This document shows, piece by piece, positions 1 through 64,000 of a DNA stretch of 64,000 bases (positions are counted from its first letter, which is position 1; every line of letters starts with the position of its first letter). The notes under the pieces were generated by a model. That model made no database searches and was not told the origin of the DNA. It was given only the letters and a program-made list of their open reading frames with translations. Position numbers and translations under genes: made by a program. The DNA lies in IMG/VR virus record IMGVR_UViG_3300023184_000025, positions 124,001-188,000 of that record. One strand, given 5' to 3'.

Positions 1-352
1 CTAAACTCCAACTAGCGGGCTGTGCTTGAAAATATGTTGTCTCTTCGGCAGTGACAGTTACTTTAGCTCTACCTGTTGGTGCATTAAGTGTTACAAGCTC
101 TTTGGCATATAACAAATTTTCTCCGTCTTGACTAATCATACGAAACGTAAACGTTGCGCCTGTGATGTTTACAGGTTTTTGGTCCTGGTTTAGAAATTGG
201 AATAAAATAACATTATCCACTCCTAAATTTAATTTTAAGTCTTTTGCGTACACTGGTTGCCACCTTCTATCAAAAGTTGAGCCAATGCCTGACGTGTCAA
301 TCAGAATTACCTGTTGGATTTGCTGATATAAATAGGCAGTGGTTGAATACAT
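1..352 (-). CDS. Virion/baseplate protein with BppU-N-like beta-sandwich; 3' end runs off the window (not in ORF track)
   Basis: Manual translation from ATG 352: MYSTTAYLYQQIQQVILID...GVDNVILFQFLNQDQKPVNITGATFTFRM...TGRAKVTVTAEET, open to position 1. The 'F-x-N-x-D-x-KPV-x-ITG' pattern resembles BppU N-terminal domains. CATAAATA lies upstream at 376-369. Confidence 0.7.
   Translation of the reverse strand, partial: MYSTTAYLYQQIQQVILIDTSGIGSTFDRRWQPVYAKDLKLNLGVDNVILFQFLNQDQKPVNITGATFTFRMISQDGENLLYAKELVTLNAPTGRAKVTVTAEETTYFQAQPASWSL
327..334 (+). promoter_or_regulatory. T4-type late promoter TATAAATA
   Basis: Exact T4 gp55 consensus about 40 nt upstream of ATG 374. Confidence 0.55.
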
Positions 353-373
353 TTGGATCTCCAACTAATATTT

Positions 374-751
374 ATGGGTGATAATATCTTTACAAAATTG
401 ACTAAAAAGTATCCGTTTATAACTCTGTGTTTATATGCAGGGATAGAATACGTAGGAATTATACAAAATCAAGATGACGCAATTACAACAATCTACGACT
501 TTGGTGATGTTTCTGACCCTGAACTAAAAAAGCTGTTTATTGAGCTGGCCAATGATTGGTGGTGGGAAAGTAACCATAGTATACCTATAAACATATACTT
601 AAAAGCAGAGTGGGCTCCATTTAAGCCATATTTAAGAACTTTTGCCAACAAAGACCTTGAAATATTACACGGACCTGTTTGCAGTTTAAGTGACATCTCT
701 CGACGAAAAAGTAAACGTAAATCAATTACATTAGTCAGGAAGATTGACTAA
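374..751 (+). CDS. Hypothetical protein (125 aa; ATG 374 preferred over TTG 353)
   Basis: Protein-like ORF downstream of TATAAATA; no family recognised. Confidence 0.75.
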   Translation: MGDNIFTKLTKKYPFITLCLYAGIEYVGIIQNQDDAITTIYDFGDVSDPELKKLFIELANDWWWESNHSIPINIYLKAEWAPFKPYLRTFANKDLEILHGPVCSLSDISRRKSKRKSITLVRKID

Positions 752-1331
752 TTTTTTCAAATTGATCTGCTTCGTTTAACAAATTCATGTGCAGGGCCAC
801 TAACACAGCATAGCTAATTGCATGTGATTTTTTAAATGTATATCCACGACTATCATCACCGTTCCAAACATCAGCAAAGACGGTGTTCCAATCTTTATTT
901 TGTAAGTGTGCTTTTCCTGGCCTAATAATACTGATAAACGCAGCCATCCTAGTTATTGAATCTGGTTGCATTGACTTTAACAATTCTGTATAGTTTCCAA
1001 CGTGTACCAACCGAGAAGCCCAGGCGTTATCTGTCCATAGTCTTGTCCATGTGGGTGTGGTTTTGATCATTTGATCATAGTGTTCAGGATTTTTAACCAA
1101 CTGATAAACGCTCATGTTTAAAAAGTCTATCTTAAAATATCCACGTTGTTCGGCTTCTTCGTAGTTTATAGCCGCACACTGATTCACTGGATCAAATGGA
1201 ATATCAGTAACGTAAACACCACTGTTGTGTCGACGCACTTGTTCATTAATTGACTGTCGTGCAGGAATATGCTGTATTAATTTTAATACTGTTTCTCTGT
1301 CAGCAAAATCAATATCAATATCTGCGCTCAT
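735..1331 (-). CDS. Miniature DNA polymerase III alpha (DnaE/C-family)-like protein, 198 aa
   Basis: Ordered motifs DIDIDF, RRHNSGVYV, GYFKIDFLN, MAAFISIIRPG and GYTFKKSHAISYA match DnaE PDFDVDF, GKHAGGVVI, GLVKFDFLG, ALVALFRPG and GYGFNKSHSAAYA. Start overlaps the upstream stop as TAATG (alternative ATG 1337). Confidence 0.85.
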   Translation of the reverse strand: MSADIDIDFADRETVLKLIQHIPARQSINEQVRRHNSGVYVTDIPFDPVNQCAAINYEEAEQRGYFKIDFLNMSVYQLVKNPEHYDQMIKTTPTWTRLWTDNAWASRLVHVGNYTELLKSMQPDSITRMAAFISIIRPGKAHLQNKDWNTVFADVWNGDDSRGYTFKKSHAISYAVLVALHMNLLNEADQFEKISQSS

Positions 1332-2005
1332 TACCATCCTGCCTTTGCTAAAATATCCTTAGCATACTCTTGATCTGCCATGTAATCTTTAAATTTTTGT
1401 TGCCAAACATCTGCGTCAATGTATGGCCATATCATTGCAATTTGATTTTCATCTAAGCTGTTTAGGAACTCCTGGCCACTGTCACAGTTGTAAATTATCC
1501 AAGGACTAATCTTGCCAGTGGTAATTGCATGACAGATTATATTGATGTTACCGTATCTAAGATAATCCTTTGATGCATGACCATTCTTCTCTTCCCAGTC
1601 AATACTATGTTCAATGGACCTGGCCAAAGCATCATTGACGGACTCAATTTTAAGATACCACAACAGATACTCTGTGTAGATAGTATCTTTACACCAATAA
1701 TCAAGTTTTTTATTTTGTTTGACCACCCATTCAGTAAACCTAGCTGGATTAATTGCTCGAATATCCACACAGTATCTACCAAACTTGGCAAATGCTCGAT
1801 AATACGAACTGTTGGCAAAGTCATCAAATGTTTTTAATTTGGCCGACCCTTGTGTGACTTCATAGAATTTTAAATATGCTTGGAACCCAAGCTGGACTCC
1901 GCGTTCATTCTGATCTTGTCTGCGCTTCTTTTGTTCACAGACGTGTACTGCTAAACTATTTTCTCTAGAAAAGTCTTTTTTACAATACTGGCACTGGTAT
2001 GTCAT
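1331..2005 (-). CDS. Protein with N-terminal Zn finger (CxxC-x12-HxC); C-terminus possibly gp59-like
   Basis: MTYQCQYCKKDFSRENSLAVHVCE at the N-terminus; coupled to both neighbours. The gp59 similarity is only a weak impression. Confidence 0.75.
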   Translation of the reverse strand: MTYQCQYCKKDFSRENSLAVHVCEQKKRRQDQNERGVQLGFQAYLKFYEVTQGSAKLKTFDDFANSSYYRAFAKFGRYCVDIRAINPARFTEWVVKQNKKLDYWCKDTIYTEYLLWYLKIESVNDALARSIEHSIDWEEKNGHASKDYLRYGNINIICHAITTGKISPWIIYNCDSGQEFLNSLDENQIAMIWPYIDADVWQQKFKDYMADQEYAKDILAKAGW

Positions 2006-2445
2006 TTTTCCTGACCGTGATCTTTAACGTATTCATCTAGTTCTTTTTTGGTGATTAACTTACTAAGCAATTCTATCTCGTCCATTTTTTTGGTTGGATA
2101 TAGTTCTGCCAACTGCTTCTTAATACTGCCAGCACCAGGTTCTTTTTTCTTTAGACCAATCCAGGGATGTCGTGGTGTTCCTAGGTCAGGACTAATAGCA
2201 GTAGCACACAACCACTGAAGTTTAGGATGTTTGTTTATAGCAAAAAAATGTTTGTTCAAGTAATGATTACAACTACGCACATAGTATGCTTGTATTTCAC
2301 TACTATCCTCAACACTACTACCCCAACGTATCATAAGATAGTTACTGAACTTTTTTAATTCTTCCGGAGTTAAACTATCATAGAAATTACGATTCTTGGT
2401 ATCAAGCTGGCGCATTTCGTTACTGATGTTTAGTTTATCTGACAT
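2002..2445 (-). CDS. gp62: Clamp-loader small subunit (T4 gp62-like)
   Basis: Size and pattern (KKFSNYLMIRW...HPKLQW...HPWIGLKKK...KKQLAELYP...IELLSKLITKKEL) resemble gp62 family members. Confidence 0.6.
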   Translation of the reverse strand: MSDKLNISNEMRQLDTKNRNFYDSLTPEELKKFSNYLMIRWGSSVEDSSEIQAYYVRSCNHYLNKHFFAINKHPKLQWLCATAISPDLGTPRHPWIGLKKKEPGAGSIKKQLAELYPTKKMDEIELLSKLITKKELDEYVKDHGQEK

Positions 2446-2638
2446 TACCAATTGCCTTTGACAATATATTAATATGGTTTTTCATACGGCCATGCTCTCG
2501 ATGAATACGTTCAATTTCGTTGGCCTGTTGTTTGAGTTTTTCTTCTAGTTCTGTGATCCGAGTGTCAAGGGGGTTAATTTCTTTTTTTAGAATAACCGGC
2601 ACTCGAGGTCGGTCAGCATCGTCTTTGTATTGTTCCAT
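2435..2638 (-). CDS. Small coiled-coil hypothetical protein
   Basis: Heptad-rich LDTRITELEEKLKQQANEIERIHRE; overlaps the downstream gene. Confidence 0.65.
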   Translation of the reverse strand: MEQYKDDADRPRVPVILKKEINPLDTRITELEEKLKQQANEIERIHREHGRMKNHINILSKAIGNVR

Positions 2639-2842
2639 TTAATAAAACCTATTAATAAATTTTTGGTATACTGGAGAAATCCACCGAATGGTTACAAAAG
2701 CAATTGGCCAAGCTGTTATCCAGTGTATTGCCCATAGTATTGCTTCTAAGTGAAAGTAGTCTTGGTGCATGTGAGTAACTGTGAATGTAATCATTCCGGT
2801 TGCAGTTAAACTTGTCAATAATTGTAATATCAACAGTTTCAT
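2639..2842 (-). CDS. Small two-helix membrane protein (DUF2798-like)
   Basis: Two hydrophobic segments; AWPIAFVTIRWISPVYQKFI resembles the DUF2798 C-terminal helix; abuts both neighbours. Confidence 0.6.
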   Translation of the reverse strand: MKLLILQLLTSLTATGMITFTVTHMHQDYFHLEAILWAIHWITAWPIAFVTIRWISPVYQKFINRFY

Positions 2843-3343
2843 TTACCAAGCCTTATTGTAGTCAACAATTTCACAGTTGCGACTAATATCTTTGACAAAA
2901 TATACACACTCAGGATTGTCCCCATCCTGAATAGGAACTGCTAGCATTTGCCCATTTTTAAGTTTAGGCGCATACCAGGCAACTTCATGATAAACATCAA
3001 TTATTTCAATCTCAGGAAAACTGGGTCTGAAACTGGTTAGAGGATTAAATTGGAAAGCTTTAAATCCTCGATCATTGATAGACGTCAACGGCAGTACTTC
3101 AAGGTCTCCCACGTCGGGTTCCCCGATTAAGATTTGCCAATCAACTGGCATACGAATTTGATTTTCACCAATACGTAATACCAGTGCTGGGCTATTAAAA
3201 CTTTCCAAAAAAATTAACGGAATGTAATGATAGTCTGGGTTTGATGGGTCACTGTTATCAAGTATTGCAAAACGCATGTCGTCAACTTCGTCGGGCAATG
3301 TATCTAAATCATAGCAGGTATTATCTAGTGTTAGTATTCTCAT
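2843..3343 (-). CDS. Conserved hypothetical protein, possibly a degenerate stand-alone Hint-fold domain
   Basis: Clear ORF with its own promoter; strand pattern follows Hint blocks but catalytic residues are absent (see findings). Confidence 0.75.
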   Translation of the reverse strand: MRILTLDNTCYDLDTLPDEVDDMRFAILDNSDPSNPDYHYIPLIFLESFNSPALVLRIGENQIRMPVDWQILIGEPDVGDLEVLPLTSINDRGFKAFQFNPLTSFRPSFPEIEIIDVYHEVAWYAPKLKNGQMLAVPIQDGDNPECVYFVKDISRNCEIVDYNKAW

Positions 3344-3350
3344 AGTATGT

Positions 3351-3378
3351 ATTATACAGTATTATTGCAGAAAGTCAA
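3351..3378 (-). promoter_or_regulatory. Sigma70-type promoter TTGACT-N16-TATAAT, 7 nt before ATG 3343 (leaderless geometry)
   Basis: -35 at 3378-3373, -10 at 3356-3351. Confidence 0.55.
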
Positions 3379-3381
3379 CGG

Positions 3382-4848
3382 TTACTTGATGGTCATCCAT
3401 TCTAATTTTTCAGCTGAGAATGGGTAGTTGGCTTCTTTGTAAAACTGTTTTCGTTTGGTCATGTGCCGTTTTGCAAATTTGCAGGTACTAGTTATATCCC
3501 AAATTTGAACATGGTCTTTATCTTCTGCTTTTCTAATGCCCCTACCAATAGATTGAATAACCCTGACAAAGCTTTTGCCTGGTTCGATCAACACCAAGTT
3601 AAAAATTCTCGGTATGTTAATCCCAACTGCTGCCACACCGTAAGTGGCAACAATAATTTTACCTGTTGATTCTGCAATTTCATCATAGTGTTCTTGTCTT
3701 TCTGTGCCTTTGGTTGCACCCGAAACAAATACTGCCTTGTCTCCAAGACGCAGGGCCAGTGCTTGTCCTGCACTAATCCTATCAACAAGAACCAAGGTGT
3801 TACCAGTTTCGTTCACCTGTTTAATTAAGCTAGCAATTGTATCCAGTCTTCCTGATTCTTCTAGTAAGTATTTTAGCTCACTTTGGTAGTTGCTGTACTC
3901 AACATGATCAACTAGCTGTACAATGTTCACATGGCATTGTGCTAGTACACCCCTGTCTTGTAATTCACTAGCGGCTAACTTGCTAATAACCGGTCCTAAG
4001 CTAACATGCAATGCTTCAAATTCAAACTGTTCTTTTGGCACAGTACCAGTTAATCCCCAACGAATCGGCACTTCAGACATCACGCTGGTCAGCAAAGTTT
4101 TTAACGCATCTGCTTTGGCCATGTGTACTTCATCTACAATAACACATACAACGCCTTCGATAAAGTCCCCGATACTGACCTCAGCTTCACCTGACTTTGT
4201 GTTCTTCATCATGTTGTTGAGACTCTGCCAGGTACAGATTGTATGTGTTTTATTATACTCTTTTCTGTCACCAAAATACACGCCAACGTCGAGTCCAAGA
4301 TTAATGTAATCTTTTTCTGTTTGTCTCACTAGGTCTTTGTTGGGAACAATAACAATGCTACGTCCGTATTGTTGTATGCTATAACTCATAGCCGCAGTCA
4401 TAATTGTCTTGCCTGCGCCTGTGGCTACTTCTTGTATGCATTGTGGGTTTTGTAAAAAGTTGTTGACTATCTCTACCTGATAGTCACGCAACATAATTGG
4501 TTGGCCTTCCATCAGATGATTCTTGGGCCAATTTGTTTCAGCAAATGTATCTTCCTTGACTAGCGTAAAATCAAAGGTGGTACGATATTCTCGCAAATCC
4601 TCTACGTCAATGTCGTAGTTGTAGTCTTCTAGGATGGGAATGATCTCTGGCAGTAGATTTACATAGGTACTGCCGCCTAGTTGGAAGAAGCTGACCTTAC
4701 CATCCCATCTGCCCAGTCTTACCGCCGGAAGATATCGTGCATAAGGAACATCGTACTTAAATTTGTTTACTAAGGCACGCCTAGCAGTTAAATCAAGTCC
4801 TTCAATCTTTAAATTTACTTCGTCTCTGATTATTAATTTAGCCTGCAT
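3382..4848 (-). CDS. uvsW: UvsW-like SF2 DNA helicase
   Basis: Q-motif LRDYQ, Walker A ATGAGKT, DEVH, GLTGT, QSIGRGIR; T4-like context. Confidence 0.93.
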   Translation of the reverse strand: MQAKLIIRDEVNLKIEGLDLTARRALVNKFKYDVPYARYLPAVRLGRWDGKVSFFQLGGSTYVNLLPEIIPILEDYNYDIDVEDLREYRTTFDFTLVKEDTFAETNWPKNHLMEGQPIMLRDYQVEIVNNFLQNPQCIQEVATGAGKTIMTAAMSYSIQQYGRSIVIVPNKDLVRQTEKDYINLGLDVGVYFGDRKEYNKTHTICTWQSLNNMMKNTKSGEAEVSIGDFIEGVVCVIVDEVHMAKADALKTLLTSVMSEVPIRWGLTGTVPKEQFEFEALHVSLGPVISKLAASELQDRGVLAQCHVNIVQLVDHVEYSNYQSELKYLLEESGRLDTIASLIKQVNETGNTLVLVDRISAGQALALRLGDKAVFVSGATKGTERQEHYDEIAESTGKIIVATYGVAAVGINIPRIFNLVLIEPGKSFVRVIQSIGRGIRKAEDKDHVQIWDITSTCKFAKRHMTKRKQFYKEANYPFSAEKLEWMTIK

Positions 4849-5383
4849 AATTTTGTAGTTTCAGCCATTCTTGGTAAAAGTTATTATCCAGTTCAGGTGA
4901 TTCTACATAGTTAGCAAGATCCTCAACAGCATACCCTGATAGTATGCGTTCAAGTGTAACAATCTTTTTTGTATGTGTCTTTACCATATTAGAGTAGTCT
5001 ATCAATGTTTTTGCATATCCTGCAACGTCATTGGCACCGCAGAACTGTTGCATCTCTTCCCACACATTTGGTCTGTGTAACTGTTTGAATCTTTCTGCGG
5101 CCCACAATGCTGTGTCAAACTTATTTACAGTAACAGTAATAAAATCTTGACCTGCACTAACATGATAGGTTAAATCATGACTGGGTAAGCTATTATACAC
5201 TAAACTAATGTTTTGTACATACTGAGTTTTTTCTAAATCATTTAAAAAGGTGTGAGGTTTATTTAGTCGACATCTTTCTGCAGGCATCCTAACTGCTGTT
5301 TTTGATAATTCGCAGTTGGTGGAATCTATTATGGCCGCTAACACATGACCGCAGGTTCCGCCTGTATAACAAACAATGTTCAC
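4838..5383 (-). CDS. Hypothetical protein with sulfotransferase/P-loop-like N-terminal motif
   Basis: GTG 5383 overlaps the upstream TGA (GTGA); N-terminal VCYTGGTCGHVLAAII. Confidence 0.65.
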   Translation of the reverse strand: MNIVCYTGGTCGHVLAAIIDSTNCELSKTAVRMPAERCRLNKPHTFLNDLEKTQYVQNISLVYNSLPSHDLTYHVSAGQDFITVTVNKFDTALWAAERFKQLHRPNVWEEMQQFCGANDVAGYAKTLIDYSNMVKTHTKKIVTLERILSGYAVEDLANYVESPELDNNFYQEWLKLQNYAG

Positions 5384-6045
5384 GGTTGGTATTGCCAATG
5401 TATTTTAACATTGCCATTGATCATATCATCAACTTCGGGTAGCCAAGTATAATCAACAAGAGTGTCATTTATATTGATTATGTCATAGTTAACTCGCAAC
5501 AACTTAAATCCGTGTTGTTCCATGCTTAACAACCATGCTTGCAGTAACAAGCTAAAATTGTACTTTAATCGATTATGGAAAATAAAGATATCTCTAAAAG
5601 AGAAAAATATTTGTGTGCCTGTCTTTAAGAACCTGGTTTGAAATTGCCAATACTCTGTGTACTCATCAAATGTTTTCCACCTTAATCTAATAGTGTTGTT
5701 AACAATAAAATTGTCAGCTTGGTTGTACAAATGTTTAACAGAATCTTCTCCTGTGTCAATGACAGCCTTTGGGTACCAGGACAGTACCAAAGGTACTAGT
5801 TCAATTACTGTTAAATTGTCAATTGCAGGGTCAAGATAATATCCAGCACCATCATAGGTAACAGTTTTACCTGGATTAAGATGTTCAATAATATACTTGT
5901 CGTAGTTGTCAAGTATGATTTCTTTTGAATGTCGGTTTCTTACAAAATAGTTATGCTTGGGTTTGCTAAATTTCCATCTTGTGTAACTGGTTCTAAAGTC
6001 TGTTCTTAGAACTGCGTCTGCATATTTTCCAATTACTTTCGACAT
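5380..6045 (-). CDS. Hypothetical protein (221 aa)
   Basis: Long ORF overlapping both neighbours. Confidence 0.7.
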   Translation of the reverse strand: MSKVIGKYADAVLRTDFRTSYTRWKFSKPKHNYFVRNRHSKEIILDNYDKYIIEHLNPGKTVTYDGAGYYLDPAIDNLTVIELVPLVLSWYPKAVIDTGEDSVKHLYNQADNFIVNNTIRLRWKTFDEYTEYWQFQTRFLKTGTQIFFSFRDIFIFHNRLKYNFSLLLQAWLLSMEQHGFKLLRVNYDIININDTLVDYTWLPEVDDMINGNVKIHWQYQP

Positions 6046-6563
6046 AACAATAACTCACATGATGGTACTACCCAGGTAAAACAACTGCCGTCTTCGACAA
6101 ATATTTCGCTACGGTTTAATACAACAGTATCATTGAGATTCTTTTCTAACCATTTGACAATAGCTGTATCAAAGTGTTCAGGTAAATTATGATCAACAAA
6201 TGTTTCTGCGGCATTTAAATAATAACGATTCAAACAAAAGTAAATCCTAGGACATAAATCCAATAACAAATTTAGTTCTGTAATCATATTTTTTACTGTG
6301 AGCCTGCTAAATCGTTGATCGGTGATTACAACTAGTTCAGCATCATTGGGTGCCACCAGTTGAATATTGTGTTTATCAAAAAACTTATCTAATATTTTGT
6401 TATCTTTGAGCACATGAACTTTGATGATACCATTGTTAATGATATAGTCCTCGATGTTTTTTTCCCTACGAATTTTGCACTCCTCGGCAAATAGTCGTAG
6501 CTGTAGTCTACCCCAATTTGGGTGTCGCCATACTTTAGGATGTTTTTCAAACGTGATATTCAT
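6033..6563 (-). CDS. Hypothetical protein (176 aa)
   Basis: ORF with TAAATA (6578-6573) 9 nt before the ATG. Confidence 0.7.
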   Translation of the reverse strand: MNITFEKHPKVWRHPNWGRLQLRLFAEECKIRREKNIEDYIINNGIIKVHVLKDNKILDKFFDKHNIQLVAPNDAELVVITDQRFSRLTVKNMITELNLLLDLCPRIYFCLNRYYLNAAETFVDHNLPEHFDTAIVKWLEKNLNDTVVLNRSEIFVEDGSCFTWVVPSCELLLCRK

Positions 6564-6597
6564 AGGATCTTGTATTTACGGCACTCCTTACCACAAA

Positions 6598-6627
6598 TAA
6601 AAAAAGAGGTACCCTAAAGTACCCCTT
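6598..6627 (-). terminator. Rho-independent terminator after the AAA ATPase gene
   Basis: Minus strand AAGGGGTAC-TTTAGG-GTACCTCTT (one G-U pair) followed by a T tract. Confidence 0.75.
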
Positions 6628-6683
6628 AAACGGATCATCTAGGAGCTAGACTAAAATGATGATCCGGTAACTTTAACTGCTAA

Positions 6684-7715
6684 TTAGGCACTCTTCATAC
6701 ATGTTGTCTCACTCATGCGCTTCCAGTTATTAGGAAAGCTCTTGCGCAGGTCTGCAATCTTGAGCGCCATACGCAAGGATACCTCACGCAAACGATCTTT
6801 GTTGACATGCATGAACTCAATAATGTCGTCTTGTGCATACTCGTTAAAGTCGTAGTCTGCAAACAACACGCCATCTTTGGCAATCTGTTTGATGCGCAAC
6901 AACTTGTCACGCATGGTGTCCAGGGTCAAGTCCAGGTAGTGACAACGTGACTGCAACGCATCCAGGTGATCCCGCAATTTTTGCGACTTCATTTGGTCAA
7001 ATTTTAAATTTGTAATAAAGATAACACTACCTTTAAACTCAAAACGGTCTGGGATACCTTCACGGCGCAGAGCACTGGATTCTGACAACCAGGAGATAAC
7101 ACGTTTCTTGCTGGAGTCCAAGGCACCCTTGAGCAAGTTAAGGGCAACGTCATCTAACAAGATGCTGTCGCAGTCATCAAACACCACCACAGAGTTGGCG
7201 TCAGAAAACTTGTACAAGACTTGATATAGTCCAATTGGTGTGGCACTTCCCTTGACTACCTCTGCACGGAGTCGTTTACTAGCAAGCTTGTCAAACAAGC
7301 AGGCCTTGTCAATCTCTTGCTCCACGCCAAAGCTCTTGCCCACACCTGGAGGACCGCTCACAATCATAGCACGGATGTCACCACTGACACAGGCTTTGGT
7401 CATGTCGTGCAGGATGTCAAATCTCTCACGAATACGGTCCATTGCTTGCTCGTCGGTTTCCACCGGAGCAGTATGTTTAAATTCCACTACCTTGTTTTCT
7501 TTTACACTGGGCATATTATCTCCAACAATTTCAATATCTTGAATACCATCAACTTTGATGCGTACCACATCGTGTTCTGCGCCAAAGTAGCCATTGCTTT
7601 CTACTGTTACAAAGCCGCCTCGAGCACCTTGTGTGTAGTCTTTAACTAGTGTAAAAGTAACACCACGAACAGTTTGTTTGCGATAGTTACCGCTACGAAC
7701 GAGTACTTGCGTCAT
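6684..7715 (-). CDS. AAA+ P-loop ATPase of unknown function with small N-terminal beta domain
   Basis: Walker A GPPGVGKS, Walker B VVVFDDCD, sensor-1-like IFITN, Arg-finger-like SRC. Confidence 0.88.
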   Translation of the reverse strand: MTQVLVRSGNYRKQTVRGVTFTLVKDYTQGARGGFVTVESNGYFGAEHDVVRIKVDGIQDIEIVGDNMPSVKENKVVEFKHTAPVETDEQAMDRIRERFDILHDMTKACVSGDIRAMIVSGPPGVGKSFGVEQEIDKACLFDKLASKRLRAEVVKGSATPIGLYQVLYKFSDANSVVVFDDCDSILLDDVALNLLKGALDSSKKRVISWLSESSALRREGIPDRFEFKGSVIFITNLKFDQMKSQKLRDHLDALQSRCHYLDLTLDTMRDKLLRIKQIAKDGVLFADYDFNEYAQDDIIEFMHVNKDRLREVSLRMALKIADLRKSFPNNWKRMSETTCMKSA

Positions 7716-7748
7716 TGATCAGGCTCCTGTTTTGTTAACTTATGCTAT

Positions 7749-7777
7749 ATTATAGCAAACTGTGAATTACCGGTCAA
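7749..7777 (-). promoter_or_regulatory. Early sigma70 promoter TTGACC-N17-TATAAT (TGn extended -10)
   Basis: -35 at 7777-7772, -10 at 7754-7749; upstream of the AGGAG SD of the ATPase. Confidence 0.8.
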
Positions 7778-7840
7778 CTATTAGTTGATCTTGTTGCAAA
7801 CAATACAAAACTTGTATTCCTTGCTACTTATTATTCTATA

Positions 7841-7869
7841 ATTATAGCAAAAACCTATTTAATGGTCAA
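7841..7869 (-). promoter_or_regulatory. Second early sigma70 promoter TTGACC-N17-TATAAT (TGn extended -10)
   Basis: -35 at 7869-7864, -10 at 7846-7841. Confidence 0.75.
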
Positions 7870-7924
7870 CCAGGATTTTTTGCCTATTTTTTAAGCAGTT
7901 TTTGGATGTTGTTTTTGTGCAACA

Positions 7925-7953
7925 AAAGAAAAACCCTACTACTAGTAGGGTTT
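7925..7953 (-). terminator. Rho-independent terminator
   Basis: Perfect 10-bp stem AAACCCTACT/AGTAGGGTTT, 3-nt loop, T-rich tail on the minus strand. Confidence 0.8.
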
Positions 7954-7982
7954 GATAAGAAAACTGCTTAATTTTTAAGCGT

Positions 7983-8555
7983 TTATTCAACAGGTAGTGC
8001 CCTGTTAACTTTCTGTGTGCAAGTCAATGTGCTTTCGTTAGTAATTAAATATTGCCATCTACCAACTTGTGCAGGGTCGGTTGGATTTTTATCAGGAACC
8101 GTTACTCCGTTAATCTGAACGTTTTCTCTTCCATCGCCACCAGTAACAAAATTATCCACAGTCACAAAATTATCCACAGATGCCATTACAAAGGTTCTTC
8201 CTGGATCGTCAGCACTAAAAATTGGTCCAGCAGGAATAGAGTCAGGATTGTTTTTGTCTGGCAAACGACTTGGATCTACTGTGTATACGTCGCCACCGTA
8301 ATTAGCGGTAATTTTGCCCCAGAATAAATCACCACCGGTCACAGTTAAAGTCAACGGAATTTCACCATATACAGAAGTGTCTGCTTCAAATGTAAACAGT
8401 TCCGATAGGCCGTCGTTGTTAGTCCCAGGAGTTGCCCCGGCTGATGCAGATACTGCGCCTGTAAATACTGCTTGATTGTTAAAATTTAACCTTACTATTA
8501 CAGGTCCAACTGTAGTGAATGCGTTACCATAAAATTTAAATGTGCGTGTAGCCAT
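7983..8555 (-). CDS. Late beta-rich hypothetical protein, probably virion-associated
   Basis: TATAAATA plus AGGAG SD upstream; own terminator; G/T/N/V-rich. Confidence 0.75.
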   Translation of the reverse strand: MATRTFKFYGNAFTTVGPVIVRLNFNNQAVFTGAVSASAGATPGTNNDGLSELFTFEADTSVYGEIPLTLTVTGGDLFWGKITANYGGDVYTVDPSRLPDKNNPDSIPAGPIFSADDPGRTFVMASVDNFVTVDNFVTGGDGRENVQINGVTVPDKNPTDPAQVGRWQYLITNESTLTCTQKVNRALPVE

Positions 8556-8575
8556 TGTGTTATCTCCTATTGCAG

Positions 8576-9295
8576 TTATTTATACCGGATCCAAAACTTC
8601 TGCACAACCGGATCGGTAATTTCGTGAGGTTTGGGATTTCCGTGAAAAATAGCAATACGTGTTGTGGGATCTAATAATGTGCCTGCACCAGGACGACGAT
8701 ATTTTCTTGTTTTAAAGTCAAGACCTCCGTCCAGTAATTGCCAACGCCAGCTTTTGATTAAATTACTGTCAAAGAACCGTATATCCTTTGGGTTTAATGT
8801 TGCTGACAAATAGTCCTGATCACCTGGATATTTTCTTATTAAGTCTGCCAGATTTTGCTTTAAAAAGTCATCCCAGATATAGCTAAATTTAACTGTGTCC
8901 CAAAGCATTAAACTTGAGTTAATTCCTGCCCAATCTCGCCACAGGTATTTAAAATCTTTAATTGTCCAAAAATACTTGCTACTATCGCTCCATAAACAGT
9001 CTATGTTTTCAAATATAACCGTGTCAAGATCTAAGTACAACATTCTGCCCTGAAAATGTTCTGGGTTAAAAAGTTGTAACTTGTACCACCAACTTTGTCT
9101 AGGTCCAGAAACTCCTGGCCAATCTATTAATTCGTGTTTGATAAAAGGTGGCGGTACACCACGAAAAGCTTCTGTGTAAACATGAAATCGCACGTCCATG
9201 CTGACGTTTCTACAAATCATATGATATAAAGTATCAACATAGGACCAGTTATATTTGTCTCCATGTATCAAACATGCGCAGTCAATTGTGGTCAT
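8576..9295 (-). CDS. GT8-like glycosyltransferase (GT-A fold)
   Basis: MLYLDLDTVIF (DxD), NSSLM, GDQDYL, IFHGNPKP. Confidence 0.85.
   Translation of the reverse strand: MTTIDCACLIHGDKYNWSYVDTLYHMICRNVSMDVRFHVYTEAFRGVPPPFIKHELIDWPGVSGPRQSWWYKLQLFNPEHFQGRMLYLDLDTVIFENIDCLWSDSSKYFWTIKDFKYLWRDWAGINSSLMLWDTVKFSYIWDDFLKQNLADLIRKYPGDQDYLSATLNPKDIRFFDSNLIKSWRWQLLDGGLDFKTRKYRRPGAGTLLDPTTRIAIFHGNPKPHEITDPVVQKFWIRYK
8577..8584 (-). promoter_or_regulatory. T4-type late promoter TATAAATA
   Basis: Exact consensus upstream of the SD and ATG 8555. Confidence 0.75.
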
Positions 9296-10083
9296 AAAGG
9301 TGGGTTATGCCAAAAGTGTGGATATTGTTGTAATACCTGTTGTACCAGTGCAGGATACACAGTTGAGACAACATGGGTAGTACACTTATGATTGATAGCT
9401 GATATTGTGTCTAACTGTTTAAAAGCATGCAATACTTGCTCAGGATCTCTGTGTTGACTTTCTATACAACTAACCACTTTATTTTTTATTAGATCATCAC
9501 TGCCCATCCAGGTCCAGTGCCAGCCAACTGATTCATCTAGACCAACACAATGACTACGGTTTTTTCTTTTAACTACTGCTAGATTGCCTTTGTACAAGTC
9601 ATGCGGTGTTTCAAACATACCACGCCTGGCAACCACACTACCTTTCCATCCACGATCTGCACGTTGGTCAACTCGGTACATATACATATCAAATCCACAA
9701 CTTACTGGCCTATTATGTTGATCCATTTGATTAACAATTTTACTCCACTTGGTTGGATCAATGACCTCGTCGAGATCTCCGTGAATAACAATATCATCTG
9801 AATTGCAACTGCCAAGTGCAGTTTTAAATCCCTGTCTCATTGCCGTTTCGCAAATCAGGTTAGTCTGATCAGCAGTTAGTGGTAATCGAATTACTTGTAT
9901 TCTGTCTGAGTATTTGTCATTGTACTTTTTTAAATTGTCAGTCAAGTAATAGGGCTTTTCAATACCACTAAATGTTCTACTTGCTTCTAAAACTATCCAG
10001 CGATCTACATAGTGGTCGGTAATTGCTAGATGTATGTCTAGCATGTCAAATTCGTTGTTAAACAATAAGGTGTCAATGACCAT
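9292..10083 (-). CDS. GT17-like glycosyltransferase (beta-1,4-GlcNAc transferase family)
   Basis: FNNEFDMLDIHL, VDRWIVLEASRTFSG-x-x-KP, HGDLDEV, GWHWTW. Confidence 0.8.
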   Translation of the reverse strand: MVIDTLLFNNEFDMLDIHLAITDHYVDRWIVLEASRTFSGIEKPYYLTDNLKKYNDKYSDRIQVIRLPLTADQTNLICETAMRQGFKTALGSCNSDDIVIHGDLDEVIDPTKWSKIVNQMDQHNRPVSCGFDMYMYRVDQRADRGWKGSVVARRGMFETPHDLYKGNLAVVKRKNRSHCVGLDESVGWHWTWMGSDDLIKNKVVSCIESQHRDPEQVLHAFKQLDTISAINHKCTTHVVSTVYPALVQQVLQQYPHFWHNPPL

Positions 10084-10084
10084 T

Positions 10085-10723
10085 TTAAAACTTATAAATT
10101 ATTTGATATTCATCGTACACAGGATGTTTACCTTTTGATTCAAGATATTCAACAATTCTACGACCTTTGCCAGTTCTTAGATTTGTGTTTTTGAATCTGC
10201 TGTTGTCATCTATTGCCACAATGCATCCTGATTTTAAGTAAGATTCGATTACTTTAAATTCGTTTAAATGGTGCTCGGCGCTGTCCTTATCATTTTCCCA
10301 CTTGACGTCCCACGAATCTAAGTAAAACAAATCAACCATGGATAAATCAGACTGTTCGCTCAACCAAGTTACGCTGTCACTGCATGTGACTTTGAAATTT
10401 TTTGACAGTATTGCTGTTGATGCTGAGGCACAGGCACCCGGGTCAATATCCACTGACCTCACGGACCCGTTGTGCATATCTACAAATTCAGTGAATAATT
10501 TTGCACTCTGACCGTCTTTCCAGTTGCCCGGATTTCGTAGAGTGCCAGTTTCAATTATGTGGTACTGATCTTGACTACGATTTACTAGTTCAGCAAACAT
10601 AATGTTGAATCCGTGTGCTCGTTGATATAGTCCATCAACTAACCCTCGCTTTATTGCGCTAACACGTGGATTTAATAAATTGTAATAATTTTTTCGGTAA
10701 AACTCTAACCAGTCTTGTTTCAT
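10085..10723 (-). CDS. Class I SAM methyltransferase (Methyltransf_24-like)
   Basis: IIETGT, VRSVDID, CSDSVTWL, DLFYLDS, IVAIDD. Confidence 0.8.
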   Translation of the reverse strand: MKQDWLEFYRKNYYNLLNPRVSAIKRGLVDGLYQRAHGFNIMFAELVNRSQDQYHIIETGTLRNPGNWKDGQSAKLFTEFVDMHNGSVRSVDIDPGACASASTAILSKNFKVTCSDSVTWLSEQSDLSMVDLFYLDSWDVKWENDKDSAEHHLNEFKVIESYLKSGCIVAIDDNSRFKNTNLRTGKGRRIVEYLESKGKHPVYDEYQIIYKF

Positions 10724-10730
10724 TCTTTAT

Positions 10731-11312
10731 TTAAAGTAAATTGTTATCAGCTGTTGGTTTTGTAACCAACCAACAACGGCCTGATCTGTGTACTTTTATA
10801 TTCATTGGTCCAAAAAAATCCCAAACGGCCTGTTGAACTCCTGGGTAACCTTTTGTGTAGTCATCACCGGCAAACATAGAACCTGGGCGCATTTTTGGCC
10901 ACCAGGCAGTGAGATCTTTTGTTACTGCTTCATAGCTGTGGCCAGCATCCACGTAACAAAAGTCTACAGATTGATCTTGAAATTGGTTGGCTGCGTTCCA
11001 ACTCATCATGGTCAACATAGTGATTGAATCTATCACTGGTTCGATATTTTTACGGAAAATATTTTCCATGTTCTGCACTACACCTTGATCGTATGCTATA
11101 TCAGACTCACCTTTCCAACTGTCTACACAATAAAATTCACCTAACTTGTCTTGATTGATTAACTCAACCACGCAATATGCCGCACTACGCCCTGTCCAAG
11201 ATCCTAGCTCAACCCAGGTGCCGTTTTTAGGGAATTGTTCTAACACAAGGTCAAGCATGACTGTGTTTCTAACGCTCATAAATCCGTCTATGCCTTGATA
11301 AAAGTGGTCCAT
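10731..11312 (-). CDS. Class I SAM methyltransferase (Methyltransf_24-like); start revised to ATG 11312
   Basis: WVELGSWTGRSA, YCVDSW, DFCYVDAGHSYEAVTKDL, GDDY; TAAATA 4 nt before ATG 11312. Confidence 0.85.
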   Translation of the reverse strand: MDHFYQGIDGFMSVRNTVMLDLVLEQFPKNGTWVELGSWTGRSAAYCVVELINQDKLGEFYCVDSWKGESDIAYDQGVVQNMENIFRKNIEPVIDSITMLTMMSWNAANQFQDQSVDFCYVDAGHSYEAVTKDLTAWWPKMRPGSMFAGDDYTKGYPGVQQAVWDFFGPMNIKVHRSGRCWLVTKPTADNNLL

Positions 11313-11316
11313 ATTA

Positions 11317-11344
11317 TATTTACCATAATATACGTAGATAAATA
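11317..11344. promoter_or_regulatory. Back-to-back divergent late promoters (TAAATA minus 11322-11317; TAAATA plus 11339-11344)
   Basis: 4 and 5 nt from ATG 11312 and ATG 11350 respectively. Confidence 0.65.
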
Positions 11345-11349
11345 TTTCT

Positions 11350-12105
11350 ATGAAAATCGTACTTGTTACAGGTGGGTTTGATCCCATACACTCCGGGCAC
11401 CTTGCTTACTTTCAGTCGGCAAAACAATTAGGTGACAAACTAATTGTCGGACTTAACTCAGACGCATGGCTTACTCGTAAAAAAGGTAGGCCTTTTATGC
11501 CCATGAGTGAACGTTTTGCACTAATTGGTGCGTTAAGCATTGTAGACGAAGTTGTGGTTTACAACGATGATGATAACTCCAGTTGCAATGCAATTCAGTT
11601 GATCAAACAACGCTACCCCGGTGAACAAATTGTGTTTGCCAATGGTGGCGATCGCACCCGAGACAACATTCCCGAAATGATATTTGACGATGTTGAATTT
11701 GCGTTTGGGGTAGGCGGTGAAAACAAAATGAACTCTAGTTCATGGATCCTTGAGGATTGGAAGAAACCCCGGACCACCCGCGCCTGGGGATACTATCGTG
11801 TGTTACACGAAGTGGGTGCAAACACCAAACTCAAAGAGCTAACTGTTACGCCCAAGACATGTTTGAGCATGCAACGTCATGACCAACGTGCGGAGTTTTG
11901 GTTTGTTGCCGAAGGTGAAGCCGCTGTTTATACACTAGACTCTGGTAGTGATCACGATTTAGTTGGCACATATGGTCTGCATGAATATGTGTTTATTGAC
12001 AAAGGACAATGGCACATGCTATGCAACGAAACAAATCAGCCATTAAAATTAATTGAAATTCAGTACGGTGAGAACTGCATTGAAGAGGATATTGAAAGAA
12101 AATGA
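11350..12105 (+). CDS. HIGH-family nucleotidyltransferase (HldE/TagD-like) fused to a mannose-6-P isomerase type II-like cupin
   Basis: VTGGFDPIHSGH, GLNSD, ANGGDR; C-terminal RAWGYYRVL, LSMQRH..RAEFWFVAEG, EIQYG. Confidence 0.88.
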   Translation: MKIVLVTGGFDPIHSGHLAYFQSAKQLGDKLIVGLNSDAWLTRKKGRPFMPMSERFALIGALSIVDEVVVYNDDDNSSCNAIQLIKQRYPGEQIVFANGGDRTRDNIPEMIFDDVEFAFGVGGENKMNSSSWILEDWKKPRTTRAWGYYRVLHEVGANTKLKELTVTPKTCLSMQRHDQRAEFWFVAEGEAAVYTLDSGSDHDLVGTYGLHEYVFIDKGQWHMLCNETNQPLKLIEIQYGENCIEEDIERK

Positions 12106-12779
12106 TTCCAATTTTTATAGGGTATGACCCTAGAGAAGCAATTGCATTTCATACCTGTTCTAATAGTATTATTAGACATGCAACACAACCAGTGCAGATT
12201 ATTCCATTGGCATTAAACCTATTTAAAGACTACAAAGAAACACACACAGATGGCAGCAATCAATTTATCTATAGTAGATTTCTTGTGCCGCACTTGATGC
12301 AATTCAATGGATGGGCTATTTTTATAGACGGTGATATGGTTGTGCGTGACGACATTACTAAATTGTGGGAATTACAAAACCCCTATAAGGATGTATTGGT
12401 AGTCAAGCATGATTATAAAACAAAAATGTCTGAGAAATACCTTGGTTCAAAGAATGAAGACTATCCTAGAAAAAATTGGAGTAGTGTTATTTTATGGAAC
12501 TGTAATAGCTTTCCTAATCGTAAACTAACACCAGAATTTATACAAAAAGCCACAGGAGCCGAACTGCATCGATTTACCTGGATTGATGATAAACGCCTTG
12601 GTGAACTGCCACCTGAATGGAATTGGTTGCCCGATGAATACGGGCCAAACCCCGCGGCCAAGCTCTTGCACTATACCTTGGGCACTCCATGCTTCCACGA
12701 GTTTGCTGACACACCACAAGGCAACGAGTGGCACAGAGAACGCATACTCACTGAGTATTGTTTACAAAGGACACTATAA
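12102..12779 (+). CDS. GT-A glycosyltransferase (GT8-related)
   Basis: IFIGYDPRE, FIYSRFLVP, FIDGDM, PRKNWSSV, WNWL, LHYTLGTP. Confidence 0.82.
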   Translation: MIPIFIGYDPREAIAFHTCSNSIIRHATQPVQIIPLALNLFKDYKETHTDGSNQFIYSRFLVPHLMQFNGWAIFIDGDMVVRDDITKLWELQNPYKDVLVVKHDYKTKMSEKYLGSKNEDYPRKNWSSVILWNCNSFPNRKLTPEFIQKATGAELHRFTWIDDKRLGELPPEWNWLPDEYGPNPAAKLLHYTLGTPCFHEFADTPQGNEWHRERILTEYCLQRTL

Positions 12780-13588
12780 TGGGTAAGTGGTTATTTCTTA
12801 GCAAGAATGGCAAGGATGAATATATCAATATGTTTGCCGCGGGTTGTGGTGGGGAGATAACCAACTCCGACGACTTTGATTATTATTATGATGTATTAGT
12901 TGATGATAGACCCGTAGTACTGCGTGGAATTTTAAAACATAAAATTATGCGCAGTTGCTGGGAAGATAATAAAACATTCTATTACATGGACAGTGGCTAC
13001 TTTGGTAATCAACCCGGGCACCAGAATCCCCAAGGATGGAAGCTTTGGCACAGAATTGTAAAGAATGATCTTCAACACAACGAAATAGTTCCTAGGCCCG
13101 GTGATAGATGGAAAAAACTTCGAATTGACCTGGGTCCAAGAAGACATGGAAAAACAATAATTGTTGCGGCCCCCGATGAAAAACCTTGCAAGTTTTATGG
13201 AATTGATTTAGAAACCTGGCTCATTGAAACTGTGGAAACTTTAAAAAAATACACAGACCGGCCAATTATTATCAGACAACGTGAGCCAAAAAGAATAGAC
13301 CGTGTACAATTGAATCCATTATCTGCTATTTTGTCAAGAGATGTACATGCATTAGTAACATTTAACAGCGTTGCAGCCACAGAAGCAGTCATGCAGGGAA
13401 TTCCAGCATTTGTGTTGGCTCCATCAAATGCGGCAACGCCGGTTGGCAACACAGATCTGAGTAAGATCGAAACACCTTACTACCCCGATACAGATAAACT
13501 TCATGCCTGGGCTCATCATCTTGCATACGGACAGTTTCATGTGGATGAGTTACGAAATGGTACTGCATATAGGATTTTAACAACATGA
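12779..13588 (+). CDS. KpsS/capsule-synthesis-like GT-B transferase, paralog 1
   Basis: TAATG-coupled start; YYMDSGY, IIIRQR, LVTFNSVAATEAVMQGIPAFV. Confidence 0.65.
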   Translation: MGKWLFLSKNGKDEYINMFAAGCGGEITNSDDFDYYYDVLVDDRPVVLRGILKHKIMRSCWEDNKTFYYMDSGYFGNQPGHQNPQGWKLWHRIVKNDLQHNEIVPRPGDRWKKLRIDLGPRRHGKTIIVAAPDEKPCKFYGIDLETWLIETVETLKKYTDRPIIIRQREPKRIDRVQLNPLSAILSRDVHALVTFNSVAATEAVMQGIPAFVLAPSNAATPVGNTDLSKIETPYYPDTDKLHAWAHHLAYGQFHVDELRNGTAYRILTT

Positions 13589-14547
13589 AGGTTATAAGTT
13601 ATCTCTCAACCTTGCCTAAGAAACAAGAGCCTACACCTGAGTCTTTGCAAAAACAAAATAATAAGGCAAATACACTAAGATATTTTATCGACGGAGTAAT
13701 TAACGCTGGCGATGAAGGACAGGTGATTGAAACTATGCAATACGAACCAGCTGATGTTGCAATGATACTAGGCTGGGTTCACGAAAACGGTAAAACTGGT
13801 GCGCACCTGGCGTTCAGACAAGAAATCATCGATCGTCAAAAAGCCATTGGTGGTAGGACTGTTATTGCAGATAGCAATTTGTTTTTGTATAAAAATACTA
13901 CCAATCCTGGATACTGGTTGCGTTATAGCTACGATGGAGTTTTTCCAACCACTGGCGAATATTGCGATCATGAACCTGATCCAGTTAGATGGGAGATTAT
14001 AAAACAAGCCATTGGTGTTGAACTAAGTCCCTGGCGAAAAAATGGAGACCATATTTTGCTTTGCCTTCAACGAGATGGTGGTTGGAGTATGGCAGGGTGG
14101 AATGTGGTTGATTGGGCACTAAATGTCATAACAACATTAAGAAAGTTTACACAAAGAAGTATTCGTATAAGAGCCCACCCTGGCGATAAACGAGCAAAAA
14201 AATACTGCGATCGTCTACTAAAACTTTGTAGAGGAAGAGCATTGCTTAATGTTCATTTCAGCACCAATGAAAGATTAGAAGATGACCTTGGTCGATGTTG
14301 GGCCATGGTTAATCATAATAGTAGTCCTGCAGTTGCATCTGCATTACAGGGCATTCCGGTATTTGTTACTGATCCGGACCGAAGTCAGTGCAAAGAAATT
14401 GCCAATATCAATCTGGCAAATATAGAAAATCCTATTATATACGACCGAGAGTCGTGGATAAAACGCATAAGTCAATTCCACTGGAGCCATTCAGAACTTA
14501 AATCTGGGCATTGCTGGAGACACATGAAACGATGGGCTAACAAATGA
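13585..14547 (+). CDS. KpsS/capsule-synthesis-like GT-B transferase, paralog 2
   Basis: LLCLQRDG, IRIRAHPGD, VNHNSSPAVASALQGIPVFV. Confidence 0.65.
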   Translation: MKVISYLSTLPKKQEPTPESLQKQNNKANTLRYFIDGVINAGDEGQVIETMQYEPADVAMILGWVHENGKTGAHLAFRQEIIDRQKAIGGRTVIADSNLFLYKNTTNPGYWLRYSYDGVFPTTGEYCDHEPDPVRWEIIKQAIGVELSPWRKNGDHILLCLQRDGGWSMAGWNVVDWALNVITTLRKFTQRSIRIRAHPGDKRAKKYCDRLLKLCRGRALLNVHFSTNERLEDDLGRCWAMVNHNSSPAVASALQGIPVFVTDPDRSQCKEIANINLANIENPIIYDRESWIKRISQFHWSHSELKSGHCWRHMKRWANK

Positions 14548-15272
14548 TAGAAATTATTACTAGTTTTGATCAACGATATTATGATTTAATTGGTAAAGAC
14601 TGTGTTAATTCCTGGTTGAAACATTGGAATCCGTATTATAAACTCACTTGTTATGTTGAGGACTTTTCATTTTCTAATAATTACAGAATTAAACAAATAC
14701 AGTTCGATCAATTAGATCAGGACTATTACGCATTACAAAAAGAAGACTTTCATAGAAGCGTTAAAAGATTTTCAAAGAAGGCATATAGTTTTATCCATGC
14801 TATGAATAATACTGACCAACAGTGGATATTATGGATTGACGCAGATGTGATTACGGAAAGTACCATGCCGTGGGATTTTTGGAATAAAATTCTTAATCCG
14901 TCGCATTTATCTTTGTATTTGGGAGTATCATATACCGAAGATAAACAAGGTAATACAGGCAGTTGGCTAGTGCCCGAAACTGGAGTTTTTGCTGTTAATA
15001 CGCATCATCCAAAATTTAAATTATTTAAATCAGAATACACTCGTAGGTATAAGAAAAGAGACCATAAAGATCTCAGACGATTCTATGACAATGATGTATT
15101 TGGGGCGGCAATCAAATTGTCCAAGGCCGACTGCACTGATCTATGTGCTGACTTTGCTAAACCTTATAAAACACCCATGAGACATACTGTTCTCGGTCCA
15201 TATCTGACTCATCACAAAGCTAAACACAGTAAAGAACACTACAGTCAAACTGAGTTTGACGACGACCAATAA
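14544..15272 (+). CDS. GT-A nucleotide-diphospho-sugar transferase
   Basis: KKAYSFIHA, WILWIDADV (DxD), ETGVF, HHKAK. Confidence 0.75.
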   Translation: MIEIITSFDQRYYDLIGKDCVNSWLKHWNPYYKLTCYVEDFSFSNNYRIKQIQFDQLDQDYYALQKEDFHRSVKRFSKKAYSFIHAMNNTDQQWILWIDADVITESTMPWDFWNKILNPSHLSLYLGVSYTEDKQGNTGSWLVPETGVFAVNTHHPKFKLFKSEYTRRYKKRDHKDLRRFYDNDVFGAAIKLSKADCTDLCADFAKPYKTPMRHTVLGPYLTHHKAKHSKEHYSQTEFDDDQ

Positions 15273-16072
15273 GATTCACTTCTAGGACGTACCAAATCTT
15301 TAAGATTACTGCGTCCCGAGTCTTTACGTTTGCCTTTAAGATGGTCAAGATATGCGCCCCAGGGTGTATTAATCAATGGGTGCCCTTCGCCTTTGATCAA
15401 TCCCTTAGACCAATTTAGTTGTTTCCATTCTGGATACTTTACCTGTACTTCTTTGCGTGTTTCATCAAACACCCAGCAGTCGTTGTATTCTGCCATTGAC
15501 ATAACTCGGTCCGAGTCGTATGCCAACTGGAATTCTTTAAGCCATTCTTGTGTGGTTGAATTTTTTAAATTCATTGCATACAATCCACATTCTGTAAATT
15601 TCTTTTCACGACCTAAAAACGCCAGGCCGACATCTGCTGTAACTTGTTTGTTGATAAAATCTATTGTGATAGGAGTATGACATACCATGTCAGCATCCAT
15701 CCAAAACAATACATCAGCATTGGTATTTTTTGCGGCATGACACACTGAATAAATTTTATGGCTAAAACGAATTGCATCCCATCTAAATCCCAGGCCAGGG
15801 GCCTTGCCTTTGTGATCTACAGGACCTGTGGCAACTAAACCGTTGGCTCGTGGATCGTTACACCAACGCTGTTTAAATGCTACAATTTCTGGACTTGCGG
15901 CATGCAGGTCTCTCACATATAAGTTGGGTGCAGATTGTGTAATAGTGCAATCTTCTGTGTAAACATATAGGTCAACTTCTTGAGGCCAGTTTTGTAAAAA
16001 TGTATCAATCATGCGGCTGGCATATTTTTCATAACCGGCAGCATGAAATGTTGTTAGTACTGCGTATTTCAT
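15245..16072 (-). CDS. GT-A nucleotide-diphospho-sugar transferase (paralog of 14544-15272)
   Basis: RFSHKIYSVCHA, VLFWMDADM, ECGLY, DCWVFD, DHLKGKRK. Confidence 0.78.
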   Translation of the reverse strand: MKYAVLTTFHAAGYEKYASRMIDTFLQNWPQEVDLYVYTEDCTITQSAPNLYVRDLHAASPEIVAFKQRWCNDPRANGLVATGPVDHKGKAPGLGFRWDAIRFSHKIYSVCHAAKNTNADVLFWMDADMVCHTPITIDFINKQVTADVGLAFLGREKKFTECGLYAMNLKNSTTQEWLKEFQLAYDSDRVMSMAEYNDCWVFDETRKEVQVKYPEWKQLNWSKGLIKGEGHPLINTPWGAYLDHLKGKRKDSGRSNLKDLVRPRSESYWSSSNSV

Positions 16073-16785
16073 ATTGTTTTGTATATTTTGTTTTCTTTAT
16101 TGTTCCAATACTGATGGTCAGTAATTTGTTGTTTTATAATAGAGGTATCTATCTCATCAAGTGTTTGCTTTCTAGGAACATCTAAATCTAGATTGACCTG
16201 GTCTGGATGGAACCAAAATGCATTTACTGCCCTTGTGTCAAATGTAAAAAACTCATAACCATATTGTGACCACAAATCTTTGTACTTTGACAGTGAACAG
16301 CCATAATGAAACTTTCTATTGTATGTAACTTTTTTTATTGGATTTTCAACATAAGGAAAACTAGCCCAGTCGTTACCAAAGTTCTTGTTAATCTCGCAAC
16401 ACACGGTGGCTGGACGAAATCCCGATTGCAATAGGGCTGACGCTACTTCATAATCAAAACTGTCAATATCTAAACTAAAAAAGTCTGGTTGCTGGTACTG
16501 CTCGGGGATATACTGAGTTACGTTGTCTGGAGAAATCATTTTCTGTATTTTAATCAACTGATCAGGCCACCTTTCGGTCACTGATGAATTCCAGTCCCAG
16601 CCGTCTATGCCAACGCCGCAATACCCTTGATGTAGCAAGTCCAAAGTCATATTTTGTGTTCCATCGCCAAAACCAATCTCTACAAAAGTTTTTTTTGGGT
16701 CAGATATTCCAGCTAACATGTATTCAATAATCCCAGTCTCGGCATGTTGACTAAAACCTTGTCGTTCATACGGTAAATGTATCAT
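16069..16785 (-). CDS. FkbM/Methyltransf_21-like SAM methyltransferase
   Basis: ATGA-coupled start; FSQHAETGII, FVEIGFGDG, FFSLDIDSFDY, VNAFW. Confidence 0.75.
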   Translation of the reverse strand: MIHLPYERQGFSQHAETGIIEYMLAGISDPKKTFVEIGFGDGTQNMTLDLLHQGYCGVGIDGWDWNSSVTERWPDQLIKIQKMISPDNVTQYIPEQYQQPDFFSLDIDSFDYEVASALLQSGFRPATVCCEINKNFGNDWASFPYVENPIKKVTYNRKFHYGCSLSKYKDLWSQYGYEFFTFDTRAVNAFWFHPDQVNLDLDVPRKQTLDEIDTSIIKQQITDHQYWNNKENKIYKTI

Positions 16786-17429
16786 AATGGAGTCCATATT
16801 GTATTGCTCTTACTTTTAACTGGTGCGGCTTCATACGGGCCGCATAAATCATTGAGCCATTGCCTGTGTTGATCTTGCTGGCCGTTGTCCTCAATTAACA
16901 ACCAAGGTCTGTTGCGGCGTATAGTGTCACGACTTCCTTCAAGTACTGCATTTTCAAAACCCTCAACATCAATCTTGATCCAGTCCACAGATTGAAAATT
17001 GAATCGATCCAGCGTGGTCAACTCTCCAGTGTGTTGTTCAAACTCTGGGTTGGGCACAAACTCTGCCACTTGTTTGGTATGCCCACACTTGAGAGTTTGT
17101 AATTCAAATATTGCTGTTTGATCTCTATCGCCAAGACCCAAGTTATGCAATTCTACATTGTTATAATTTTCTAGATTTTTTTGCAGGACTTCAAAATTTT
17201 TAAGCACTGGTTCAAAACATACCACATGTTCAAACTGTTCAGCACTTGGTCTGGCAAATATACCAATGTTAGCACCAATATCAATCATTGTACGTTTTTG
17301 TGGAATATTATTATACACATAGTACCGGTAACGTTGTTGGTAATGTACATCTACAACATTTTGTAAACGCTCGCTGAAGAAACCATCAAGTGGTTCAGGA
17401 GAATACCAGAGTGAGTTAATTTTATACAT
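16782..17429 (-). CDS. FkbM family SAM methyltransferase
   Basis: IDIGANIG, VCFEP, LGLGD, DWIKIDVEGFE. Confidence 0.88.
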   Translation of the reverse strand: MYKINSLWYSPEPLDGFFSERLQNVVDVHYQQRYRYYVYNNIPQKRTMIDIGANIGIFARPSAEQFEHVVCFEPVLKNFEVLQKNLENYNNVELHNLGLGDRDQTAIFELQTLKCGHTKQVAEFVPNPEFEQHTGELTTLDRFNFQSVDWIKIDVEGFENAVLEGSRDTIRRNRPWLLIEDNGQQDQHRQWLNDLCGPYEAAPVKSKSNTIWTPL

Positions 17430-17430
17430 A

Positions 17431-17442
17431 TATAACTATTTA
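17431..17442. promoter_or_regulatory. Overlapping divergent late promoters in an 18-bp gap (TAAATA minus 17442-17437; TAACTA plus 17433-17438)
   Basis: 7 nt to ATG 17429 and 9 nt to ATG 17448; no SD on either side. Confidence 0.55.
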
Positions 17443-17447
17443 ACAAA

Positions 17448-18275
17448 ATGAAATTTAGTCTATTTAATAACTTTGGTGCGTTAAACTCTGCACCGGTATT
17501 TGCGGCCATAGAACAAGGTCTTAAATCTCTTGGCCATCAGGTAGTTCACAACGAATATGACGCAGATGCCGCTGTAATATGGTCGATGTTATGGACCGGT
17601 CGTATGCAAAGTAATCGAGAAGTTTGGAAAACATATCAAAACAAACCTATAATTGTTGCCGAAGTTGGAATGTTAGATCGAGGAAACACATGGAAAATTG
17701 GACTAAATGGTACCGGAGTATCTTGTTATAATTTCACTGATCTGATAGCATCAAGGGCAATAGATCTTGGATTAACATTGGCACCCTGGAGAACTGCTGG
17801 CGATCACATTGTGATTGCGCTACAACGTCAGGATAGTCAACAATGGTCTGGGCTACCGGATACACAAGCATGGGTTAATGATGTGTGCAATCGTTTAAAA
17901 AAATACACAGATCGCCCAATTGTTATTAGATCTCACCCAAGACAAAAAATAATACCAACAGCTATTTCCCCAAATAAGATTGCCAATTCGTACGATTGTT
18001 TTGATTTTAATCAATCATTAGAAAACGCATGGGCAGTTGTTAACTGGAGCAGTGGTCCTGGACCACAATCAATTATAAATGGTGTACCTGCATTTGTTGG
18101 CACAGATAGTCTGGCATCATTGGTTTCAACATTTAATCTAGCAGAAATAGAAAATCCGGCAATGCCGGATCGTAGTAGTTGGTTGAATATAATAGCACAT
18201 TCTGAATGGACACTAGACGAAATTGCGAGTGGTCATCCTATTCAAAGATTACTGCCTAGGTTGGTATCTCTGTAG
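17448..18275 (+). CDS. KpsS/capsule-synthesis-like GT-B transferase, paralog 3
   Basis: IVAEVG, IALQRQDS, IVIRSHPR, VVNWSSGPGPQSIINGVPAFV. Confidence 0.65.
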   Translation: MKFSLFNNFGALNSAPVFAAIEQGLKSLGHQVVHNEYDADAAVIWSMLWTGRMQSNREVWKTYQNKPIIVAEVGMLDRGNTWKIGLNGTGVSCYNFTDLIASRAIDLGLTLAPWRTAGDHIVIALQRQDSQQWSGLPDTQAWVNDVCNRLKKYTDRPIVIRSHPRQKIIPTAISPNKIANSYDCFDFNQSLENAWAVVNWSSGPGPQSIINGVPAFVGTDSLASLVSTFNLAEIENPAMPDRSSWLNIIAHSEWTLDEIASGHPIQRLLPRLVSL

Positions 18276-19226
18276 ATCTGCATTAACCATATCTTCAATC
18301 ATTTGTTTAAATGTTGTTTTTGGTTTCCAGTCCAATAGACTTCGAGCCCTGGTGCTGTCCCCGCATAGACTATATAATTCAGCAGGTCTTTTAAATCGTG
18401 GATCAGTTAGTACTTTGGATTCCCAGTTGGGAATATTAACATAATTAAACGCAACATCTAAAAGTTCTCGAATAGTATGTTGTTCGCCAGTGGCAATAAC
18501 ATAATCTTTGGCTTCATCTTGCTGTAACATTAGCCACATTGCTTCAACAAAGTCCCCGGCAAATCCCCAATCTCGGCGGCTGTCGATATTACCCAATGTA
18601 ATTGTTTCCTGCAATCCTAATTTAATACGTGCAACAGCATCTGTAACTTTGCGTGTAACAAATTCTTTTCCACGCAATGGACTTTCGTGATTGAATAACA
18701 CTCCTGAGCAAGCATAGAGACTATAACTTTCTCGAAAGTTCACAGTCATCCAGTGACTATACAGTTTACTAACCCCATACGGACTACGAGGAGTAAATGG
18801 GGTAGTTTCATTTTGTGTAGGTGTTGTGGCATTGCCAAACATTTCGCTGGTGCTTGCTTGATAAAAACGACTATTGGGACTATGTGTTTTAATTGCATTA
18901 AGAATATTAAGTGGACCCAATGAGTTGACTTCTGTAGTTAACTTATTCAAGTCCCAGCTAATTCCAACAAAGCTCTGAGCCGCAAGGTTATATATCTCTA
19001 CTGGTTTTAAACTTCTAAGTAGATGATTTATTGAATTTTCATCAGTGATATCACCTGTTACTAGTTCAATATCATTTTCAATTCCAAGCCATTTGATATT
19101 GTCAAGGTTTGGATTGCTATATCTTTTAACTAGTCCGTATACTTGATAATCTTTTTCAAGCAATAACTTTGCTAGGTACGGGCCATCTTGACCAGTCATT
19201 CCAGTGACAAAAGCAGTTTTTTTCAT
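18249..19226 (-). CDS. gmd: GDP-mannose 4,6-dehydratase
   Basis: TGMTGQDG, YNLAAQSFV, YQASTSEMFG, SPYGVSK, FNHESPLRG, FVTRK, RDWG. Confidence 0.95.
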   Translation of the reverse strand: MKKTAFVTGMTGQDGPYLAKLLLEKDYQVYGLVKRYSNPNLDNIKWLGIENDIELVTGDITDENSINHLLRSLKPVEIYNLAAQSFVGISWDLNKLTTEVNSLGPLNILNAIKTHSPNSRFYQASTSEMFGNATTPTQNETTPFTPRSPYGVSKLYSHWMTVNFRESYSLYACSGVLFNHESPLRGKEFVTRKVTDAVARIKLGLQETITLGNIDSRRDWGFAGDFVEAMWLMLQQDEAKDYVIATGEQHTIRELLDVAFNYVNIPNWESKVLTDPRFKRPAELYSLCGDSTRARSLLDWKPKTTFKQMIEDMVNADLQRYQPRQ

Positions 19227-19235
19227 TGTTTCCTC

Positions 19236-20000
19236 TTATTCTTTACCTAACCAGGTTAACGATTTATCAATCCAAGGTAGTGTTAGATCTCGTTGTTTTA
19301 CATGTCCATATTTGTTTATACTATCAACAGCAGTCACTGGCAATAACTTTGCCTCGGCTAATTCATACCAGGTAGTAGTTTTTGGATTTTTTGGAGATTG
19401 ATCGCTGTTATAAACAACCGCATGTAACCAAGGACTATCTGGCTGTTTTAAAAAATAGCCATCTCTGCAATCAAATCCTGAAACTGCCAGGGTATGTATT
19501 AAACTGACCATTGTCCAATTATAGTATTGGAAATCTAATTGATCAAACGCCTGTGCATTAAATTCCATATTGGTAGTCTGTGGTAACACTATGGCTAATG
19601 TGGCATTTGGGTGCATGGCCTTTTTCCAGTTGGCCAGTGTTTGAAACGGATTTATAACATACTGAAATGAGTCATGTGACCAAACTACATCAAACAATGT
19701 TTTGTGTATTGCAATTGGATCTTCAAAGTCTTGCCGTTGATATTGTGTATTGTGATATTTTTTAGTCATTGGGAACTGTTCAAATTGATCAATTCCGTAA
19801 CATTTAATATTTAAAGGGTCGGCACGTTCATCTCTGGTGGTTCTGGTAGCCCACCATTCAATGTCTAATCCACGTCCGCAACCCATGTCAACTACTGTGG
19901 CAATACTTTCCATAAAGTCATCATACGCATAAAACTGATTTAATGTTTGCAAACTATGTTGATGACTCTCTTCAGGGGAAATAAAATAAGTTTTGTTCAT
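19236..20000 (-). CDS. Class I SAM methyltransferase
   Basis: VVDMGCGRG, CYGID, FDVVWSHDSFQY. Confidence 0.8.
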   Translation of the reverse strand: MNKTYFISPEESHQHSLQTLNQFYAYDDFMESIATVVDMGCGRGLDIEWWATRTTRDERADPLNIKCYGIDQFEQFPMTKKYHNTQYQRQDFEDPIAIHKTLFDVVWSHDSFQYVINPFQTLANWKKAMHPNATLAIVLPQTTNMEFNAQAFDQLDFQYYNWTMVSLIHTLAVSGFDCRDGYFLKQPDSPWLHAVVYNSDQSPKNPKTTTWYELAEAKLLPVTAVDSINKYGHVKQRDLTLPWIDKSLTWLGKE

Positions 20001-20449
20001 ACTTGAATGTCTTCCATGCCGGACGTTCGTAATCTAACAATATGACCCATTTGCCATTGTTTAGTATCAAGTCCTTTCATAATACCCAGCCATTTATTAC
20101 GCAATAGAGCCACTTCGTTGATAATAGTTTCAAAATCAATAACCTCATCCTCGCCATCGACGTATTTTTCAGCATCTCGTGATGTTAATGCACGGGCATA
20201 TCCTTCTAGGTATTTTTGGAAATGGCGGCGGCGGATTTTGCGTAATTGTATATTGAGAAGATTGAGTACTGCTTCTATTTCTTGAAGCTGATTAAAACGA
20301 TGTTCAGTAATACCCGGCAATTCTTTGATATTTTTTTCAACTAGTCCGCCTATTGCACATTCTCGCTTGGCTAACCCTAGCTCTCGTTCATAATGTGCAA
20401 TAAAATCCGGAATGGCCGAAAGGCTTGCTACTACCTTGCTATAGTACAT
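19997..20449 (-). CDS. uvsY: UvsY-like recombination mediator
   Basis: Helical protein with RALTSRDAEKYVDGEDEV and KGLDTKQWQ, near uvsX. Confidence 0.8.
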   Translation of the reverse strand: MYYSKVVASLSAIPDFIAHYERELGLAKRECAIGGLVEKNIKELPGITEHRFNQLQEIEAVLNLLNIQLRKIRRRHFQKYLEGYARALTSRDAEKYVDGEDEVIDFETIINEVALLRNKWLGIMKGLDTKQWQMGHIVRLRTSGMEDIQV

Positions 20450-20451
20450 AG

Positions 20452-20709
20452 TTAATAATCTTCACCGTCCCAGTCCTCTTCTTCTTCATACTCTTCGTCT
20501 TCATCCTGTTCTTCAGAATCGTCTTGAATATAGTTGACTAGTGCTTTTTTAATATCGCTGTCTGATTTAAATGTTGTCCGGATGTCTTCTGGAGAATAAT
20601 CGTGATCGATTAGCATACTGATAAAACTATCCGCCGCTTCACTGCGATCAATTGTACCAATATAACGTTTTAATTCGCTCCAAATTTCTGCTACTAAATC
20701 TAAATGCAT
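20452..20709 (-). CDS. Small acidic-tailed hypothetical protein between uvsX and uvsY
   Basis: Tightly packed ORF with D/E-rich C-terminus. Confidence 0.75.
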   Translation of the reverse strand: MHLDLVAEIWSELKRYIGTIDRSEAADSFISMLIDHDYSPEDIRTTFKSDSDIKKALVNYIQDDSEEQDEDEEYEEEEDWDGEDY

Positions 20710-20714
20710 TTGTA

Positions 20715-21773
20715 TTATTCTCCCTGATCAGATTCTTCAGTACTTACCGTTTCTGTTTGATTGACAAAGTCTTTCATCACAATATCCAGGCAATCGTCGT
20801 CGTTGCGTTCCCAACCCTTACGGAACTTTTTAATAATTTCTCCAGCACTGGTAGTGAATACTAGGCTGTTGCCTTCTTTCTTGAGTAGGCCTTTCTTCTC
20901 AATCAAATCAGTGAGACCCGAATACGGACTCATTCCAGATTCGTAAGGAATTTTAACCTGCACACCTTCGAAAGGTTTAGCATAGCGTGTTTTCATTACC
21001 TTGCATGCGGCACGAATACCCATGACGTCGGTAATTTTGTTGCCATCTTCATCTTCTTTAAGTTTGAGTTTCTTCATTGCAACAACAATTGAGCTTGCAT
21101 AAACAAAACCTTGTCCACCGCTGATCTTGTCATCTGGATCAAACATGTCTTGACTGGCATATGTGTGATTGGTACATACCAAGCCTACATTGTAACTTCC
21201 AAACATGTTGACACAATTACGAACAAGTGATGTAAGTGCTTTGGGTTTACGTCCCATGTCACCTTTCATATCGCCAGCATCAAACTGATTTACATCAGTT
21301 GGTGTAAGCAACATGCCCAATGAATCAATGACAAATAACACTTTGGGACGTTCGCCATCTGGTAATGATTTGTAATCACTCATGAATGTGGAAATAGTTT
21401 TTGCCACATCATCAATCATGGCCATTGCTAGTTTGAGTAGTTTGCTTTCGCTAGTGTCAACACCAAGATCATGCAACCATTTTTCATCTAGTGCATTTTC
21501 AGAGTCAATCAGCACTACAAAGATACCTTGTTCTTGTGCGTTCTTGATAATGTTGCCGGAACAGATGTAGCTTTTGCCAGCGCCAGACTCTCCGGCAAAC
21601 ACCGTAACCTTGCCCAATGGCACACCTCGGTTAAAGTCTCCGCTGATCAAATAGTTCAGTGCATAGTTGCCTGTGCTGATCCAATCTGTGGGATCGTTAA
21701 AGCCAATGCTTAGGCCTTCGATGCTTTTTGTAATTTCCTTACGGAACTTGCTTACGTCAAACGGTTTTCCCAT
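20715..21773 (-). CDS. uvsX: UvsX/RecA-like recombinase
   Basis: ISTGNYALN, Walker A GESGAGKS, IDSENA, FVIDSLG, TNH, SGG. Confidence 0.93.
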   Translation of the reverse strand: MGKPFDVSKFRKEITKSIEGLSIGFNDPTDWISTGNYALNYLISGDFNRGVPLGKVTVFAGESGAGKSYICSGNIIKNAQEQGIFVVLIDSENALDEKWLHDLGVDTSESKLLKLAMAMIDDVAKTISTFMSDYKSLPDGERPKVLFVIDSLGMLLTPTDVNQFDAGDMKGDMGRKPKALTSLVRNCVNMFGSYNVGLVCTNHTYASQDMFDPDDKISGGQGFVYASSIVVAMKKLKLKEDEDGNKITDVMGIRAACKVMKTRYAKPFEGVQVKIPYESGMSPYSGLTDLIEKKGLLKKEGNSLVFTTSAGEIIKKFRKGWERNDDDCLDIVMKDFVNQTETVSTEESDQGE

Positions 21774-21800
21774 AAATGTTTTCCTAAAAATGTAAAGTTA

Positions 21801-21829
21801 ATTATACTAAAAATTAAGTCAAATGTCAA
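21801..21829 (-). promoter_or_regulatory. Consensus sigma70 promoter TTGACA-N17-TATAAT for uvsX
   Basis: -35 at 21829-21824, -10 at 21806-21801; AGGA SD downstream. Confidence 0.85.
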
Positions 21830-22649
21830 TGTGTAATTGTATGTATTTTTGCCAAAACGCAGAAACTATGTCAGAGTTAAAATCATCGTAGCCCATTTTT
21901 AAATACAATTCTTTCATTGCATTAACATAGTTTTCTTTGACAAAAATATTATTATCAATGTCAAATGATAAAATTTTATTTGTATGCAGTGGATAATATT
22001 CTGTTATTTCTTCTCGAATGTTATCGGGCAAATTTGAAAATTTTTTTATATCAAATCCTGAATATTCAAAATCTTTCCAACTTGGCCAATTTTCAGTGGC
22101 AAGAATCAAATATTTTTCTTTTGATTCATTGTATCCATACCCTAACGTACGATCTCCGGTGGTTTGTTTTAATGCTGATCCAATACTCCAAAATTTTTCA
22201 AAATTTACTAAATTGATAATTCTAGCATTTGGCCAGGCTGTTAATACTTTTGTTCTAGGGTTCAGCTGATAAGGATGGAATGTCAAAAATAAATCAAGTC
22301 CGCTGTTCAATTGTTCCCATATAAAATCACCAGTGATTGACCGTTGCCCTCTAATAATCCAATCTTCTATATCTTGTCTACAAAATAAATCACTATTTTT
22401 CCATTCGTAACCATCCTGGGGATAGCTAGGCACCCACTTTGTCATTTCACTCTTGTTTGGAGGCAATGTTGTGAGTACTGCATTTAATCTGTACTCGTAG
22501 TCATTGGGATATTTTAATAAATGTTTATTAAATTTAGGATTCTTAACCAGCGTGTGTCGGCTCAGCGTTAAAGAATTGCAAATAAAATTCCCGCCGGTGA
22601 ATGCAGGATATCTTAAAATTACAAAATTATGTGGTTCAAAGTCAGTCAT
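21819..22649 (-). CDS. Hypothetical protein with sulfotransferase/P-loop-like N-terminal motif
   Basis: ILRYPAFTGGNFICNSL; AT-rich; ATGA-coupled. Confidence 0.65.
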   Translation of the reverse strand: MTDFEPHNFVILRYPAFTGGNFICNSLTLSRHTLVKNPKFNKHLLKYPNDYEYRLNAVLTTLPPNKSEMTKWVPSYPQDGYEWKNSDLFCRQDIEDWIIRGQRSITGDFIWEQLNSGLDLFLTFHPYQLNPRTKVLTAWPNARIINLVNFEKFWSIGSALKQTTGDRTLGYGYNESKEKYLILATENWPSWKDFEYSGFDIKKFSNLPDNIREEITEYYPLHTNKILSFDIDNNIFVKENYVNAMKELYLKMGYDDFNSDIVSAFWQKYIQLHIDI

Positions 22650-23596
22650 TGAGATACTTTTAAATAATTTTTACTAAAGTAATGATTGTAATTATACTCA
22701 ATGGTATCTTGCTCTAATAGATATAAATCTTGCCAATCATCTGTTGATAGTAAACTAAATTTTGATATCATTGATACTAATTCTAGTAATCTAATAACTG
22801 GATTTTGAATTGTGTCGAATCGATAATCAAACAATTTAGTGTATTTTTTGAATCCATAGTATTTTTCCACATAGTCATGCCAACCGGGTTGTGCATATGC
22901 TAGGAACAATCCTCTGGTTACTACGCTGTATAAAAATTTTTCTGTTACAAATGGATAATAACTTGTGGCCAACGTTTCGCTTACTATGTGTAAAAAACTC
23001 TGTGTTAACTTATTTTCAAGATTATATATGTTGTCTGCATGTGCAAATCTAACATGTCCAAAGCTGTGTATAGTTTCTTGAAAATTATTACTGTTTACAA
23101 AAAATTTACCACTAACACGAGCTTGACCAGGAGTTAGATAATCTAATAGATGTCCATCGACATTATTAGATGTAAATTGAAAATTCTTACTGCAATATTC
23201 AGGAACAAAAAATTTAAACTTATCTAGTATTGAAACTAGTAGTGTTCTACCAACTTGCAACGATCCATTAAAACTACAAACAAAATTTTTATAATCCAGT
23301 TCTGGATGCATATTGTAATTATAAAAATGACCAGTGTTGATTCTTTCCTGCTCTTGTATCAAAAATGTAATTTTAAGATTTGGATATTTTGCTGTTATGT
23401 TGTTGGTGAAAATCTGATGAACTGTGATGTCAAAAATCTTATTCCGTTGAATAGCAAAATCATTTAATCTTTTTAGGATTTTATTTTGCAAATCAATATC
23501 AAATCCGCCTATGTGGTCGTTGAATAGAAATTTATCAGGTACCCAACTTGGGTCTTCTAATATCTTATCATAAACAACAGGGGGCAATGATATCAT
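22646..23596 (-). CDS. Putative glycosyltransferase, GT-B/GT10-like C-terminal region
   Basis: FLHIVSET...FVTEKF...GFK segment recalls the YVTEK motif of GT10-type enzymes; assignment tentative. Confidence 0.5.
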   Translation of the reverse strand: MISLPPVVYDKILEDPSWVPDKFLFNDHIGGFDIDLQNKILKRLNDFAIQRNKIFDITVHQIFTNNITAKYPNLKITFLIQEQERINTGHFYNYNMHPELDYKNFVCSFNGSLQVGRTLLVSILDKFKFFVPEYCSKNFQFTSNNVDGHLLDYLTPGQARVSGKFFVNSNNFQETIHSFGHVRFAHADNIYNLENKLTQSFLHIVSETLATSYYPFVTEKFLYSVVTRGLFLAYAQPGWHDYVEKYYGFKKYTKLFDYRFDTIQNPVIRLLELVSMISKFSLLSTDDWQDLYLLEQDTIEYNYNHYFSKNYLKVSQ

Positions 23597-24318
23597 ATAT
23601 TTTTGTATTCATCAAAGGTACTTACATAATGTTCAACATTATTTTTTAACAACATAGCCGATTTATATGGAGGATAGTACATTGCTTTGATAAATTGTTT
23701 AATTTGATTGTCAGACCAGCCATCCTGTATAATTCCGTTGAATGGTTTTTCTTTGTTAAAATAACGTCCAAGTTTTTTTGGAGGCGTTCCCAAATCTCCT
23801 GTTAACACATGTTTGATTGATTCAATTGCATGGTTTAGTATTTTAAAATTTAAACTAAATGCTGTGTCTTGTTCGTCAATTAAAAACTTCTGTTGAAGTA
23901 TAATATTGCCAGCATCAAATTGACTGTTAACATAGTGCCAGGTATAGCCGGTAAATTTTTCATTGTTGATTAATGCCCAACTTGACATCCATCGTCCTCG
24001 ATATTCTTCAAGCAACCCTGTATGTAAATTTATAATACCGTTTGGAAATTTTTTAATATTATCTTCAGATATTAAAAAAGGAATACCACTGATATTTAAC
24101 ATCAACTCTGCAGATTGTGTAACATACTTATTAAAGTCGTTGTTATTGGAAATTGATGTGTGCTGTATTAACAATTGGTCACAAAATTTTGTTAACAGCA
24201 ACTGATTAGGAGGATGATAGACCTGAATTTCTCCAGGTCTATACCCAAGCTCAAATAATTTACTAACTAAGGGGATACACGATGTATCAGTACAACCAAT
24301 TGATAGATTGCCCCTCAT
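23593..24318 (-). CDS. N10-formyl-THF-dependent formyltransferase (probably sugar N-formyltransferase)
   Basis: IINLHTGLLEEYRG, WAL, TGYTWH, DAGNII. Confidence 0.85.
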   Translation of the reverse strand: MRGNLSIGCTDTSCIPLVSKLFELGYRPGEIQVYHPPNQLLLTKFCDQLLIQHTSISNNNDFNKYVTQSAELMLNISGIPFLISEDNIKKFPNGIINLHTGLLEEYRGRWMSSWALINNEKFTGYTWHYVNSQFDAGNIILQQKFLIDEQDTAFSLNFKILNHAIESIKHVLTGDLGTPPKKLGRYFNKEKPFNGIIQDGWSDNQIKQFIKAMYYPPYKSAMLLKNNVEHYVSTFDEYKNI

Positions 24319-24330
24319 GGTAAGAATTTA

Positions 24331-25320
24331 TTACTTTTGTTGACGTGAGCGAATCATTGCCAAAATGTCTTGTGCATTTTGTCCGCTGGGTTTGGCAGAT
24401 TGCACAGGAGCAGTTGGTGCTGGTGTGTCGTCAGACTCGAAAGGACTATTGTTGCTTACAACTGGCTTAGACACAGGCTTGTTGGTTGGAGCAGGTGTAT
24501 CCTCATCAACTTCTGTAGAACTACCTGCAGGTGCTTGTACGCCTGCTGGACGGAAGTATTGACCCCAACGTTCAAGGTCGTATGGCTTGCCATCTACTGA
24601 TGCTTCAAACATTTCCTTCATTACTTTGAGTTCAACTTCACCGGGCTTCTTGGGTAAGAAGCTGGCAAGATCAAACAATCCGTGTGTTTCGAGAGAAGTT
24701 TGTTCTGCTTCTGTAAGTGCAGATTCTTTACGTGCCCACTTAGACGTACTGTAGTCAGCGTAACCGCCTTTGCTGGTTTTACTAATACGGAAGTCCAGTC
24801 CACGCATTAAATCTGTTGGGATTTCTTCCAGTTCTGGATCCATCAATGCACCTTTAATAATATTAAAGATTTGAGGACCAATGATAAATCTACGGATAGG
24901 ATTTTCTGGTGTCTTGTCGTCACCAATTGGGTTCTCACGAACAAAGCCTTGGAAAATGTAACTGCGTTTTTTCCAGTACTTACGACCCATGTCTTCAAGA
25001 CTCTTGTCCTTGAACCATGTGCGTACTTCTGCTAAGATTGGGCAAGCGTCGCCCCACATCTCAACACAGGGTACTTGTACCATAACCTGTTTAGAATCCA
25101 TTTCTCCTTTGATGCCATTGAATGGCAGTCGAATCATGGCTCGTTCGGCCCAGAAGAATGTGTTTTTAGAGTTTGCGTCTGGTAAGAATCGAATAGTAGC
25201 ATTTGCTCCTTCGTCCATGTTCCAGTGTGGGTAGATTGCGTTGTCGCCGCCTGATGATTGACCGCCTTTGTTTGACTCTGCGGCTGAGAGACGTGCGCGG
25301 ATTTCTGATAATGATGCCAT
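24331..25320 (-). CDS. gp32: Single-stranded DNA-binding protein (T4 gp32-like)
   Basis: IRFLP, CPI, KRSYI, LMRGLDFRI, DYSTSKW, low-complexity acidic/Pro C-tail. Confidence 0.9.
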   Translation of the reverse strand: MASLSEIRARLSAAESNKGGQSSGGDNAIYPHWNMDEGANATIRFLPDANSKNTFFWAERAMIRLPFNGIKGEMDSKQVMVQVPCVEMWGDACPILAEVRTWFKDKSLEDMGRKYWKKRSYIFQGFVRENPIGDDKTPENPIRRFIIGPQIFNIIKGALMDPELEEIPTDLMRGLDFRISKTSKGGYADYSTSKWARKESALTEAEQTSLETHGLFDLASFLPKKPGEVELKVMKEMFEASVDGKPYDLERWGQYFRPAGVQAPAGSSTEVDEDTPAPTNKPVSKPVVSNNSPFESDDTPAPTAPVQSAKPSGQNAQDILAMIRSRQQK

Positions 25321-25366
25321 TTTAAGTTGCCTTTCTAAGTGTTATAAAATGTTTTCTAAGTTGCCT
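25321..25366 (-). promoter_or_regulatory. A-rich repeated gp32 leader (AGGCAACTTA x2, ACTTAGAAA x2); candidate translational operator
   Basis: Direct repeats at 25323-25332/25357-25366 and 25332-25340/25353-25361, directly before the ATG. Confidence 0.55.
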
Positions 25367-25374
25367 GTGATGCT

Positions 25375-25436
25375 AATAAAAAAGCGTGTCACTGTTGTAG
25401 TGTACACGCTTTTAGTGTCAGCGTCAATGATATTTA
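25375..25436 (-). terminator. Terminator-like hairpin overlapping a sigma70 promoter (TTGACG-N17-TACACT), with TAAATA just upstream
   Basis: 10-bp arms at 25380-25389 and 25404-25413 plus a 4-bp inner stem and T tract; -10 at 25404-25399, -35 at 25427-25422; TAAATA at 25436-25431. Confidence 0.65.
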
Positions 25437-25461
25437 TGACGCATTTGCTCTAATAACTATT

Positions 25462-27924
25462 TTATGATTTCATCATGCCAGACAGCTGACGCAATCGGCT
25501 TAGAACATCTTGTTCCACATCATCAAACTTTTGTAGTTTACCAGAGTGTCCGTATTGGCCTTGCAGTGATGTTGATTCTTCAAATGTTTTCTTAAATCCT
25601 TGAACAAAGTCACTTGGATTTGGTGTACCGGCGCCAACCATTTTACCAAGAGCGCCCATATTGGTGTCATCGGCACCTTCGCTCATTACTTGATCAATAA
25701 GTTTTTTGCCACCGTATAGTACAGCCAATAACAAACCCAATGGTATTGCATACTTGGCAGCGGCAATTGCCAGCTCACCAATAGTTTTACTATCAATTGC
25801 GTTGCCAACAATACTGGTTAATGCTCCTGCGGCATCCTTTGCATCTGTGTAAACTTTGTTCATTCCTTGTGGGATTGACTTAGCAATTTCATCTGCTATG
25901 GAATATACACCAGCACCAAGACCAACCTTGCCTGCATTTTGAGCTGTTGATTGTGCGGCTGATTTACCAACTTCTACAGCACCTTTACCAATTCCTGTGG
26001 CTGCCTTTCCGGCCACTTCGGCGCCAGCTTTGCCTGTTTTGGTTGCCATGCGTCCCAATGCAGGTCCAACACGAGATAATATTGGCAATAACATTCTTGC
26101 TCCAGCAGCCAATGCAGGAATAATAGGAGCAATCTCATTAAGCTGTGCTTCGGATAGTTTATTTTCTTTGCTTAGTTCTCTACCGGCCATTTGTCCAGCA
26201 GTTCCGCCAGCGGCCCCACCAATCACACCGCCAATTGCGGCACCAACTGGTCCACCTGCTAATGCACCCAATGCTGATCCAGCAACTGTTCCGCCAACAC
26301 CACCGGCTGTTCCGCCAGCAAGTTCGCCTTTCCAACCTTCGTTCAATCCTGACAACTGGCGCATACGTTCAACGCTTTCACTGCTCATGTTGCTGGACTT
26401 GGTCATCATTACGCCATCGGTGTCAAGGTCCTCGCCAAGATCTGATTCATGCAAACTGTCGTAGGCCAACTCATGTACAAGGTCGCCGTGCTCGTCGTTT
26501 AGTTGGTCCAATTCTTGATCACTTAGATCTGTTCCGTCAGTAAATGAAGCACGGCCAATATATGCATCACTGAAGTCTGGATAGTCTCTAGAATCAACGT
26601 TTTCAATTTCTAAGCTACGCATGTCAACTTCTTTACCATTGAGCATGATACCTTGTCTGGCACCTTCTGTCATGCCTTGCTCACCAGAGTCAGGCCCTAC
26701 AGTAGAATTAATATCGATACCAAGCTCACCTAGACGATTGATAACTTCAGGATCTTCCCAGCAGTCAGCATTGGGATCGCGGTCAGCTAGGTCATTCAAC
26801 CGATCAAACAAGATGTCATCGCCCACTAGGTCATACAATTGTTCTGTTGCATTGGTTGCATCAGCACCCACAATCAATGGCTTACTCATTAATTCTTTAA
26901 GTTTTGCGTCTGATTCAGGCGTGTCAGGTAATGCCCAGGTGCCCTCCATGACATGGTCGGCCCATGATTCAAATTGATCTACTTCTTTCATTTTATCTTC
27001 CTTATTGGCTAATTTTGCCAGAATTGGTAACGCTTCTTCTATGCGCTGGTCTATTGATTGTTCAACAAACAGGTCACGTATGGATTCTACTGCATGATCT
27101 TTTTCGCTAATTTCAGCAGGGTCAAACGTGTCACGTGTTTCCAAATATCCACGACGGCTGATCATGTGTTTGGCTTTGTTCTTGAGTTCAGTATAATGTC
27201 TTACTGCCGACTCGACCATACCAATGGCATCATTGTTTAGGTTTTTGTGTCGTGCGGCACGAATAAATCTACCTAAAGTGTTTAGTTCTACTACCATCTC
27301 GTTGATGTGCTGTCCAAGTGCATCGTAAGGATGGCCGCCTTCGGAACAATGTCTAGCCATGACCTTGCCACACATGAGATTTTTGTGTGGTAACTTATAT
27401 CGACTGCCGTCTGCTGTTTCCACAAACAAACTTTCAATGGCCCGGAATCGTGCTTCGCCTTCTGCAATGTCACGATTGTGCTTGATCATTAATCGTGCTT
27501 CCATGGGCTGGTCACTGTAGCTTATGTTCTTTTTACCATAGTAGCCTTCAAACAAACCTTCTTTGATGGCTGCCATACCTTGCATGGTGTACTTTAATCT
27601 ACTTAGATTGTTCAACTCAAAACTTAATAAATTTCTAGTTGCAAAATTTTTAAGCTGTTCTAGGAACTTGTACCAATCTGATTTATCATCACCTTCCATG
27701 GTACGGCCAACATTGTCCCCAAAGAACACCTGTAGTGTATTGTTAGGGCCTAGCAAAACAACCACAGTTCCGTAGTTTTTATTTTCTGTTTTCCAATCAA
27801 AGCTAAAGATCTCTGTTTGATTAGGGTCAGAAACAGGCTTGCCTGAATTATCCAGTAATTCAGGATCAAGGTCGCGTGTGACTAGTAAGTCGTTGAGTTC
27901 GGTTGCTGGCGTGTTCTGATTCAT
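25462..27924 (-). CDS. Putative prohead-core/internal head polyprotein (820 aa) with glycine zipper
   Basis: TAAATA 6 nt before ATG; many hydrophobic-x-E sites (IKEG, LFEG, VMEG, MTEG, LHES, LNEG, LSEA, MSEG, FEES); RxRQLSG motif twice; next to terminase. Confidence 0.7.
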   Translation of the reverse strand: MNQNTPATELNDLLVTRDLDPELLDNSGKPVSDPNQTEIFSFDWKTENKNYGTVVVLLGPNNTLQVFFGDNVGRTMEGDDKSDWYKFLEQLKNFATRNLLSFELNNLSRLKYTMQGMAAIKEGLFEGYYGKKNISYSDQPMEARLMIKHNRDIAEGEARFRAIESLFVETADGSRYKLPHKNLMCGKVMARHCSEGGHPYDALGQHINEMVVELNTLGRFIRAARHKNLNNDAIGMVESAVRHYTELKNKAKHMISRRGYLETRDTFDPAEISEKDHAVESIRDLFVEQSIDQRIEEALPILAKLANKEDKMKEVDQFESWADHVMEGTWALPDTPESDAKLKELMSKPLIVGADATNATEQLYDLVGDDILFDRLNDLADRDPNADCWEDPEVINRLGELGIDINSTVGPDSGEQGMTEGARQGIMLNGKEVDMRSLEIENVDSRDYPDFSDAYIGRASFTDGTDLSDQELDQLNDEHGDLVHELAYDSLHESDLGEDLDTDGVMMTKSSNMSSESVERMRQLSGLNEGWKGELAGGTAGGVGGTVAGSALGALAGGPVGAAIGGVIGGAAGGTAGQMAGRELSKENKLSEAQLNEIAPIIPALAAGARMLLPILSRVGPALGRMATKTGKAGAEVAGKAATGIGKGAVEVGKSAAQSTAQNAGKVGLGAGVYSIADEIAKSIPQGMNKVYTDAKDAAGALTSIVGNAIDSKTIGELAIAAAKYAIPLGLLLAVLYGGKKLIDQVMSEGADDTNMGALGKMVGAGTPNPSDFVQGFKKTFEESTSLQGQYGHSGKLQKFDDVEQDVLSRLRQLSGMMKS

Positions 27925-27936
27925 ATCTTATATTTA

Positions 27937-29505
27937 TTACATCATTGTCATAACAAACGGCAGTGGTTCAATTACCACATCCTGGTGATCGCGCATTTGT
28001 TCGTCAAGATTCTGGTGATAACTCTGCAATAACTGCATCATTCTAACTACCAGTAAAGTTGACATTACCAGATCGTCTGTTTCTCCCATTTTTGCCGCAT
28101 AGCTTGCGCCTGACGCAACAAAGTTTTTAAGTTCACTGATCAGGCTTTTGCTGTTGATTTTCATACGCTTTGACTCAACCAGGTGTTTTAACTTGGCGCA
28201 AGCAGATAGCTTTGACTTGTTGGTTGTGTTAAATCCTTTACGGAATCTACGACTAACACTAACTCCGGGTTCGCTGAGGAAATAGCCTTGTATGTTTTCT
28301 TCTCCGTATTCAGCAATAGAAATTAGTGCGGCTTCCCCAATGGTGTTATTTTCCACTGAAAAATAGATACTTTTTGGGTCACGCACAGTTTCATTGATGT
28401 GTCGTATAATGTCGGCTAGTATTCTAACTTGGCCAGGAATGTCAGTTTTATTATGTCTCCATTCTCCAACTTGTAGTGTGGAGTTTGCATCAAATATCTG
28501 AATTGCTGCCGGGTCGCCGCCGGTGCCCAGACTAGGGTCAAGTGCAACAACATAAATTTTTTCAGGATCTATTCGACAATACCATCGTACTTCACCAGTT
28601 TTATAAGCTGGGTCTACACCTTCTAGATCAATCAATGTTGTTGGAGCAATCAGCGTTTCATCATTGATGATGAATTCGCAATCCATTTCACGTCGGAAAC
28701 GATCAGTGCCCAGGGCCGCACGTTGTTGTGTTGCCCAAGATTCATCACGGTCCGGATGCTCATTCCAAAAGCTACGATAGGCTTTGAAGCCATTGACACC
28801 AATTTCAGTAGGATTACCAAATTCATCTTCACAACGATTGGCGCCTTTCCATAACAGAGCAAACTGGTCTTCGTCACTGTTGGGAGTTGATGTAATAATT
28901 GCTTTACCACCAGTGGCTAGTGTGGGACTGATAGAAGTCCAAAATTCTGTGGCAATTGTAGGTCGGACAAATGCAAACTCGTCTGCGTACAGTAATGATA
29001 TACTCATACCACGACCGGTGTTTTCTGTGGTTGTTGCTGACACAATACGCGAGCCGTTGTCAAATTCTAAACTACCTTTGTTGTAACTTGTGACGCCAGC
29101 ACGAATATGATCAGGTACCGATTCATAGGCGTATCGTACCCGTTGCATGATCTCTTGTGCTCCTGTGTATTTGTGTGCGGCAACTAGTATAGTACTGTCA
29201 GGAATAAACATAGCATACCAAAGTAGATATCCGGCAGCTGATGTTGACTTACCTGTTTGTCGAGGCATCATTGAAATTGAATATCTATAATTATGGTAGG
29301 TATGAATTAGTCTACGTTGATATTCAAACGGATGATACAACATTCGACCACGAGTTGGGTGCTGTATATAGAAAAAATGGTCCATAAAATAAAGTGGACC
29401 ACTAGCAGGATCGGCACAGGCAATAAACTCATCAAGCTGTTGCTCGGTATAGTTAATACGTAAATGGGGTGGCTTAATTAAAACGCCTTCTAAAGACTTA
29501 CTCAT
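27937..29505 (-). CDS. gp17: Terminase large subunit
   Basis: PRQTGKST, GRGMS, Walker B ADEFAF, TSTPN, nuclease LDPSLG and DDLVM. Confidence 0.95.
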   Translation of the reverse strand: MSKSLEGVLIKPPHLRINYTEQQLDEFIACADPASGPLYFMDHFFYIQHPTRGRMLYHPFEYQRRLIHTYHNYRYSISMMPRQTGKSTSAAGYLLWYAMFIPDSTILVAAHKYTGAQEIMQRVRYAYESVPDHIRAGVTSYNKGSLEFDNGSRIVSATTTENTGRGMSISLLYADEFAFVRPTIATEFWTSISPTLATGGKAIITSTPNSDEDQFALLWKGANRCEDEFGNPTEIGVNGFKAYRSFWNEHPDRDESWATQQRAALGTDRFRREMDCEFIINDETLIAPTTLIDLEGVDPAYKTGEVRWYCRIDPEKIYVVALDPSLGTGGDPAAIQIFDANSTLQVGEWRHNKTDIPGQVRILADIIRHINETVRDPKSIYFSVENNTIGEAALISIAEYGEENIQGYFLSEPGVSVSRRFRKGFNTTNKSKLSACAKLKHLVESKRMKINSKSLISELKNFVASGASYAAKMGETDDLVMSTLLVVRMMQLLQSYHQNLDEQMRDHQDVVIEPLPFVMTMM

Positions 29506-29547
29506 ATCAATATATATGGTAAAACGGCAGTTAAGCCAGAGTTTTAA

Positions 29548-30360
29548 TTAATCAGCTTTGCCACACTTGGCACGTTTAGCGTTGGTCAATGTGCCAAAAT
29601 CTACAGCCCATTCGGTGTCAGGTGTAATTTCTTTTGCATTAGCAGGAAATTTAAACTGTACACCTGCTTGACTTTGAATAGTAGAAATCATTGCACGGAA
29701 TTGAGTTAGATCGTTACCCAGGTTAACATAAGGTTTTGTATGTGGGAATGCCCAGCCAGCTATTTCATGAGTGACATTGTTGATTACAATTTTATAGTAA
29801 GCATGTGGCACAATAACACCGTTACCAATTGTTTCATCGCCGGCGCCATATAACGCACCCACATAGATTGTGTATGCTTGATTGCGTTGTACTACCCATC
29901 CACGTACTGATGTTTCTAACAGTTTCCAAATTCCACGATTAAGTGACCCGTGTTGTGGATACATGTTGGTCATTAGGAATGATTCGTACTCAACTTGCTC
30001 GCTCCAGGATAAATCACCGTCGGGCGCGGCATGGCCTTTGTCGTAGCCTGTGCCAGCATAGTCATCTGGCTTGGCACCATTTGGTACTGAACGATCAGCA
30101 ACAAATGCATTTGTTCTTGGCCAGCATCCTAATGCATTAGGTGGTGTTAGGGTATAGGCAACATAAACAGGAATCTTGACTGGTGCATCATACGCAACGA
30201 AGTACGCTTCGCGACATATAGGTTGTGCTGGTCGCTTTGTTTTTGCAAAGCCGTATGGGCTGTGTATTTGACATGCTTGTGGGGGTAATGGAGCACGTTG
30301 TTCCCATGCTTGAGCTAGACTTGATGCCGCTAGCAATACGGCAAATAACAGTTTTTTCAT
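29548..30360 (-). CDS. DNA/RNA non-specific endonuclease (Serratia NucA family) with Sec signal peptide
   Basis: MKKLLFAVLLAASSLAQA signal; YDKGH, TNMYPQ, LNRGIWKLLE. Confidence 0.9.
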   Translation of the reverse strand: MKKLLFAVLLAASSLAQAWEQRAPLPPQACQIHSPYGFAKTKRPAQPICREAYFVAYDAPVKIPVYVAYTLTPPNALGCWPRTNAFVADRSVPNGAKPDDYAGTGYDKGHAAPDGDLSWSEQVEYESFLMTNMYPQHGSLNRGIWKLLETSVRGWVVQRNQAYTIYVGALYGAGDETIGNGVIVPHAYYKIVINNVTHEIAGWAFPHTKPYVNLGNDLTQFRAMISTIQSQAGVQFKFPANAKEITPDTEWAVDFGTLTNAKRAKCGKAD

Positions 30361-30381
30361 CTGGTATTTAGTTACCCAGAT

Positions 30382-30771
30382 TTAGCGTGGGTAACCTTTG
30401 AATGCGTTAATTGGACTTTTGTTATCAATAAATGGAGGTTCTTTGCTAGGACCAGTTGACACCATCTTTTTGCCGCCAGGAGTGTTGGTCATTTTAAGAG
30501 CAGAGTCAATTATCTGCGCAACGCTATTGTTCATTCCGACTACAATGCCGTGCTCACCAAATGTTGTTTCATCATGCCACTCGGGCATGTTAGGATTAAC
30601 CTCATCCTTAACAGCGTCACTTCTTGCACGAGCAATTGCTACACCAAATCTATAATTTTTATACGGGTCTGCGGCACTGAGGCCGGGAATCACATAGGTG
30701 TAGCGCATAGGGTCAGCTTGCTCAGCCGGCAACTGGGCGGATTGTTCAGTGATAAACTCGCGGGCTCTCAT
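30382..30771 (-). CDS. Putative internal head protein with capsid-targeting-like N-terminus
   Basis: MRAREFITEQ; ends SPINAFKGYPR; paralog of the adjacent gene. Confidence 0.7.
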   Translation of the reverse strand: MRAREFITEQSAQLPAEQADPMRYTYVIPGLSAADPYKNYRFGVAIARARSDAVKDEVNPNMPEWHDETTFGEHGIVVGMNNSVAQIIDSALKMTNTPGGKKMVSTGPSKEPPFIDNKSPINAFKGYPR

Positions 30772-31142
30772 CTTGGGTAGCCTTTGAATCCAGTAACAGG
30801 ACTGACTTTGTGTGTGTCGTTGGGTTCTTTACTAGAATGATCACGAATTAACTCATGTGCATCGGTTCCTGAAACTGTGTTAAATGCCTGTCTCATCATA
30901 TTATGTTCTGTTTCGGTATACGGATATGCCATATTATTCTTTCCAGCAAAACTTTCATCTTCCATGTCCAATGCTTTAGTACTTTTACCATCGGCCATAG
31001 CAGTTGCCTTCATTACCTGATTCAAGTGATATATTCTATCTGTACCATCATCCTTGAATTTATATGCGCCGCGAGAAACAGAGGCATGATCTTTATGCAT
31101 CTTGCCTTTTTTAGATTCAACAATAAATTCGTGTGCTCTCAT
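30768..31142 (-). CDS. Putative internal head protein with capsid-targeting-like N-terminus (start revised to 31142)
   Basis: MRAHEFIVES; TAATG-coupled; ends SPVTGFKGYPR. Confidence 0.7.
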   Translation of the reverse strand: MRAHEFIVESKKGKMHKDHASVSRGAYKFKDDGTDRIYHLNQVMKATAMADGKSTKALDMEDESFAGKNNMAYPYTETEHNMMRQAFNTVSGTDAHELIRDHSSKEPNDTHKVSPVTGFKGYPR

Positions 31143-31420
31143 TATGGTTGCCAAACGCCAACTTGCCCTGAGCTTGCAGTACCAACTTCTTGTATAGTAG
31201 CGTTAGATCCAGTGATTGTGAGTTGATTGCCAACTCCTACCCAAACAGTCACACGATTGTTTGCGGGAATCACAACAGGATTTGAATATAAATTACCAGT
31301 AGACGGACCGTATACTAAATTTACATTGTAGGTAACAGTATTTGTACCTGTGGATATTCTGGCTTTATCTGTGTACCATGTCTGGCTACTAGCAGATGTA
31401 TAAACGTTGGCTTGACTCAT
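31142..31420 (-). CDS. Small beta-rich virion-like hypothetical protein
   Basis: SD upstream; T/N/V/G-rich; coupled to the next gene. Confidence 0.7.
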   Translation of the reverse strand: MSQANVYTSASSQTWYTDKARISTGTNTVTYNVNLVYGPSTGNLYSNPVVIPANNRVTVWVGVGNQLTITGSNATIQEVGTASSGQVGVWQP

Positions 31421-31436
31421 GTTCTTATTTTCCTTT

Positions 31437-32498
31437 TTACCATGCTCGGCAAGACCAATAGCGAGCCGATGTCTTTGGACCAGGGTTCTCGCAATGATGT
31501 CTTGCTCTAAAACTCTTACGACGTGCAGGATTTGATTTCTTGATCTTCATTGTCTTTTGGCCAGCACGTTTTGCACTTGTTCCGCCATGTCCAAAGTTTA
31601 CTTTTTTAATGTTGCCAGTGCTGGGATCTTTAACATAGACTTTAAACTTTTTGACATCACCACGCATGGGTTTGCTCAGCGGCACATTACGTCCGTGATA
31701 CTCAGCTTCGGACATTTCAACTTCATCAGACTCGTCTTGATTACTTTCAATATAGTCAGCGGCTGTGTCAACATAGTCAGCGGCTTTGGTAATTTTTGAT
31801 TGCACCCACTCTGGCATGTTTTCGTTGTCGTCCAGCATGCCTGTTAAACGTCGGGCGGCACGAACAATAGTTTCAAGATCATCCTTGGCCATGTCACCTT
31901 CTTGGTCATATTCTCCGCTGTCTACAACATCAATGTTAGATTCTTTTACTTGATCTGAAGAATTGTCTAGTGTACGAATAACATCTCGTACCCAACCACT
32001 AACATCGCTGGATCCAATTTCTTCTACATCCCCTACCCACTCGGCAACATCTTTTACCGCATCCATTACTGCCTGCGGACCATGACGGCTCAGTAATCCT
32101 GGGTGTTGCATTAAAATACGATGTAGGATTGCACGTTCGGCTGGGGCTGGTTCATCGTCTAAACTTTCGTGTACACCTGGCATTGGGTTAGTAACATCTG
32201 TTTCCAATTCTTTTGCCGTTAACACACCAGCTGATTGATCTTCGCCAATGCTGTATCCCATGCCAGAACTGTTTCCTACTGCACCATAACGACGAATTTC
32301 TTCAGAAGTAAATCCGTGAGATTCTAATAGTTCAATTGCACGAGCATCGGCATGAAGGATAATATCGTTTCCAACCACGTCAACAATGTGTGTTTCTACC
32401 AGGCATTGTTCTCCGTAGTCAAAGGCAAATGTATCGCCAACAGCAGGAGTGGCGGACCACTCTTCGGCTTCAGTTAGATAATCTTTTAATGTTTTCAT
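31437..32498 (-). CDS. Modular internal head protein (353 aa) with basic C-terminal module
   Basis: MKTLKDYLTEA N-terminus; IGED, VHES, VKES and MSEA junctions; modules EGDMAK..LPEWVQSKITKA and RRKSFRARHHC..ARYWSCRAW. Confidence 0.72.
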   Translation of the reverse strand: MKTLKDYLTEAEEWSATPAVGDTFAFDYGEQCLVETHIVDVVGNDIILHADARAIELLESHGFTSEEIRRYGAVGNSSGMGYSIGEDQSAGVLTAKELETDVTNPMPGVHESLDDEPAPAERAILHRILMQHPGLLSRHGPQAVMDAVKDVAEWVGDVEEIGSSDVSGWVRDVIRTLDNSSDQVKESNIDVVDSGEYDQEGDMAKDDLETIVRAARRLTGMLDDNENMPEWVQSKITKAADYVDTAADYIESNQDESDEVEMSEAEYHGRNVPLSKPMRGDVKKFKVYVKDPSTGNIKKVNFGHGGTSAKRAGQKTMKIKKSNPARRKSFRARHHCENPGPKTSARYWSCRAW

Positions 32499-34681
32499 TT
32501 TCTAGAATAACGTTGATATAATTCCCACAGCCGGGCTTCCTGGCTTTCAGCCATTGGTCCAACTGATCCACGAGCTGGATCACGATTAAGAACCGGAGTA
32601 GTGGTTTGTCCTGTTGTCTTTGGTCCGTTTAAACCACCGCTGAGTGTTTTAGTCATTGTGTCAATGCCAGCATACTCTGTGTTGTCTGCGCTGTTAGCCA
32701 ACTCTTCGTCCACTTGTTCGCAACCACATTCTCTAGAACCGCAGGATGGGCAAACTTCCGAGTAACCTTCACTGCTACCGCCCATACCGGCCAACTTTAG
32801 AATCTGTGCTAGTTTTCCTGCATCTTCATCTGTGGCAGACACGTTAAGACTATTATGTCCTTCTGAATCAACAGTGGCATTGATATTCATGCTTTCGTTT
32901 AACACTTCAGTCATTCTAGCGTTGAAACTTTCAGCTAGTTTTGCTTCGTATACACCTTTACCGTACTGCATTCCGCTTTTGCTTGGAGTGCTGTCAGACG
33001 TTTCTTCAACTTCTTTTTTCTTGGCTTTCTTTTCAGGCAAGCCTTTGTGCTTGGTGGCAGCAAAGTCTTCAGCATCTTTCTTTTTCATAGTTTTGGCCAC
33101 TTTGCCAACTTCTTTGCTGGCTGGCTTCCCGCCTTTTTGTGCGGCATGAACCATGCCCATGAACTTTTGTTGCTTCTTGCTTGTTGCTTTTTCGTCAAGT
33201 TCTTTTTCATTGACCTGCGCATTACCTGGCTGATTGTTTTTAATCATGGTCATTGCGGCCCATAGTGAGCTTTCAAGACGACTAGCAAAGCCTGGTGGCA
33301 TTTGTCCTCCGCCCTGAGCTTTTTTGGCAATTGCACGTAGTTCAGCAAGTTCATTATAAATTTCTTGAGCCTGTCCTGAGTCAGAGCCTTCTTTGGTCAT
33401 TAACTTTGAAGTACCGCTTGGTCCTTTGGCACCAATACTCTTGCCTGTGCCTTTTGGACGACCTTTGCCGCGCTTGTCTCCTGCGGCTGGTGTATCATCT
33501 GTGCCCACGCTGTGGCCAGTATTGGGATCAACACGGCGTGTTACTTTTCGACCAGTTGCTGTGTGTTCAATATCATGCAATGCACCACGCTCGATAGAAC
33601 CAACTTTGGGTTTCTCTGGACGTGGCTTCTTCCATGATGTAAATGGATTGTTGTCATCTTCGTCAACTTCTCCTGGTGCACCTTTGATACCAGCGGCTTT
33701 GAGTGCGGCTGCTCTGTCTGGGTAGCCTTTAGTTCCGGGCTTGATGTCTTTGGATGCTTTTCCAATTGCGGCTTTTACCTTTGGCGAGGCATTGCTGGCA
33801 TTAACATGCTTCATTGTTGTTTTGGCCTGGTGACTTTTTGCACCCATTTTACCAATGGCACTTTTCATTGCTTCAGCAGCAACATCGCCCAACATTTCAT
33901 CAACTTCTTGTTTTGCGCCAGCAATTTTGTCAGCAAAAGTAATTTTGTCTTTGGGTTCGGCTAGTGCGGCAAATGATTTTTGCTTGGCAGTCATTGGAGA
34001 ACTACCTTCACCAAATTGCACATTGTCCCCTGCTGAGAATTGTGTGTTGGCCAAACGCTTTGGTAATCGACCTTTAGCAATGATAAAATCTAATTCCTGG
34101 TCTGTTGGGCCTGCTTGTTCTAGATCGTGAGCCAGGTCCTGCATTGCATCGTTGTCCCATATATCGTCGCCATACAATGCGGCAATTGAATCTAGTACTT
34201 TGTCAAAGTTAACTGCGCCTACAGCTTCACCAACGGGCTTTTTGCCTGTCTGTGGCAAGCCTGCTTTGCGTTGTAGGTCACGAATCATGTCTTCGTCGCT
34301 GCCATGGCCCAATGTGTCGAGGGCCTTCTGACCAACTTTCTTAACACCACTGCCAATTTTTTTAACTACATCGCCCATGTCTTCATCAAATGCATCGCCT
34401 ACTTTATCTCCGGCAATTGCGCCACCTACTGCTCCGAGTGGTCCCAGAGCCAGTGCACCTAGTCCAGCACCGATACCAGTTCCAATTATGCCTTCATCAA
34501 CTTCTTTAGCTTTACCGCCTTTGGCATCTTTGCCCAGTCGTCCAGCAATGACATCGCCACGTGTGACCTTGTCATAGGGCTTGGCATTGTTGGCCAAGTT
34601 GCCGTCGCCTTTGCCTTCTTTTAGTGTTTGTTTATCAGCCAGGTCACTCAGCTTTTTGTTTAAGTCGTAAAAAAATGTCAT
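32495..34681 (-). CDS. Putative prohead-core/internal head polyprotein (728 aa)
   Basis: Repeated LKEG, VDEG, VGEA, FGEG, VDEM, VDED, TKEG, LDEK, VEET, LAES, LNES, MAES; glycine zipper; AT-hook-like KGRPKG. Confidence 0.7.
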   Translation of the reverse strand: MTFFYDLNKKLSDLADKQTLKEGKGDGNLANNAKPYDKVTRGDVIAGRLGKDAKGGKAKEVDEGIIGTGIGAGLGALALGPLGAVGGAIAGDKVGDAFDEDMGDVVKKIGSGVKKVGQKALDTLGHGSDEDMIRDLQRKAGLPQTGKKPVGEAVGAVNFDKVLDSIAALYGDDIWDNDAMQDLAHDLEQAGPTDQELDFIIAKGRLPKRLANTQFSAGDNVQFGEGSSPMTAKQKSFAALAEPKDKITFADKIAGAKQEVDEMLGDVAAEAMKSAIGKMGAKSHQAKTTMKHVNASNASPKVKAAIGKASKDIKPGTKGYPDRAAALKAAGIKGAPGEVDEDDNNPFTSWKKPRPEKPKVGSIERGALHDIEHTATGRKVTRRVDPNTGHSVGTDDTPAAGDKRGKGRPKGTGKSIGAKGPSGTSKLMTKEGSDSGQAQEIYNELAELRAIAKKAQGGGQMPPGFASRLESSLWAAMTMIKNNQPGNAQVNEKELDEKATSKKQQKFMGMVHAAQKGGKPASKEVGKVAKTMKKKDAEDFAATKHKGLPEKKAKKKEVEETSDSTPSKSGMQYGKGVYEAKLAESFNARMTEVLNESMNINATVDSEGHNSLNVSATDEDAGKLAQILKLAGMGGSSEGYSEVCPSCGSRECGCEQVDEELANSADNTEYAGIDTMTKTLSGGLNGPKTTGQTTTPVLNRDPARGSVGPMAESQEARLWELYQRYSRK

Positions 34682-34691
34682 GTTGTTTTCC

Positions 34692-35291
34692 TTATTTCAT
34701 AAAGCCGGTTGCAGGCTTGGGTGGTCTTTTAATTGTTGTCAATGGGCTTTTGACTCCCATTGGCAGTTGATTTGTTGTCTGTGCAGGTGCAGTTTTGCCA
34801 CCAGCCACAGTCCATTTAGCATCAGCGGCAGAATTTTTAACAACTTCGTGCTCACTGGGTTCAGCGGCATAGTCAGCTTTTAATTTCTTTTGTTCAGCAT
34901 CTGTGGGTGGCAAATCTGTGGTTAGCAGATCCTTTTGATTTTCAATGCCCAATAACTCTTTGTCCATGCCTTCGGCCCAGTCACGTTGATCCATCACAAT
35001 GCTGTTTGCATCAAGACCCAGCAGTTCAGCAATCTGAACCACCTGTGGTGGTGTAGCCGGATATTTAAAACTAACATCAATGATGTTTACAGACTGATTA
35101 GCATGGTCTGGGAACCCAACTGGTTTAGATAAAATTGGGGTTTTCTTTGGCTCAGAGATTTTGATTGGGTCGAATTTTTTTAACTTTTCGTTAAAAGCTT
35201 TCATAAAACCACCTGGCAAATCACCAATGATTTTAATACGGTAATCAAAGGTTTGAGCACTTTCAATCAAGTATTGTGCAAATGTTTTCAT
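34692..35291 (-). CDS. Putative head protein with capsid-targeting-like N-terminus
   Basis: MKTFAQYLIES; TAAATA and AGGA SD upstream. Confidence 0.7.
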   Translation of the reverse strand: MKTFAQYLIESAQTFDYRIKIIGDLPGGFMKAFNEKLKKFDPIKISEPKKTPILSKPVGFPDHANQSVNIIDVSFKYPATPPQVVQIAELLGLDANSIVMDQRDWAEGMDKELLGIENQKDLLTTDLPPTDAEQKKLKADYAAEPSEHEVVKNSAADAKWTVAGGKTAPAQTTNQLPMGVKSPLTTIKRPPKPATGFMK

Positions 35292-35312
35292 ATTTAGGAT
35301 CCTATATTATAT

Positions 35313-35798
35313 TTATCGATCAGACGTCTTTGTGTTGGTTCGATCAACTAGTCTACTGAGTAATTCATTACGGTCAATAACAGCACCTTGACCAGTTGGC
35401 ATGTTGTTATTGTTAACATCATCTTTATCTAGTTTTGCTTTCTTTAACTGTAGATCAATCATCTTTAGCTTTTTATTCATCTTGGCAGTTTTTGCTGTGA
35501 TAGCATGGCCTAGCATCTGGCTGGCAACACTGAAAATTTCGCTAGCAAAACGGCTGTCTACTTGCATGCCCAGGTCCATAAGATTGTCAAATTCTTTAGT
35601 GGCCTTGGCAGCCAGTTCGTCCATTTCCTGATCACTGGCTTCTAGCCCTCGAACCGCAGGTAATGCTGCCTCAATCTTATCTAAGGCATCTAGGGTTTCT
35701 GGTAGTACTGGGAAAGTGGGCTGTGACTCAGGTGTCACAACAGTATCTTCAGAGTCTGAAGATGGAAGATCAAATAAAGATTCAAGTTTACGAGTCAT
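35313..35798 (-). CDS. gp16: Probable terminase small subunit (gp16-like)
   Basis: Size, helical hairpin plus coiled coil and GAVIDRNELL tail resemble gp16; TAAATA 4 nt before ATG. Confidence 0.55.
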   Translation of the reverse strand: MTRKLESLFDLPSSDSEDTVVTPESQPTFPVLPETLDALDKIEAALPAVRGLEASDQEMDELAAKATKEFDNLMDLGMQVDSRFASEIFSVASQMLGHAITAKTAKMNKKLKMIDLQLKKAKLDKDDVNNNNMPTGQGAVIDRNELLSRLVDRTNTKTSDR

Positions 35799-35813
35799 GC
35801 GGTATTTACCGCA

Positions 35814-36245
35814 TTATTTGTTGCCGTTCTGGAATATGTCGTCTTCGGTAATTACTCTAAAAACCAGGCCCTGGCGCTGACACCATTTTTGAGCACTATC
35901 CCATTTGGCATAATTTACAGCAACCACAGCACGATCACGTTCACTCATTTTGCCTTCTATTACACTTTGCTTTTTGGGTTTGATTTCAATTACTTCAGCA
36001 AAGGTTTTGTTATTTTTTGTTCTGTATGTGACTAAAAAGTCTGGGATGTAATTAGAAATTTTACCGGTTAGTGGATGACGATAAGGAATAACAATAGACT
36101 CGCTGGCCCATTGAAGTATATTGTCGTTGCTGTCGCAAAATCGCATAAATGCTAATTCCCAGCCACTGCGATAACGAGGGCTACTATTGCCTACATACTT
36201 TTGTGTGTTTTCTACTTTATAAACACCTTGTGCAAACTTGCTCAT
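35814..36245 (-). CDS. gp4: Head completion nuclease (T4 gp4; TnsA-N-like)
   Basis: YRSGWE..FM..CD, WASE...IPY, YIPDF, IEIKP, NYAKW. Confidence 0.9.
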   Translation of the reverse strand: MSKFAQGVYKVENTQKYVGNSSPRYRSGWELAFMRFCDSNDNILQWASESIVIPYRHPLTGKISNYIPDFLVTYRTKNNKTFAEVIEIKPKKQSVIEGKMSERDRAVVAVNYAKWDSAQKWCQRQGLVFRVITEDDIFQNGNK

Positions 36246-36604
36246 ATCAATACATTACGGGCGGCATAGTAATTAGGAACAACCGATGAGTTAATTCCCA
36301 GTAGCGTTGCTGGACTACGCATGCCATTTAGGTAGTAGGCCAGTGTGCTGTTCAGTTGTAGTTGATCTTGGTCACTGATTGCAGCCAAGATTGTCATTAC
36401 TGATGTTTGTGTTTTGCTAGCAATTCTAAACAACGTAGTTGTAAAGTTTTGAGCTGCTACTTTGTCTTTCATTGCCTGAAAGAAAAAACTATAAACACTA
36501 TCGTATTCGTTGGTATCTACTTCTTCAGAGTAGTTGTAAAAAGTGTCAAAAATCCGTACAGTTAGATCAATCTTGGGATTGATTTCATTGATAGAACGTG
36601 CCAT
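36242..36604 (-). CDS. Hypothetical structural-module protein (120 aa)
   Basis: Packed between the tube-like gene and gp4 (ATGA overlap). Confidence 0.75.
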   Translation of the reverse strand: MARSINEINPKIDLTVRIFDTFYNYSEEVDTNEYDSVYSFFFQAMKDKVAAQNFTTTLFRIASKTQTSVMTILAAISDQDQLQLNSTLAYYLNGMRSPATLLGINSSVVPNYYAARNVLI

Positions 36605-36606
36605 TT

Positions 36607-37746
36607 TTAGTTCCTAGGTGGGGTTGGAAATAGTGGTGCTTGTAAACGTTGCTGGATGCTGGTCTGGCCGCCAGGCTGTGCTCTTACGGCGGCAGGAATA
36701 GTTGTACGTAGTACATCTTTGAGTCCAGCATTGGCTTCTTCTTTGATAATACTCTGAAGATTCTTTCCTTTAAACGTACCATAAGCTGTGCCTGCTTTTT
36801 GTACTGCACCGATAATACCTGCAACAGATCCACTTTGTAGGTCTTCATAGATACCAATACCGGCATCCAATAATCCGCCTTGTCCAATAATGCTGGAAGT
36901 GCCGCCAGGGCGGCTTAGTGGGCTTGGTTCCTGATCATAGTAATTTGGATCAGCGAATCCTTGAACATTTGTGTCAGGTCTAACTGCACCAATTGCGCCA
37001 CTATAGTATTTCACGGTTTCATAATTGATAGTCATTGAGTTTTGCATAACACCATCCCCTTGACTGTAATCATATGTATCATGAGACCAATCTGAGATCA
37101 TTGGGTTGATCAACACATACTCAACAAACTTGTGTTGATTGAATCCGTAAATTGAAATGTCTCTAAAGAACGCTGGCTTTCCGCCTGCGGCATTGGTACC
37201 ATCAGCATAGGCCTCTCCAATATAACCCCAGTCGTTGATAAATCTATCATTGGCATAGATGTCTCTGGTGTTATACCCAAAGCCGGCTGTTCTGTTTGCA
37301 TTTGCGCCCATAGAGCCGTTTGTGGATGTTTGTCCTCGGTAAGGTTGACTAGGATCTTTGTAGTAATAGCTGTAATAGTTATACCACATTGTACGAATTA
37401 AATCACCGCCATCATCATGAAAATCAACCTGACAAGGTTGATAGTTAATTTTTTTCTGAACCAACCGTTTTCTGTTGTACTGATTTAAAGTTTCTACTTC
37501 GATATTAAACTGCGGTAGTTGAATATTTTTTACTAACAGTCCAACTGTTGATTGCGACCCTGCTTGAAAGACCTGTCTCAGAGCAGGTATTTCAGTGGTG
37601 TTTATGTTAAAATAAACGTGGAAAAGAAACTTGAATCTGGGCAGGTTTTCGTAACCATTGGTACGAAATGTTTTACTCGCATGTGTATAATCTTTGAGAT
37701 AATCGTTCCCAAAGAATGTTTTAAGAAAGTCCTGCCCAAATGCCAT
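36607..37746 (-). CDS. Tail-tube-fold baseplate protein (gp54/gp48-like)
   Basis: LLVKNIQLPQF, QYNRKR, FHDD, and MQNSMTINYE; follows gp19. Confidence 0.75.
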   Translation of the reverse strand: MAFGQDFLKTFFGNDYLKDYTHASKTFRTNGYENLPRFKFLFHVYFNINTTEIPALRQVFQAGSQSTVGLLVKNIQLPQFNIEVETLNQYNRKRLVQKKINYQPCQVDFHDDGGDLIRTMWYNYYSYYYKDPSQPYRGQTSTNGSMGANANRTAGFGYNTRDIYANDRFINDWGYIGEAYADGTNAAGGKPAFFRDISIYGFNQHKFVEYVLINPMISDWSHDTYDYSQGDGVMQNSMTINYETVKYYSGAIGAVRPDTNVQGFADPNYYDQEPSPLSRPGGTSSIIGQGGLLDAGIGIYEDLQSGSVAGIIGAVQKAGTAYGTFKGKNLQSIIKEEANAGLKDVLRTTIPAAVRAQPGGQTSIQQRLQAPLFPTPPRN

Positions 37747-37753
37747 GTGCTAA

Positions 37754-38371
37754 TTAACCGCTGACTACGTTGTTTACAGTACGTGCAACAGTGGCACCAA
37801 CACCAGAACCAAGTGGAGTCTGGAGAGCGTTGTCGAAACGAATCTGCATTGTAATAGTTACAGCTTCACTTGATGAATAGTTCAAGTCATTGTAGTTAAC
37901 GTTGGACAAGTAGCAACCATACAATTCCCAAGTTTCAAGAACCACTGGAGTATATGCGCCATTACCGCCGTCTAGAATTTCACACTTGGTAGTGAACTTG
38001 TAGTCAATACCTGAAGCGGCACTGGCCTGCTCATAGAAGTCCAATTGCTTTTGTAGTTGTTCACCAACTAAACGAGCAACTTGACCGCTGGCGTCATCAC
38101 GTAGGTTAACAGTGACCTGCTCCCAACTGTGTTTACCAGCAACATATAACTTGCTGTTATAGATGTCAATTGGAATTTCTTCAAATGTTACCGACGGGCG
38201 AGTAAAGTCAATCACTTGCTTGGTCAATTCAGTACGCGGTGTCATGATACCGAAGTTTTCGAATATCGCACGAAAGCGATATTTAAGTTTTGGCATTAAC
38301 AAACCTTGGTTGGGATTACTTTGATCACTTGCCAAAGGAACTGTCATTCTGCTAATAGATGCTACGGCCAT
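37754..38371 (-). CDS. gp19: Tail tube protein
   Basis: KYRFR, RPSVTFE, AGKHSWE, WELYGCY, QIRFDNA; downstream of the sheath gene. Confidence 0.88.
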   Translation of the reverse strand: MAVASISRMTVPLASDQSNPNQGLLMPKLKYRFRAIFENFGIMTPRTELTKQVIDFTRPSVTFEEIPIDIYNSKLYVAGKHSWEQVTVNLRDDASGQVARLVGEQLQKQLDFYEQASAASGIDYKFTTKCEILDGGNGAYTPVVLETWELYGCYLSNVNYNDLNYSSSEAVTITMQIRFDNALQTPLGSGVGATVARTVNNVVSG

Positions 38372-38393
38372 ATTAAAATCTCCTATATGTAAT

Positions 38394-38399
38394 TATTTA
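38394..38399 (-). promoter_or_regulatory. Late promoter TAAATA for tail tube
   Basis: CATAAATA followed by AGGAG SD. Confidence 0.7.
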
Positions 38400-38414
38400 T
38401 GGCAAGTGATGACT

Positions 38415-38442
38415 AAAAAAATGGGGCATAAGCCCCATTTTT
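38415..38442 (-). terminator. Terminator after the sheath gene
   Basis: AAAAATGGGGC/GCCCCATTTTT stem with 4-nt loop. Confidence 0.85.
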
Positions 38443-38471
38443 CTGCATTGTAATGCCATATAACCAGCCTA

Positions 38472-41400
38472 TTAGGCAGCGGCTGCGCCACCACCAGAAA
38501 TAGTGCCAGTGTTCTGAATACGAACCGGAATGTAGATAAATTCAACTGCCTTGACAGGCTCAATTGCAATATCAACATACAATTCATTACGATCAATACG
38601 AGCTGGTGTGTTGTTACTTTCGTCACACACAACCAAGTAATCGTAGATGCCTCGTTTTGCCACAAGGTCAATCATTAACCCGTCAATGGCATTGCTGATC
38701 TCATTACGAGTGATCTGATCGTTTGGTTCGAACACAAACTGCTTACCAATCTCCATTAAACGTCCACGGATGAATGCAACTAAACGAGCCACGTTAATAC
38801 GATCCATAGCACTAGTCATTGCACTCTCGGTCTTGTTACCATAGTTTGTGATGCCCACACCTGGAATGAATGTAATTGGGTTGATCTTGTGTTCATACAA
38901 GATATCTCTTACACTTTGACCTGTTGCAATAGTTACAAATTCACCAGTTAAACTGTTGATGTAACCAATACGTTCAGCATTGTCAACAATACCACGACGT
39001 ACACCAGCTGGTGCTAACCAGGGAAATGCCACTTCGTCACTGCGAACAATTGTACGTAACATCATGTGACTCGATGGTTGAACAACCTGTCCACCGCTCA
39101 AGTCAGTGGTTTGACATTGTGGGTAGAACACACCAAGGTATGGATCGCTGGTAGTAATACCATCTTCGCCACCAATGCCCAAACCGCCTTGGTTTGTGGC
39201 CCAGTCAACCAAGCTATTGCCGCTAGGGCCAAGGCGTAATGGTGTGTCACCAATGACAAACGCAGTATTATTGCGCTCATTGTTTAGAGCCACCATGTTG
39301 ATCATTAACTCTGGATACTGTGGGCAAGCAATCAGGTTAAATTGTTGTTGCTCTTCACGTAGCGTATCCTGTGTATCAATTGCTGATTTCAATGCGGCAA
39401 CAATGATTTCACGCTGTGCTTTACGTCCCATGTATGGACTGCCGTCACTCTTGTTACCACTAACAGTTACCCAGGCATTAGTTTCAAGCAATGCCCAATA
39501 ATCGCTGTCAGTAGGCACGTTACCTGTGCTGTTGGCAACGCATACATAAATTACACCGTTGTACAGAGTTTTATTTCCTACTAGGTAGGCAGTCTGAGAC
39601 GAGTATGGATCAACGCTGAAGTCTTGTGCATTGAAATAATCAACGCTGAACTGTTTAACGTTATATCCACTACGACGAGTATTAAATAACAACATACCTG
39701 CTGGATATAAGTCAGCTTCGGGCGCATCTAAGTCTAGATAGTTGCTGGTTAGCAAACTTATAATTGTTGGATATGCATCAGACACTGGATCAGTTGTGCC
39801 ATTTGGTGCCCAACGTGCATCAGCAAACAATACACCGTTTTGGCTAGTTTGGTCTGTGTTGTTGATAGCAACCCAGGTATCAGCGCCGTCAATTTCTTCA
39901 TAGCGATAAATCAATGGGTAATTTTCTAAGTCAGCTGTGTCAATCCACAAATCTCCATACACAAGAGAAGTACCGTCTGTTTGTGTAGTTGGCTGTGATG
40001 CGCTGATAATAGGTCCATTTGGATCAGTTACTGTTAGGTCATAGCCGCGGACATCATTGTCAACTGTTCTATAACCAGCCCAGCCGTTTCCGTCTTGAAT
40101 CATAATGTCAACTTGTGTAGCCGATGAGTAATACCAGTTGCGACCGTTTGCAGGATCTTGGCTTGGAGCATTTGCACTGGCAGTATAATCTAATGCCACC
40201 CAGCTTGAAAGAACTAATGCACTGGTAATGTCATCTGCGTTTGAGTAACGAACGCCAGTTACGGTTGTATTAATGCCAGCATCTCCCACTGGATCGTTAG
40301 TTGTGCTGAGTAATTCAATTACGCCGCCACGACTATGAACCATAGAAATTGATCCGTCGGAGTTTATATTTGCAGAAACATACGGAACATTTGCACTTGA
40401 AACTGCGGCAACAAATGCTGCCGATGTAGTTCCACTAATAGTTACTTCAACCGGAGTACTCATTGTGCTACTATTTGGTGCACTGGCAGAAATAGTAAAT
40501 TGACTACTAGTAGTAAATGTTGGAGTAGTTGTATCGCCGGTGATGGTTGTAGCACCTGTGGACATTCTCTCAAAAATTTCCAGAGTAAATGTATTGTTGT
40601 TGTTTGGTAGCTCAGGTGCTACGTTATATTGCACATAAAGTGAGCCGGCAGTGATATTTTTGCCGCCGCCCGATGGGTCAAGTCCTTTGTTAGCGGCTGC
40701 ATCATCTTGGTAGATTGGAGCAGTTTTTGTAACAAAGCTAGCCAATACAGTACTGTACTCTTTAACAATAATACTTGCACCTGCATTTACAGCAGTTACC
40801 ATATTCCAAACTGATCCAGTTGGACGTGGTTGAGTATCTGTACTTCTCCAGCGAGGAACTGTGTAGTTAGGACTTTGTTGTAATACTGGGGCGTAATAAA
40901 TGCCATCTTGTATGCCCAACTCAGACAGCATAACGTCTGAGCTGTCAGGGTCAATGTTGATAATGCCGCCGTCTGCTGAAGAGCCATCGCTTTCTGCATC
41001 CGAATTGGCGGCTAAAATAAGTCGACTACTGCTGTTGGCAGATGCAACAACACCAGGAATTGCGGCAGCGTTAATGTCAGTTACCAAGTTTGCCAGTGTG
41101 GCATTTGGTGACGATCTTGTTGAAACTGCAACTCCGTTAATAATAATTGTCTGCGTTGCAGTCATTTGGAATGTAACAGAGTTAGTGCCCTGTATTGTTG
41201 GCCACTGCTGTTGCCAATCCATACTACCAACCAGGTACCATGCATTGTCAGTTGACTTATAGTAAACTGGGTTTTTGTTGTTTGTTGCAACTACGGCGTA
41301 GTCACCAATTGATCCAATACTTGCTTTAGGCACACCTGAAGTTAAGTCTGCTGTGTCTGTGATTACCATTGGAGTTTGTGAACTAAACGCACCAGTGGTT

Positions 41401-41852
41401 GCATTCCATTGTAGGATACCCCAAATGCTTGAAGTTGTATCCAACCAGTATGTGCCATTGGCTGGCGCACCAGTTGGGCGAACCAAGCTGGCAGTTAATT
41501 CAGACAAGTCAACGTCAGCACGTTGAACATAAGCACGATTACTGATACCCAACACCGAGTGCGCGGCAAGTAAGCCATACTCGTTGAGCTCGTAGCCGTT
41601 GATCGGTGTGCCGGCTGTGGTTTTGTAGAAGAACGGATTGCCAAACGTTGCGGCAAGATCTCGCTGGCTGGTGATTAAATACACTTTGCCTGCGTTAACT
41701 TTTAATGTTCCAGCGGCAACACCAGTTCCTGTTCCGGAAACTTTATTCTGCGCAGTGGCAAGAAGGATATACGGTACCGAATTTGTCGCGGAAGGTATAT
41801 AATTAGACTCGTCAATAACTGTGACTTGTACGCCTGGGGATACTAGTGCCAT
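38472..41852 (-). CDS. gp18: Contractile tail sheath protein, enlarged (1126 aa)
   Basis: MALVSPGVQVTVIDES, FGNP, PWLAPAGVRRG, INPI, RINVARL, FEPND, AVEFIYI. Confidence 0.95.
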   Translation of the reverse strand: MALVSPGVQVTVIDESNYIPSATNSVPYILLATAQNKVSGTGTGVAAGTLKVNAGKVYLITSQRDLAATFGNPFFYKTTAGTPINGYELNEYGLLAAHSVLGISNRAYVQRADVDLSELTASLVRPTGAPANGTYWLDTTSSIWGILQWNATTGAFSSQTPMVITDTADLTSGVPKASIGSIGDYAVVATNNKNPVYYKSTDNAWYLVGSMDWQQQWPTIQGTNSVTFQMTATQTIIINGVAVSTRSSPNATLANLVTDINAAAIPGVVASANSSSRLILAANSDAESDGSSADGGIINIDPDSSDVMLSELGIQDGIYYAPVLQQSPNYTVPRWRSTDTQPRPTGSVWNMVTAVNAGASIIVKEYSTVLASFVTKTAPIYQDDAAANKGLDPSGGGKNITAGSLYVQYNVAPELPNNNNTFTLEIFERMSTGATTITGDTTTPTFTTSSQFTISASAPNSSTMSTPVEVTISGTTSAAFVAAVSSANVPYVSANINSDGSISMVHSRGGVIELLSTTNDPVGDAGINTTVTGVRYSNADDITSALVLSSWVALDYTASANAPSQDPANGRNWYYSSATQVDIMIQDGNGWAGYRTVDNDVRGYDLTVTDPNGPIISASQPTTQTDGTSLVYGDLWIDTADLENYPLIYRYEEIDGADTWVAINNTDQTSQNGVLFADARWAPNGTTDPVSDAYPTIISLLTSNYLDLDAPEADLYPAGMLLFNTRRSGYNVKQFSVDYFNAQDFSVDPYSSQTAYLVGNKTLYNGVIYVCVANSTGNVPTDSDYWALLETNAWVTVSGNKSDGSPYMGRKAQREIIVAALKSAIDTQDTLREEQQQFNLIACPQYPELMINMVALNNERNNTAFVIGDTPLRLGPSGNSLVDWATNQGGLGIGGEDGITTSDPYLGVFYPQCQTTDLSGGQVVQPSSHMMLRTIVRSDEVAFPWLAPAGVRRGIVDNAERIGYINSLTGEFVTIATGQSVRDILYEHKINPITFIPGVGITNYGNKTESAMTSAMDRINVARLVAFIRGRLMEIGKQFVFEPNDQITRNEISNAIDGLMIDLVAKRGIYDYLVVCDESNNTPARIDRNELYVDIAIEPVKAVEFIYIPVRIQNTGTISGGGAAAA

Positions 41853-41880
41853 AATTTCATCCTTTTAAAATGGTTATCAA

Positions 41881-41946
41881 TATTTAGCAATTGTGGCAAA
41901 ACTCAGCCGGTAACCGGTGCCTTAATTAAGGTTCGCCATATAAATA
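41881..41946. promoter_or_regulatory. Divergent late promoters (TAAATA minus 41886-41881; TATAAATA plus 41939-41946)
   Basis: Sheath gene has an AAGGA SD leader; the HNH ATG is 5 nt after TATAAATA. Confidence 0.7.
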
Positions 41947-41951
41947 CCTGT

Positions 41952-42296
41952 ATGAGACCATTATGTGAAGTATGTAAAAAGAACTTTTCTGCTGTGAACG
42001 GTTACCACAATAACAAGATTTATTATCGTAAACGATGTAATGCTTGTATACGCAAAAAGAAAAAACTTAAATCGCAGACCCCAAGATGGCAGTTAAATGG
42101 TTACAAGAAAAAAGCCGCATGTGATCGTTGCGGCTTTAAAGCTAGACATCCAAGTCAGTTGCTAGTGTATCACGTTGATGGTAATTTAAACAGCACCGAG
42201 CTAAGAAATTTAAAAACTATTTGTCTTAATTGCATTGCCGAAATTAACCGGCTCGATCTTCCGTGGAAACCAGGAGACCTGCCACCAGATCATTGA
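41952..42296 (+). CDS. Small Zn-binding HNH-like endonuclease
   Basis: CxxC pairs (CEVC, CNAC, CDRC, CLNC) and VYHVDGN...NL. Confidence 0.75.
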   Translation: MRPLCEVCKKNFSAVNGYHNNKIYYRKRCNACIRKKKKLKSQTPRWQLNGYKKKAACDRCGFKARHPSQLLVYHVDGNLNSTELRNLKTICLNCIAEINRLDLPWKPGDLPPDH

Positions 42297-42891
42297 TCTG
42301 CTTATACAAATGGTCCATAGTTCCATTATTATCAACCACAGCATCAAAGTCTGTACCAACCCAGGCTGTTTCACTAGCATGTACACCTAGGTGCTTGAGC
42401 TTCTCTTTGGCAAATGCGTCACCATTGTTTGCTTTTCCGGCCATGATATGCCAGCTGGGTAACTCACCTCGTTGTACCCAGATTACTTTGCCGTTGACTT
42501 CTTTGATAGCTTTAATTTCATTTGCAAAACGACAATCACTTATAACAATACTGTCTTTGCTGTTGCGTAAACGTGCTTCTAGACTGGCAATCCAGATATC
42601 GTCATGAAATCCTTTGCGGCATACTTCAGTACCCCACAGTTGTAGCATCAAACGCGGAGTTAGTTCAGGCATGTTTAGGCGGGAGGCCCACCATGGATCA
42701 ACTTGTTCACGCCATTCTCGTGCTTCTCGAGTTCGACCTTCCAGCATGGTTCGATCCCACCCAAACACATGTGCCACAGCATCTTTAAGAGAATTTGCAA
42801 AGCTTTCTCGTCTGAATTCATGTATATTAACAAGGTAATCTGCAATGGTGTCTTTGCCACTGCCAATAAACCCACAAATGCCAATAATCAT
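42244..42891 (-). CDS. gp1: Deoxynucleoside monophosphate kinase (T4 gp1-like); start revised to 42891
   Basis: IIGICGFIGSGKDT, FANSLKD, LQLWGTE, ISDCRF.NE. Confidence 0.9.
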   Translation of the reverse strand: MIIGICGFIGSGKDTIADYLVNIHEFRRESFANSLKDAVAHVFGWDRTMLEGRTREAREWREQVDPWWASRLNMPELTPRLMLQLWGTEVCRKGFHDDIWIASLEARLRNSKDSIVISDCRFANEIKAIKEVNGKVIWVQRGELPSWHIMAGKANNGDAFAKEKLKHLGVHASETAWVGTDFDAVVDNNGTMDHLYKQINDLVAGLLVSTEDRAG

Positions 42892-42904
42892 TAAAAAATC
42901 CTTG

Positions 42905-43603
42905 TTAAAATTTAGGTAATTGGATAGAAATCTCATCTGCCCAGGAGTTCATTCCGTCATGTGTCAAATGCATGTTATCGGCGGCAATCAGATTGTTTTT
43001 AATTCCATATTCAAAAGGAGTAATATCAATGTATTTGTCCCAATTTAAGAAATCCAGATATCCACCAGATTTAGGTATAGCGGATCCCAATGCTGGTGCC
43101 CAATCAAAATCGTTGCTAAAGATATTGTATACAAAACTAAACCTATAGTCAATGCCCTGTGATTCTAAAAATGAGTGGCAAGCTACAATTTTTTGTGTTG
43201 ATTGTTCTACTAGAAACTTTTCATTGTTACTTGAATATTGTAATTTAAAAAACTTTTCGACGTCTGGATGATAAGACGGGGTAATTTTACCTTTATACTT
43301 AAAAAAATTCCCGCCGGAAAAGACTGCAATCCCATCGTTAGTTGGACCGTGTAAATCTTCTTTAAATACCAGATCTTTAGTTTCCTTCGGAAAGTATGCT
43401 TCTCTTCGACGAACTCCTGTCCATAAAATAAAAACAAAATCTGGCTTGCCATTTAATCGAATCTCATCAAATATACTAAAACTTATAAAGTCGTTGCCCG
43501 CGGCACCACGTGCTTTATTTGTGACTGAGCATCCTTGAAATAGATGTTCTGGCCAGGATTGCCTGACTGTGTAACTACAGCCCGATACTAAAACTTTTTT
43601 CAT
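42905..43603 (-). CDS. SGNH/GDSL-like hydrolase or acyltransferase; start revised to 43603
   Basis: VSGCSYT, GAAGN, terminal MHLTHDG; TAACTA 5 nt before ATG 43603. Confidence 0.7.
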   Translation of the reverse strand: MKKVLVSGCSYTVRQSWPEHLFQGCSVTNKARGAAGNDFISFSIFDEIRLNGKPDFVFILWTGVRRREAYFPKETKDLVFKEDLHGPTNDGIAVFSGGNFFKYKGKITPSYHPDVEKFFKLQYSSNNEKFLVEQSTQKIVACHSFLESQGIDYRFSFVYNIFSNDFDWAPALGSAIPKSGGYLDFLNWDKYIDITPFEYGIKNNLIAADNMHLTHDGMNSWADEISIQLPKF

Positions 43604-43634
43604 ACTAATAGTTATTGTTGTAATATGCTGGGCA

Positions 43635-44156
43635 TCAGGCCAGTTCCTTAATGTTAAGGGTTTCCAAACTGTCGTGTAACAAGTCAATCTGTCGACGACA
43701 ATCTTCAAGGGCATGATGACTGGCTGGATATTTATTGAGTCCAGGGCATAACCCATAGACTGTTCTAGCATCTCGAACAACATAAAATTTCCAGGGCAAT
43801 GGAATGTTATAACTTTTGTAGGCATGCTCTAGGATATTCATGTCAAATGTAGGGCCGTTGGCCCATAATCGCTTACTGTGCCAAACAAGCTTGCCTAGTT
43901 CTTCCAGTGATTGTTTTAGTGGTATTCGCCCGTCTTCGGCAAATGCTTCTTCTCTGGCCGCAGTTGGTTGAGTTGCCCACCAATCTATAGTACCTTGTTC
44001 AATATTGCGACCTTCCTGGCTTTCAATATCAATTCTGGCATAGTACTGCTGATTGTAATATCCGCGAGTAAACGGATCAAACGCCTGGGCGGCAATGGTT
44101 AGAATGCAAGCTTCTGGGCCTGTGCCCACAGTCTCAATATCAATCATGAGATCCAT
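43635..44156 (-). CDS. DEDDh 3'-5' exonuclease (Rv2179c-like exoribonuclease)
   Basis: MIDIET, WANGPTFD, RDART, HHALEDC. Confidence 0.88.
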   Translation of the reverse strand: MDLMIDIETVGTGPEACILTIAAQAFDPFTRGYYNQQYYARIDIESQEGRNIEQGTIDWWATQPTAAREEAFAEDGRIPLKQSLEELGKLVWHSKRLWANGPTFDMNILEHAYKSYNIPLPWKFYVVRDARTVYGLCPGLNKYPASHHALEDCRRQIDLLHDSLETLNIKELA

Positions 44157-44172
44157 TTAATCACCTATTTAA

Positions 44173-44832
44173 TTAAGTTATCATTTGTAAAATTTTATCC
44201 GTTAATAATCTGTGGCTGTGCCTGTTAGGATGTGCCCCGTCTGGATAAAAGTATTCAGGGTAATTTTTGTATTCTTTAAATTTAGTTTCTCCATTAAGAA
44301 GAATTTGTAAGTACTGTTCTTTTTGTTTAACATTACCAATCACCGGCAAGCTAATCAACTGTTTCCATCCCGGACTGACTGAATGCTTACTCTCCTTAAA
44401 TTCTGGAACTAACAACTTAGAAAAGCTAGGAATAACATAATTAAGATTTGATGTATTGCACTCTTCAAGTGACGAATACCCCCCAATTAGAATCACTTTA
44501 AGTCGAAATGATTGTTGTATTTCAAATAATTGTGCAAGAGATTCATTACTTAATTTCTCTATTAAATCAAACGGCATTTTGCTATTCAATTCTTGTTTGG
44601 TTGCATCTCTTAAGGGGTCGGTGAAAAAGAATACTAAAAAATCGTAACTATCTGTAGCTGACTTTATAAAATGTTGAATTCTGGTTATAGCCGTTTGGTT
44701 ACTGGCTCCACCTAGTCCCACGTTTATCACCACATGATTTAATTCTTCAAGGTATTGCTGGACGCCAGAATGTATAGGGTATGGATCCCATTCACCTTGG
44801 CTCCAGCTGTCGCCCCCGATTAAAAATTTCAT
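44173..44832 (-). CDS. SGNH/GDSL-like hydrolase or acyltransferase
   Basis: GGDSWSQG, GGASN, DGAHPN..SH. Confidence 0.75.
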   Translation of the reverse strand: MKFLIGGDSWSQGEWDPYPIHSGVQQYLEELNHVVINVGLGGASNQTAITRIQHFIKSATDSYDFLVFFFTDPLRDATKQELNSKMPFDLIEKLSNESLAQLFEIQQSFRLKVILIGGYSSLEECNTSNLNYVIPSFSKLLVPEFKESKHSVSPGWKQLISLPVIGNVKQKEQYLQILLNGETKFKEYKNYPEYFYPDGAHPNRHSHRLLTDKILQMIT

Positions 44833-44834
44833 GT

Positions 44835-45278
44835 TTACCTATTTAGAATTGAATAGTATTGAAGGAAAACGTTTGGCTCTGACAGATCTAACAATATTTC
44901 ACCATTAAAACCAATGTAGCTTGTGGTCCATGTTTGTCCATCTGTTGTATTGATAGTTAATCCTTGATGGATAAATTTTTCATTTAGATTAAACCCATCA
45001 AGATTAACTCCGAGTATTTTAACATATAAATCTTGTGTAATTTTTCCATCCTGATCAAAAATCACATCAGTATTGTGGTCTTTGCCACTGAAACGTAACT
45101 TTACCACTGCTGGTAGATCTAAATAAATTTTTGGTTTAGACAGATACTGCCCGTCAACTAATTCTGGCTGGACCTGGGTTACGTTATCACCCGAAGACAA
45201 TACAACAGTCATGAGTTTATCATTGACACAACCAAATTCAAACTCAATTTCAATATAGCAATGGTTAAGTTTTTTCAT
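44835..45278 (-). CDS. Hypothetical beta-rich protein coupled to the radical SAM gene
   Basis: Overlaps the radical SAM stop; no family recognised. Confidence 0.7.
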   Translation of the reverse strand: MKKLNHCYIEIEFEFGCVNDKLMTVVLSSGDNVTQVQPELVDGQYLSKPKIYLDLPAVVKLRFSGKDHNTDVIFDQDGKITQDLYVKILGVNLDGFNLNEKFIHQGLTINTTDGQTWTTSYIGFNGEILLDLSEPNVFLQYYSILNR

Positions 45279-46725
45279 TCATCAACGTTTCAAGGACAAA
45301 ATGGTTATCCATACTCTGGTGCACGGTGTATCCTAGTGATTTACTAAATTCGGCTAGCTCATTTACCCATTCGGCTCTTAAGGCAGGAGTACTATTAATT
45401 TCTTCGTTGACCCAAGATTGAGGACTTGGGCCAATCATCTTTATACCCAACTCATCTTTATGCCGATCTAGGTATGTGTTAGTAAAAACAGCAAGGCTAC
45501 CACCCCAGTTAACTGAAATCACATCCTTGAATCTAGTATTATCAATCAACCATTGTTTTGCATAATCAATGTCTTTTCTTACTTCTGTGATCCAACCAAC
45601 CAGTGCTAAAAGGTTAATCTTAATTCCGTATTTTTGTGCTTGCTCTAGATGGAATTCAATTGAACTATTTGAGAATTTTTTACCAATATGATATCTAATA
45701 TGTTCATTTAAATTCTCAAGACCAACAATTAAAATTTCAGCGCCGCTACTGGCTACCAGTTCCCAGTCAGTTTCTGAGCTGGCTGTTTTCTCTCTAAAAA
45801 TATAATAACCCGACCAGCTAAAAGAATTATCTGGGTTGTTACGATTGTACTCGCTGAGTAGCGTAATAAAACGATTAAATTCTTTAAGATTTCCGTTGGT
45901 TAACGCATCTTGAAATTTAAAAGTACGAATATTATATTTTTTATTTTGCTCTATCATCTCGTTGAAAATGTTGTCTGCTGTTCTCCAGGTGAAGTTTTTC
46001 CAATTTTCAATGTAATCACAAAACTTACATTTCCTAACACATCCTCTACTACCCATTATGCCAAGAATCTTTTTCCCGTAAACAGAAAAATTGTAGTCAG
46101 AATAATCAGGCGTGGGCAACAGAGACAATTCTTCTCTGTTTAACTCTTTCCAGTCAGAAGTATTGATACCTGGATATTCATTATTTCCTGTAAGAAGTTC
46201 ATACAAAGAGTGCTCGCCGTCGCCACGAATAATGTAATCAACCAATCCAATATTAACCAACTCTTCAGCCAATGGAAGTGGGCCCATAAAACCGTGTTCA
46301 GAACATCCTGGACCGCCCACAATGATCTTGATGTTAGGATTGATTTTTTTTATAAAATACACAATCCATCTAAGACTATTCTGACACAAATAACTAAAAA
46401 CGCTAATGCCCACATACTTTGGATTATATGACACTATCTGTTCTGCAATGCTGATAAACAAGTCCGATAACCAATCTTTAACCTCTTTGTCCACATGCCC
46501 ATTAAAGAAAAAAGATATGATTTCATTTTTGTTTGGGTGTTCGTTAACAAGTTTAACTATGTCTCCATTTAAGTCCACTGCTAGACATGATAGTCCGGCT
46601 TTTTCTATTACTGGTTTTAATGAGGCTGGGGCCATTAATGCAAAATTAGTTTCCGTCCAGGGAATAGAAATAGCAACCATATCTTTGGTTTCGTTGTTTA
46701 TATTATTAAGGCTTGTAAAATTCAT
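45265..46725 (-). CDS. Cobalamin-binding radical SAM enzyme (class B-like); start uncertain
   Basis: B12-binding region GISVF, IIVGGP, GDGE; SRGCVRKCKFC (CxxxCxxC); GLE. Confidence 0.88.
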   Translation of the reverse strand: MNFTSLNNINNETKDMVAISIPWTETNFALMAPASLKPVIEKAGLSCLAVDLNGDIVKLVNEHPNKNEIISFFFNGHVDKEVKDWLSDLFISIAEQIVSYNPKYVGISVFSYLCQNSLRWIVYFIKKINPNIKIIVGGPGCSEHGFMGPLPLAEELVNIGLVDYIIRGDGEHSLYELLTGNNEYPGINTSDWKELNREELSLLPTPDYSDYNFSVYGKKILGIMGSRGCVRKCKFCDYIENWKNFTWRTADNIFNEMIEQNKKYNIRTFKFQDALTNGNLKEFNRFITLLSEYNRNNPDNSFSWSGYYIFREKTASSETDWELVASSGAEILIVGLENLNEHIRYHIGKKFSNSSIEFHLEQAQKYGIKINLLALVGWITEVRKDIDYAKQWLIDNTRFKDVISVNWGGSLAVFTNTYLDRHKDELGIKMIGPSPQSWVNEEINSTPALRAEWVNELAEFSKSLGYTVHQSMDNHFVLETLMNEKT

Positions 46726-46750
46726 TTTTAGTTGTCTACGGGCAATTCCA

Positions 46751-46782
46751 ACAAGTGTAACAGATACACTTGTACCTGTCAA
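46751..46782 (-). promoter_or_regulatory. Sigma70 promoter TTGACA-N17-TACACT with inverted repeat over the -10
   Basis: -35 at 46782-46777, -10 at 46759-46754; ACAAGTGTA/TACACTTGT arms at 46751-46759 and 46765-46773. Confidence 0.65.
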
Positions 46783-46808
46783 CTGTTATATTTTCAAATT
46801 GATATCTA

Positions 46809-47573
46809 TTAACCAATGACCAATGTCAGCGGCTGTGATCCATCTACATAGAGTTTTAGATCTTCTATGCATCTATCCATCTGAGTTTGTGCTTCGCTCT
46901 TCATTGCTGATCCATTTAGGGTGCCACCACCTTGAGGTCCAGCAATGGTGCCAAACTTTTCACGTGCTTCACCAATGATCATTTTAGAAGCGGCAACCAT
47001 GTAATCACGTATCCATTGACTAATTTGAAAGTCGCTTAACAAAGTAATTTCAGGTTTGAGATTGTAGGTCCATAACAACACTACTTCGCCAGTGCCTTTT
47101 GGGTCACGTATTAGCTGTAGTTTTTTTGTAACAGGATTCCAGGTAAAGTTGATATAGCCACCAAACATACGTGCGGCCAGTTCCACATACTGTTGATAAA
47201 AGTCGTAGGTTGCAAGTCCGCCTTGCTGTTGATTAAAGTTTAATAGATAAGTGTTTAATGTTGCGGCGCCAAACGGGTCAAAACTTGTGCCACCGCCTCC
47301 GGTGCTGAGGCCAATTGTGCGTCTGAAAATTTGTCTGACTTGTGTAACTTCTTGTGGCAACGTGTATTCATTTACATCGTTAAGTAATTCCATAAAGCTG
47401 TAGCTTTCTTCATAGGCATTTTGCGCACGTTGGCGATAAGTGCCTATAGTTTTCTGATAAGCGGCTTCGAAGTGTGCTGGGTCTAGCTCAATGTCAATTA
47501 TTTGACTGGCTAGTTGTAACTGCACATATTCTATCAGTTGTTTCTTCAGCGGGTCTAGTGTTTGATCTGCCAT
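46809..47573 (-). CDS. gp13: Neck protein (T4 gp13-like)
   Basis: LQL..QIIDIEL, YTLP, WIRDY..A..KMIIG..R.KF, LNG..MKSEA; TAAATA plus AAGGAG SD. Confidence 0.85.
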   Translation of the reverse strand: MADQTLDPLKKQLIEYVQLQLASQIIDIELDPAHFEAAYQKTIGTYRQRAQNAYEESYSFMELLNDVNEYTLPQEVTQVRQIFRRTIGLSTGGGGTSFDPFGAATLNTYLLNFNQQQGGLATYDFYQQYVELAARMFGGYINFTWNPVTKKLQLIRDPKGTGEVVLLWTYNLKPEITLLSDFQISQWIRDYMVAASKMIIGEAREKFGTIAGPQGGGTLNGSAMKSEAQTQMDRCIEDLKLYVDGSQPLTLVIG

Positions 47574-47594
47574 GTAGGGCTCCTTGCCCTATAT

Positions 47595-48740
47595 TTAGCG
47601 CACCTTCAACAGTATCAAGTTCTCATTGCCACGTCCGTTAAACTTGGTATCTGTTGCCTTGATGTCCTTGAATACCTTACGAGCCTGTGGTGCTCCTACT
47701 GACAGCAACGCTTTGATCTGTTCAGCAGGCTTACGTAGGGTTTTTTGCACACTGGTAGCGGCGTCAAACCCAATGATAGAACTGCTTTTTACAGTAAGAG
47801 AGCCAATGTGACTGTCTGCTGTGACATGGATCAACTTGCGTTTTTTGGTGTCGTACAACCAGGCTTCTGTGGCACCCACCAGGCCCGTGACAGGCACTGA
47901 CTTGAGTTTGAGTTCTGCAAACTCTTTGAGATACTTGAATTTGGCTGTGAGTTTGGCAGGATCAATGGGTTTTGACTTGCGTGGCTTGCGCTCGACCTTT
48001 TTAATTTGCACATAGGCACCACAGTCGTTGATCACTGTCTCGCAGAACTTGATCATATTACGAATGTCAATTTTGCTATAGCAACTGTACGCTTCAACCA
48101 ATTGTGAGTCTTTGCCTTTGGCAACTTCCTCAAATTCTTCTAGTCGTTTTTTCCAAATGTCAGAAATGGTACTGATCATTTGTGGCGCTACATTCATGCC
48201 GCGTATTGTGGCAATAGGTTTGACATTGGCTGACATTTTGGCACCCTCGGTAACAAAGTCATCAAACAGGCCTTCGATTTCGCCAGCACACTCGGATACC
48301 TTTTCACGCAATCGGTCCTGAATGGTTATTTTGGCCGCCGATGCATCCTCAGCCACTACTTCTTCTTTCATTTCTTCTTTGATCTCTAGTAATTCTTTAA
48401 TGAGATTATCTAATTTAATTTGTTCATGTTCGTTTAACTCAAGCCCCATGTCACTCATGCGGCACAACCAGCCTGTGGTCAGACGAATTTGACTGTCGCT
48501 GAGACTGCGAATCTGTTTGGCATCTCGGGTACGCTCATGACGATCCAAATAGGATGCAATCATGTCCTTGGCATCTTTTTTGCCGTAAAAGTAATTGTAC
48601 CATCCAAATGCCTTGCTCAATGCACTGATGCGATAGTCAGATGGTTGGTGTGCCCAAATGGGTTCCATGCCCATGGCATTGGTATCTGCACTACGTGGGT
48701 TCAGTGGCTTGGGTGGTTTAATTTTAGTTTGGGTAATCAT
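47595..48740 (-). CDS. Hypothetical protein (381 aa) in the early island
   Basis: Long ORF with AAGGA SD; no family recognised. Confidence 0.85.
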   Translation of the reverse strand: MITQTKIKPPKPLNPRSADTNAMGMEPIWAHQPSDYRISALSKAFGWYNYFYGKKDAKDMIASYLDRHERTRDAKQIRSLSDSQIRLTTGWLCRMSDMGLELNEHEQIKLDNLIKELLEIKEEMKEEVVAEDASAAKITIQDRLREKVSECAGEIEGLFDDFVTEGAKMSANVKPIATIRGMNVAPQMISTISDIWKKRLEEFEEVAKGKDSQLVEAYSCYSKIDIRNMIKFCETVINDCGAYVQIKKVERKPRKSKPIDPAKLTAKFKYLKEFAELKLKSVPVTGLVGATEAWLYDTKKRKLIHVTADSHIGSLTVKSSSIIGFDAATSVQKTLRKPAEQIKALLSVGAPQARKVFKDIKATDTKFNGRGNENLILLKVR

Positions 48741-48748
48741 GTTAGTCC

Positions 48749-49036
48749 TTACTTAGTTCTGGGCAAGTGTTTTACAGCATCAAAAAGTTTAGCGGCACGG
48801 GTAACGTCAAAATTCTTGTGCTTGTACATCCAGGCTTTTTTGCGTTCTGCTGTTTCCAGGGCCTCTGCCAGTTTCCATTTAGTGTTAAAGTCCACTGTCA
48901 TTATTATACGGCTCATGTCCACAATGTCAAGAGCGTACTCTACCCATTTTTCTGTGGCTTTTATTTTGTCGTAAGACTGTATAAATCCCTTGCCTTTTGG
49001 GCCTGTGTACTTTGTTAAAAAGTTTGTGGCTTGCAT
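48749..49036 (-). CDS. Early hypothetical protein (95 aa; start revised to 49036)
   Basis: AAAGGAG SD and consensus promoter upstream. Confidence 0.75.
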   Translation of the reverse strand: MQATNFLTKYTGPKGKGFIQSYDKIKATEKWVEYALDIVDMSRIIMTVDFNTKWKLAEALETAERKKAWMYKHKNFDVTRAAKLFDAVKHLPRTK

Positions 49037-49063
49037 ATACACTCCTTTGTTGTACAAGTGTAT

Positions 49064-49092
49064 ATTATAGCAGACTCAGATTATGTAGTCAA
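49064..49092 (-). promoter_or_regulatory. Early sigma70 promoter TTGACT-N17-TATAAT (TGn)
   Basis: -35 at 49092-49087, -10 at 49069-49064. Confidence 0.8.
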
Positions 49093-49188
49093 CGGCGTTG
49101 TTGTTTTGGGAGGTGTGGGCCGTTTGGGTGCGGTGTCACAGGATTCGATTCCTTTAAAATGCCATTTTCTGCAATGTGTACATTCCAT
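49081..49188 (-). CDS. 35-aa Cys/His microprotein (not in ORF track)
   Basis: MECTHCRKWHFKGIESCDTAPKRPTPPKTTTPLTT*; AAAGG SD and consensus promoter directly upstream. Confidence 0.6.
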   Translation of the reverse strand: MECTHCRKWHFKGIESCDTAPKRPTPPKTTTPLTT

Positions 49189-49215
49189 TTGTTTAAACCT
49201 TTTAGTTGAGTTGTA

Positions 49216-49244
49216 ATTATAACATTATATTGATTAACTGTCAA
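49216..49244 (-). promoter_or_regulatory. Early sigma70 promoter TTGACA-N17-TATAAT (TGn)
   Basis: -35 at 49244-49239, -10 at 49221-49216. Confidence 0.85.
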
Positions 49245-49301
49245 CTGCTAGTTGTTGTTTTTAGAACACACTAGCTTTAAACTAAACTACAATGCCACCC
49301 A

Positions 49302-49307
49302 TAAATA
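49302..49307 (+). promoter_or_regulatory. Late promoter TAAATA, 7 nt before the gp14 ATG
   Basis: CATAAATA-GTACACT-ATG, no SD. Confidence 0.7.
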
Positions 49308-49314
49308 GTACACT

Positions 49315-50631
49315 ATGCCACGTTTAAGCCTTTATCGCCCTAATAAAACCAGTGACTACCGGTTCTTGGACCGCACTATTGCGGAAATGTACACCGTTGG
49401 TGGACTTGATATATTCATACACAAATACCTTGGGCCCAAGGTCTTAGATGGGTCAGACAGCAATCCTGACGTTACTCAACCAAAATACGATTCAACCAAT
49501 CCGTTGTTTATTCAGGATTTGTTATTGTTAGAAAACAGAGATCGTGCATATGATCCAGACATTTACCGATTACGTGGCGTTTACCGAACACAGGACATTG
49601 ATTTTGATTTAACACAGTTTGGTCTATTCCTTAACAATGACACTTTGTTTCTTACATTCCACTACAACGATATGCTCGATACCATTGGAAGAAAGCTCAT
49701 GAGTGGTGATGTGTTGGAAGTGCCAAATTTAAAAGACTACAATCCATTAAACGATGCAATTCCACGTGCATTGCCCAAATATTATGTGATTCAGGATTCA
49801 GCTTTTGCCAGTGAGGGTTTTAGTCAAACTTGGTTACCACACTTGTGGCGTGTCAAAGCCACACCTATGGTCAATGCACAAGAATATCAAGAAATTGTCA
49901 ACAAGCCTTTTGTTACAGAAAACATCTGGGATCCAGGAAATTTTTATCCAGCTGGTACCATTGTCAACAACGGCAACACATATTATCGGGCCGCGCAGAA
50001 CGTTCTCGTGGGTACTGAAATTACAGATACTGCATACTGGACAGAGGTTGATCCGCCAACTACCAGCGATGTAATGAGCACAAGACCAAAAGATCTTGCA
50101 ATCAATGATGCTATTCTTGCACAGGCTGAGATTGAAGTACCGCTCAGTGGTTACGATACTGTTAAGTTTTATATCTATCCAACTAATCCTGATGGAACAC
50201 CCGGTGATCCTAGTGGACCAACTGCTGACGAAACACTTAATACTGCCGACGGCCTTGAACCAAACTTGTCGGATGCGTCACAGACGCCCATAGGAGATGG
50301 CTACACAATGGGCTATCTCACCGGAGATGGTATTGCACCAAACGGTTTACCAGTGACTCCCGGAGTATCGTTTCCTACAAATCCAGCCGAAGGCGACTAT
50401 GCACTACGGTTAGATTATTTTCCAAATAGACTGTTTAGATTCAACGGCAACGTTTGGCTCAGGATTGAGGACAAGGTCAGAACTGATTTGACAAATGGTC
50501 CTCTCAATAAAACTTTACGTTCAAGCTTTGTAAATAATACCAACGAAGTAGAAACCAACGACAGAGGCGCAATTCCAAGCAGACAAAGCCTCAGTGAGAT
50601 TCTTAAACCCAGAGCAGATAACGGCGGATAA
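49315..50631 (+). CDS. gp14: Neck/head-tail connector (T4 gp14-like) with extra domains
   Basis: DLTQFGLFL.NDTLFLTFH, GDVLEVP, HLWR; precedes gp15; CBM-like insertion. Confidence 0.75.
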   Translation: MPRLSLYRPNKTSDYRFLDRTIAEMYTVGGLDIFIHKYLGPKVLDGSDSNPDVTQPKYDSTNPLFIQDLLLLENRDRAYDPDIYRLRGVYRTQDIDFDLTQFGLFLNNDTLFLTFHYNDMLDTIGRKLMSGDVLEVPNLKDYNPLNDAIPRALPKYYVIQDSAFASEGFSQTWLPHLWRVKATPMVNAQEYQEIVNKPFVTENIWDPGNFYPAGTIVNNGNTYYRAAQNVLVGTEITDTAYWTEVDPPTTSDVMSTRPKDLAINDAILAQAEIEVPLSGYDTVKFYIYPTNPDGTPGDPSGPTADETLNTADGLEPNLSDASQTPIGDGYTMGYLTGDGIAPNGLPVTPGVSFPTNPAEGDYALRLDYFPNRLFRFNGNVWLRIEDKVRTDLTNGPLNKTLRSSFVNNTNEVETNDRGAIPSRQSLSEILKPRADNGG

Positions 50632-50634
50632 CAC

Positions 50635-52017
50635 ATGCAACAGTTTTTTTATGATGAACAGATACGAAGATTTTTGTTACAATTTACAAGAATTTTTTCT
50701 AACTTTGCAATTGAATATGGTAGAGACGAAAGCGCAAACGCAACATTGATACGTGTGCCAGTTCGCTATGGTGATGCCACACGACAAGCACAGACTATCT
50801 TGCAGGAGAACTCTGCTAACAGTTTGCCTTCTACTCCATTAATGACATTTTACATAACTGGTATGGACTACGATCGACCAAGGATGCAAGATCCTTATCA
50901 TGTTAATAAAATGCAGGTTCGACAACGATATTACGATACCAGTACTGATTCCTACGAAACCACACAAGGCAATGCATTTACCATTGAACGATTGATGCCT
51001 GTTCCTTATAAAATGACTATTGGATTAGATATATGGACTTCAAACACCAATCAAAAAATGCAGTTGTTTGAGCAAATAGCAACATTGTTTAATCCTGCTC
51101 TTGAACTTCAGGGAACCGATAACTTCATTGATTGGACCAGTTTAAGCGTAGTCGAGTTAGAGTCTGTCACTTGGACTAGTCGGACTATTCCGCAGAATAC
51201 AGAAAATCCCATAGACATTATGAACATGAGATTTGGTATTCCAATTTGGATCAGTAGTCCTGCTAAAGTTAAAAAGCTTGGTGTTGTTGATAAAATCATT
51301 TATTCTGTGTTTAACAGTTTAGGTGATGCCAGCGACGCTATCACCAACAATGACTTATTACTAGGAACTAGACAACAGATTACACCATATGGTTACCAAA
51401 CTTTGTTAATTGGTAATAAAATACAGATTCTTAAAGAAAGAACAACAGTAGATCAATCAAATTCAAACACAAACTTGCCGGATAGTCCTCCTAGTAACGA
51501 ACTATGGCCAGCAGTGGTTGGAATGTATGGTGTACTGAGACCAGGCATTAGTCAGATTCGACTTGAGGATCAATGGGACGGAACAGGAAATGTTATTGGT
51601 ACTGTGTCTTACGATCCTACAGATGAGCGATTTATGTTGTTTGATGTAGACATAGATACCATTCCTCAGAATACGCTGGCCCCAATTGATTCTGTTATCG
51701 ACCCCTTGATCAGTGGTCCAGGTGTGGGTCTTCCATCAGCTGTGGATGGCACAAGATATTTGTTATTAAATGCTGTGGGGGCTATTGGAAATATTAAGCC
51801 TGCTGAAGCCTGGGGTCCGTTGGTGGCCAACGCTAATGATATTGTTCAGTACATTGATGGCATCTGGGACGTAGTGTTCAGAGCTGTTGACAGCACTGAA
51901 AACTTGCAATTTTGTACAAACCTAACCACAGGGTTACAATATCGATGGACTGGCAGTGAATGGGTTAAAAGTTATGAAGGTATATATTCTGGAGGCACCT
52001 GGAGCCTTGTGCTATGA
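50635..52017 (+). CDS. gp15: Tail sheath stabiliser/terminator (T4 gp15-like) with C-terminal extension
   Basis: FFYDEQIRRF..QF..IFSN, VPVRYG, PVPY, QLFEQIATLFNP. Confidence 0.88.
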   Translation: MQQFFYDEQIRRFLLQFTRIFSNFAIEYGRDESANATLIRVPVRYGDATRQAQTILQENSANSLPSTPLMTFYITGMDYDRPRMQDPYHVNKMQVRQRYYDTSTDSYETTQGNAFTIERLMPVPYKMTIGLDIWTSNTNQKMQLFEQIATLFNPALELQGTDNFIDWTSLSVVELESVTWTSRTIPQNTENPIDIMNMRFGIPIWISSPAKVKKLGVVDKIIYSVFNSLGDASDAITNNDLLLGTRQQITPYGYQTLLIGNKIQILKERTTVDQSNSNTNLPDSPPSNELWPAVVGMYGVLRPGISQIRLEDQWDGTGNVIGTVSYDPTDERFMLFDVDIDTIPQNTLAPIDSVIDPLISGPGVGLPSAVDGTRYLLLNAVGAIGNIKPAEAWGPLVANANDIVQYIDGIWDVVFRAVDSTENLQFCTNLTTGLQYRWTGSEWVKSYEGIYSGGTWSLVL

Positions 52018-52445
52018 TCAATGCTGTTGGTGTTTGGTTTTATAGTTTAGACACCCAAAGGTATTTGTATCTGTTAAGGAACGATCCTAAACATCCAAAT
52101 ACCTGGGGATTGCCTGGCGGCAAAACAGAACCTAAAGAAACTCTACTAGATACAATACACAGAGAATGTGCCGAGGAACTTGGTTTTTTTCCGTTTCATG
52201 TTAAATTAATTCCTTTAGAACAATTTACCAGTGCCGATGGATTATTTTGCTATCATACATTTTTCTGCTGTGTTGCTGGAGAGTTTAAACCAACTCTCAA
52301 TTATGAACACATAGGATATGCCTGGATAGACACGGGTACGTGGCCTAAGCCTATGCACCCTGGATTATGGTCAACGGTTAATTTTGAAGCAGTACAAAAT
52401 AAAATTGATACATTAAAAAAAACCGTTACACGTCACAGTAACTAA
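52014..52445 (+). CDS. Nudix hydrolase
   Basis: Nudix box WGLPGGKTEPKETLLDTIHRECAEELG. Confidence 0.9.
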   Translation: MINAVGVWFYSLDTQRYLYLLRNDPKHPNTWGLPGGKTEPKETLLDTIHRECAEELGFFPFHVKLIPLEQFTSADGLFCYHTFFCCVAGEFKPTLNYEHIGYAWIDTGTWPKPMHPGLWSTVNFEAVQNKIDTLKKTVTRHSN

Positions 52446-53100
52446 CAAATTTTCTAAAATCGTAACAACTTACATTTCGATTGTTCTTCCACATGTCTGG
52501 CATATTTGTTTCTGTGCCAACTAATATGAACTGAGTTGTTTTATAAGCCGTAAACACTGAGTTAACATGTTCTTTCCAGGCAATTCTACCAGCTTGATTA
52601 TCAGTGTCATTGTTATATCCAAGTAAGAATACCTCGTTGTGGCCATCAAATGCCGCAATATAAACTGCCGCTGCCAATTCATCAAGCCGCCCAATGTGTG
52701 GCACTAGATAAAGTTTACCAGGGTACTTAGAAACATTTCTTGCTGTTGTATAAACAATATTCTGGTCAGAATATCCAGTTGCATCAATTTCTTGTAGATG
52801 ACTATCTTCTGAAGTGACATAAAAATCAAACTTCATTGACTTCCACAAGTCTCCTGATCCGTATGTCTGTAATTTTTTCTTTCCAAGTAATCCACCTTTG
52901 TGTTTTTCTAATTTTTTAAAATTAAATTGGTCCTGATCAAGTGCGCTGCCAATGACTGCGGCTCGACCTGAAATATGTTGGTTTTCAATTGGATTGGGTA
53001 ACCATTCTTTTGTTTGGTTTTTTTGATTTCCTGACCAGACTAAATTTGTAACTACAAATTCCCCAGTGTAATCTGCACGGTATCTATTAATAATGTTCAC
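52426..53100 (-). CDS. Maf/DUF115 (MptE-like) fold protein, possible glycosyltransferase
   Basis: RAAVIGS, QTYG, DFYVT, AAAVYIAAFDG.NEVFLLGYN pattern; GTGA-coupled to the fibre gene. Confidence 0.5.
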   Translation of the reverse strand: MNIINRYRADYTGEFVVTNLVWSGNQKNQTKEWLPNPIENQHISGRAAVIGSALDQDQFNFKKLEKHKGGLLGKKKLQTYGSGDLWKSMKFDFYVTSEDSHLQEIDATGYSDQNIVYTTARNVSKYPGKLYLVPHIGRLDELAAAVYIAAFDGHNEVFLLGYNNDTDNQAGRIAWKEHVNSVFTAYKTTQFILVGTETNMPDMWKNNRNVSCYDFRKFVSYCDV

Positions 53101-54689
53101 AAACGTCCTCCTATAACTTCAATTACCCCTGGTTCCGAACTTGAATAGTTTTCCAATGCTTTACCAATGATGCACCCTGGTTGATACTCAGCCAGATTTA
53201 ATTTTTTGGCAACTCCTGGAATATCGCTAGAAACTAGTCGATCTCCTTTTTTGATGTCGCCAACAACACGACAAGGAACTCGTCCTAGCAAAGCAACCAA
53301 AACTGCATTAGCATTATTTTCTCCGGCATTCATTATAAATGCAGGATTTGTGGAAATAATGCCGGCAACGGCTGGACTGCTAGAAACAGTGGTAATTGTT
53401 ACTTCAGCTTTGCCACCAAATTCAACAACTGTACCTGGTGGATAAATTTTATCAGCTACATATTTTTCTGCAACGTCAGCATACTGTGCAGATGTGGCCT
53501 TGGCAAATACTGTGTTGTAATATACACTTGAGCTACCAACATTACCGACGCCGTTGGCGTTGCTATTCACAATATTGCCACCAGTTATTGTGCCAGTTCC
53601 TACTGTTAATCCAGCAAAGGTTGGAGTACTGCCAGTTGTTAATCCTGAAATGTCTGCTTGTGCCAGCGTCACTGCACCGGTGCGACTGGCAACCGACGTT
53701 ACTTTGGCATCAGTGTACGTGGTACTGATACTAGATGCAGTCCAAGTTCCGCTAGTCAACGTACCAACACCAGTAATGTTGGTCTGTGACGCAGTGGTCA
53801 ATGTTCCCACAATGCTTGTGCCGCTTAGATTACCTGAAGTGATATTGCCTGTTACTGCCAATGATCCCAGTGTACCAACACCAGTAATGTTGGTCTGTGA
53901 CGCAGTGGTCAATGTTCCCACAATGCTTGTGCCGCTTAGATTACCTGAAGTGATATTGCCTGTTACTGCCAATGACGTCAATGTGCCCACTGATGTGATA
54001 TTTGTTTGTGCGGCTGTCTGTAAAGTACCTGTTAAGTTCGTTGCAACAACAGCAGTAGCACCAATATTGCCTACATTGGCATTGCCGCTAGCATTGAGTG
54101 TTCCAGTGATATTTGCACCAGTTGTTGATACAACAACCACGTTGCTGGTATTAGCAATGCCAACTGTGACATTGCCACCCGAGCTTACAACTCTGACATT
54201 ACTTGTACCACTTTGAATACTGGTTGCATCAATGCCAGTCAGTTGACTACCATTGCCCAAGATGTAACTGCCTGTGATGTTACCTGTTACACCAAGGGTA
54301 CCGGCAATGTTGGCACCTGTGGATGCTACAACAACTACGTTGCTGGTGCCTGCCACGCCTACAGTGACGTTGCCGCCTGAGCTGACCACTCTAACATTAC
54401 TTGTACCACTCTGGATGCTGGTTGCATCAATGCCTGTTAGCTGACTACCGTTGCCTAAAATATAGTTTCCCGACACGTTGCCAGTTACACTTAAACTTGT
54501 TCCGGTATATGTTTTGTTGGCTATAGTTTGAACACAATTTTGTCCAACTAAAGCAAACCCACCAAGGGTAGCACCATCAGCAATGCGCAACACATGAAGA
54601 TCTGTATCAACGGAAATTTCCCCGTTGGCTCCAAGAAAGTTATTATTTTGTACGGTTGTTCCTCGTCTAAATTGGACTACTGTTGGCAT
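53097..54689 (-). CDS. Tail fibre-like protein with QFRRG N-terminal anchor and C-terminal autocleaving chaperone (peptidase G2-like)
   Basis: MPTVVQFRRGTT; GNIT/GNLS repeats; SAQYADVAE..Y..GTVV..GG..EV, VALLGRVP, IIGKALE. Confidence 0.8.
   Translation of the reverse strand: MPTVVQFRRGTTVQNNNFLGANGEISVDTDLHVLRIADGATLGGFALVGQNCVQTIANKTYTGTSLSVTGNVSGNYILGNGSQLTGIDATSIQSGTSNVRVVSSGGNVTVGVAGTSNVVVVASTGANIAGTLGVTGNITGSYILGNGSQLTGIDATSIQSGTSNVRVVSSGGNVTVGIANTSNVVVVSTTGANITGTLNASGNANVGNIGATAVVATNLTGTLQTAAQTNITSVGTLTSLAVTGNITSGNLSGTSIVGTLTTASQTNITGVGTLGSLAVTGNITSGNLSGTSIVGTLTTASQTNITGVGTLTSGTWTASSISTTYTDAKVTSVASRTGAVTLAQADISGLTTGSTPTFAGLTVGTGTITGGNIVNSNANGVGNVGSSSVYYNTVFAKATSAQYADVAEKYVADKIYPPGTVVEFGGKAEVTITTVSSSPAVAGIISTNPAFIMNAGENNANAVLVALLGRVPCRVVGDIKKGDRLVSSDIPGVAKKLNLAEYQPGCIIGKALENYSSSEPGVIEVIGGRL
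53761..53975. repeat. Tandem direct repeat, period 111 nt (37 aa), about 100 nt identical
   Basis: Copies begin near 53761 and 53872. Confidence 0.9.
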
Positions 54690-54724
54690 GAATTATCCTT
54701 ATATACTGTTATATTTATGCGCTA

Positions 54725-56131
54725 TTATGCGCCAACGTAGGCTTCGCCTGTGGCTAAATCGTTGTAGCTCATTGGTCCTTCGGCGCCACAATCAAATGTT
54801 GACGCTATAGATACGCCAAACGCATCAGTTGTGGCTATATCACTCACACTACCGTAATCACCAAACGGGAGGTCAGTGGCTGTTCCATAAGCCAGAGTAT
54901 TCCAACCCACGCCATCGTAAGTTTCAAATGCGCCAGCAGTGGTATTGTAACGTATAGCGCCAGTAACTGCACTACGCTGTTGAGTTGTTCCAACAGGAAC
55001 TGCAAAACTACCTGTGTTATCAATAACAACATCGCCGTTTGCATTTTCAGTAATAATACTATTTCCAAGGTAAATGGTATTGCCAGCTAGATATAAATTA
55101 CTCCAACGATTAGTTGCATTTCCTAAACTATAGGTAACGTCAGTTACAGGGATAAGATTAGAGTTTACATATCTTGAAGAAAAAGATCCATTGGCATATA
55201 GATTACCAAAATTTGCATTGCCTTGTACGCTCAGGCCTCCAGTGACATCAACTAGGCCTGCGCTGGTAATATTGCCTCCGGTAACATTGCCAGTGGCAAT
55301 CACACGGCCGCTGGTGACTACATTGCCACTGTTGATATTTCCTGATGCTGTAATTGCTGTAACATTAGCATTGGTAGCACCAATGTTACCCACATTGGCA
55401 TTGCCAGTCACACTTAATACACCAGTGGTTACTAGATTGCCGCCGGTGACATTACCTGTGGTTGCTAATAGCCCAGGAACATATAGTCCCGACGAAGCAA
55501 ATATTGCAACATTGCTAGTTCCAGCCACACCAACTGTGACATTGCCATCAGAGCTTACAACATTGACATTACTTGTACCGTTGCTGATGGAATTTAAACT
55601 GATGCCAGTGACTCCAATAGAAACTGACCTTGCCGCGGCATTTCCTATAATAGAAATGTTATTACCAGCAGTCAGAGTCAGTGTATCACCAACTGTGTTT
55701 GCCAGCACCGCGGTACTGTTGGCATAGATATTGCCAAATGCAAACGCTGAATTTTGTTCAAATGTAAGTGCAGTGGTTCCAACAACAATGGGATTATTGG
55801 TAGTAAGCTTCCATTGAGTGTCTTTGTAAACAGTACCTTCGGTCACCATTACAATAGTACCAGCTTCTAGTTCTCCAGTCACATCACTGTCTGTGGCTCT
55901 GATCCAAGTACCTGATGATCCACTGCCCACAGTTTGTACTATATACAATCCATTTTGACTACCAGTTGTTTGTCCAGCAACAAGAATCCTATTATTTGTT
56001 GACAAAGAAACACCGTCAACTAAGGCAGGGGCGCCGCCACTTAATGTGACATTTGAAGTCGTGATTACACGCACCGCTTGCTTGTAATCAATGTTTGAAA
56101 TTTGTTGTGCCGATATCCGTGTTAAACCCAT
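54725..56131 (-). CDS. Fibre-like virion structural protein
   Basis: DYKQAVRVITT, RILV..Q..G.QNGLY, GNVTGGN repeats, AIRYNT. Confidence 0.8.
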   Translation of the reverse strand: MGLTRISAQQISNIDYKQAVRVITTSNVTLSGGAPALVDGVSLSTNNRILVAGQTTGSQNGLYIVQTVGSGSSGTWIRATDSDVTGELEAGTIVMVTEGTVYKDTQWKLTTNNPIVVGTTALTFEQNSAFAFGNIYANSTAVLANTVGDTLTLTAGNNISIIGNAAARSVSIGVTGISLNSISNGTSNVNVVSSDGNVTVGVAGTSNVAIFASSGLYVPGLLATTGNVTGGNLVTTGVLSVTGNANVGNIGATNANVTAITASGNINSGNVVTSGRVIATGNVTGGNITSAGLVDVTGGLSVQGNANFGNLYANGSFSSRYVNSNLIPVTDVTYSLGNATNRWSNLYLAGNTIYLGNSIITENANGDVVIDNTGSFAVPVGTTQQRSAVTGAIRYNTTAGAFETYDGVGWNTLAYGTATDLPFGDYGSVSDIATTDAFGVSIASTFDCGAEGPMSYNDLATGEAYVGA

Positions 56132-56160
56132 GTGCCCACCATTTGATCAGATATTTAGTC

Positions 56161-56190
56161 AAAAAAATAGGGCCGTTACGGCCCTATTTT
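56161..56190 (-). terminator. Terminator after the giant fibre gene, followed by TAAATA (56157-56152)
   Basis: 12-bp perfect stem AAAATAGGGCCG/CGGCCCTATTTT, 3-nt loop. Confidence 0.9.
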
Positions 56191-56203
56191 GTCCTTTAGT
56201 TGA

Positions 56204-59200
56204 TTATAGTCGACCTACCACAACTTCAATAACGCCTTCTGTGCCATTAAAGTCGGATAATGCCTTACCAATAACTGTACCAATCTGTGGACTTGTGCAA
56301 GCACAAGCACGACCGTCACCTGCAGAAATCATCATGTCACCTTTACGTACTGTGCCAACTACTTTGGTTGGAACACGACCGGTCAACGCAACAATTGCTG
56401 TGTATTCAGCTTCTAATCCTGAGTTCATGATGTAACTTGGATTTGTAGAAATAACACCTGCCACACTACTTGCGCCAGTGCCAGCTATGGTAACTTCTTT
56501 TGATCCGCCAAACATCATAACAGTACCCGGTTCATACGTAGCGTCTGATTCGTAGTACTCTGCCAAGTCAGCGTACTGAGCTGATGTTGCTTTGGCAAAC
56601 ACAGTATTAAAGTATGTTGTACTTGAACCAATATTACCAACACCGTTGGCGTTGCTATTTACAATGTTGCCACCAGTAATGGTTCCTGTACTGACACTCA
56701 GGTTACCACCAGTGATGTTGCCAGTAACTGTCAATGATCCCAGTGTACCAACTGAAGTAATGTTGGTTTGTGCCGCAGTGGTCAATGTTCCCACAATGTT
56801 GGTACCCGATAGGTTACCACCAGTGACGTTGCCAGATACACCAAGTCCACCTATGATAATAGCAGTACCTGTAGCGGTTGTAGTAGAAGTTGTGTTGGGT
56901 GCATTCAGCTTCATTGCCACGTTGGCTGCCATACTGCCAGCAACTGCAAATCTAATTTGTCCACCAATGTCAACAGCGCCAAGTACTAGATCACTTGGAT
57001 TACCTGCGGCCACATTACCTGTAACGTACAAATACGCATCATTAGGAGTAACTGAGGTACCCATGGCGTTGTTGAGAACTGCTGTGGCACCGTTATATGT
57101 GCTACTGGCAATACCAAAGTCAGCATAATATGTGGCGTCATTACCGTTGTTTGAAGTCAACACCCAGTCACTTGTGGCTGTGTTTCCTGCACTTTGGTTC
57201 TGATTGTTAATCTGAGCGTAGTCATCGTACTGTGATACAAAGTTGACCACAGACTGTGGTAGTATACTAAATCCAGCTGGCAGACCAGCGTACAAGGCAT
57301 TGAAACCAGTGGATGCATTACCAAAGAATTGACCTGAGTTACCAGATATCTGTTGGATGTTACCCGCAATGGTTGTTGTACCAGACACATACAAGTTACC
57401 AATTGTGGCATTACCTGTTGACATGGCAATGCCTCCTGGTGTAATATTACCAGTAACTGTCAATGAACCTAAAGTACCCACGGCAGTAATATTTGTCTGA
57501 CTTGCAGTGGTTAATGTTCCCACAATGTTGGTACCCGATAGGTTACCACCTGTGATGTTGCCAGATACACCTAGTGTACCAGTAATATTGGCTCCTGTGG
57601 AGGCAAATACTGCCACATTTGATGTAGCACCAATACTAACTGTGGCATTGCCGCCCGAGCTCACAACTTTAACATTACTTGTGCCACTTTGAATACTAGT
57701 TGCATCAATACCGGTTAGTTGACTACCATTACCTAGTACGTAGTTACCAGTGATGTTGCCTGTTGCAGTGATATAACCTGTGACATTGGCACCTGTACTA
57801 GTCACAACCGCAACGTTGGCTGTGCCAGCTGAGCTAACAGTGACGTTGCCACTGGCAAATGCTCTAACATTACTTGTACCATTCTGTATACTTGTGGCGT
57901 CAATACCAGTCAACAGACTACCATTACCTAGTACGTAGTTACCAGTGATGTTGCCTGTTGCAGTGATATAACCTGTGACGTTGGCACCGCCTGAGCTTAG
58001 AGTTTGTACTGTTGCACCTGCAATATTGGCACGAACGTTACCACCTGAAGTAAGCACAGATACTGCACTGGTACCGTTGGCAATGGTTGTTGTGTCAACG
58101 CTTGAGCTAGCAATGGTTGCAGGAGTTGTACCATCTGCGGCATAGAATGCCATTTGTCCATTCACTGCTTTGAGCTGTAGGTTGCCTAGGTAAATTGTGC
58201 TACCAGACACATACAAGCTATTCCACCAGCTTGTTGCATTGCCCAATGAGAACGTTGCATTGGCTGTTGGCAAAATATTACCTGTGGCTGAAAGTGTTCC
58301 CTGGCCGTCAACTGCCTCAAGAATTGCAGAACCTGTGGCATTTTGAAGTGCTGTAACTGTGGTTGTAGTTGTTAAAATACGTGCATCAATCACGTCTGTT
58401 GTCAACGGAGCTTCAGTGAATGTCAGCACATTGCCTGTTACAGAATAAGCACTGGTTGGAATCTGTACAACGCCGTTGATTGCAACAATAGTACTGGCAG
58501 TTGTGGAATTTTCACTGAGTACAAACGCTGTTTGGCTGTTAGTCCCGTTGAATTGATCAGAAACAACAACAGTAAATGTTGTACCTGCTGACGTCCACTT
58601 GGAGTTGTCATAGTACTCTAAACTGTTAGATGATGTGTTAAAACGCATCATACCAGTTACACCACTACCTGGACGCTGTAGTGTATTACCCACTGGCATA
58701 ACAATACTAGTTGCAGAATTAAATGCCACTAAGGCATTAACTGTTTGAGTTGCATTTCCAAAGCTGGCTGTGTTTGCTCCGGCATCCACATAAAATACAT
58801 TGGCGGCACCACCATTCACTGCAAAGTCAACGTCGCCCAGGGCTGTGTTAAAGTTTACTCGTCCATTTGTGTCAGTAATGTTATCACCACTGATTTGAAT
58901 GTTGCCTATGTTGGCTTGGCCAGCTGTGGTAATGTTACCGCCAGTGATGTTACCAGTTACACCCAGTGTACCTACAACAGTACCGTTGCCGGTTACTGCC
59001 AGTGTAGCAATATTGGCAATACCTGCTGTGGTTACGTTACCACCAGTGATGTTACCAGTTACACCCAGTGTGCCTACAACAGTACCATTGCCGGTTACTG
59101 CCAGTGTGCCAATGTTGGCAATACCTGCTGTGGTTACGTTACCACCAGTGATGTTGCCTGTGGCCACAATCAAACCAGCTGTGCCTAGGTTACCCACATT

Positions 59201-61234
59201 GGCATTGCCTGTTACACCCAGTGTGCCTACAACAGTACCATTGCCGGTTACTGCCAGTGTGCCAATGTTGGCAATACCTGCTGTGGTTACGTTACCACCT
59301 GTAATGTTACCAGTTACTGATGCTGTTCCTGTGACTTCTAGTGTGCCAATGTTGGCTGTGCCTACTGTGTTTACGTTACCGCCTTTGAGGTTTCCAGTTA
59401 CGTCCAAGCTTGTGCCAGTTGCAACACCAATGTTTGGTGTTGTTAAGTTTGCACTGGCCTTGACAATGATATTGCCGCTGCCATCAAATGCTGTGGTATT
59501 TTGATCAACCTTGGCGCTGAATGTTGTGCTGTTTAATACCAAACCAGCACTGGTGTTGGCTGTGTAGGTCTGTGAACTTGAGAACTGAGCAAAAGTAATA
59601 TTGCTTGTACCAAAAGTAATAACTCCTGGAGGTGCGTCAACAATATATGCAGAACCTTTATTGACATCACCACTCTGTACAAAGAAGTAGTCGTTGATGC
59701 TCAAGTCTGTTGTGCTGTTAGGACCATATGTGTCTGCGTCTGTTGTTCTAGTGATAACAGTTGCGCTGGTGTATTGATATATACCATTTTGTGTGGCGTC
59801 AGCCTGGTCCTTGACCAGGATACGTGTGCCAGCTGTGGCAACGTTGGCAGTATCAATTAAGGTAAATGTACCTGTTGTGGTTAATGTTGCACCAACACCA
59901 GCTGTACCGTTGTTGTAGGTAATGGTGCCACCTGTGGCTGCGGCCAGGTTACCTGTTGTGGCTGCCACTACAGCGGCGTGATATGCCAACTGAGTTGACA
60001 CCATGTTGTCAACATAGACTTTGGATGCGGCATCGTTGGCTTGAACAGGCTGACTCAATCCATTGATGTATGTGCTATTGAGAACAATGTTGCCTGATGT
60101 TGGAGACAAGTTTATGTCGCCAGTGGCTGTGCTAACAGTAATGCCTGATGCTCCACGTACCACTGCTGTGTTTACGTTACCACCGTTGACATTGCCAGTT
60201 GTGGAAATAACACCAGCACCTGCTGATATATTACCACCGGTGATGTTGCCTGTTACGCCTAATGTTGTGGTAACTGTGGCTGCACCAGTCACTGCTAGTG
60301 TGCCAACGTTGGCTATGCCTGCTGTGGTCAAGTTACCACCAGTTACATTACCTGTGGCTGTGATAAAGCCACTAGTGCCTAGGTTGCCAACGTTGGCATT
60401 GCCTGATACACTTAAAGTTACACCTACTACTGCGGCATTGCTGACCAAGTTGCCGCCGGTAATATTACCTGTAGCATTGATTTGCCCGGTAGTTGATAAG
60501 TTTCCAGCTGATAAATTTCCAGTTAGTGTAGTTGATCCAGTAACTGCCAGATTGCCAACATTGGCTGTGCCTGTTGTGGTCAAATTGCCACCGGTGATGT
60601 TGCCAGTTACACCCAGTGTGCCTGCAACAGTACCATTACCTGTCACGGCCAGTGTGCCAATATTGGCTGTACCTGTTGTGGTTACGTTACCACCAGTTAC
60701 ATTACCTGGAGTTGAAATGTTGGCAGCAACTATGTTACCTGTGAAGTTTGTTACATTGCCAACGATGTTGCCTTGAAATTCTGATGTTCCGATTACAATC
60801 AAGTTAGCGCCAATGTTGGCATTGCCCGCACCGGTAAAATTGAATGTTTTCAAACTGGCATAACTTGCGACAGTGACAGTGGTATTGGTTACTTCACTGC
60901 TGGTGTAAACAGTTTCAAACTGACCAGCTGATTCTTTCCAGACAAATGCAATATTTGTACTATTACCGCGTTTGCCAATAAAACCAATATCCAGTGAAGG
61001 AGCACCAGTTTGATTGTCTGCCAATAGTAATATTGGATCTTGAATACTGACATTAACTGTGTCAATTGTGGTAGTTGTACCGTTAACTGTTAAGTTGCCC
61101 GAAACAGTAAGATCACTACCATAGGTAATATTATTGGCAAGTTTTTGTGAGGTTATTGAATAGCTAACCAGCTTAACGTTAGCATCAATGGTTGAATCAG
61201 TAATCTGATTATTTTTAATTCTGGTTACGGCCAT
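56204..61234 (-). CDS. Giant tail fibre/adhesin-like protein (1676 aa) with C-terminal autocleaving chaperone
   Basis: Dense GNITGGN/GNANVG repeats; SAQYADLAEYY, VALTGRVP, VIGKAL. Confidence 0.85.
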   Translation of the reverse strand: MAVTRIKNNQITDSTIDANVKLVSYSITSQKLANNITYGSDLTVSGNLTVNGTTTTIDTVNVSIQDPILLLADNQTGAPSLDIGFIGKRGNSTNIAFVWKESAGQFETVYTSSEVTNTTVTVASYASLKTFNFTGAGNANIGANLIVIGTSEFQGNIVGNVTNFTGNIVAANISTPGNVTGGNVTTTGTANIGTLAVTGNGTVAGTLGVTGNITGGNLTTTGTANVGNLAVTGSTTLTGNLSAGNLSTTGQINATGNITGGNLVSNAAVVGVTLSVSGNANVGNLGTSGFITATGNVTGGNLTTAGIANVGTLAVTGAATVTTTLGVTGNITGGNISAGAGVISTTGNVNGGNVNTAVVRGASGITVSTATGDINLSPTSGNIVLNSTYINGLSQPVQANDAASKVYVDNMVSTQLAYHAAVVAATTGNLAAATGGTITYNNGTAGVGATLTTTGTFTLIDTANVATAGTRILVKDQADATQNGIYQYTSATVITRTTDADTYGPNSTTDLSINDYFFVQSGDVNKGSAYIVDAPPGVITFGTSNITFAQFSSSQTYTANTSAGLVLNSTTFSAKVDQNTTAFDGSGNIIVKASANLTTPNIGVATGTSLDVTGNLKGGNVNTVGTANIGTLEVTGTASVTGNITGGNVTTAGIANIGTLAVTGNGTVVGTLGVTGNANVGNLGTAGLIVATGNITGGNVTTAGIANIGTLAVTGNGTVVGTLGVTGNITGGNVTTAGIANIATLAVTGNGTVVGTLGVTGNITGGNITTAGQANIGNIQISGDNITDTNGRVNFNTALGDVDFAVNGGAANVFYVDAGANTASFGNATQTVNALVAFNSATSIVMPVGNTLQRPGSGVTGMMRFNTSSNSLEYYDNSKWTSAGTTFTVVVSDQFNGTNSQTAFVLSENSTTASTIVAINGVVQIPTSAYSVTGNVLTFTEAPLTTDVIDARILTTTTTVTALQNATGSAILEAVDGQGTLSATGNILPTANATFSLGNATSWWNSLYVSGSTIYLGNLQLKAVNGQMAFYAADGTTPATIASSSVDTTTIANGTSAVSVLTSGGNVRANIAGATVQTLSSGGANVTGYITATGNITGNYVLGNGSLLTGIDATSIQNGTSNVRAFASGNVTVSSAGTANVAVVTSTGANVTGYITATGNITGNYVLGNGSQLTGIDATSIQSGTSNVKVVSSGGNATVSIGATSNVAVFASTGANITGTLGVSGNITGGNLSGTNIVGTLTTASQTNITAVGTLGSLTVTGNITPGGIAMSTGNATIGNLYVSGTTTIAGNIQQISGNSGQFFGNASTGFNALYAGLPAGFSILPQSVVNFVSQYDDYAQINNQNQSAGNTATSDWVLTSNNGNDATYYADFGIASSTYNGATAVLNNAMGTSVTPNDAYLYVTGNVAAGNPSDLVLGAVDIGGQIRFAVAGSMAANVAMKLNAPNTTSTTTATGTAIIIGGLGVSGNVTGGNLSGTNIVGTLTTAAQTNITSVGTLGSLTVTGNITGGNLSVSTGTITGGNIVNSNANGVGNIGSSTTYFNTVFAKATSAQYADLAEYYESDATYEPGTVMMFGGSKEVTIAGTGASSVAGVISTNPSYIMNSGLEAEYTAIVALTGRVPTKVVGTVRKGDMMISAGDGRACACTSPQIGTVIGKALSDFNGTEGVIEVVVGRL
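58941..59310. repeat. Near-identical 102-nt (34-aa) tandem repeats in the fibre gene; further copy near 60590-60705
   Basis: Unit GNITGGNVTTAGIANIGTLAVTGNGTVVGTLGVT; copies at 58941 and 59043, third after a short insert. Confidence 0.9.
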
Positions 61235-61337
61235 TTTTGGTCTCCAATTGGGCTTCTTCGCTACCTATTGAAGCGCCAATAGGTTTTACTATACCTATTT
61301 ATGGTACACCATGAAAAATTAACTGAGTATAGTTGGA

Positions 61338-62600
61338 TTATGAACTAATGTTTGCGCCAAAAGACACACGTTTCCAGGCGCTGTTGGCATAAACAGCTAG
61401 ACAAGGACTGCCGCTGTCACCATTGCTGACATAAATCAATTGACCATTAGCAACATTACCTAGACTGTTGGCCTGTGAAACTGTGTATGTGGGCAACTGT
61501 AGACTGTGTGTGTTTGTTATATTTACCACACCGGGCACAGTTATTGTGAGCTCTTGACCTGATGCGTTGGTAACAGCATTGATTGTGGTCAGCATTGCTG
61601 TGAATCTAACGTCAATCACGTCAGACGCTATTGGAGGCTCAGCAAATGTGATTGAGTTTCCAGCAACTGTGTATGCAATGTCAGGAAACTGTACCACACC
61701 GTTGGTGCTGACAATAACGGCAGCGGCAGTGGTACTTTGGTCCAGTGTAAAAACTGTGGTAGTACCATCCCCTGTGATATATTGATTGGTGATTTCTGAA
61801 ACAGCACCACCAATTCCTGCCCATTGAGCACCGTCCCAAACTTCTACATCTGTTGATCCGGTGTTGTATCGTATTGTACCTTGAACAGGGCTTGCTGGGC
61901 GTTGAGAGGTATTTCCAGTCGGTAACACCAGGCCTGTTGTGGTATCAATAATTGCAAAGCCGTTTCCTGTTGGTTCTAGAATAATATTACCATTAATCTG
62001 ATTGGTAGTTATAGTGGTATTTGCAATTAATATATTGCCAATTGTGGTATTTCCTGGTAGATTTGTAGTTCCAAGTAATCCTGAATATTGATAACCCGCT
62101 ACATAAACCACATTTCCTGCTGTGAGTACTGTGGGAATAGTTTCGCCTATGAAGTTTAACACTCCGGATTGTGTATCAAGGTAATATTCACCCACACCAC
62201 CAATACCAGCAGAAAATATCTGTGTACCAGTTGATTCAATATTGGCAGCGGCGCTGGGTCCAACAAATACTTTTGGCAGCCAGGTAGCGCCAAATTCTTG
62301 TGGAATCCAGTACGTTTTGTTGGTTAACCAAGTGGGTCTGATGGCACCAATAGGCGGGACTGTGGTATCTGGAGTACATTCAATTGCTCCGCTATTTCTA
62401 TAGGCAGTGGTAATTCCGGCAATTGCCTGGGCAGTATTTCCAATTTGATCAGACTGCACCCATACAATATCGCCACGCAACAAAGGTGGACTAGCAATAC
62501 TTTCGTTTGACGCACTCTTGGTTGCGGAGTTGGCAGTTTTTGCAACGCCTTGCAGTTTCTTAAAGAGTAAGTCAACGTATTGTGCAATTGAGACTGCCAT
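61338..62600 (-). CDS. Virion structural protein sharing modules with the fibre genes
   Basis: LVLPTGNTSQRP..GTIRYNT; GDGTTTVFTL..V.TNGVVQ.P..Y modules. Confidence 0.8.
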   Translation of the reverse strand: MAVSIAQYVDLLFKKLQGVAKTANSATKSASNESIASPPLLRGDIVWVQSDQIGNTAQAIAGITTAYRNSGAIECTPDTTVPPIGAIRPTWLTNKTYWIPQEFGATWLPKVFVGPSAAANIESTGTQIFSAGIGGVGEYYLDTQSGVLNFIGETIPTVLTAGNVVYVAGYQYSGLLGTTNLPGNTTIGNILIANTTITTNQINGNIILEPTGNGFAIIDTTTGLVLPTGNTSQRPASPVQGTIRYNTGSTDVEVWDGAQWAGIGGAVSEITNQYITGDGTTTVFTLDQSTTAAAVIVSTNGVVQFPDIAYTVAGNSITFAEPPIASDVIDVRFTAMLTTINAVTNASGQELTITVPGVVNITNTHSLQLPTYTVSQANSLGNVANGQLIYVSNGDSGSPCLAVYANSAWKRVSFGANISS

Positions 62601-64000
62601 TAATTACTCGCCGCGTTAAGTGATAGGCCAGTTACTGACTGTCCAGATGCAAGAGCAATTCTCACATAGATTTCGTTTGTTGCTGTGCTTGAACTTGATA
62701 CTGTTCCAAACGTGCAAGTCTTGTTTGTGCTTGCGGTGTTTACGTTGGGAACAACCACGCCTCCAAGGGCACAGCCGTTTGATCCGTTACCTGGACTATT
62801 AACACCAGGGTAGCCAGCACCAGCATAAGCAGTGGTCATACTAATCCATCCGTTGGCACTAGAACTTGAATCAATAACCGATCCTGGTAGTGCTACCCAC
62901 ATACCAGCAACATTACCAGCATAGGTAATATCAAATTTTGATACGTTGGTACGCACAAATTTAATTGTAAAGTATTGTGTGCCTGTGCGTCCAGCACTTA
63001 GATTAGGACCTGCAGGCAGGTATCCTGTTGAATAATTGGTTTGATCGTGCTTGAGAACACCGGCTGATCCTGATCCAACTACCGTGGCATCATATGTTTG
63101 TAAAGTACTTGATTGGCTGTTAAATGCTGCCTCACTGCCGGTGTATGTTGGATTATTCACTGATCCAGGATTGATAATTCTATATGCATTACCTGATCCG
63201 GTGCCAACACTGGTAACAATGACATTTCCTTCGTCAATGGCAGTGGCAGAGCCTGACTTGTACAGAACTATATTGCCCAGCGCCGAAGTCAAAGTCAGTG
63301 TGCCCGAGCTGTAGCTGTTGTTAACTGTAATACTTGGGCCAGTTGAACTGGCACCAAACCCAGTGGTCACTGTGGCAGTGGTTGAGAATGAAGCTGATGC
63401 AAATGAGTTTAGAACATTGCTGCCAATGTTGCTGGCATTGTAGTTGACTGATGCAGGTGCCGCAAAAGCGCCGCCTGATGATCCTGTGGCCAACACATTT
63501 GATGTTGGATAAGTGTTGCCACTGACATTGGCCACATTTGCAGAAATTGCAAATTGATTTGCATTGGTAAAGTGAGGAATAGTACTACTGTACAACAAAG
63601 TAGTTGACCCCGGAGGAGTCATTGTGGCTACACTAAAACTTGGGGTTGCAGGACTTGAGTTGTCATAGTACCAGCTGGGGGTGTTTGTGTTTCCTGTAGC
63701 AGAGTCTGCTATGTATATTTCGTTCCAGCCTGCTGGAGCAACTGTGCCTGAAATTGCTGACGAGAACACATACCAAAATCCAGCCGCAATGTTGGCATTG
63801 GCAGAATTATAATCAAAGTTGTTGGTAATAACCAAGTTGCCGCCGTAGGTGCCGTTGGCAGTTGGGCTGGCTCCTGCGTTCAGTGTCACTGTGCCCACAT
63901 TTGCACCGTTACGAACAGCAGTGATTATGCCAGTGTCGCCTGGCCCAACTGTGCTGATAGTGTTGGTAGCATATGTGGCAGCTCTACGCACTGATGTCAC
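62600..64000 (-). CDS. Ser/Thr/Gly/Asn-rich virion structural protein, C-terminal part (start beyond the window)
   Basis: Frame open from the window edge to the stop at 62600 (TAATG coupling). Confidence 0.8.
   Translation of the reverse strand: MTSVRRAATYATNTISTVGPGDTGIITAVRNGANVGTVTLNAGASPTANGTYGGNLVITNNFDYNSANANIAAGFWYVFSSAISGTVAPAGWNEIYIADSATGNTNTPSWYYDNSSPATPSFSVATMTPPGSTTLLYSSTIPHFTNANQFAISANVANVSGNTYPTSNVLATGSSGGAFAAPASVNYNASNIGSNVLNSFASASFSTTATVTTGFGASSTGPSITVNNSYSSGTLTLTSALGNIVLYKSGSATAIDEGNVIVTSVGTGSGNAYRIINPGSVNNPTYTGSEAAFNSQSSTLQTYDATVVGSGSAGVLKHDQTNYSTGYLPAGPNLSAGRTGTQYFTIKFVRTNVSKFDITYAGNVAGMWVALPGSVIDSSSSANGWISMTTAYAGAGYPGVNSPGNGSNGCALGGVVVPNVNTASTNKTCTFGTVSSSSTATNEIYVRIALASGQSVTGLSLNAASN

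What the first reader, a model, noticed from the sequence alone, without database searches (positions are those of the whole stretch)
56204..61234. Extreme N-x-S/T density in fibres: glycosylation sequons or an ordered Thr/Asn surface
Seen: the 34-aa repeat alone has three sequons (NIT, NVT, NGT), and NIT/NVT/NLS/NLT recur throughout all fibre genes. Known: cytoplasmic HMW1C-type enzymes glycosylate adhesins at N-x-S/T, and regular Thr/Asn arrays on beta-solenoids can bind ice or surfaces. Inference: either a heavily N-glycosylated fibre primed by an unrecognised transferase (no HMW1C homolog seen here) or a structural Asn/Thr ladder.
Basis: partly seen in the sequence, partly recalled or inferred. 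Interest (0 to 1): 0.6.

Follow-up and report, generated by a model that had tools for sequence, protein, structure and literature searches.

The report
Asn/Thr-rich triple beta-helix phage fibre
The many N-x-S/T "sequons" in this 1676-residue tail fibre of a freshwater jumbo phage are real, but they are best explained as a by-product of a 17-residue structural repeat that builds a three-chain beta-helix, not as sites selected for N-glycosylation.

Summary
The ORF at 56204-61234 (-) has 77 N-x-S/T sites against 44 expected from its composition (z 6). That is 4.6 per 100 aa, against 0.87 genome-wide and 1.2-2.1 in T4 fibres.

The excess does not behave like a selected sequon:
- It is all N-x-T (62 vs 30). 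N-x-S is at expectation.
- In 120 homologues the reversed pattern is equally enriched (1.35 vs 1.30).
- The 99%-invariant Asn of the core motif TGN[IV]TGGN[LIV]xT has S/T at +2 in only 27% of copies.
- Thr at +2 is not commoner when Asn is present.
- In alignable domains, sequon Asn are less conserved than other Asn.

A three-copy model gives an intertwined trimer (ipSAE 0.91, best control 0.00) with a 17-residue turn. One hydrophobic residue per side faces in, Gly sits at the corners, and Asn/Thr flank the core residue. The C-terminus folds like the phi29 gp12 autochaperone.

No GT41/HMW1C, STT3 or GT9 is found in the phage or in nine relatives.

Verdict: an ordinary structural ladder, a new member of a known kind.

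The parts
56204..61234 (-). Whole fibre gene, 1676 aa (P0001): alternating beta-helical shafts and globular domains
   Evidence: ORF list and translation. It lies in the tail module of a T4-like jumbo phage: gp15 tail sheath stabiliser at 50635-52017, tail sheath at 38472-41852. More than 2600 homologues occur in metagenomes.
60815..61234 (-). N-terminal attachment region, residues 1-140
   Evidence: Conserved at 47-91% identity in 101 homologues. Has 8 sequons vs 3.7 expected, but sequon Asn are less conserved (0.55) than other Asn (0.82).
60125..60814 (-). Shaft A, residues 141-370: repeats of the motif TGN[IV]TGGN[LIV]xT
   Evidence: 16 sequons vs 8.4 expected. Motif instances are listed. 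Autocorrelation peaks at lags 17 and 34.
59435..60124 (-). Globular domain 1, residues 371-600
   Evidence: Matches tail-fibre proteins of Limnohabitans and Roseobacter phages at 41-42% identity. 9 sequons vs 5.1 expected. Joint conservation of N and S/T is about the product of the two single frequencies.
58865..59434 (-). Shaft B, residues 601-790: the 34-aa repeat, equal to two 17-residue turns
   Evidence: TRF period 102 nt. The trimer model is an intertwined triple beta-helix. The monomer model is a beta-solenoid. 12 N-x-T vs 5.4 expected and 0 N-x-S.
58115..58864 (-). Globular domain 2, residues 791-1040
   Evidence: Sequons at expectation (7 vs 5.8).
57335..58114 (-). 56-aa repeats with the GNGSxLTGI motif plus shaft, residues 1041-1300
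   Evidence: Sequence match to the PBCV-1 fibre protein P22 (Vp260), PDB 8h2i chain cU, E 7e-8. The paper describes those fibres as right-handed parallel beta-helix trimers like T4 gp34 (PMC9617893). 16 sequons vs 8.3 expected.
56855..57334 (-). Globular domain 3, residues 1301-1460
   Evidence: Sequons at expectation (3 vs 3.4).
56645..56854 (-). Shaft C, residues 1461-1530
   Evidence: Three motif instances. 5 sequons vs 2.9 expected.
56204..56644 (-). C-terminal beta-tulip domain, residues 1531-1676, a likely intramolecular trimerisation chaperone
   Evidence: phrog_22593. AF2 model pLDDT 81, above 90 over the domain. Foldseek matches phi29 gp12 pre-mature form and C-terminal fragment (3suc, 3gqh) with prob 1.00 and TM about 0.5. 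75% mean column identity in 35 homologues. 1 sequon vs 1.0 expected.
53097..54689 (-). Second fibre gene (530 aa) with an Mtd_N N-terminus, the same repeats and the same C-terminal domain
   Evidence: Pfam Mtd_N and phrog_22593. 19 sequons vs 11.2 expected, z 2.8. Perfect 111-nt tandem duplication at 53761-53975.
8576..20000 (.). Sugar-nucleotide, glycosyltransferase and methyltransferase cluster. It is a candidate, untested source of any virion glycan and is not adjacent to the fibres.
   Evidence: GT17-like 9292-10083(-). Methyltransf_24 at 10085-10723(-) and 10731-11387(-). RfaE-domain-II-like nucleotidyltransferase plus cupin 11350-12105(+). GT8 12102-12779(+). Weak DUF6716 match 12758-13588(+). 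FkbM methyltransferase 16782-17429(-). GDP-mannose 4,6-dehydratase 18249-19226(-), 404 bits. Methyltransferase 19236-20000(-).

Best explanation
The gene encodes a long tail fibre of a 345 kb T4-like freshwater jumbo phage. Its shafts are built from a 17-residue repeat with family consensus T-G-N-[VI]-T-G-G-N-[LIV]-x-T-[GA]-G-x-[VI]-[ST]-A. Three chains wind around one axis as a triple beta-helix. Each side puts one large hydrophobic residue (positions 4, 9 and 15) into the core and has Gly or another small residue at the corners (positions 2, 6, 7, 11, 13, 17). The residues next to each core residue (N3, T5, N8, x10, x14, S16) alternate to the outside. N-h-T is therefore the natural outward-inward-outward triplet of this repeat, with Asn following the corner Gly and beta-branched Thr favoured in the strand. 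This yields many N-x-T strings without any selection for a glycosylation sequon. A C-terminal domain like the phi29 gp12 autochaperone probably nucleates trimerisation. What is shown: the counts, the motif statistics, the predicted trimer and the fold matches. What is inferred: the side-chain orientation (no coordinates were available), the chaperone function, and the absence of modification.
For: 1) Direction and residue tests. N-x-T is 62 vs 29.8 but N-x-S is 15 vs 14.5, and the reverse [ST]-x-N is also enriched, 62 vs 44. Across 120 homologues the median obs/exp is 1.30 for N-x-S/T, 1.35 for [ST]-x-N, 1.52 for N-x-T, 1.37 for T-x-N and 0.97 for N-x-S.
2) Motif profile over 1556-1635 distinct repeat contexts. 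The Asn of GGN is 99% invariant, yet its +2 position is the most variable in the repeat (entropy 3.0) and is S/T in only 27%. For the first Asn (84%), S/T at +2 is not more frequent when Asn is present (73%) than when it is absent (86%).
3) Alignable domains. Sequon Asn conservation is 0.49 and 0.55, against 0.70 and 0.82 for other Asn. The joint N+S/T frequency is about the product of the single frequencies.
4) Structure. Three copies of residues 585-800 score ipSAE 0.91 with best of 3 controls 0.00. That mark was reached by 20 of 30 proteins solved as pairs of one chain and 1 of 23 solved as single chains. The runs agree in at least 98% of contacts and partner pLDDT is at least 92. There are about 1500 inter-chain contacts, nearly every residue from 42 to 186 is involved, and residue i of one chain touches i+6 of the next. 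The lowest-error contacts are the hydrophobic positions (V662/V668/V674, L723/I729, I689/I695).
5) Periodicity at lags 17, 34 and 51.
6) The C-terminal domain matches the phi29 gp12 C-terminal autochaperone.
7) The PBCV-1 fibre proteins P22 and P23, described as beta-helix trimers, are the only solved fibre proteins among the weak sequence matches in the PDB.
8) No GT41, STT3 or GT9 in the 99%-complete genome, and no GT41 in nine relatives.
Against: In this protein the forward pattern (obs/exp 1.75) is more enriched than the reverse (1.41), and it lies at the upper end of its family (4.6 vs a median of 3.3 per 100 aa). S/T at the variable +2 position of GGN is 11 of 15 here against 27% family-wide, though four of these copies are recent duplicates. 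By alternation the Asn are probably solvent-exposed, so they could be modified. The phage and all nine related records examined carry sugar-nucleotide enzymes, and the phage carries at least four glycosyltransferase-like genes whose substrates are unknown. The PBCV-1 fibre protein that shares the 56-aa repeats comes from a virus that glycosylates its virion proteins. The AF2 monomer model gives a single-chain solenoid instead (pLDDT 75), and the trimer score is a model's own confidence obtained with my own alignment. Glycan shields need not be positionally conserved, so the weak site conservation is not decisive.
Confidence: 0.75

Rival explanations
1. Sequon-directed cytoplasmic N-glycosylation: an HMW1C-like or unrecognised enzyme of the host or phage puts hexoses on many of the 77 N-x-S/T Asn, as on the HMW1 adhesin.
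For: The count exceeds composition and survives repeat masking. The Asn are probably exposed. The predicted fold class is that of beta-helical adhesins, including the HMW1 secretion domain and hyperglycosylated TibA, though these are generic solenoid matches at Z about 11.6.
Against: No GT41 in the phage or in nine relatives. N-x-S is not enriched, and the reverse pattern is as enriched family-wide. The invariant Asn lacks S/T at +2 in 73% of copies, and Asn and S/T are not coupled. Sequon Asn are less conserved than other Asn. Only 3 sites fit the extended D/E-x-N-x-S/T form. The host is unknown.
Confidence: 0.06
2. The phage's own sugar kit (GDP-mannose dehydratase, epimerase, nucleotidyltransferase, GT17-like, GT8, GT2, GT1-like, several methyltransferases) glycosylates the fibre on its exposed Thr/Ser or Asn without using the classical sequon. 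Chloroviruses do this for capsid and fibre proteins, and mycobacteriophages for capsid and tail tube.
For: The cluster lies in the same window, and a second sugar locus lies at G000 323.5-325.7 kb. All 9 related phage records examined carry at least one GDP-mannose-dehydratase-family (SDR) gene. Repeats are shared with the PBCV-1 fibre protein P22/Vp260. Phage virion glycosylation has precedent (Freeman et al. 2023, as cited in PMC12619734).
Against: No link between the cluster and the fibres was found. The cluster is about 36 kb away and separated from the structural module by recombination and ssDNA-binding genes. No GT lies next to the fibre gene in relatives. Such kits in phages are usually read as host-surface or DNA modification. 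Co-occurrence within one lineage may simply be shared ancestry.
Confidence: 0.12
3. The ordered outward rows of Asn and Thr are themselves functional, as an ice-binding or polysaccharide-binding surface along the shaft.
For: N3, T5 and N8 are regularly spaced on a predicted rigid beta-helix. Weak structural matches to MpAFP and the Lolium ice-binding protein. The phage comes from lake water.
Against: The ice-binding matches are generic for any solenoid and rank below many unrelated beta-helices. T-x-T is at expectation, 1.0-1.1. Outward positions 10 and 14 are highly variable, so the face is not uniform. There is no sign of a cold-restricted distribution.
Confidence: 0.05
4. Structural rival: each chain forms its own right-handed three-sided beta-solenoid (as in tapirin or two-partner-secretion adhesins), and three solenoids associate side by side rather than intertwining.
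For: The AF2 monomer model has pLDDT 75 and pTM 0.60. It superposes on tapirin C-terminal domains at rmsd 2.2 A over 156-159 residues, Z 14-15.
Against: The trimer model is much more confident (pLDDT 93 vs 75). Nearly every residue contacts another chain, with an offset of about 6 residues. The fibre has a phi29 gp12-like C-terminal chaperone, typical of intertwined trimers. The related PBCV-1 fibres are beta-helix trimers.
Confidence: 0.12

Closest known systems
Triple beta-helix shafts of phage fibres and spikes (T4 gp34, gp12, gp5 C-terminus; phi29 gp12)
   Same: Predicted intertwined homotrimer. Short repeat with one inward hydrophobic residue per side and Gly at the corners. C-terminal domain with the fold of the phi29 gp12 autochaperone. 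Located in a T4-like tail module.
   Different: The repeat is 17 residues per turn (6+6+5) with an invariant GGN. No Pfam or NCBIfam model covers it. T4 fibres have a third of the sequon density and no excess over composition.
PBCV-1 (chlorovirus) fibre proteins P22/Vp260 and P23, PDB 8h2i
   Same: Significant sequence match of the 56-aa GNGSxLTGI repeats (E 7e-8), and a weak match of the 17-residue repeat profile to P23 (E 0.0025). These proteins are described as right-handed parallel beta-helix trimers. PBCV-1 is a freshwater virus that also encodes its own sugar enzymes (chlorovirus GMD: from my knowledge, not tested here).
   Different: PBCV-1 is a eukaryotic giant virus. Only the capsid-proximal 4 nm of its fibres is resolved, so the matching repeats have no solved coordinates. 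Its N-glycans use non-classical sequons.
HMW1 adhesin with the HMW1C/NGT cytoplasmic N-glycosylation system
   Same: A long beta-helical, Asn/Thr-rich surface protein with many N-x-S/T sites. Generic fold match to the HMW1 secretion domain.
   Different: No GT41 enzyme in the phage or its relatives. The sequon shows no sign of being the unit of selection. The protein is a virion component, not a secreted protein.
Glycosylated virions of mycobacteriophages (Freeman et al. 2023, cited in PMC12619734)
   Same: A tailed phage carrying its own glycosyltransferases.
   Different: There the glycans are O-linked on C-terminal extensions of the capsid and tail-tube subunits, not on fibres, and the GT genes sit close to the structural genes. 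Nothing here links the GTs to the fibre.

Membership tests
Triple beta-helix phage fibre | Homotrimer in which the three chains intertwine around a common axis | tested here: met
   Prediction only. ipSAE 0.91 against best control 0.00; the mark was reached by 20 of 30 known one-chain pairs and 1 of 23 single chains. Contacts agree at 98% or more and pLDDT is 92 or more. There are about 1500 contacts with an i to i+6 offset.
Triple beta-helix phage fibre | Short sequence repeat with periodic inward hydrophobic residues and small residues at the corners | tested here: met
   17-residue profile: hydrophobic at positions 4, 9 and 15; Gly/Ala/Thr at 2, 6, 7, 11, 13 and 17. Lags 17, 34 and 51.
Triple beta-helix phage fibre | C-terminal intramolecular chaperone that is cleaved off after folding | tested here: inconclusive
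   The fold matches the phi29 gp12 C-terminal fragment (3gqh, 3suc; prob 1.00, TM about 0.5). No Peptidase_S74 or G2 Pfam hit. Cleavage cannot be tested.
HMW1C/NGT-type N-glycosylated adhesin | A GT41 N-glycosyltransferase encoded with or available to the substrate | tested here: not met
   PF13844 has no match at E<=1 in the 99%-complete phage genome and none at E<=0.01 in nine related records. The host genome is unknown.
HMW1C/NGT-type N-glycosylated adhesin | N-x-S/T acts as the unit: both S and T are used, and Asn and the hydroxy residue are conserved together | tested here: not met
   N-x-S is at expectation. No positive coupling in the repeat or in the alignable domains.
HMW1C/NGT-type N-glycosylated adhesin | Hexose attached to Asn | not testable with these tools
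   Needs mass spectrometry.
Periplasmic OST (PglB/STT3) N-glycosylation | STT3 enzyme and the extended D/E-x-N-x-S/T sequon on a secreted protein | tested here: not met
   No PF02516 match. Only 3 extended sequons. Virions assemble in the cytoplasm (general knowledge).
Autotransporter heptosylation (TibC/AAH type) | GT9-like heptosyltransferase | tested here: not met
   No PF01075 match. An RfaE-domain-II-like nucleotidyltransferase is present but scores far below the equivalog cut-off (77 vs 181 bits).
Ice-binding beta-solenoid | Flat, regular T-x-T or T-x-N arrays on one face, with ice-binding activity | tested here: inconclusive
   T-x-T is at expectation and T-x-N is 1.4-1.6 fold enriched. 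Fold matches are generic. Activity cannot be tested.
Virus-encoded virion glycosylation (chlorovirus or mycobacteriophage type) | The virus encodes glycosyltransferases and sugar-nucleotide enzymes | tested here: met
   GT17-like, GT8, GT2, GT1-like, GDP-mannose 4,6-dehydratase, an epimerase and methyltransferases. At least one GDP-mannose-dehydratase-family (SDR) gene in 9 of 9 relatives.
Virus-encoded virion glycosylation (chlorovirus or mycobacteriophage type) | Glycan shown on a virion protein | not testable with these tools
   No virion preparation or proteomic data. No RNA run holds the gene.

The most novel reading that the evidence does not exclude
The lineage-conserved kit of sugar-nucleotide enzymes, glycosyltransferases and methyltransferases decorates the exposed Asn/Thr rows of these triple beta-helix fibres, much as chloroviruses glycosylate their capsid and fibre proteins. 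That would be the first glycosylated tail fibre of a tailed phage, possibly with a new cytoplasmic Asn- or Thr-directed transferase.
Probability: 0.12. Interest if true: 0.75.

Novelty: new member of a known kind. Interest (0 to 1): 0.3.

Why it matters
The result shows that a striking density of N-x-S/T in a phage fibre can arise purely from the outward-inward-outward pattern of a beta-helical repeat. It also gives simple sequence tests that separate such cases from selected glycosylation sites: N-x-S against N-x-T, the reversed pattern, coupling of Asn with S/T, and conservation of sequon Asn against other Asn. In addition it defines a 17-residue repeat, present in thousands of metagenomic fibre proteins of large freshwater phages, that no Pfam or NCBIfam model matched in this protein. 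If the minority reading were true, it would extend virus-encoded protein glycosylation to the fibres of tailed phages.

Tried and rejected
- Megablast of the gene against 50,697 phage records found nothing. tblastn matched only single domains at 32-44% identity.
- Pfam gave nothing for P0001 and NCBIfam nothing for its C-terminal 177 residues. PHROGs matched only the C-terminal domain, to a family of unknown function.
- A profile of the repeat against PDB sequences gave only weak or spurious hits (armadillo designs, MinC) apart from PBCV-1 P23.
- The ESM Atlas feature search gave only generic beta-helix look-alikes below 0.9.
- Foldseek on the monomer shaft model found nothing at E<=0.001. The left-handed hexapeptide enzymes that top the VIA list have rmsd about 11 A, and I do not take them as the fold.
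- My first repeat masking by self-BLAST masked nothing. I replaced it with a sliding-window mask.
- A 626-aa ORF beside the second sugar locus, the size of an NGT, turned out to be a B12-binding radical SAM protein.
- I could not measure Asn burial, because neither structure tool returns coordinates. The orientation is inferred from strand alternation.
- I did not try to identify the host.
Full report
**What is there.** The coordinates 56204-61234 are exactly one minus-strand ORF of 1676 aa.
- The window is bases 124001-188000 of a 345,154-bp IMG/VR virus record estimated 99% complete.
- Around the gene lie T4-like tail and head genes: large terminase, tail tube, tail sheath, gp15 sheath stabiliser and several fibre-like ORFs.
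- Near-identical DNA occurs in lake and freshwater metagenomes from at least four studies.
- No close relative is in the phage collection. However, more than 2600 homologues exist in metagenomic protein sets, many on contigs of 300-420 kb.
- Relatives keep the same gene order around the fibre gene.

**Checking the observation.**
- The protein has 77 N-x(not P)-S/T sites against 44.0 expected from its own composition (5000 shuffles, sd 5.4, maximum 67, z 6.1).
- Density is 4.6 per 100 aa, against 0.87 for 408 ORFs of the genome. T4 gp34, gp37 and gp12 have 1.2-2.1 per 100 aa and sit at their composition expectation.
- Masking every 17-aa window that is at least 50% identical to an earlier one still leaves 33 vs 21 (z 3.2). 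So the excess is not only a recent duplication counted many times.
- The 34-aa repeat with NIT, NVT and NGT is real.
- The excess lies in the N-terminus, the three larger shaft regions and, weakly, domain 1. Shaft C, domains 2 and 3 and the C-terminal domain are at expectation.
- Of the neighbouring fibre ORFs, only 53097-54689 is enriched beyond composition. A second fibre cluster elsewhere in the genome is also enriched.

**Does the excess behave like a sequon?** It does not, on five counts.
- It is entirely N-x-T (62 vs 29.8). N-x-S is 15 vs 14.5.
- The reversed pattern [ST]-x-N is also enriched (62 vs 44), while adjacent N-[ST] and [ST]-N are depleted. This is the signature of polar-hydrophobic-polar alternation in beta-strands.
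- Over 120 homologues the median obs/exp is 1.30 for N-x-S/T and 1.35 for the reverse. It is 1.52 for N-x-T, 1.37 for T-x-N and 0.97 for N-x-S.
- Forty-three of the 77 sites follow a Gly and belong to variants of one motif, TGN[IV]TGGN[LIV]xT. In about 1600 distinct family copies of this motif, the second Asn is 99% invariant. Yet its +2 position is the most variable of the repeat and is S/T in only 27%. For the first Asn (84%), S/T at +2 occurs in 73% of copies with Asn and 86% of copies without it.
- In the alignable N-terminal region and domain 1, sequon Asn are less conserved (0.55, 0.49) than other Asn (0.82, 0.70). The joint frequency of N and S/T is about the product of the two single frequencies.

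**Structure.**
- AlphaFold2 on residues 585-800 as a single chain gives an all-beta solenoid (pLDDT 75). It resembles right-handed beta-helices such as tapirin (rmsd 2.2 A over about 158 residues, Z 14-15). More loosely it resembles adhesin and ice-binding solenoids.
- Three copies give a far more confident model:
  - ipSAE is 0.91 against 0.00 for the best of three controls. That mark was reached by 20 of 30 proteins solved as pairs of one chain and 1 of 23 solved as single chains.
  - The runs agree in at least 98% of contacts, and pLDDT is at least 92.
  - Nearly every residue from 42 to 186 touches another chain, and residue i of one chain touches i+6 of the next. The best-defined contacts are Val, Leu and Ile at a spacing of about 6 residues.
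- This is an intertwined triple beta-helix with a 17-residue turn per chain, consistent with identity peaks at lags 17, 34 and 51.
- In the family profile, positions 4, 9 and 15 are hydrophobic, and positions 2, 6, 7, 11, 13 and 17 are Gly, Ala or Thr. The flanking positions 3, 5, 8, 10, 14 and 16 are polar or variable.
- By strand alternation, the Asn and Thr of N-h-T face outward. This orientation is inferred, not measured, because no coordinates were returned.
- The last 146 residues fold like the phi29 gp12 C-terminal autochaperone and related beta-tulip proteins.
- The 56-aa repeats match the PBCV-1 fibre protein P22/Vp260. That paper describes its fibres as beta-helix trimers like T4 gp34.

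**Transferases.**
- No GT41 (HMW1C type), STT3 or GT9 is found in six-frame searches of the genome. No GT41 is found in nine related phage records.
It contains a GT17-like gene, a GT8 gene, an RfaE-domain-II-like nucleotidyltransferase fused to a cupin, GDP-mannose 4,6-dehydratase, and FkbM and other methyltransferases.
- Elsewhere there are a GT2 gene and an epimerase plus a GT1-like gene.
- All nine related records examined carry at least one GDP-mannose-dehydratase-family (SDR) gene.
- Nothing ties these genes to the fibres. They are about 36 kb away, beyond recombination and ssDNA-binding genes, and no GT neighbours the fibre gene in relatives.

**Verdict.**
- The density of N-x-S/T is real and above chance. 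It is best explained as a consequence of a 17-residue triple-beta-helix repeat in which Asn and Thr flank the inward hydrophobic residue.
- Sequon-directed N-glycosylation has no positive support. It cannot be excluded from sequence alone, because the Asn are probably exposed and the phage has glycosyltransferases of unknown target.
- Ice binding has no specific support.
- The fibre is a new member of a known kind. The repeat was not matched by any Pfam or NCBIfam model in this protein, although it is abundant in freshwater jumbo-phage metagenomes.

Noticed in passing
window 8576-20000: A cluster of sugar-nucleotide, glycosyltransferase and methyltransferase genes: GT17-like, GT8, RfaE-domain-II-like nucleotidyltransferase plus cupin, GDP-mannose 4,6-dehydratase at 404 bits, FkbM and three other methyltransferases, and several unannotated 240-320 aa ORFs. 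The target is unknown (virion, DNA or host surface).
   Followed up: partly
window 53761-53975 (inside ORF 53097-54689, minus strand): A perfect 111-nt tandem duplication (1.9 copies, 100% matches) and a 198-nt repeat at 54115-54490 in the neighbouring fibre gene. These suggest very recent repeat expansion in the fibre shafts.
   Followed up: no
window 57335-58114 (residues 1041-1300): The 56-aa repeats with GNGSxLTGI match the fibre protein P22/Vp260 of the chlorovirus PBCV-1 (PDB 8h2i, E 7e-8). A fibre repeat is therefore shared between freshwater jumbo phages and a freshwater giant virus of algae.
   Followed up: partly
G000:C1:35687-40766 (outside the window): A second fibre cluster: a 1219-aa protein with the same GNGSxLTG repeats and a Gly-rich stretch (43 sequons vs 25 expected, with N-x-S also enriched), plus a 210-aa protein (11 vs 4.2).
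   Followed up: partly
G000:C1:321028-325738 (L013): A 626-aa B12-binding radical SAM protein, an NAD-dependent epimerase/dehydratase and a GT1-like glycosyltransferase lie side by side. This is a second sugar-modification locus.
   Followed up: partly
G000:C1:75119-80594 (L014): Host-like metabolic genes in the phage: a sodium:dicarboxylate symporter (219 bits), a family-3 solute-binding protein, a GT2 glycosyltransferase, a metallophosphoesterase and a fatty-acid desaturase.
   Followed up: no
window 54725-56131 (minus strand): A 468-aa fibre-like ORF with a weak, below-threshold match to the endosialidase catalytic domain (PF12219, 18 bits vs cut-off 25) and matches to head-decoration and tail-fibre PHROGs. 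It may be a tailspike-like protein. Its sequon count is at composition.
   Followed up: no
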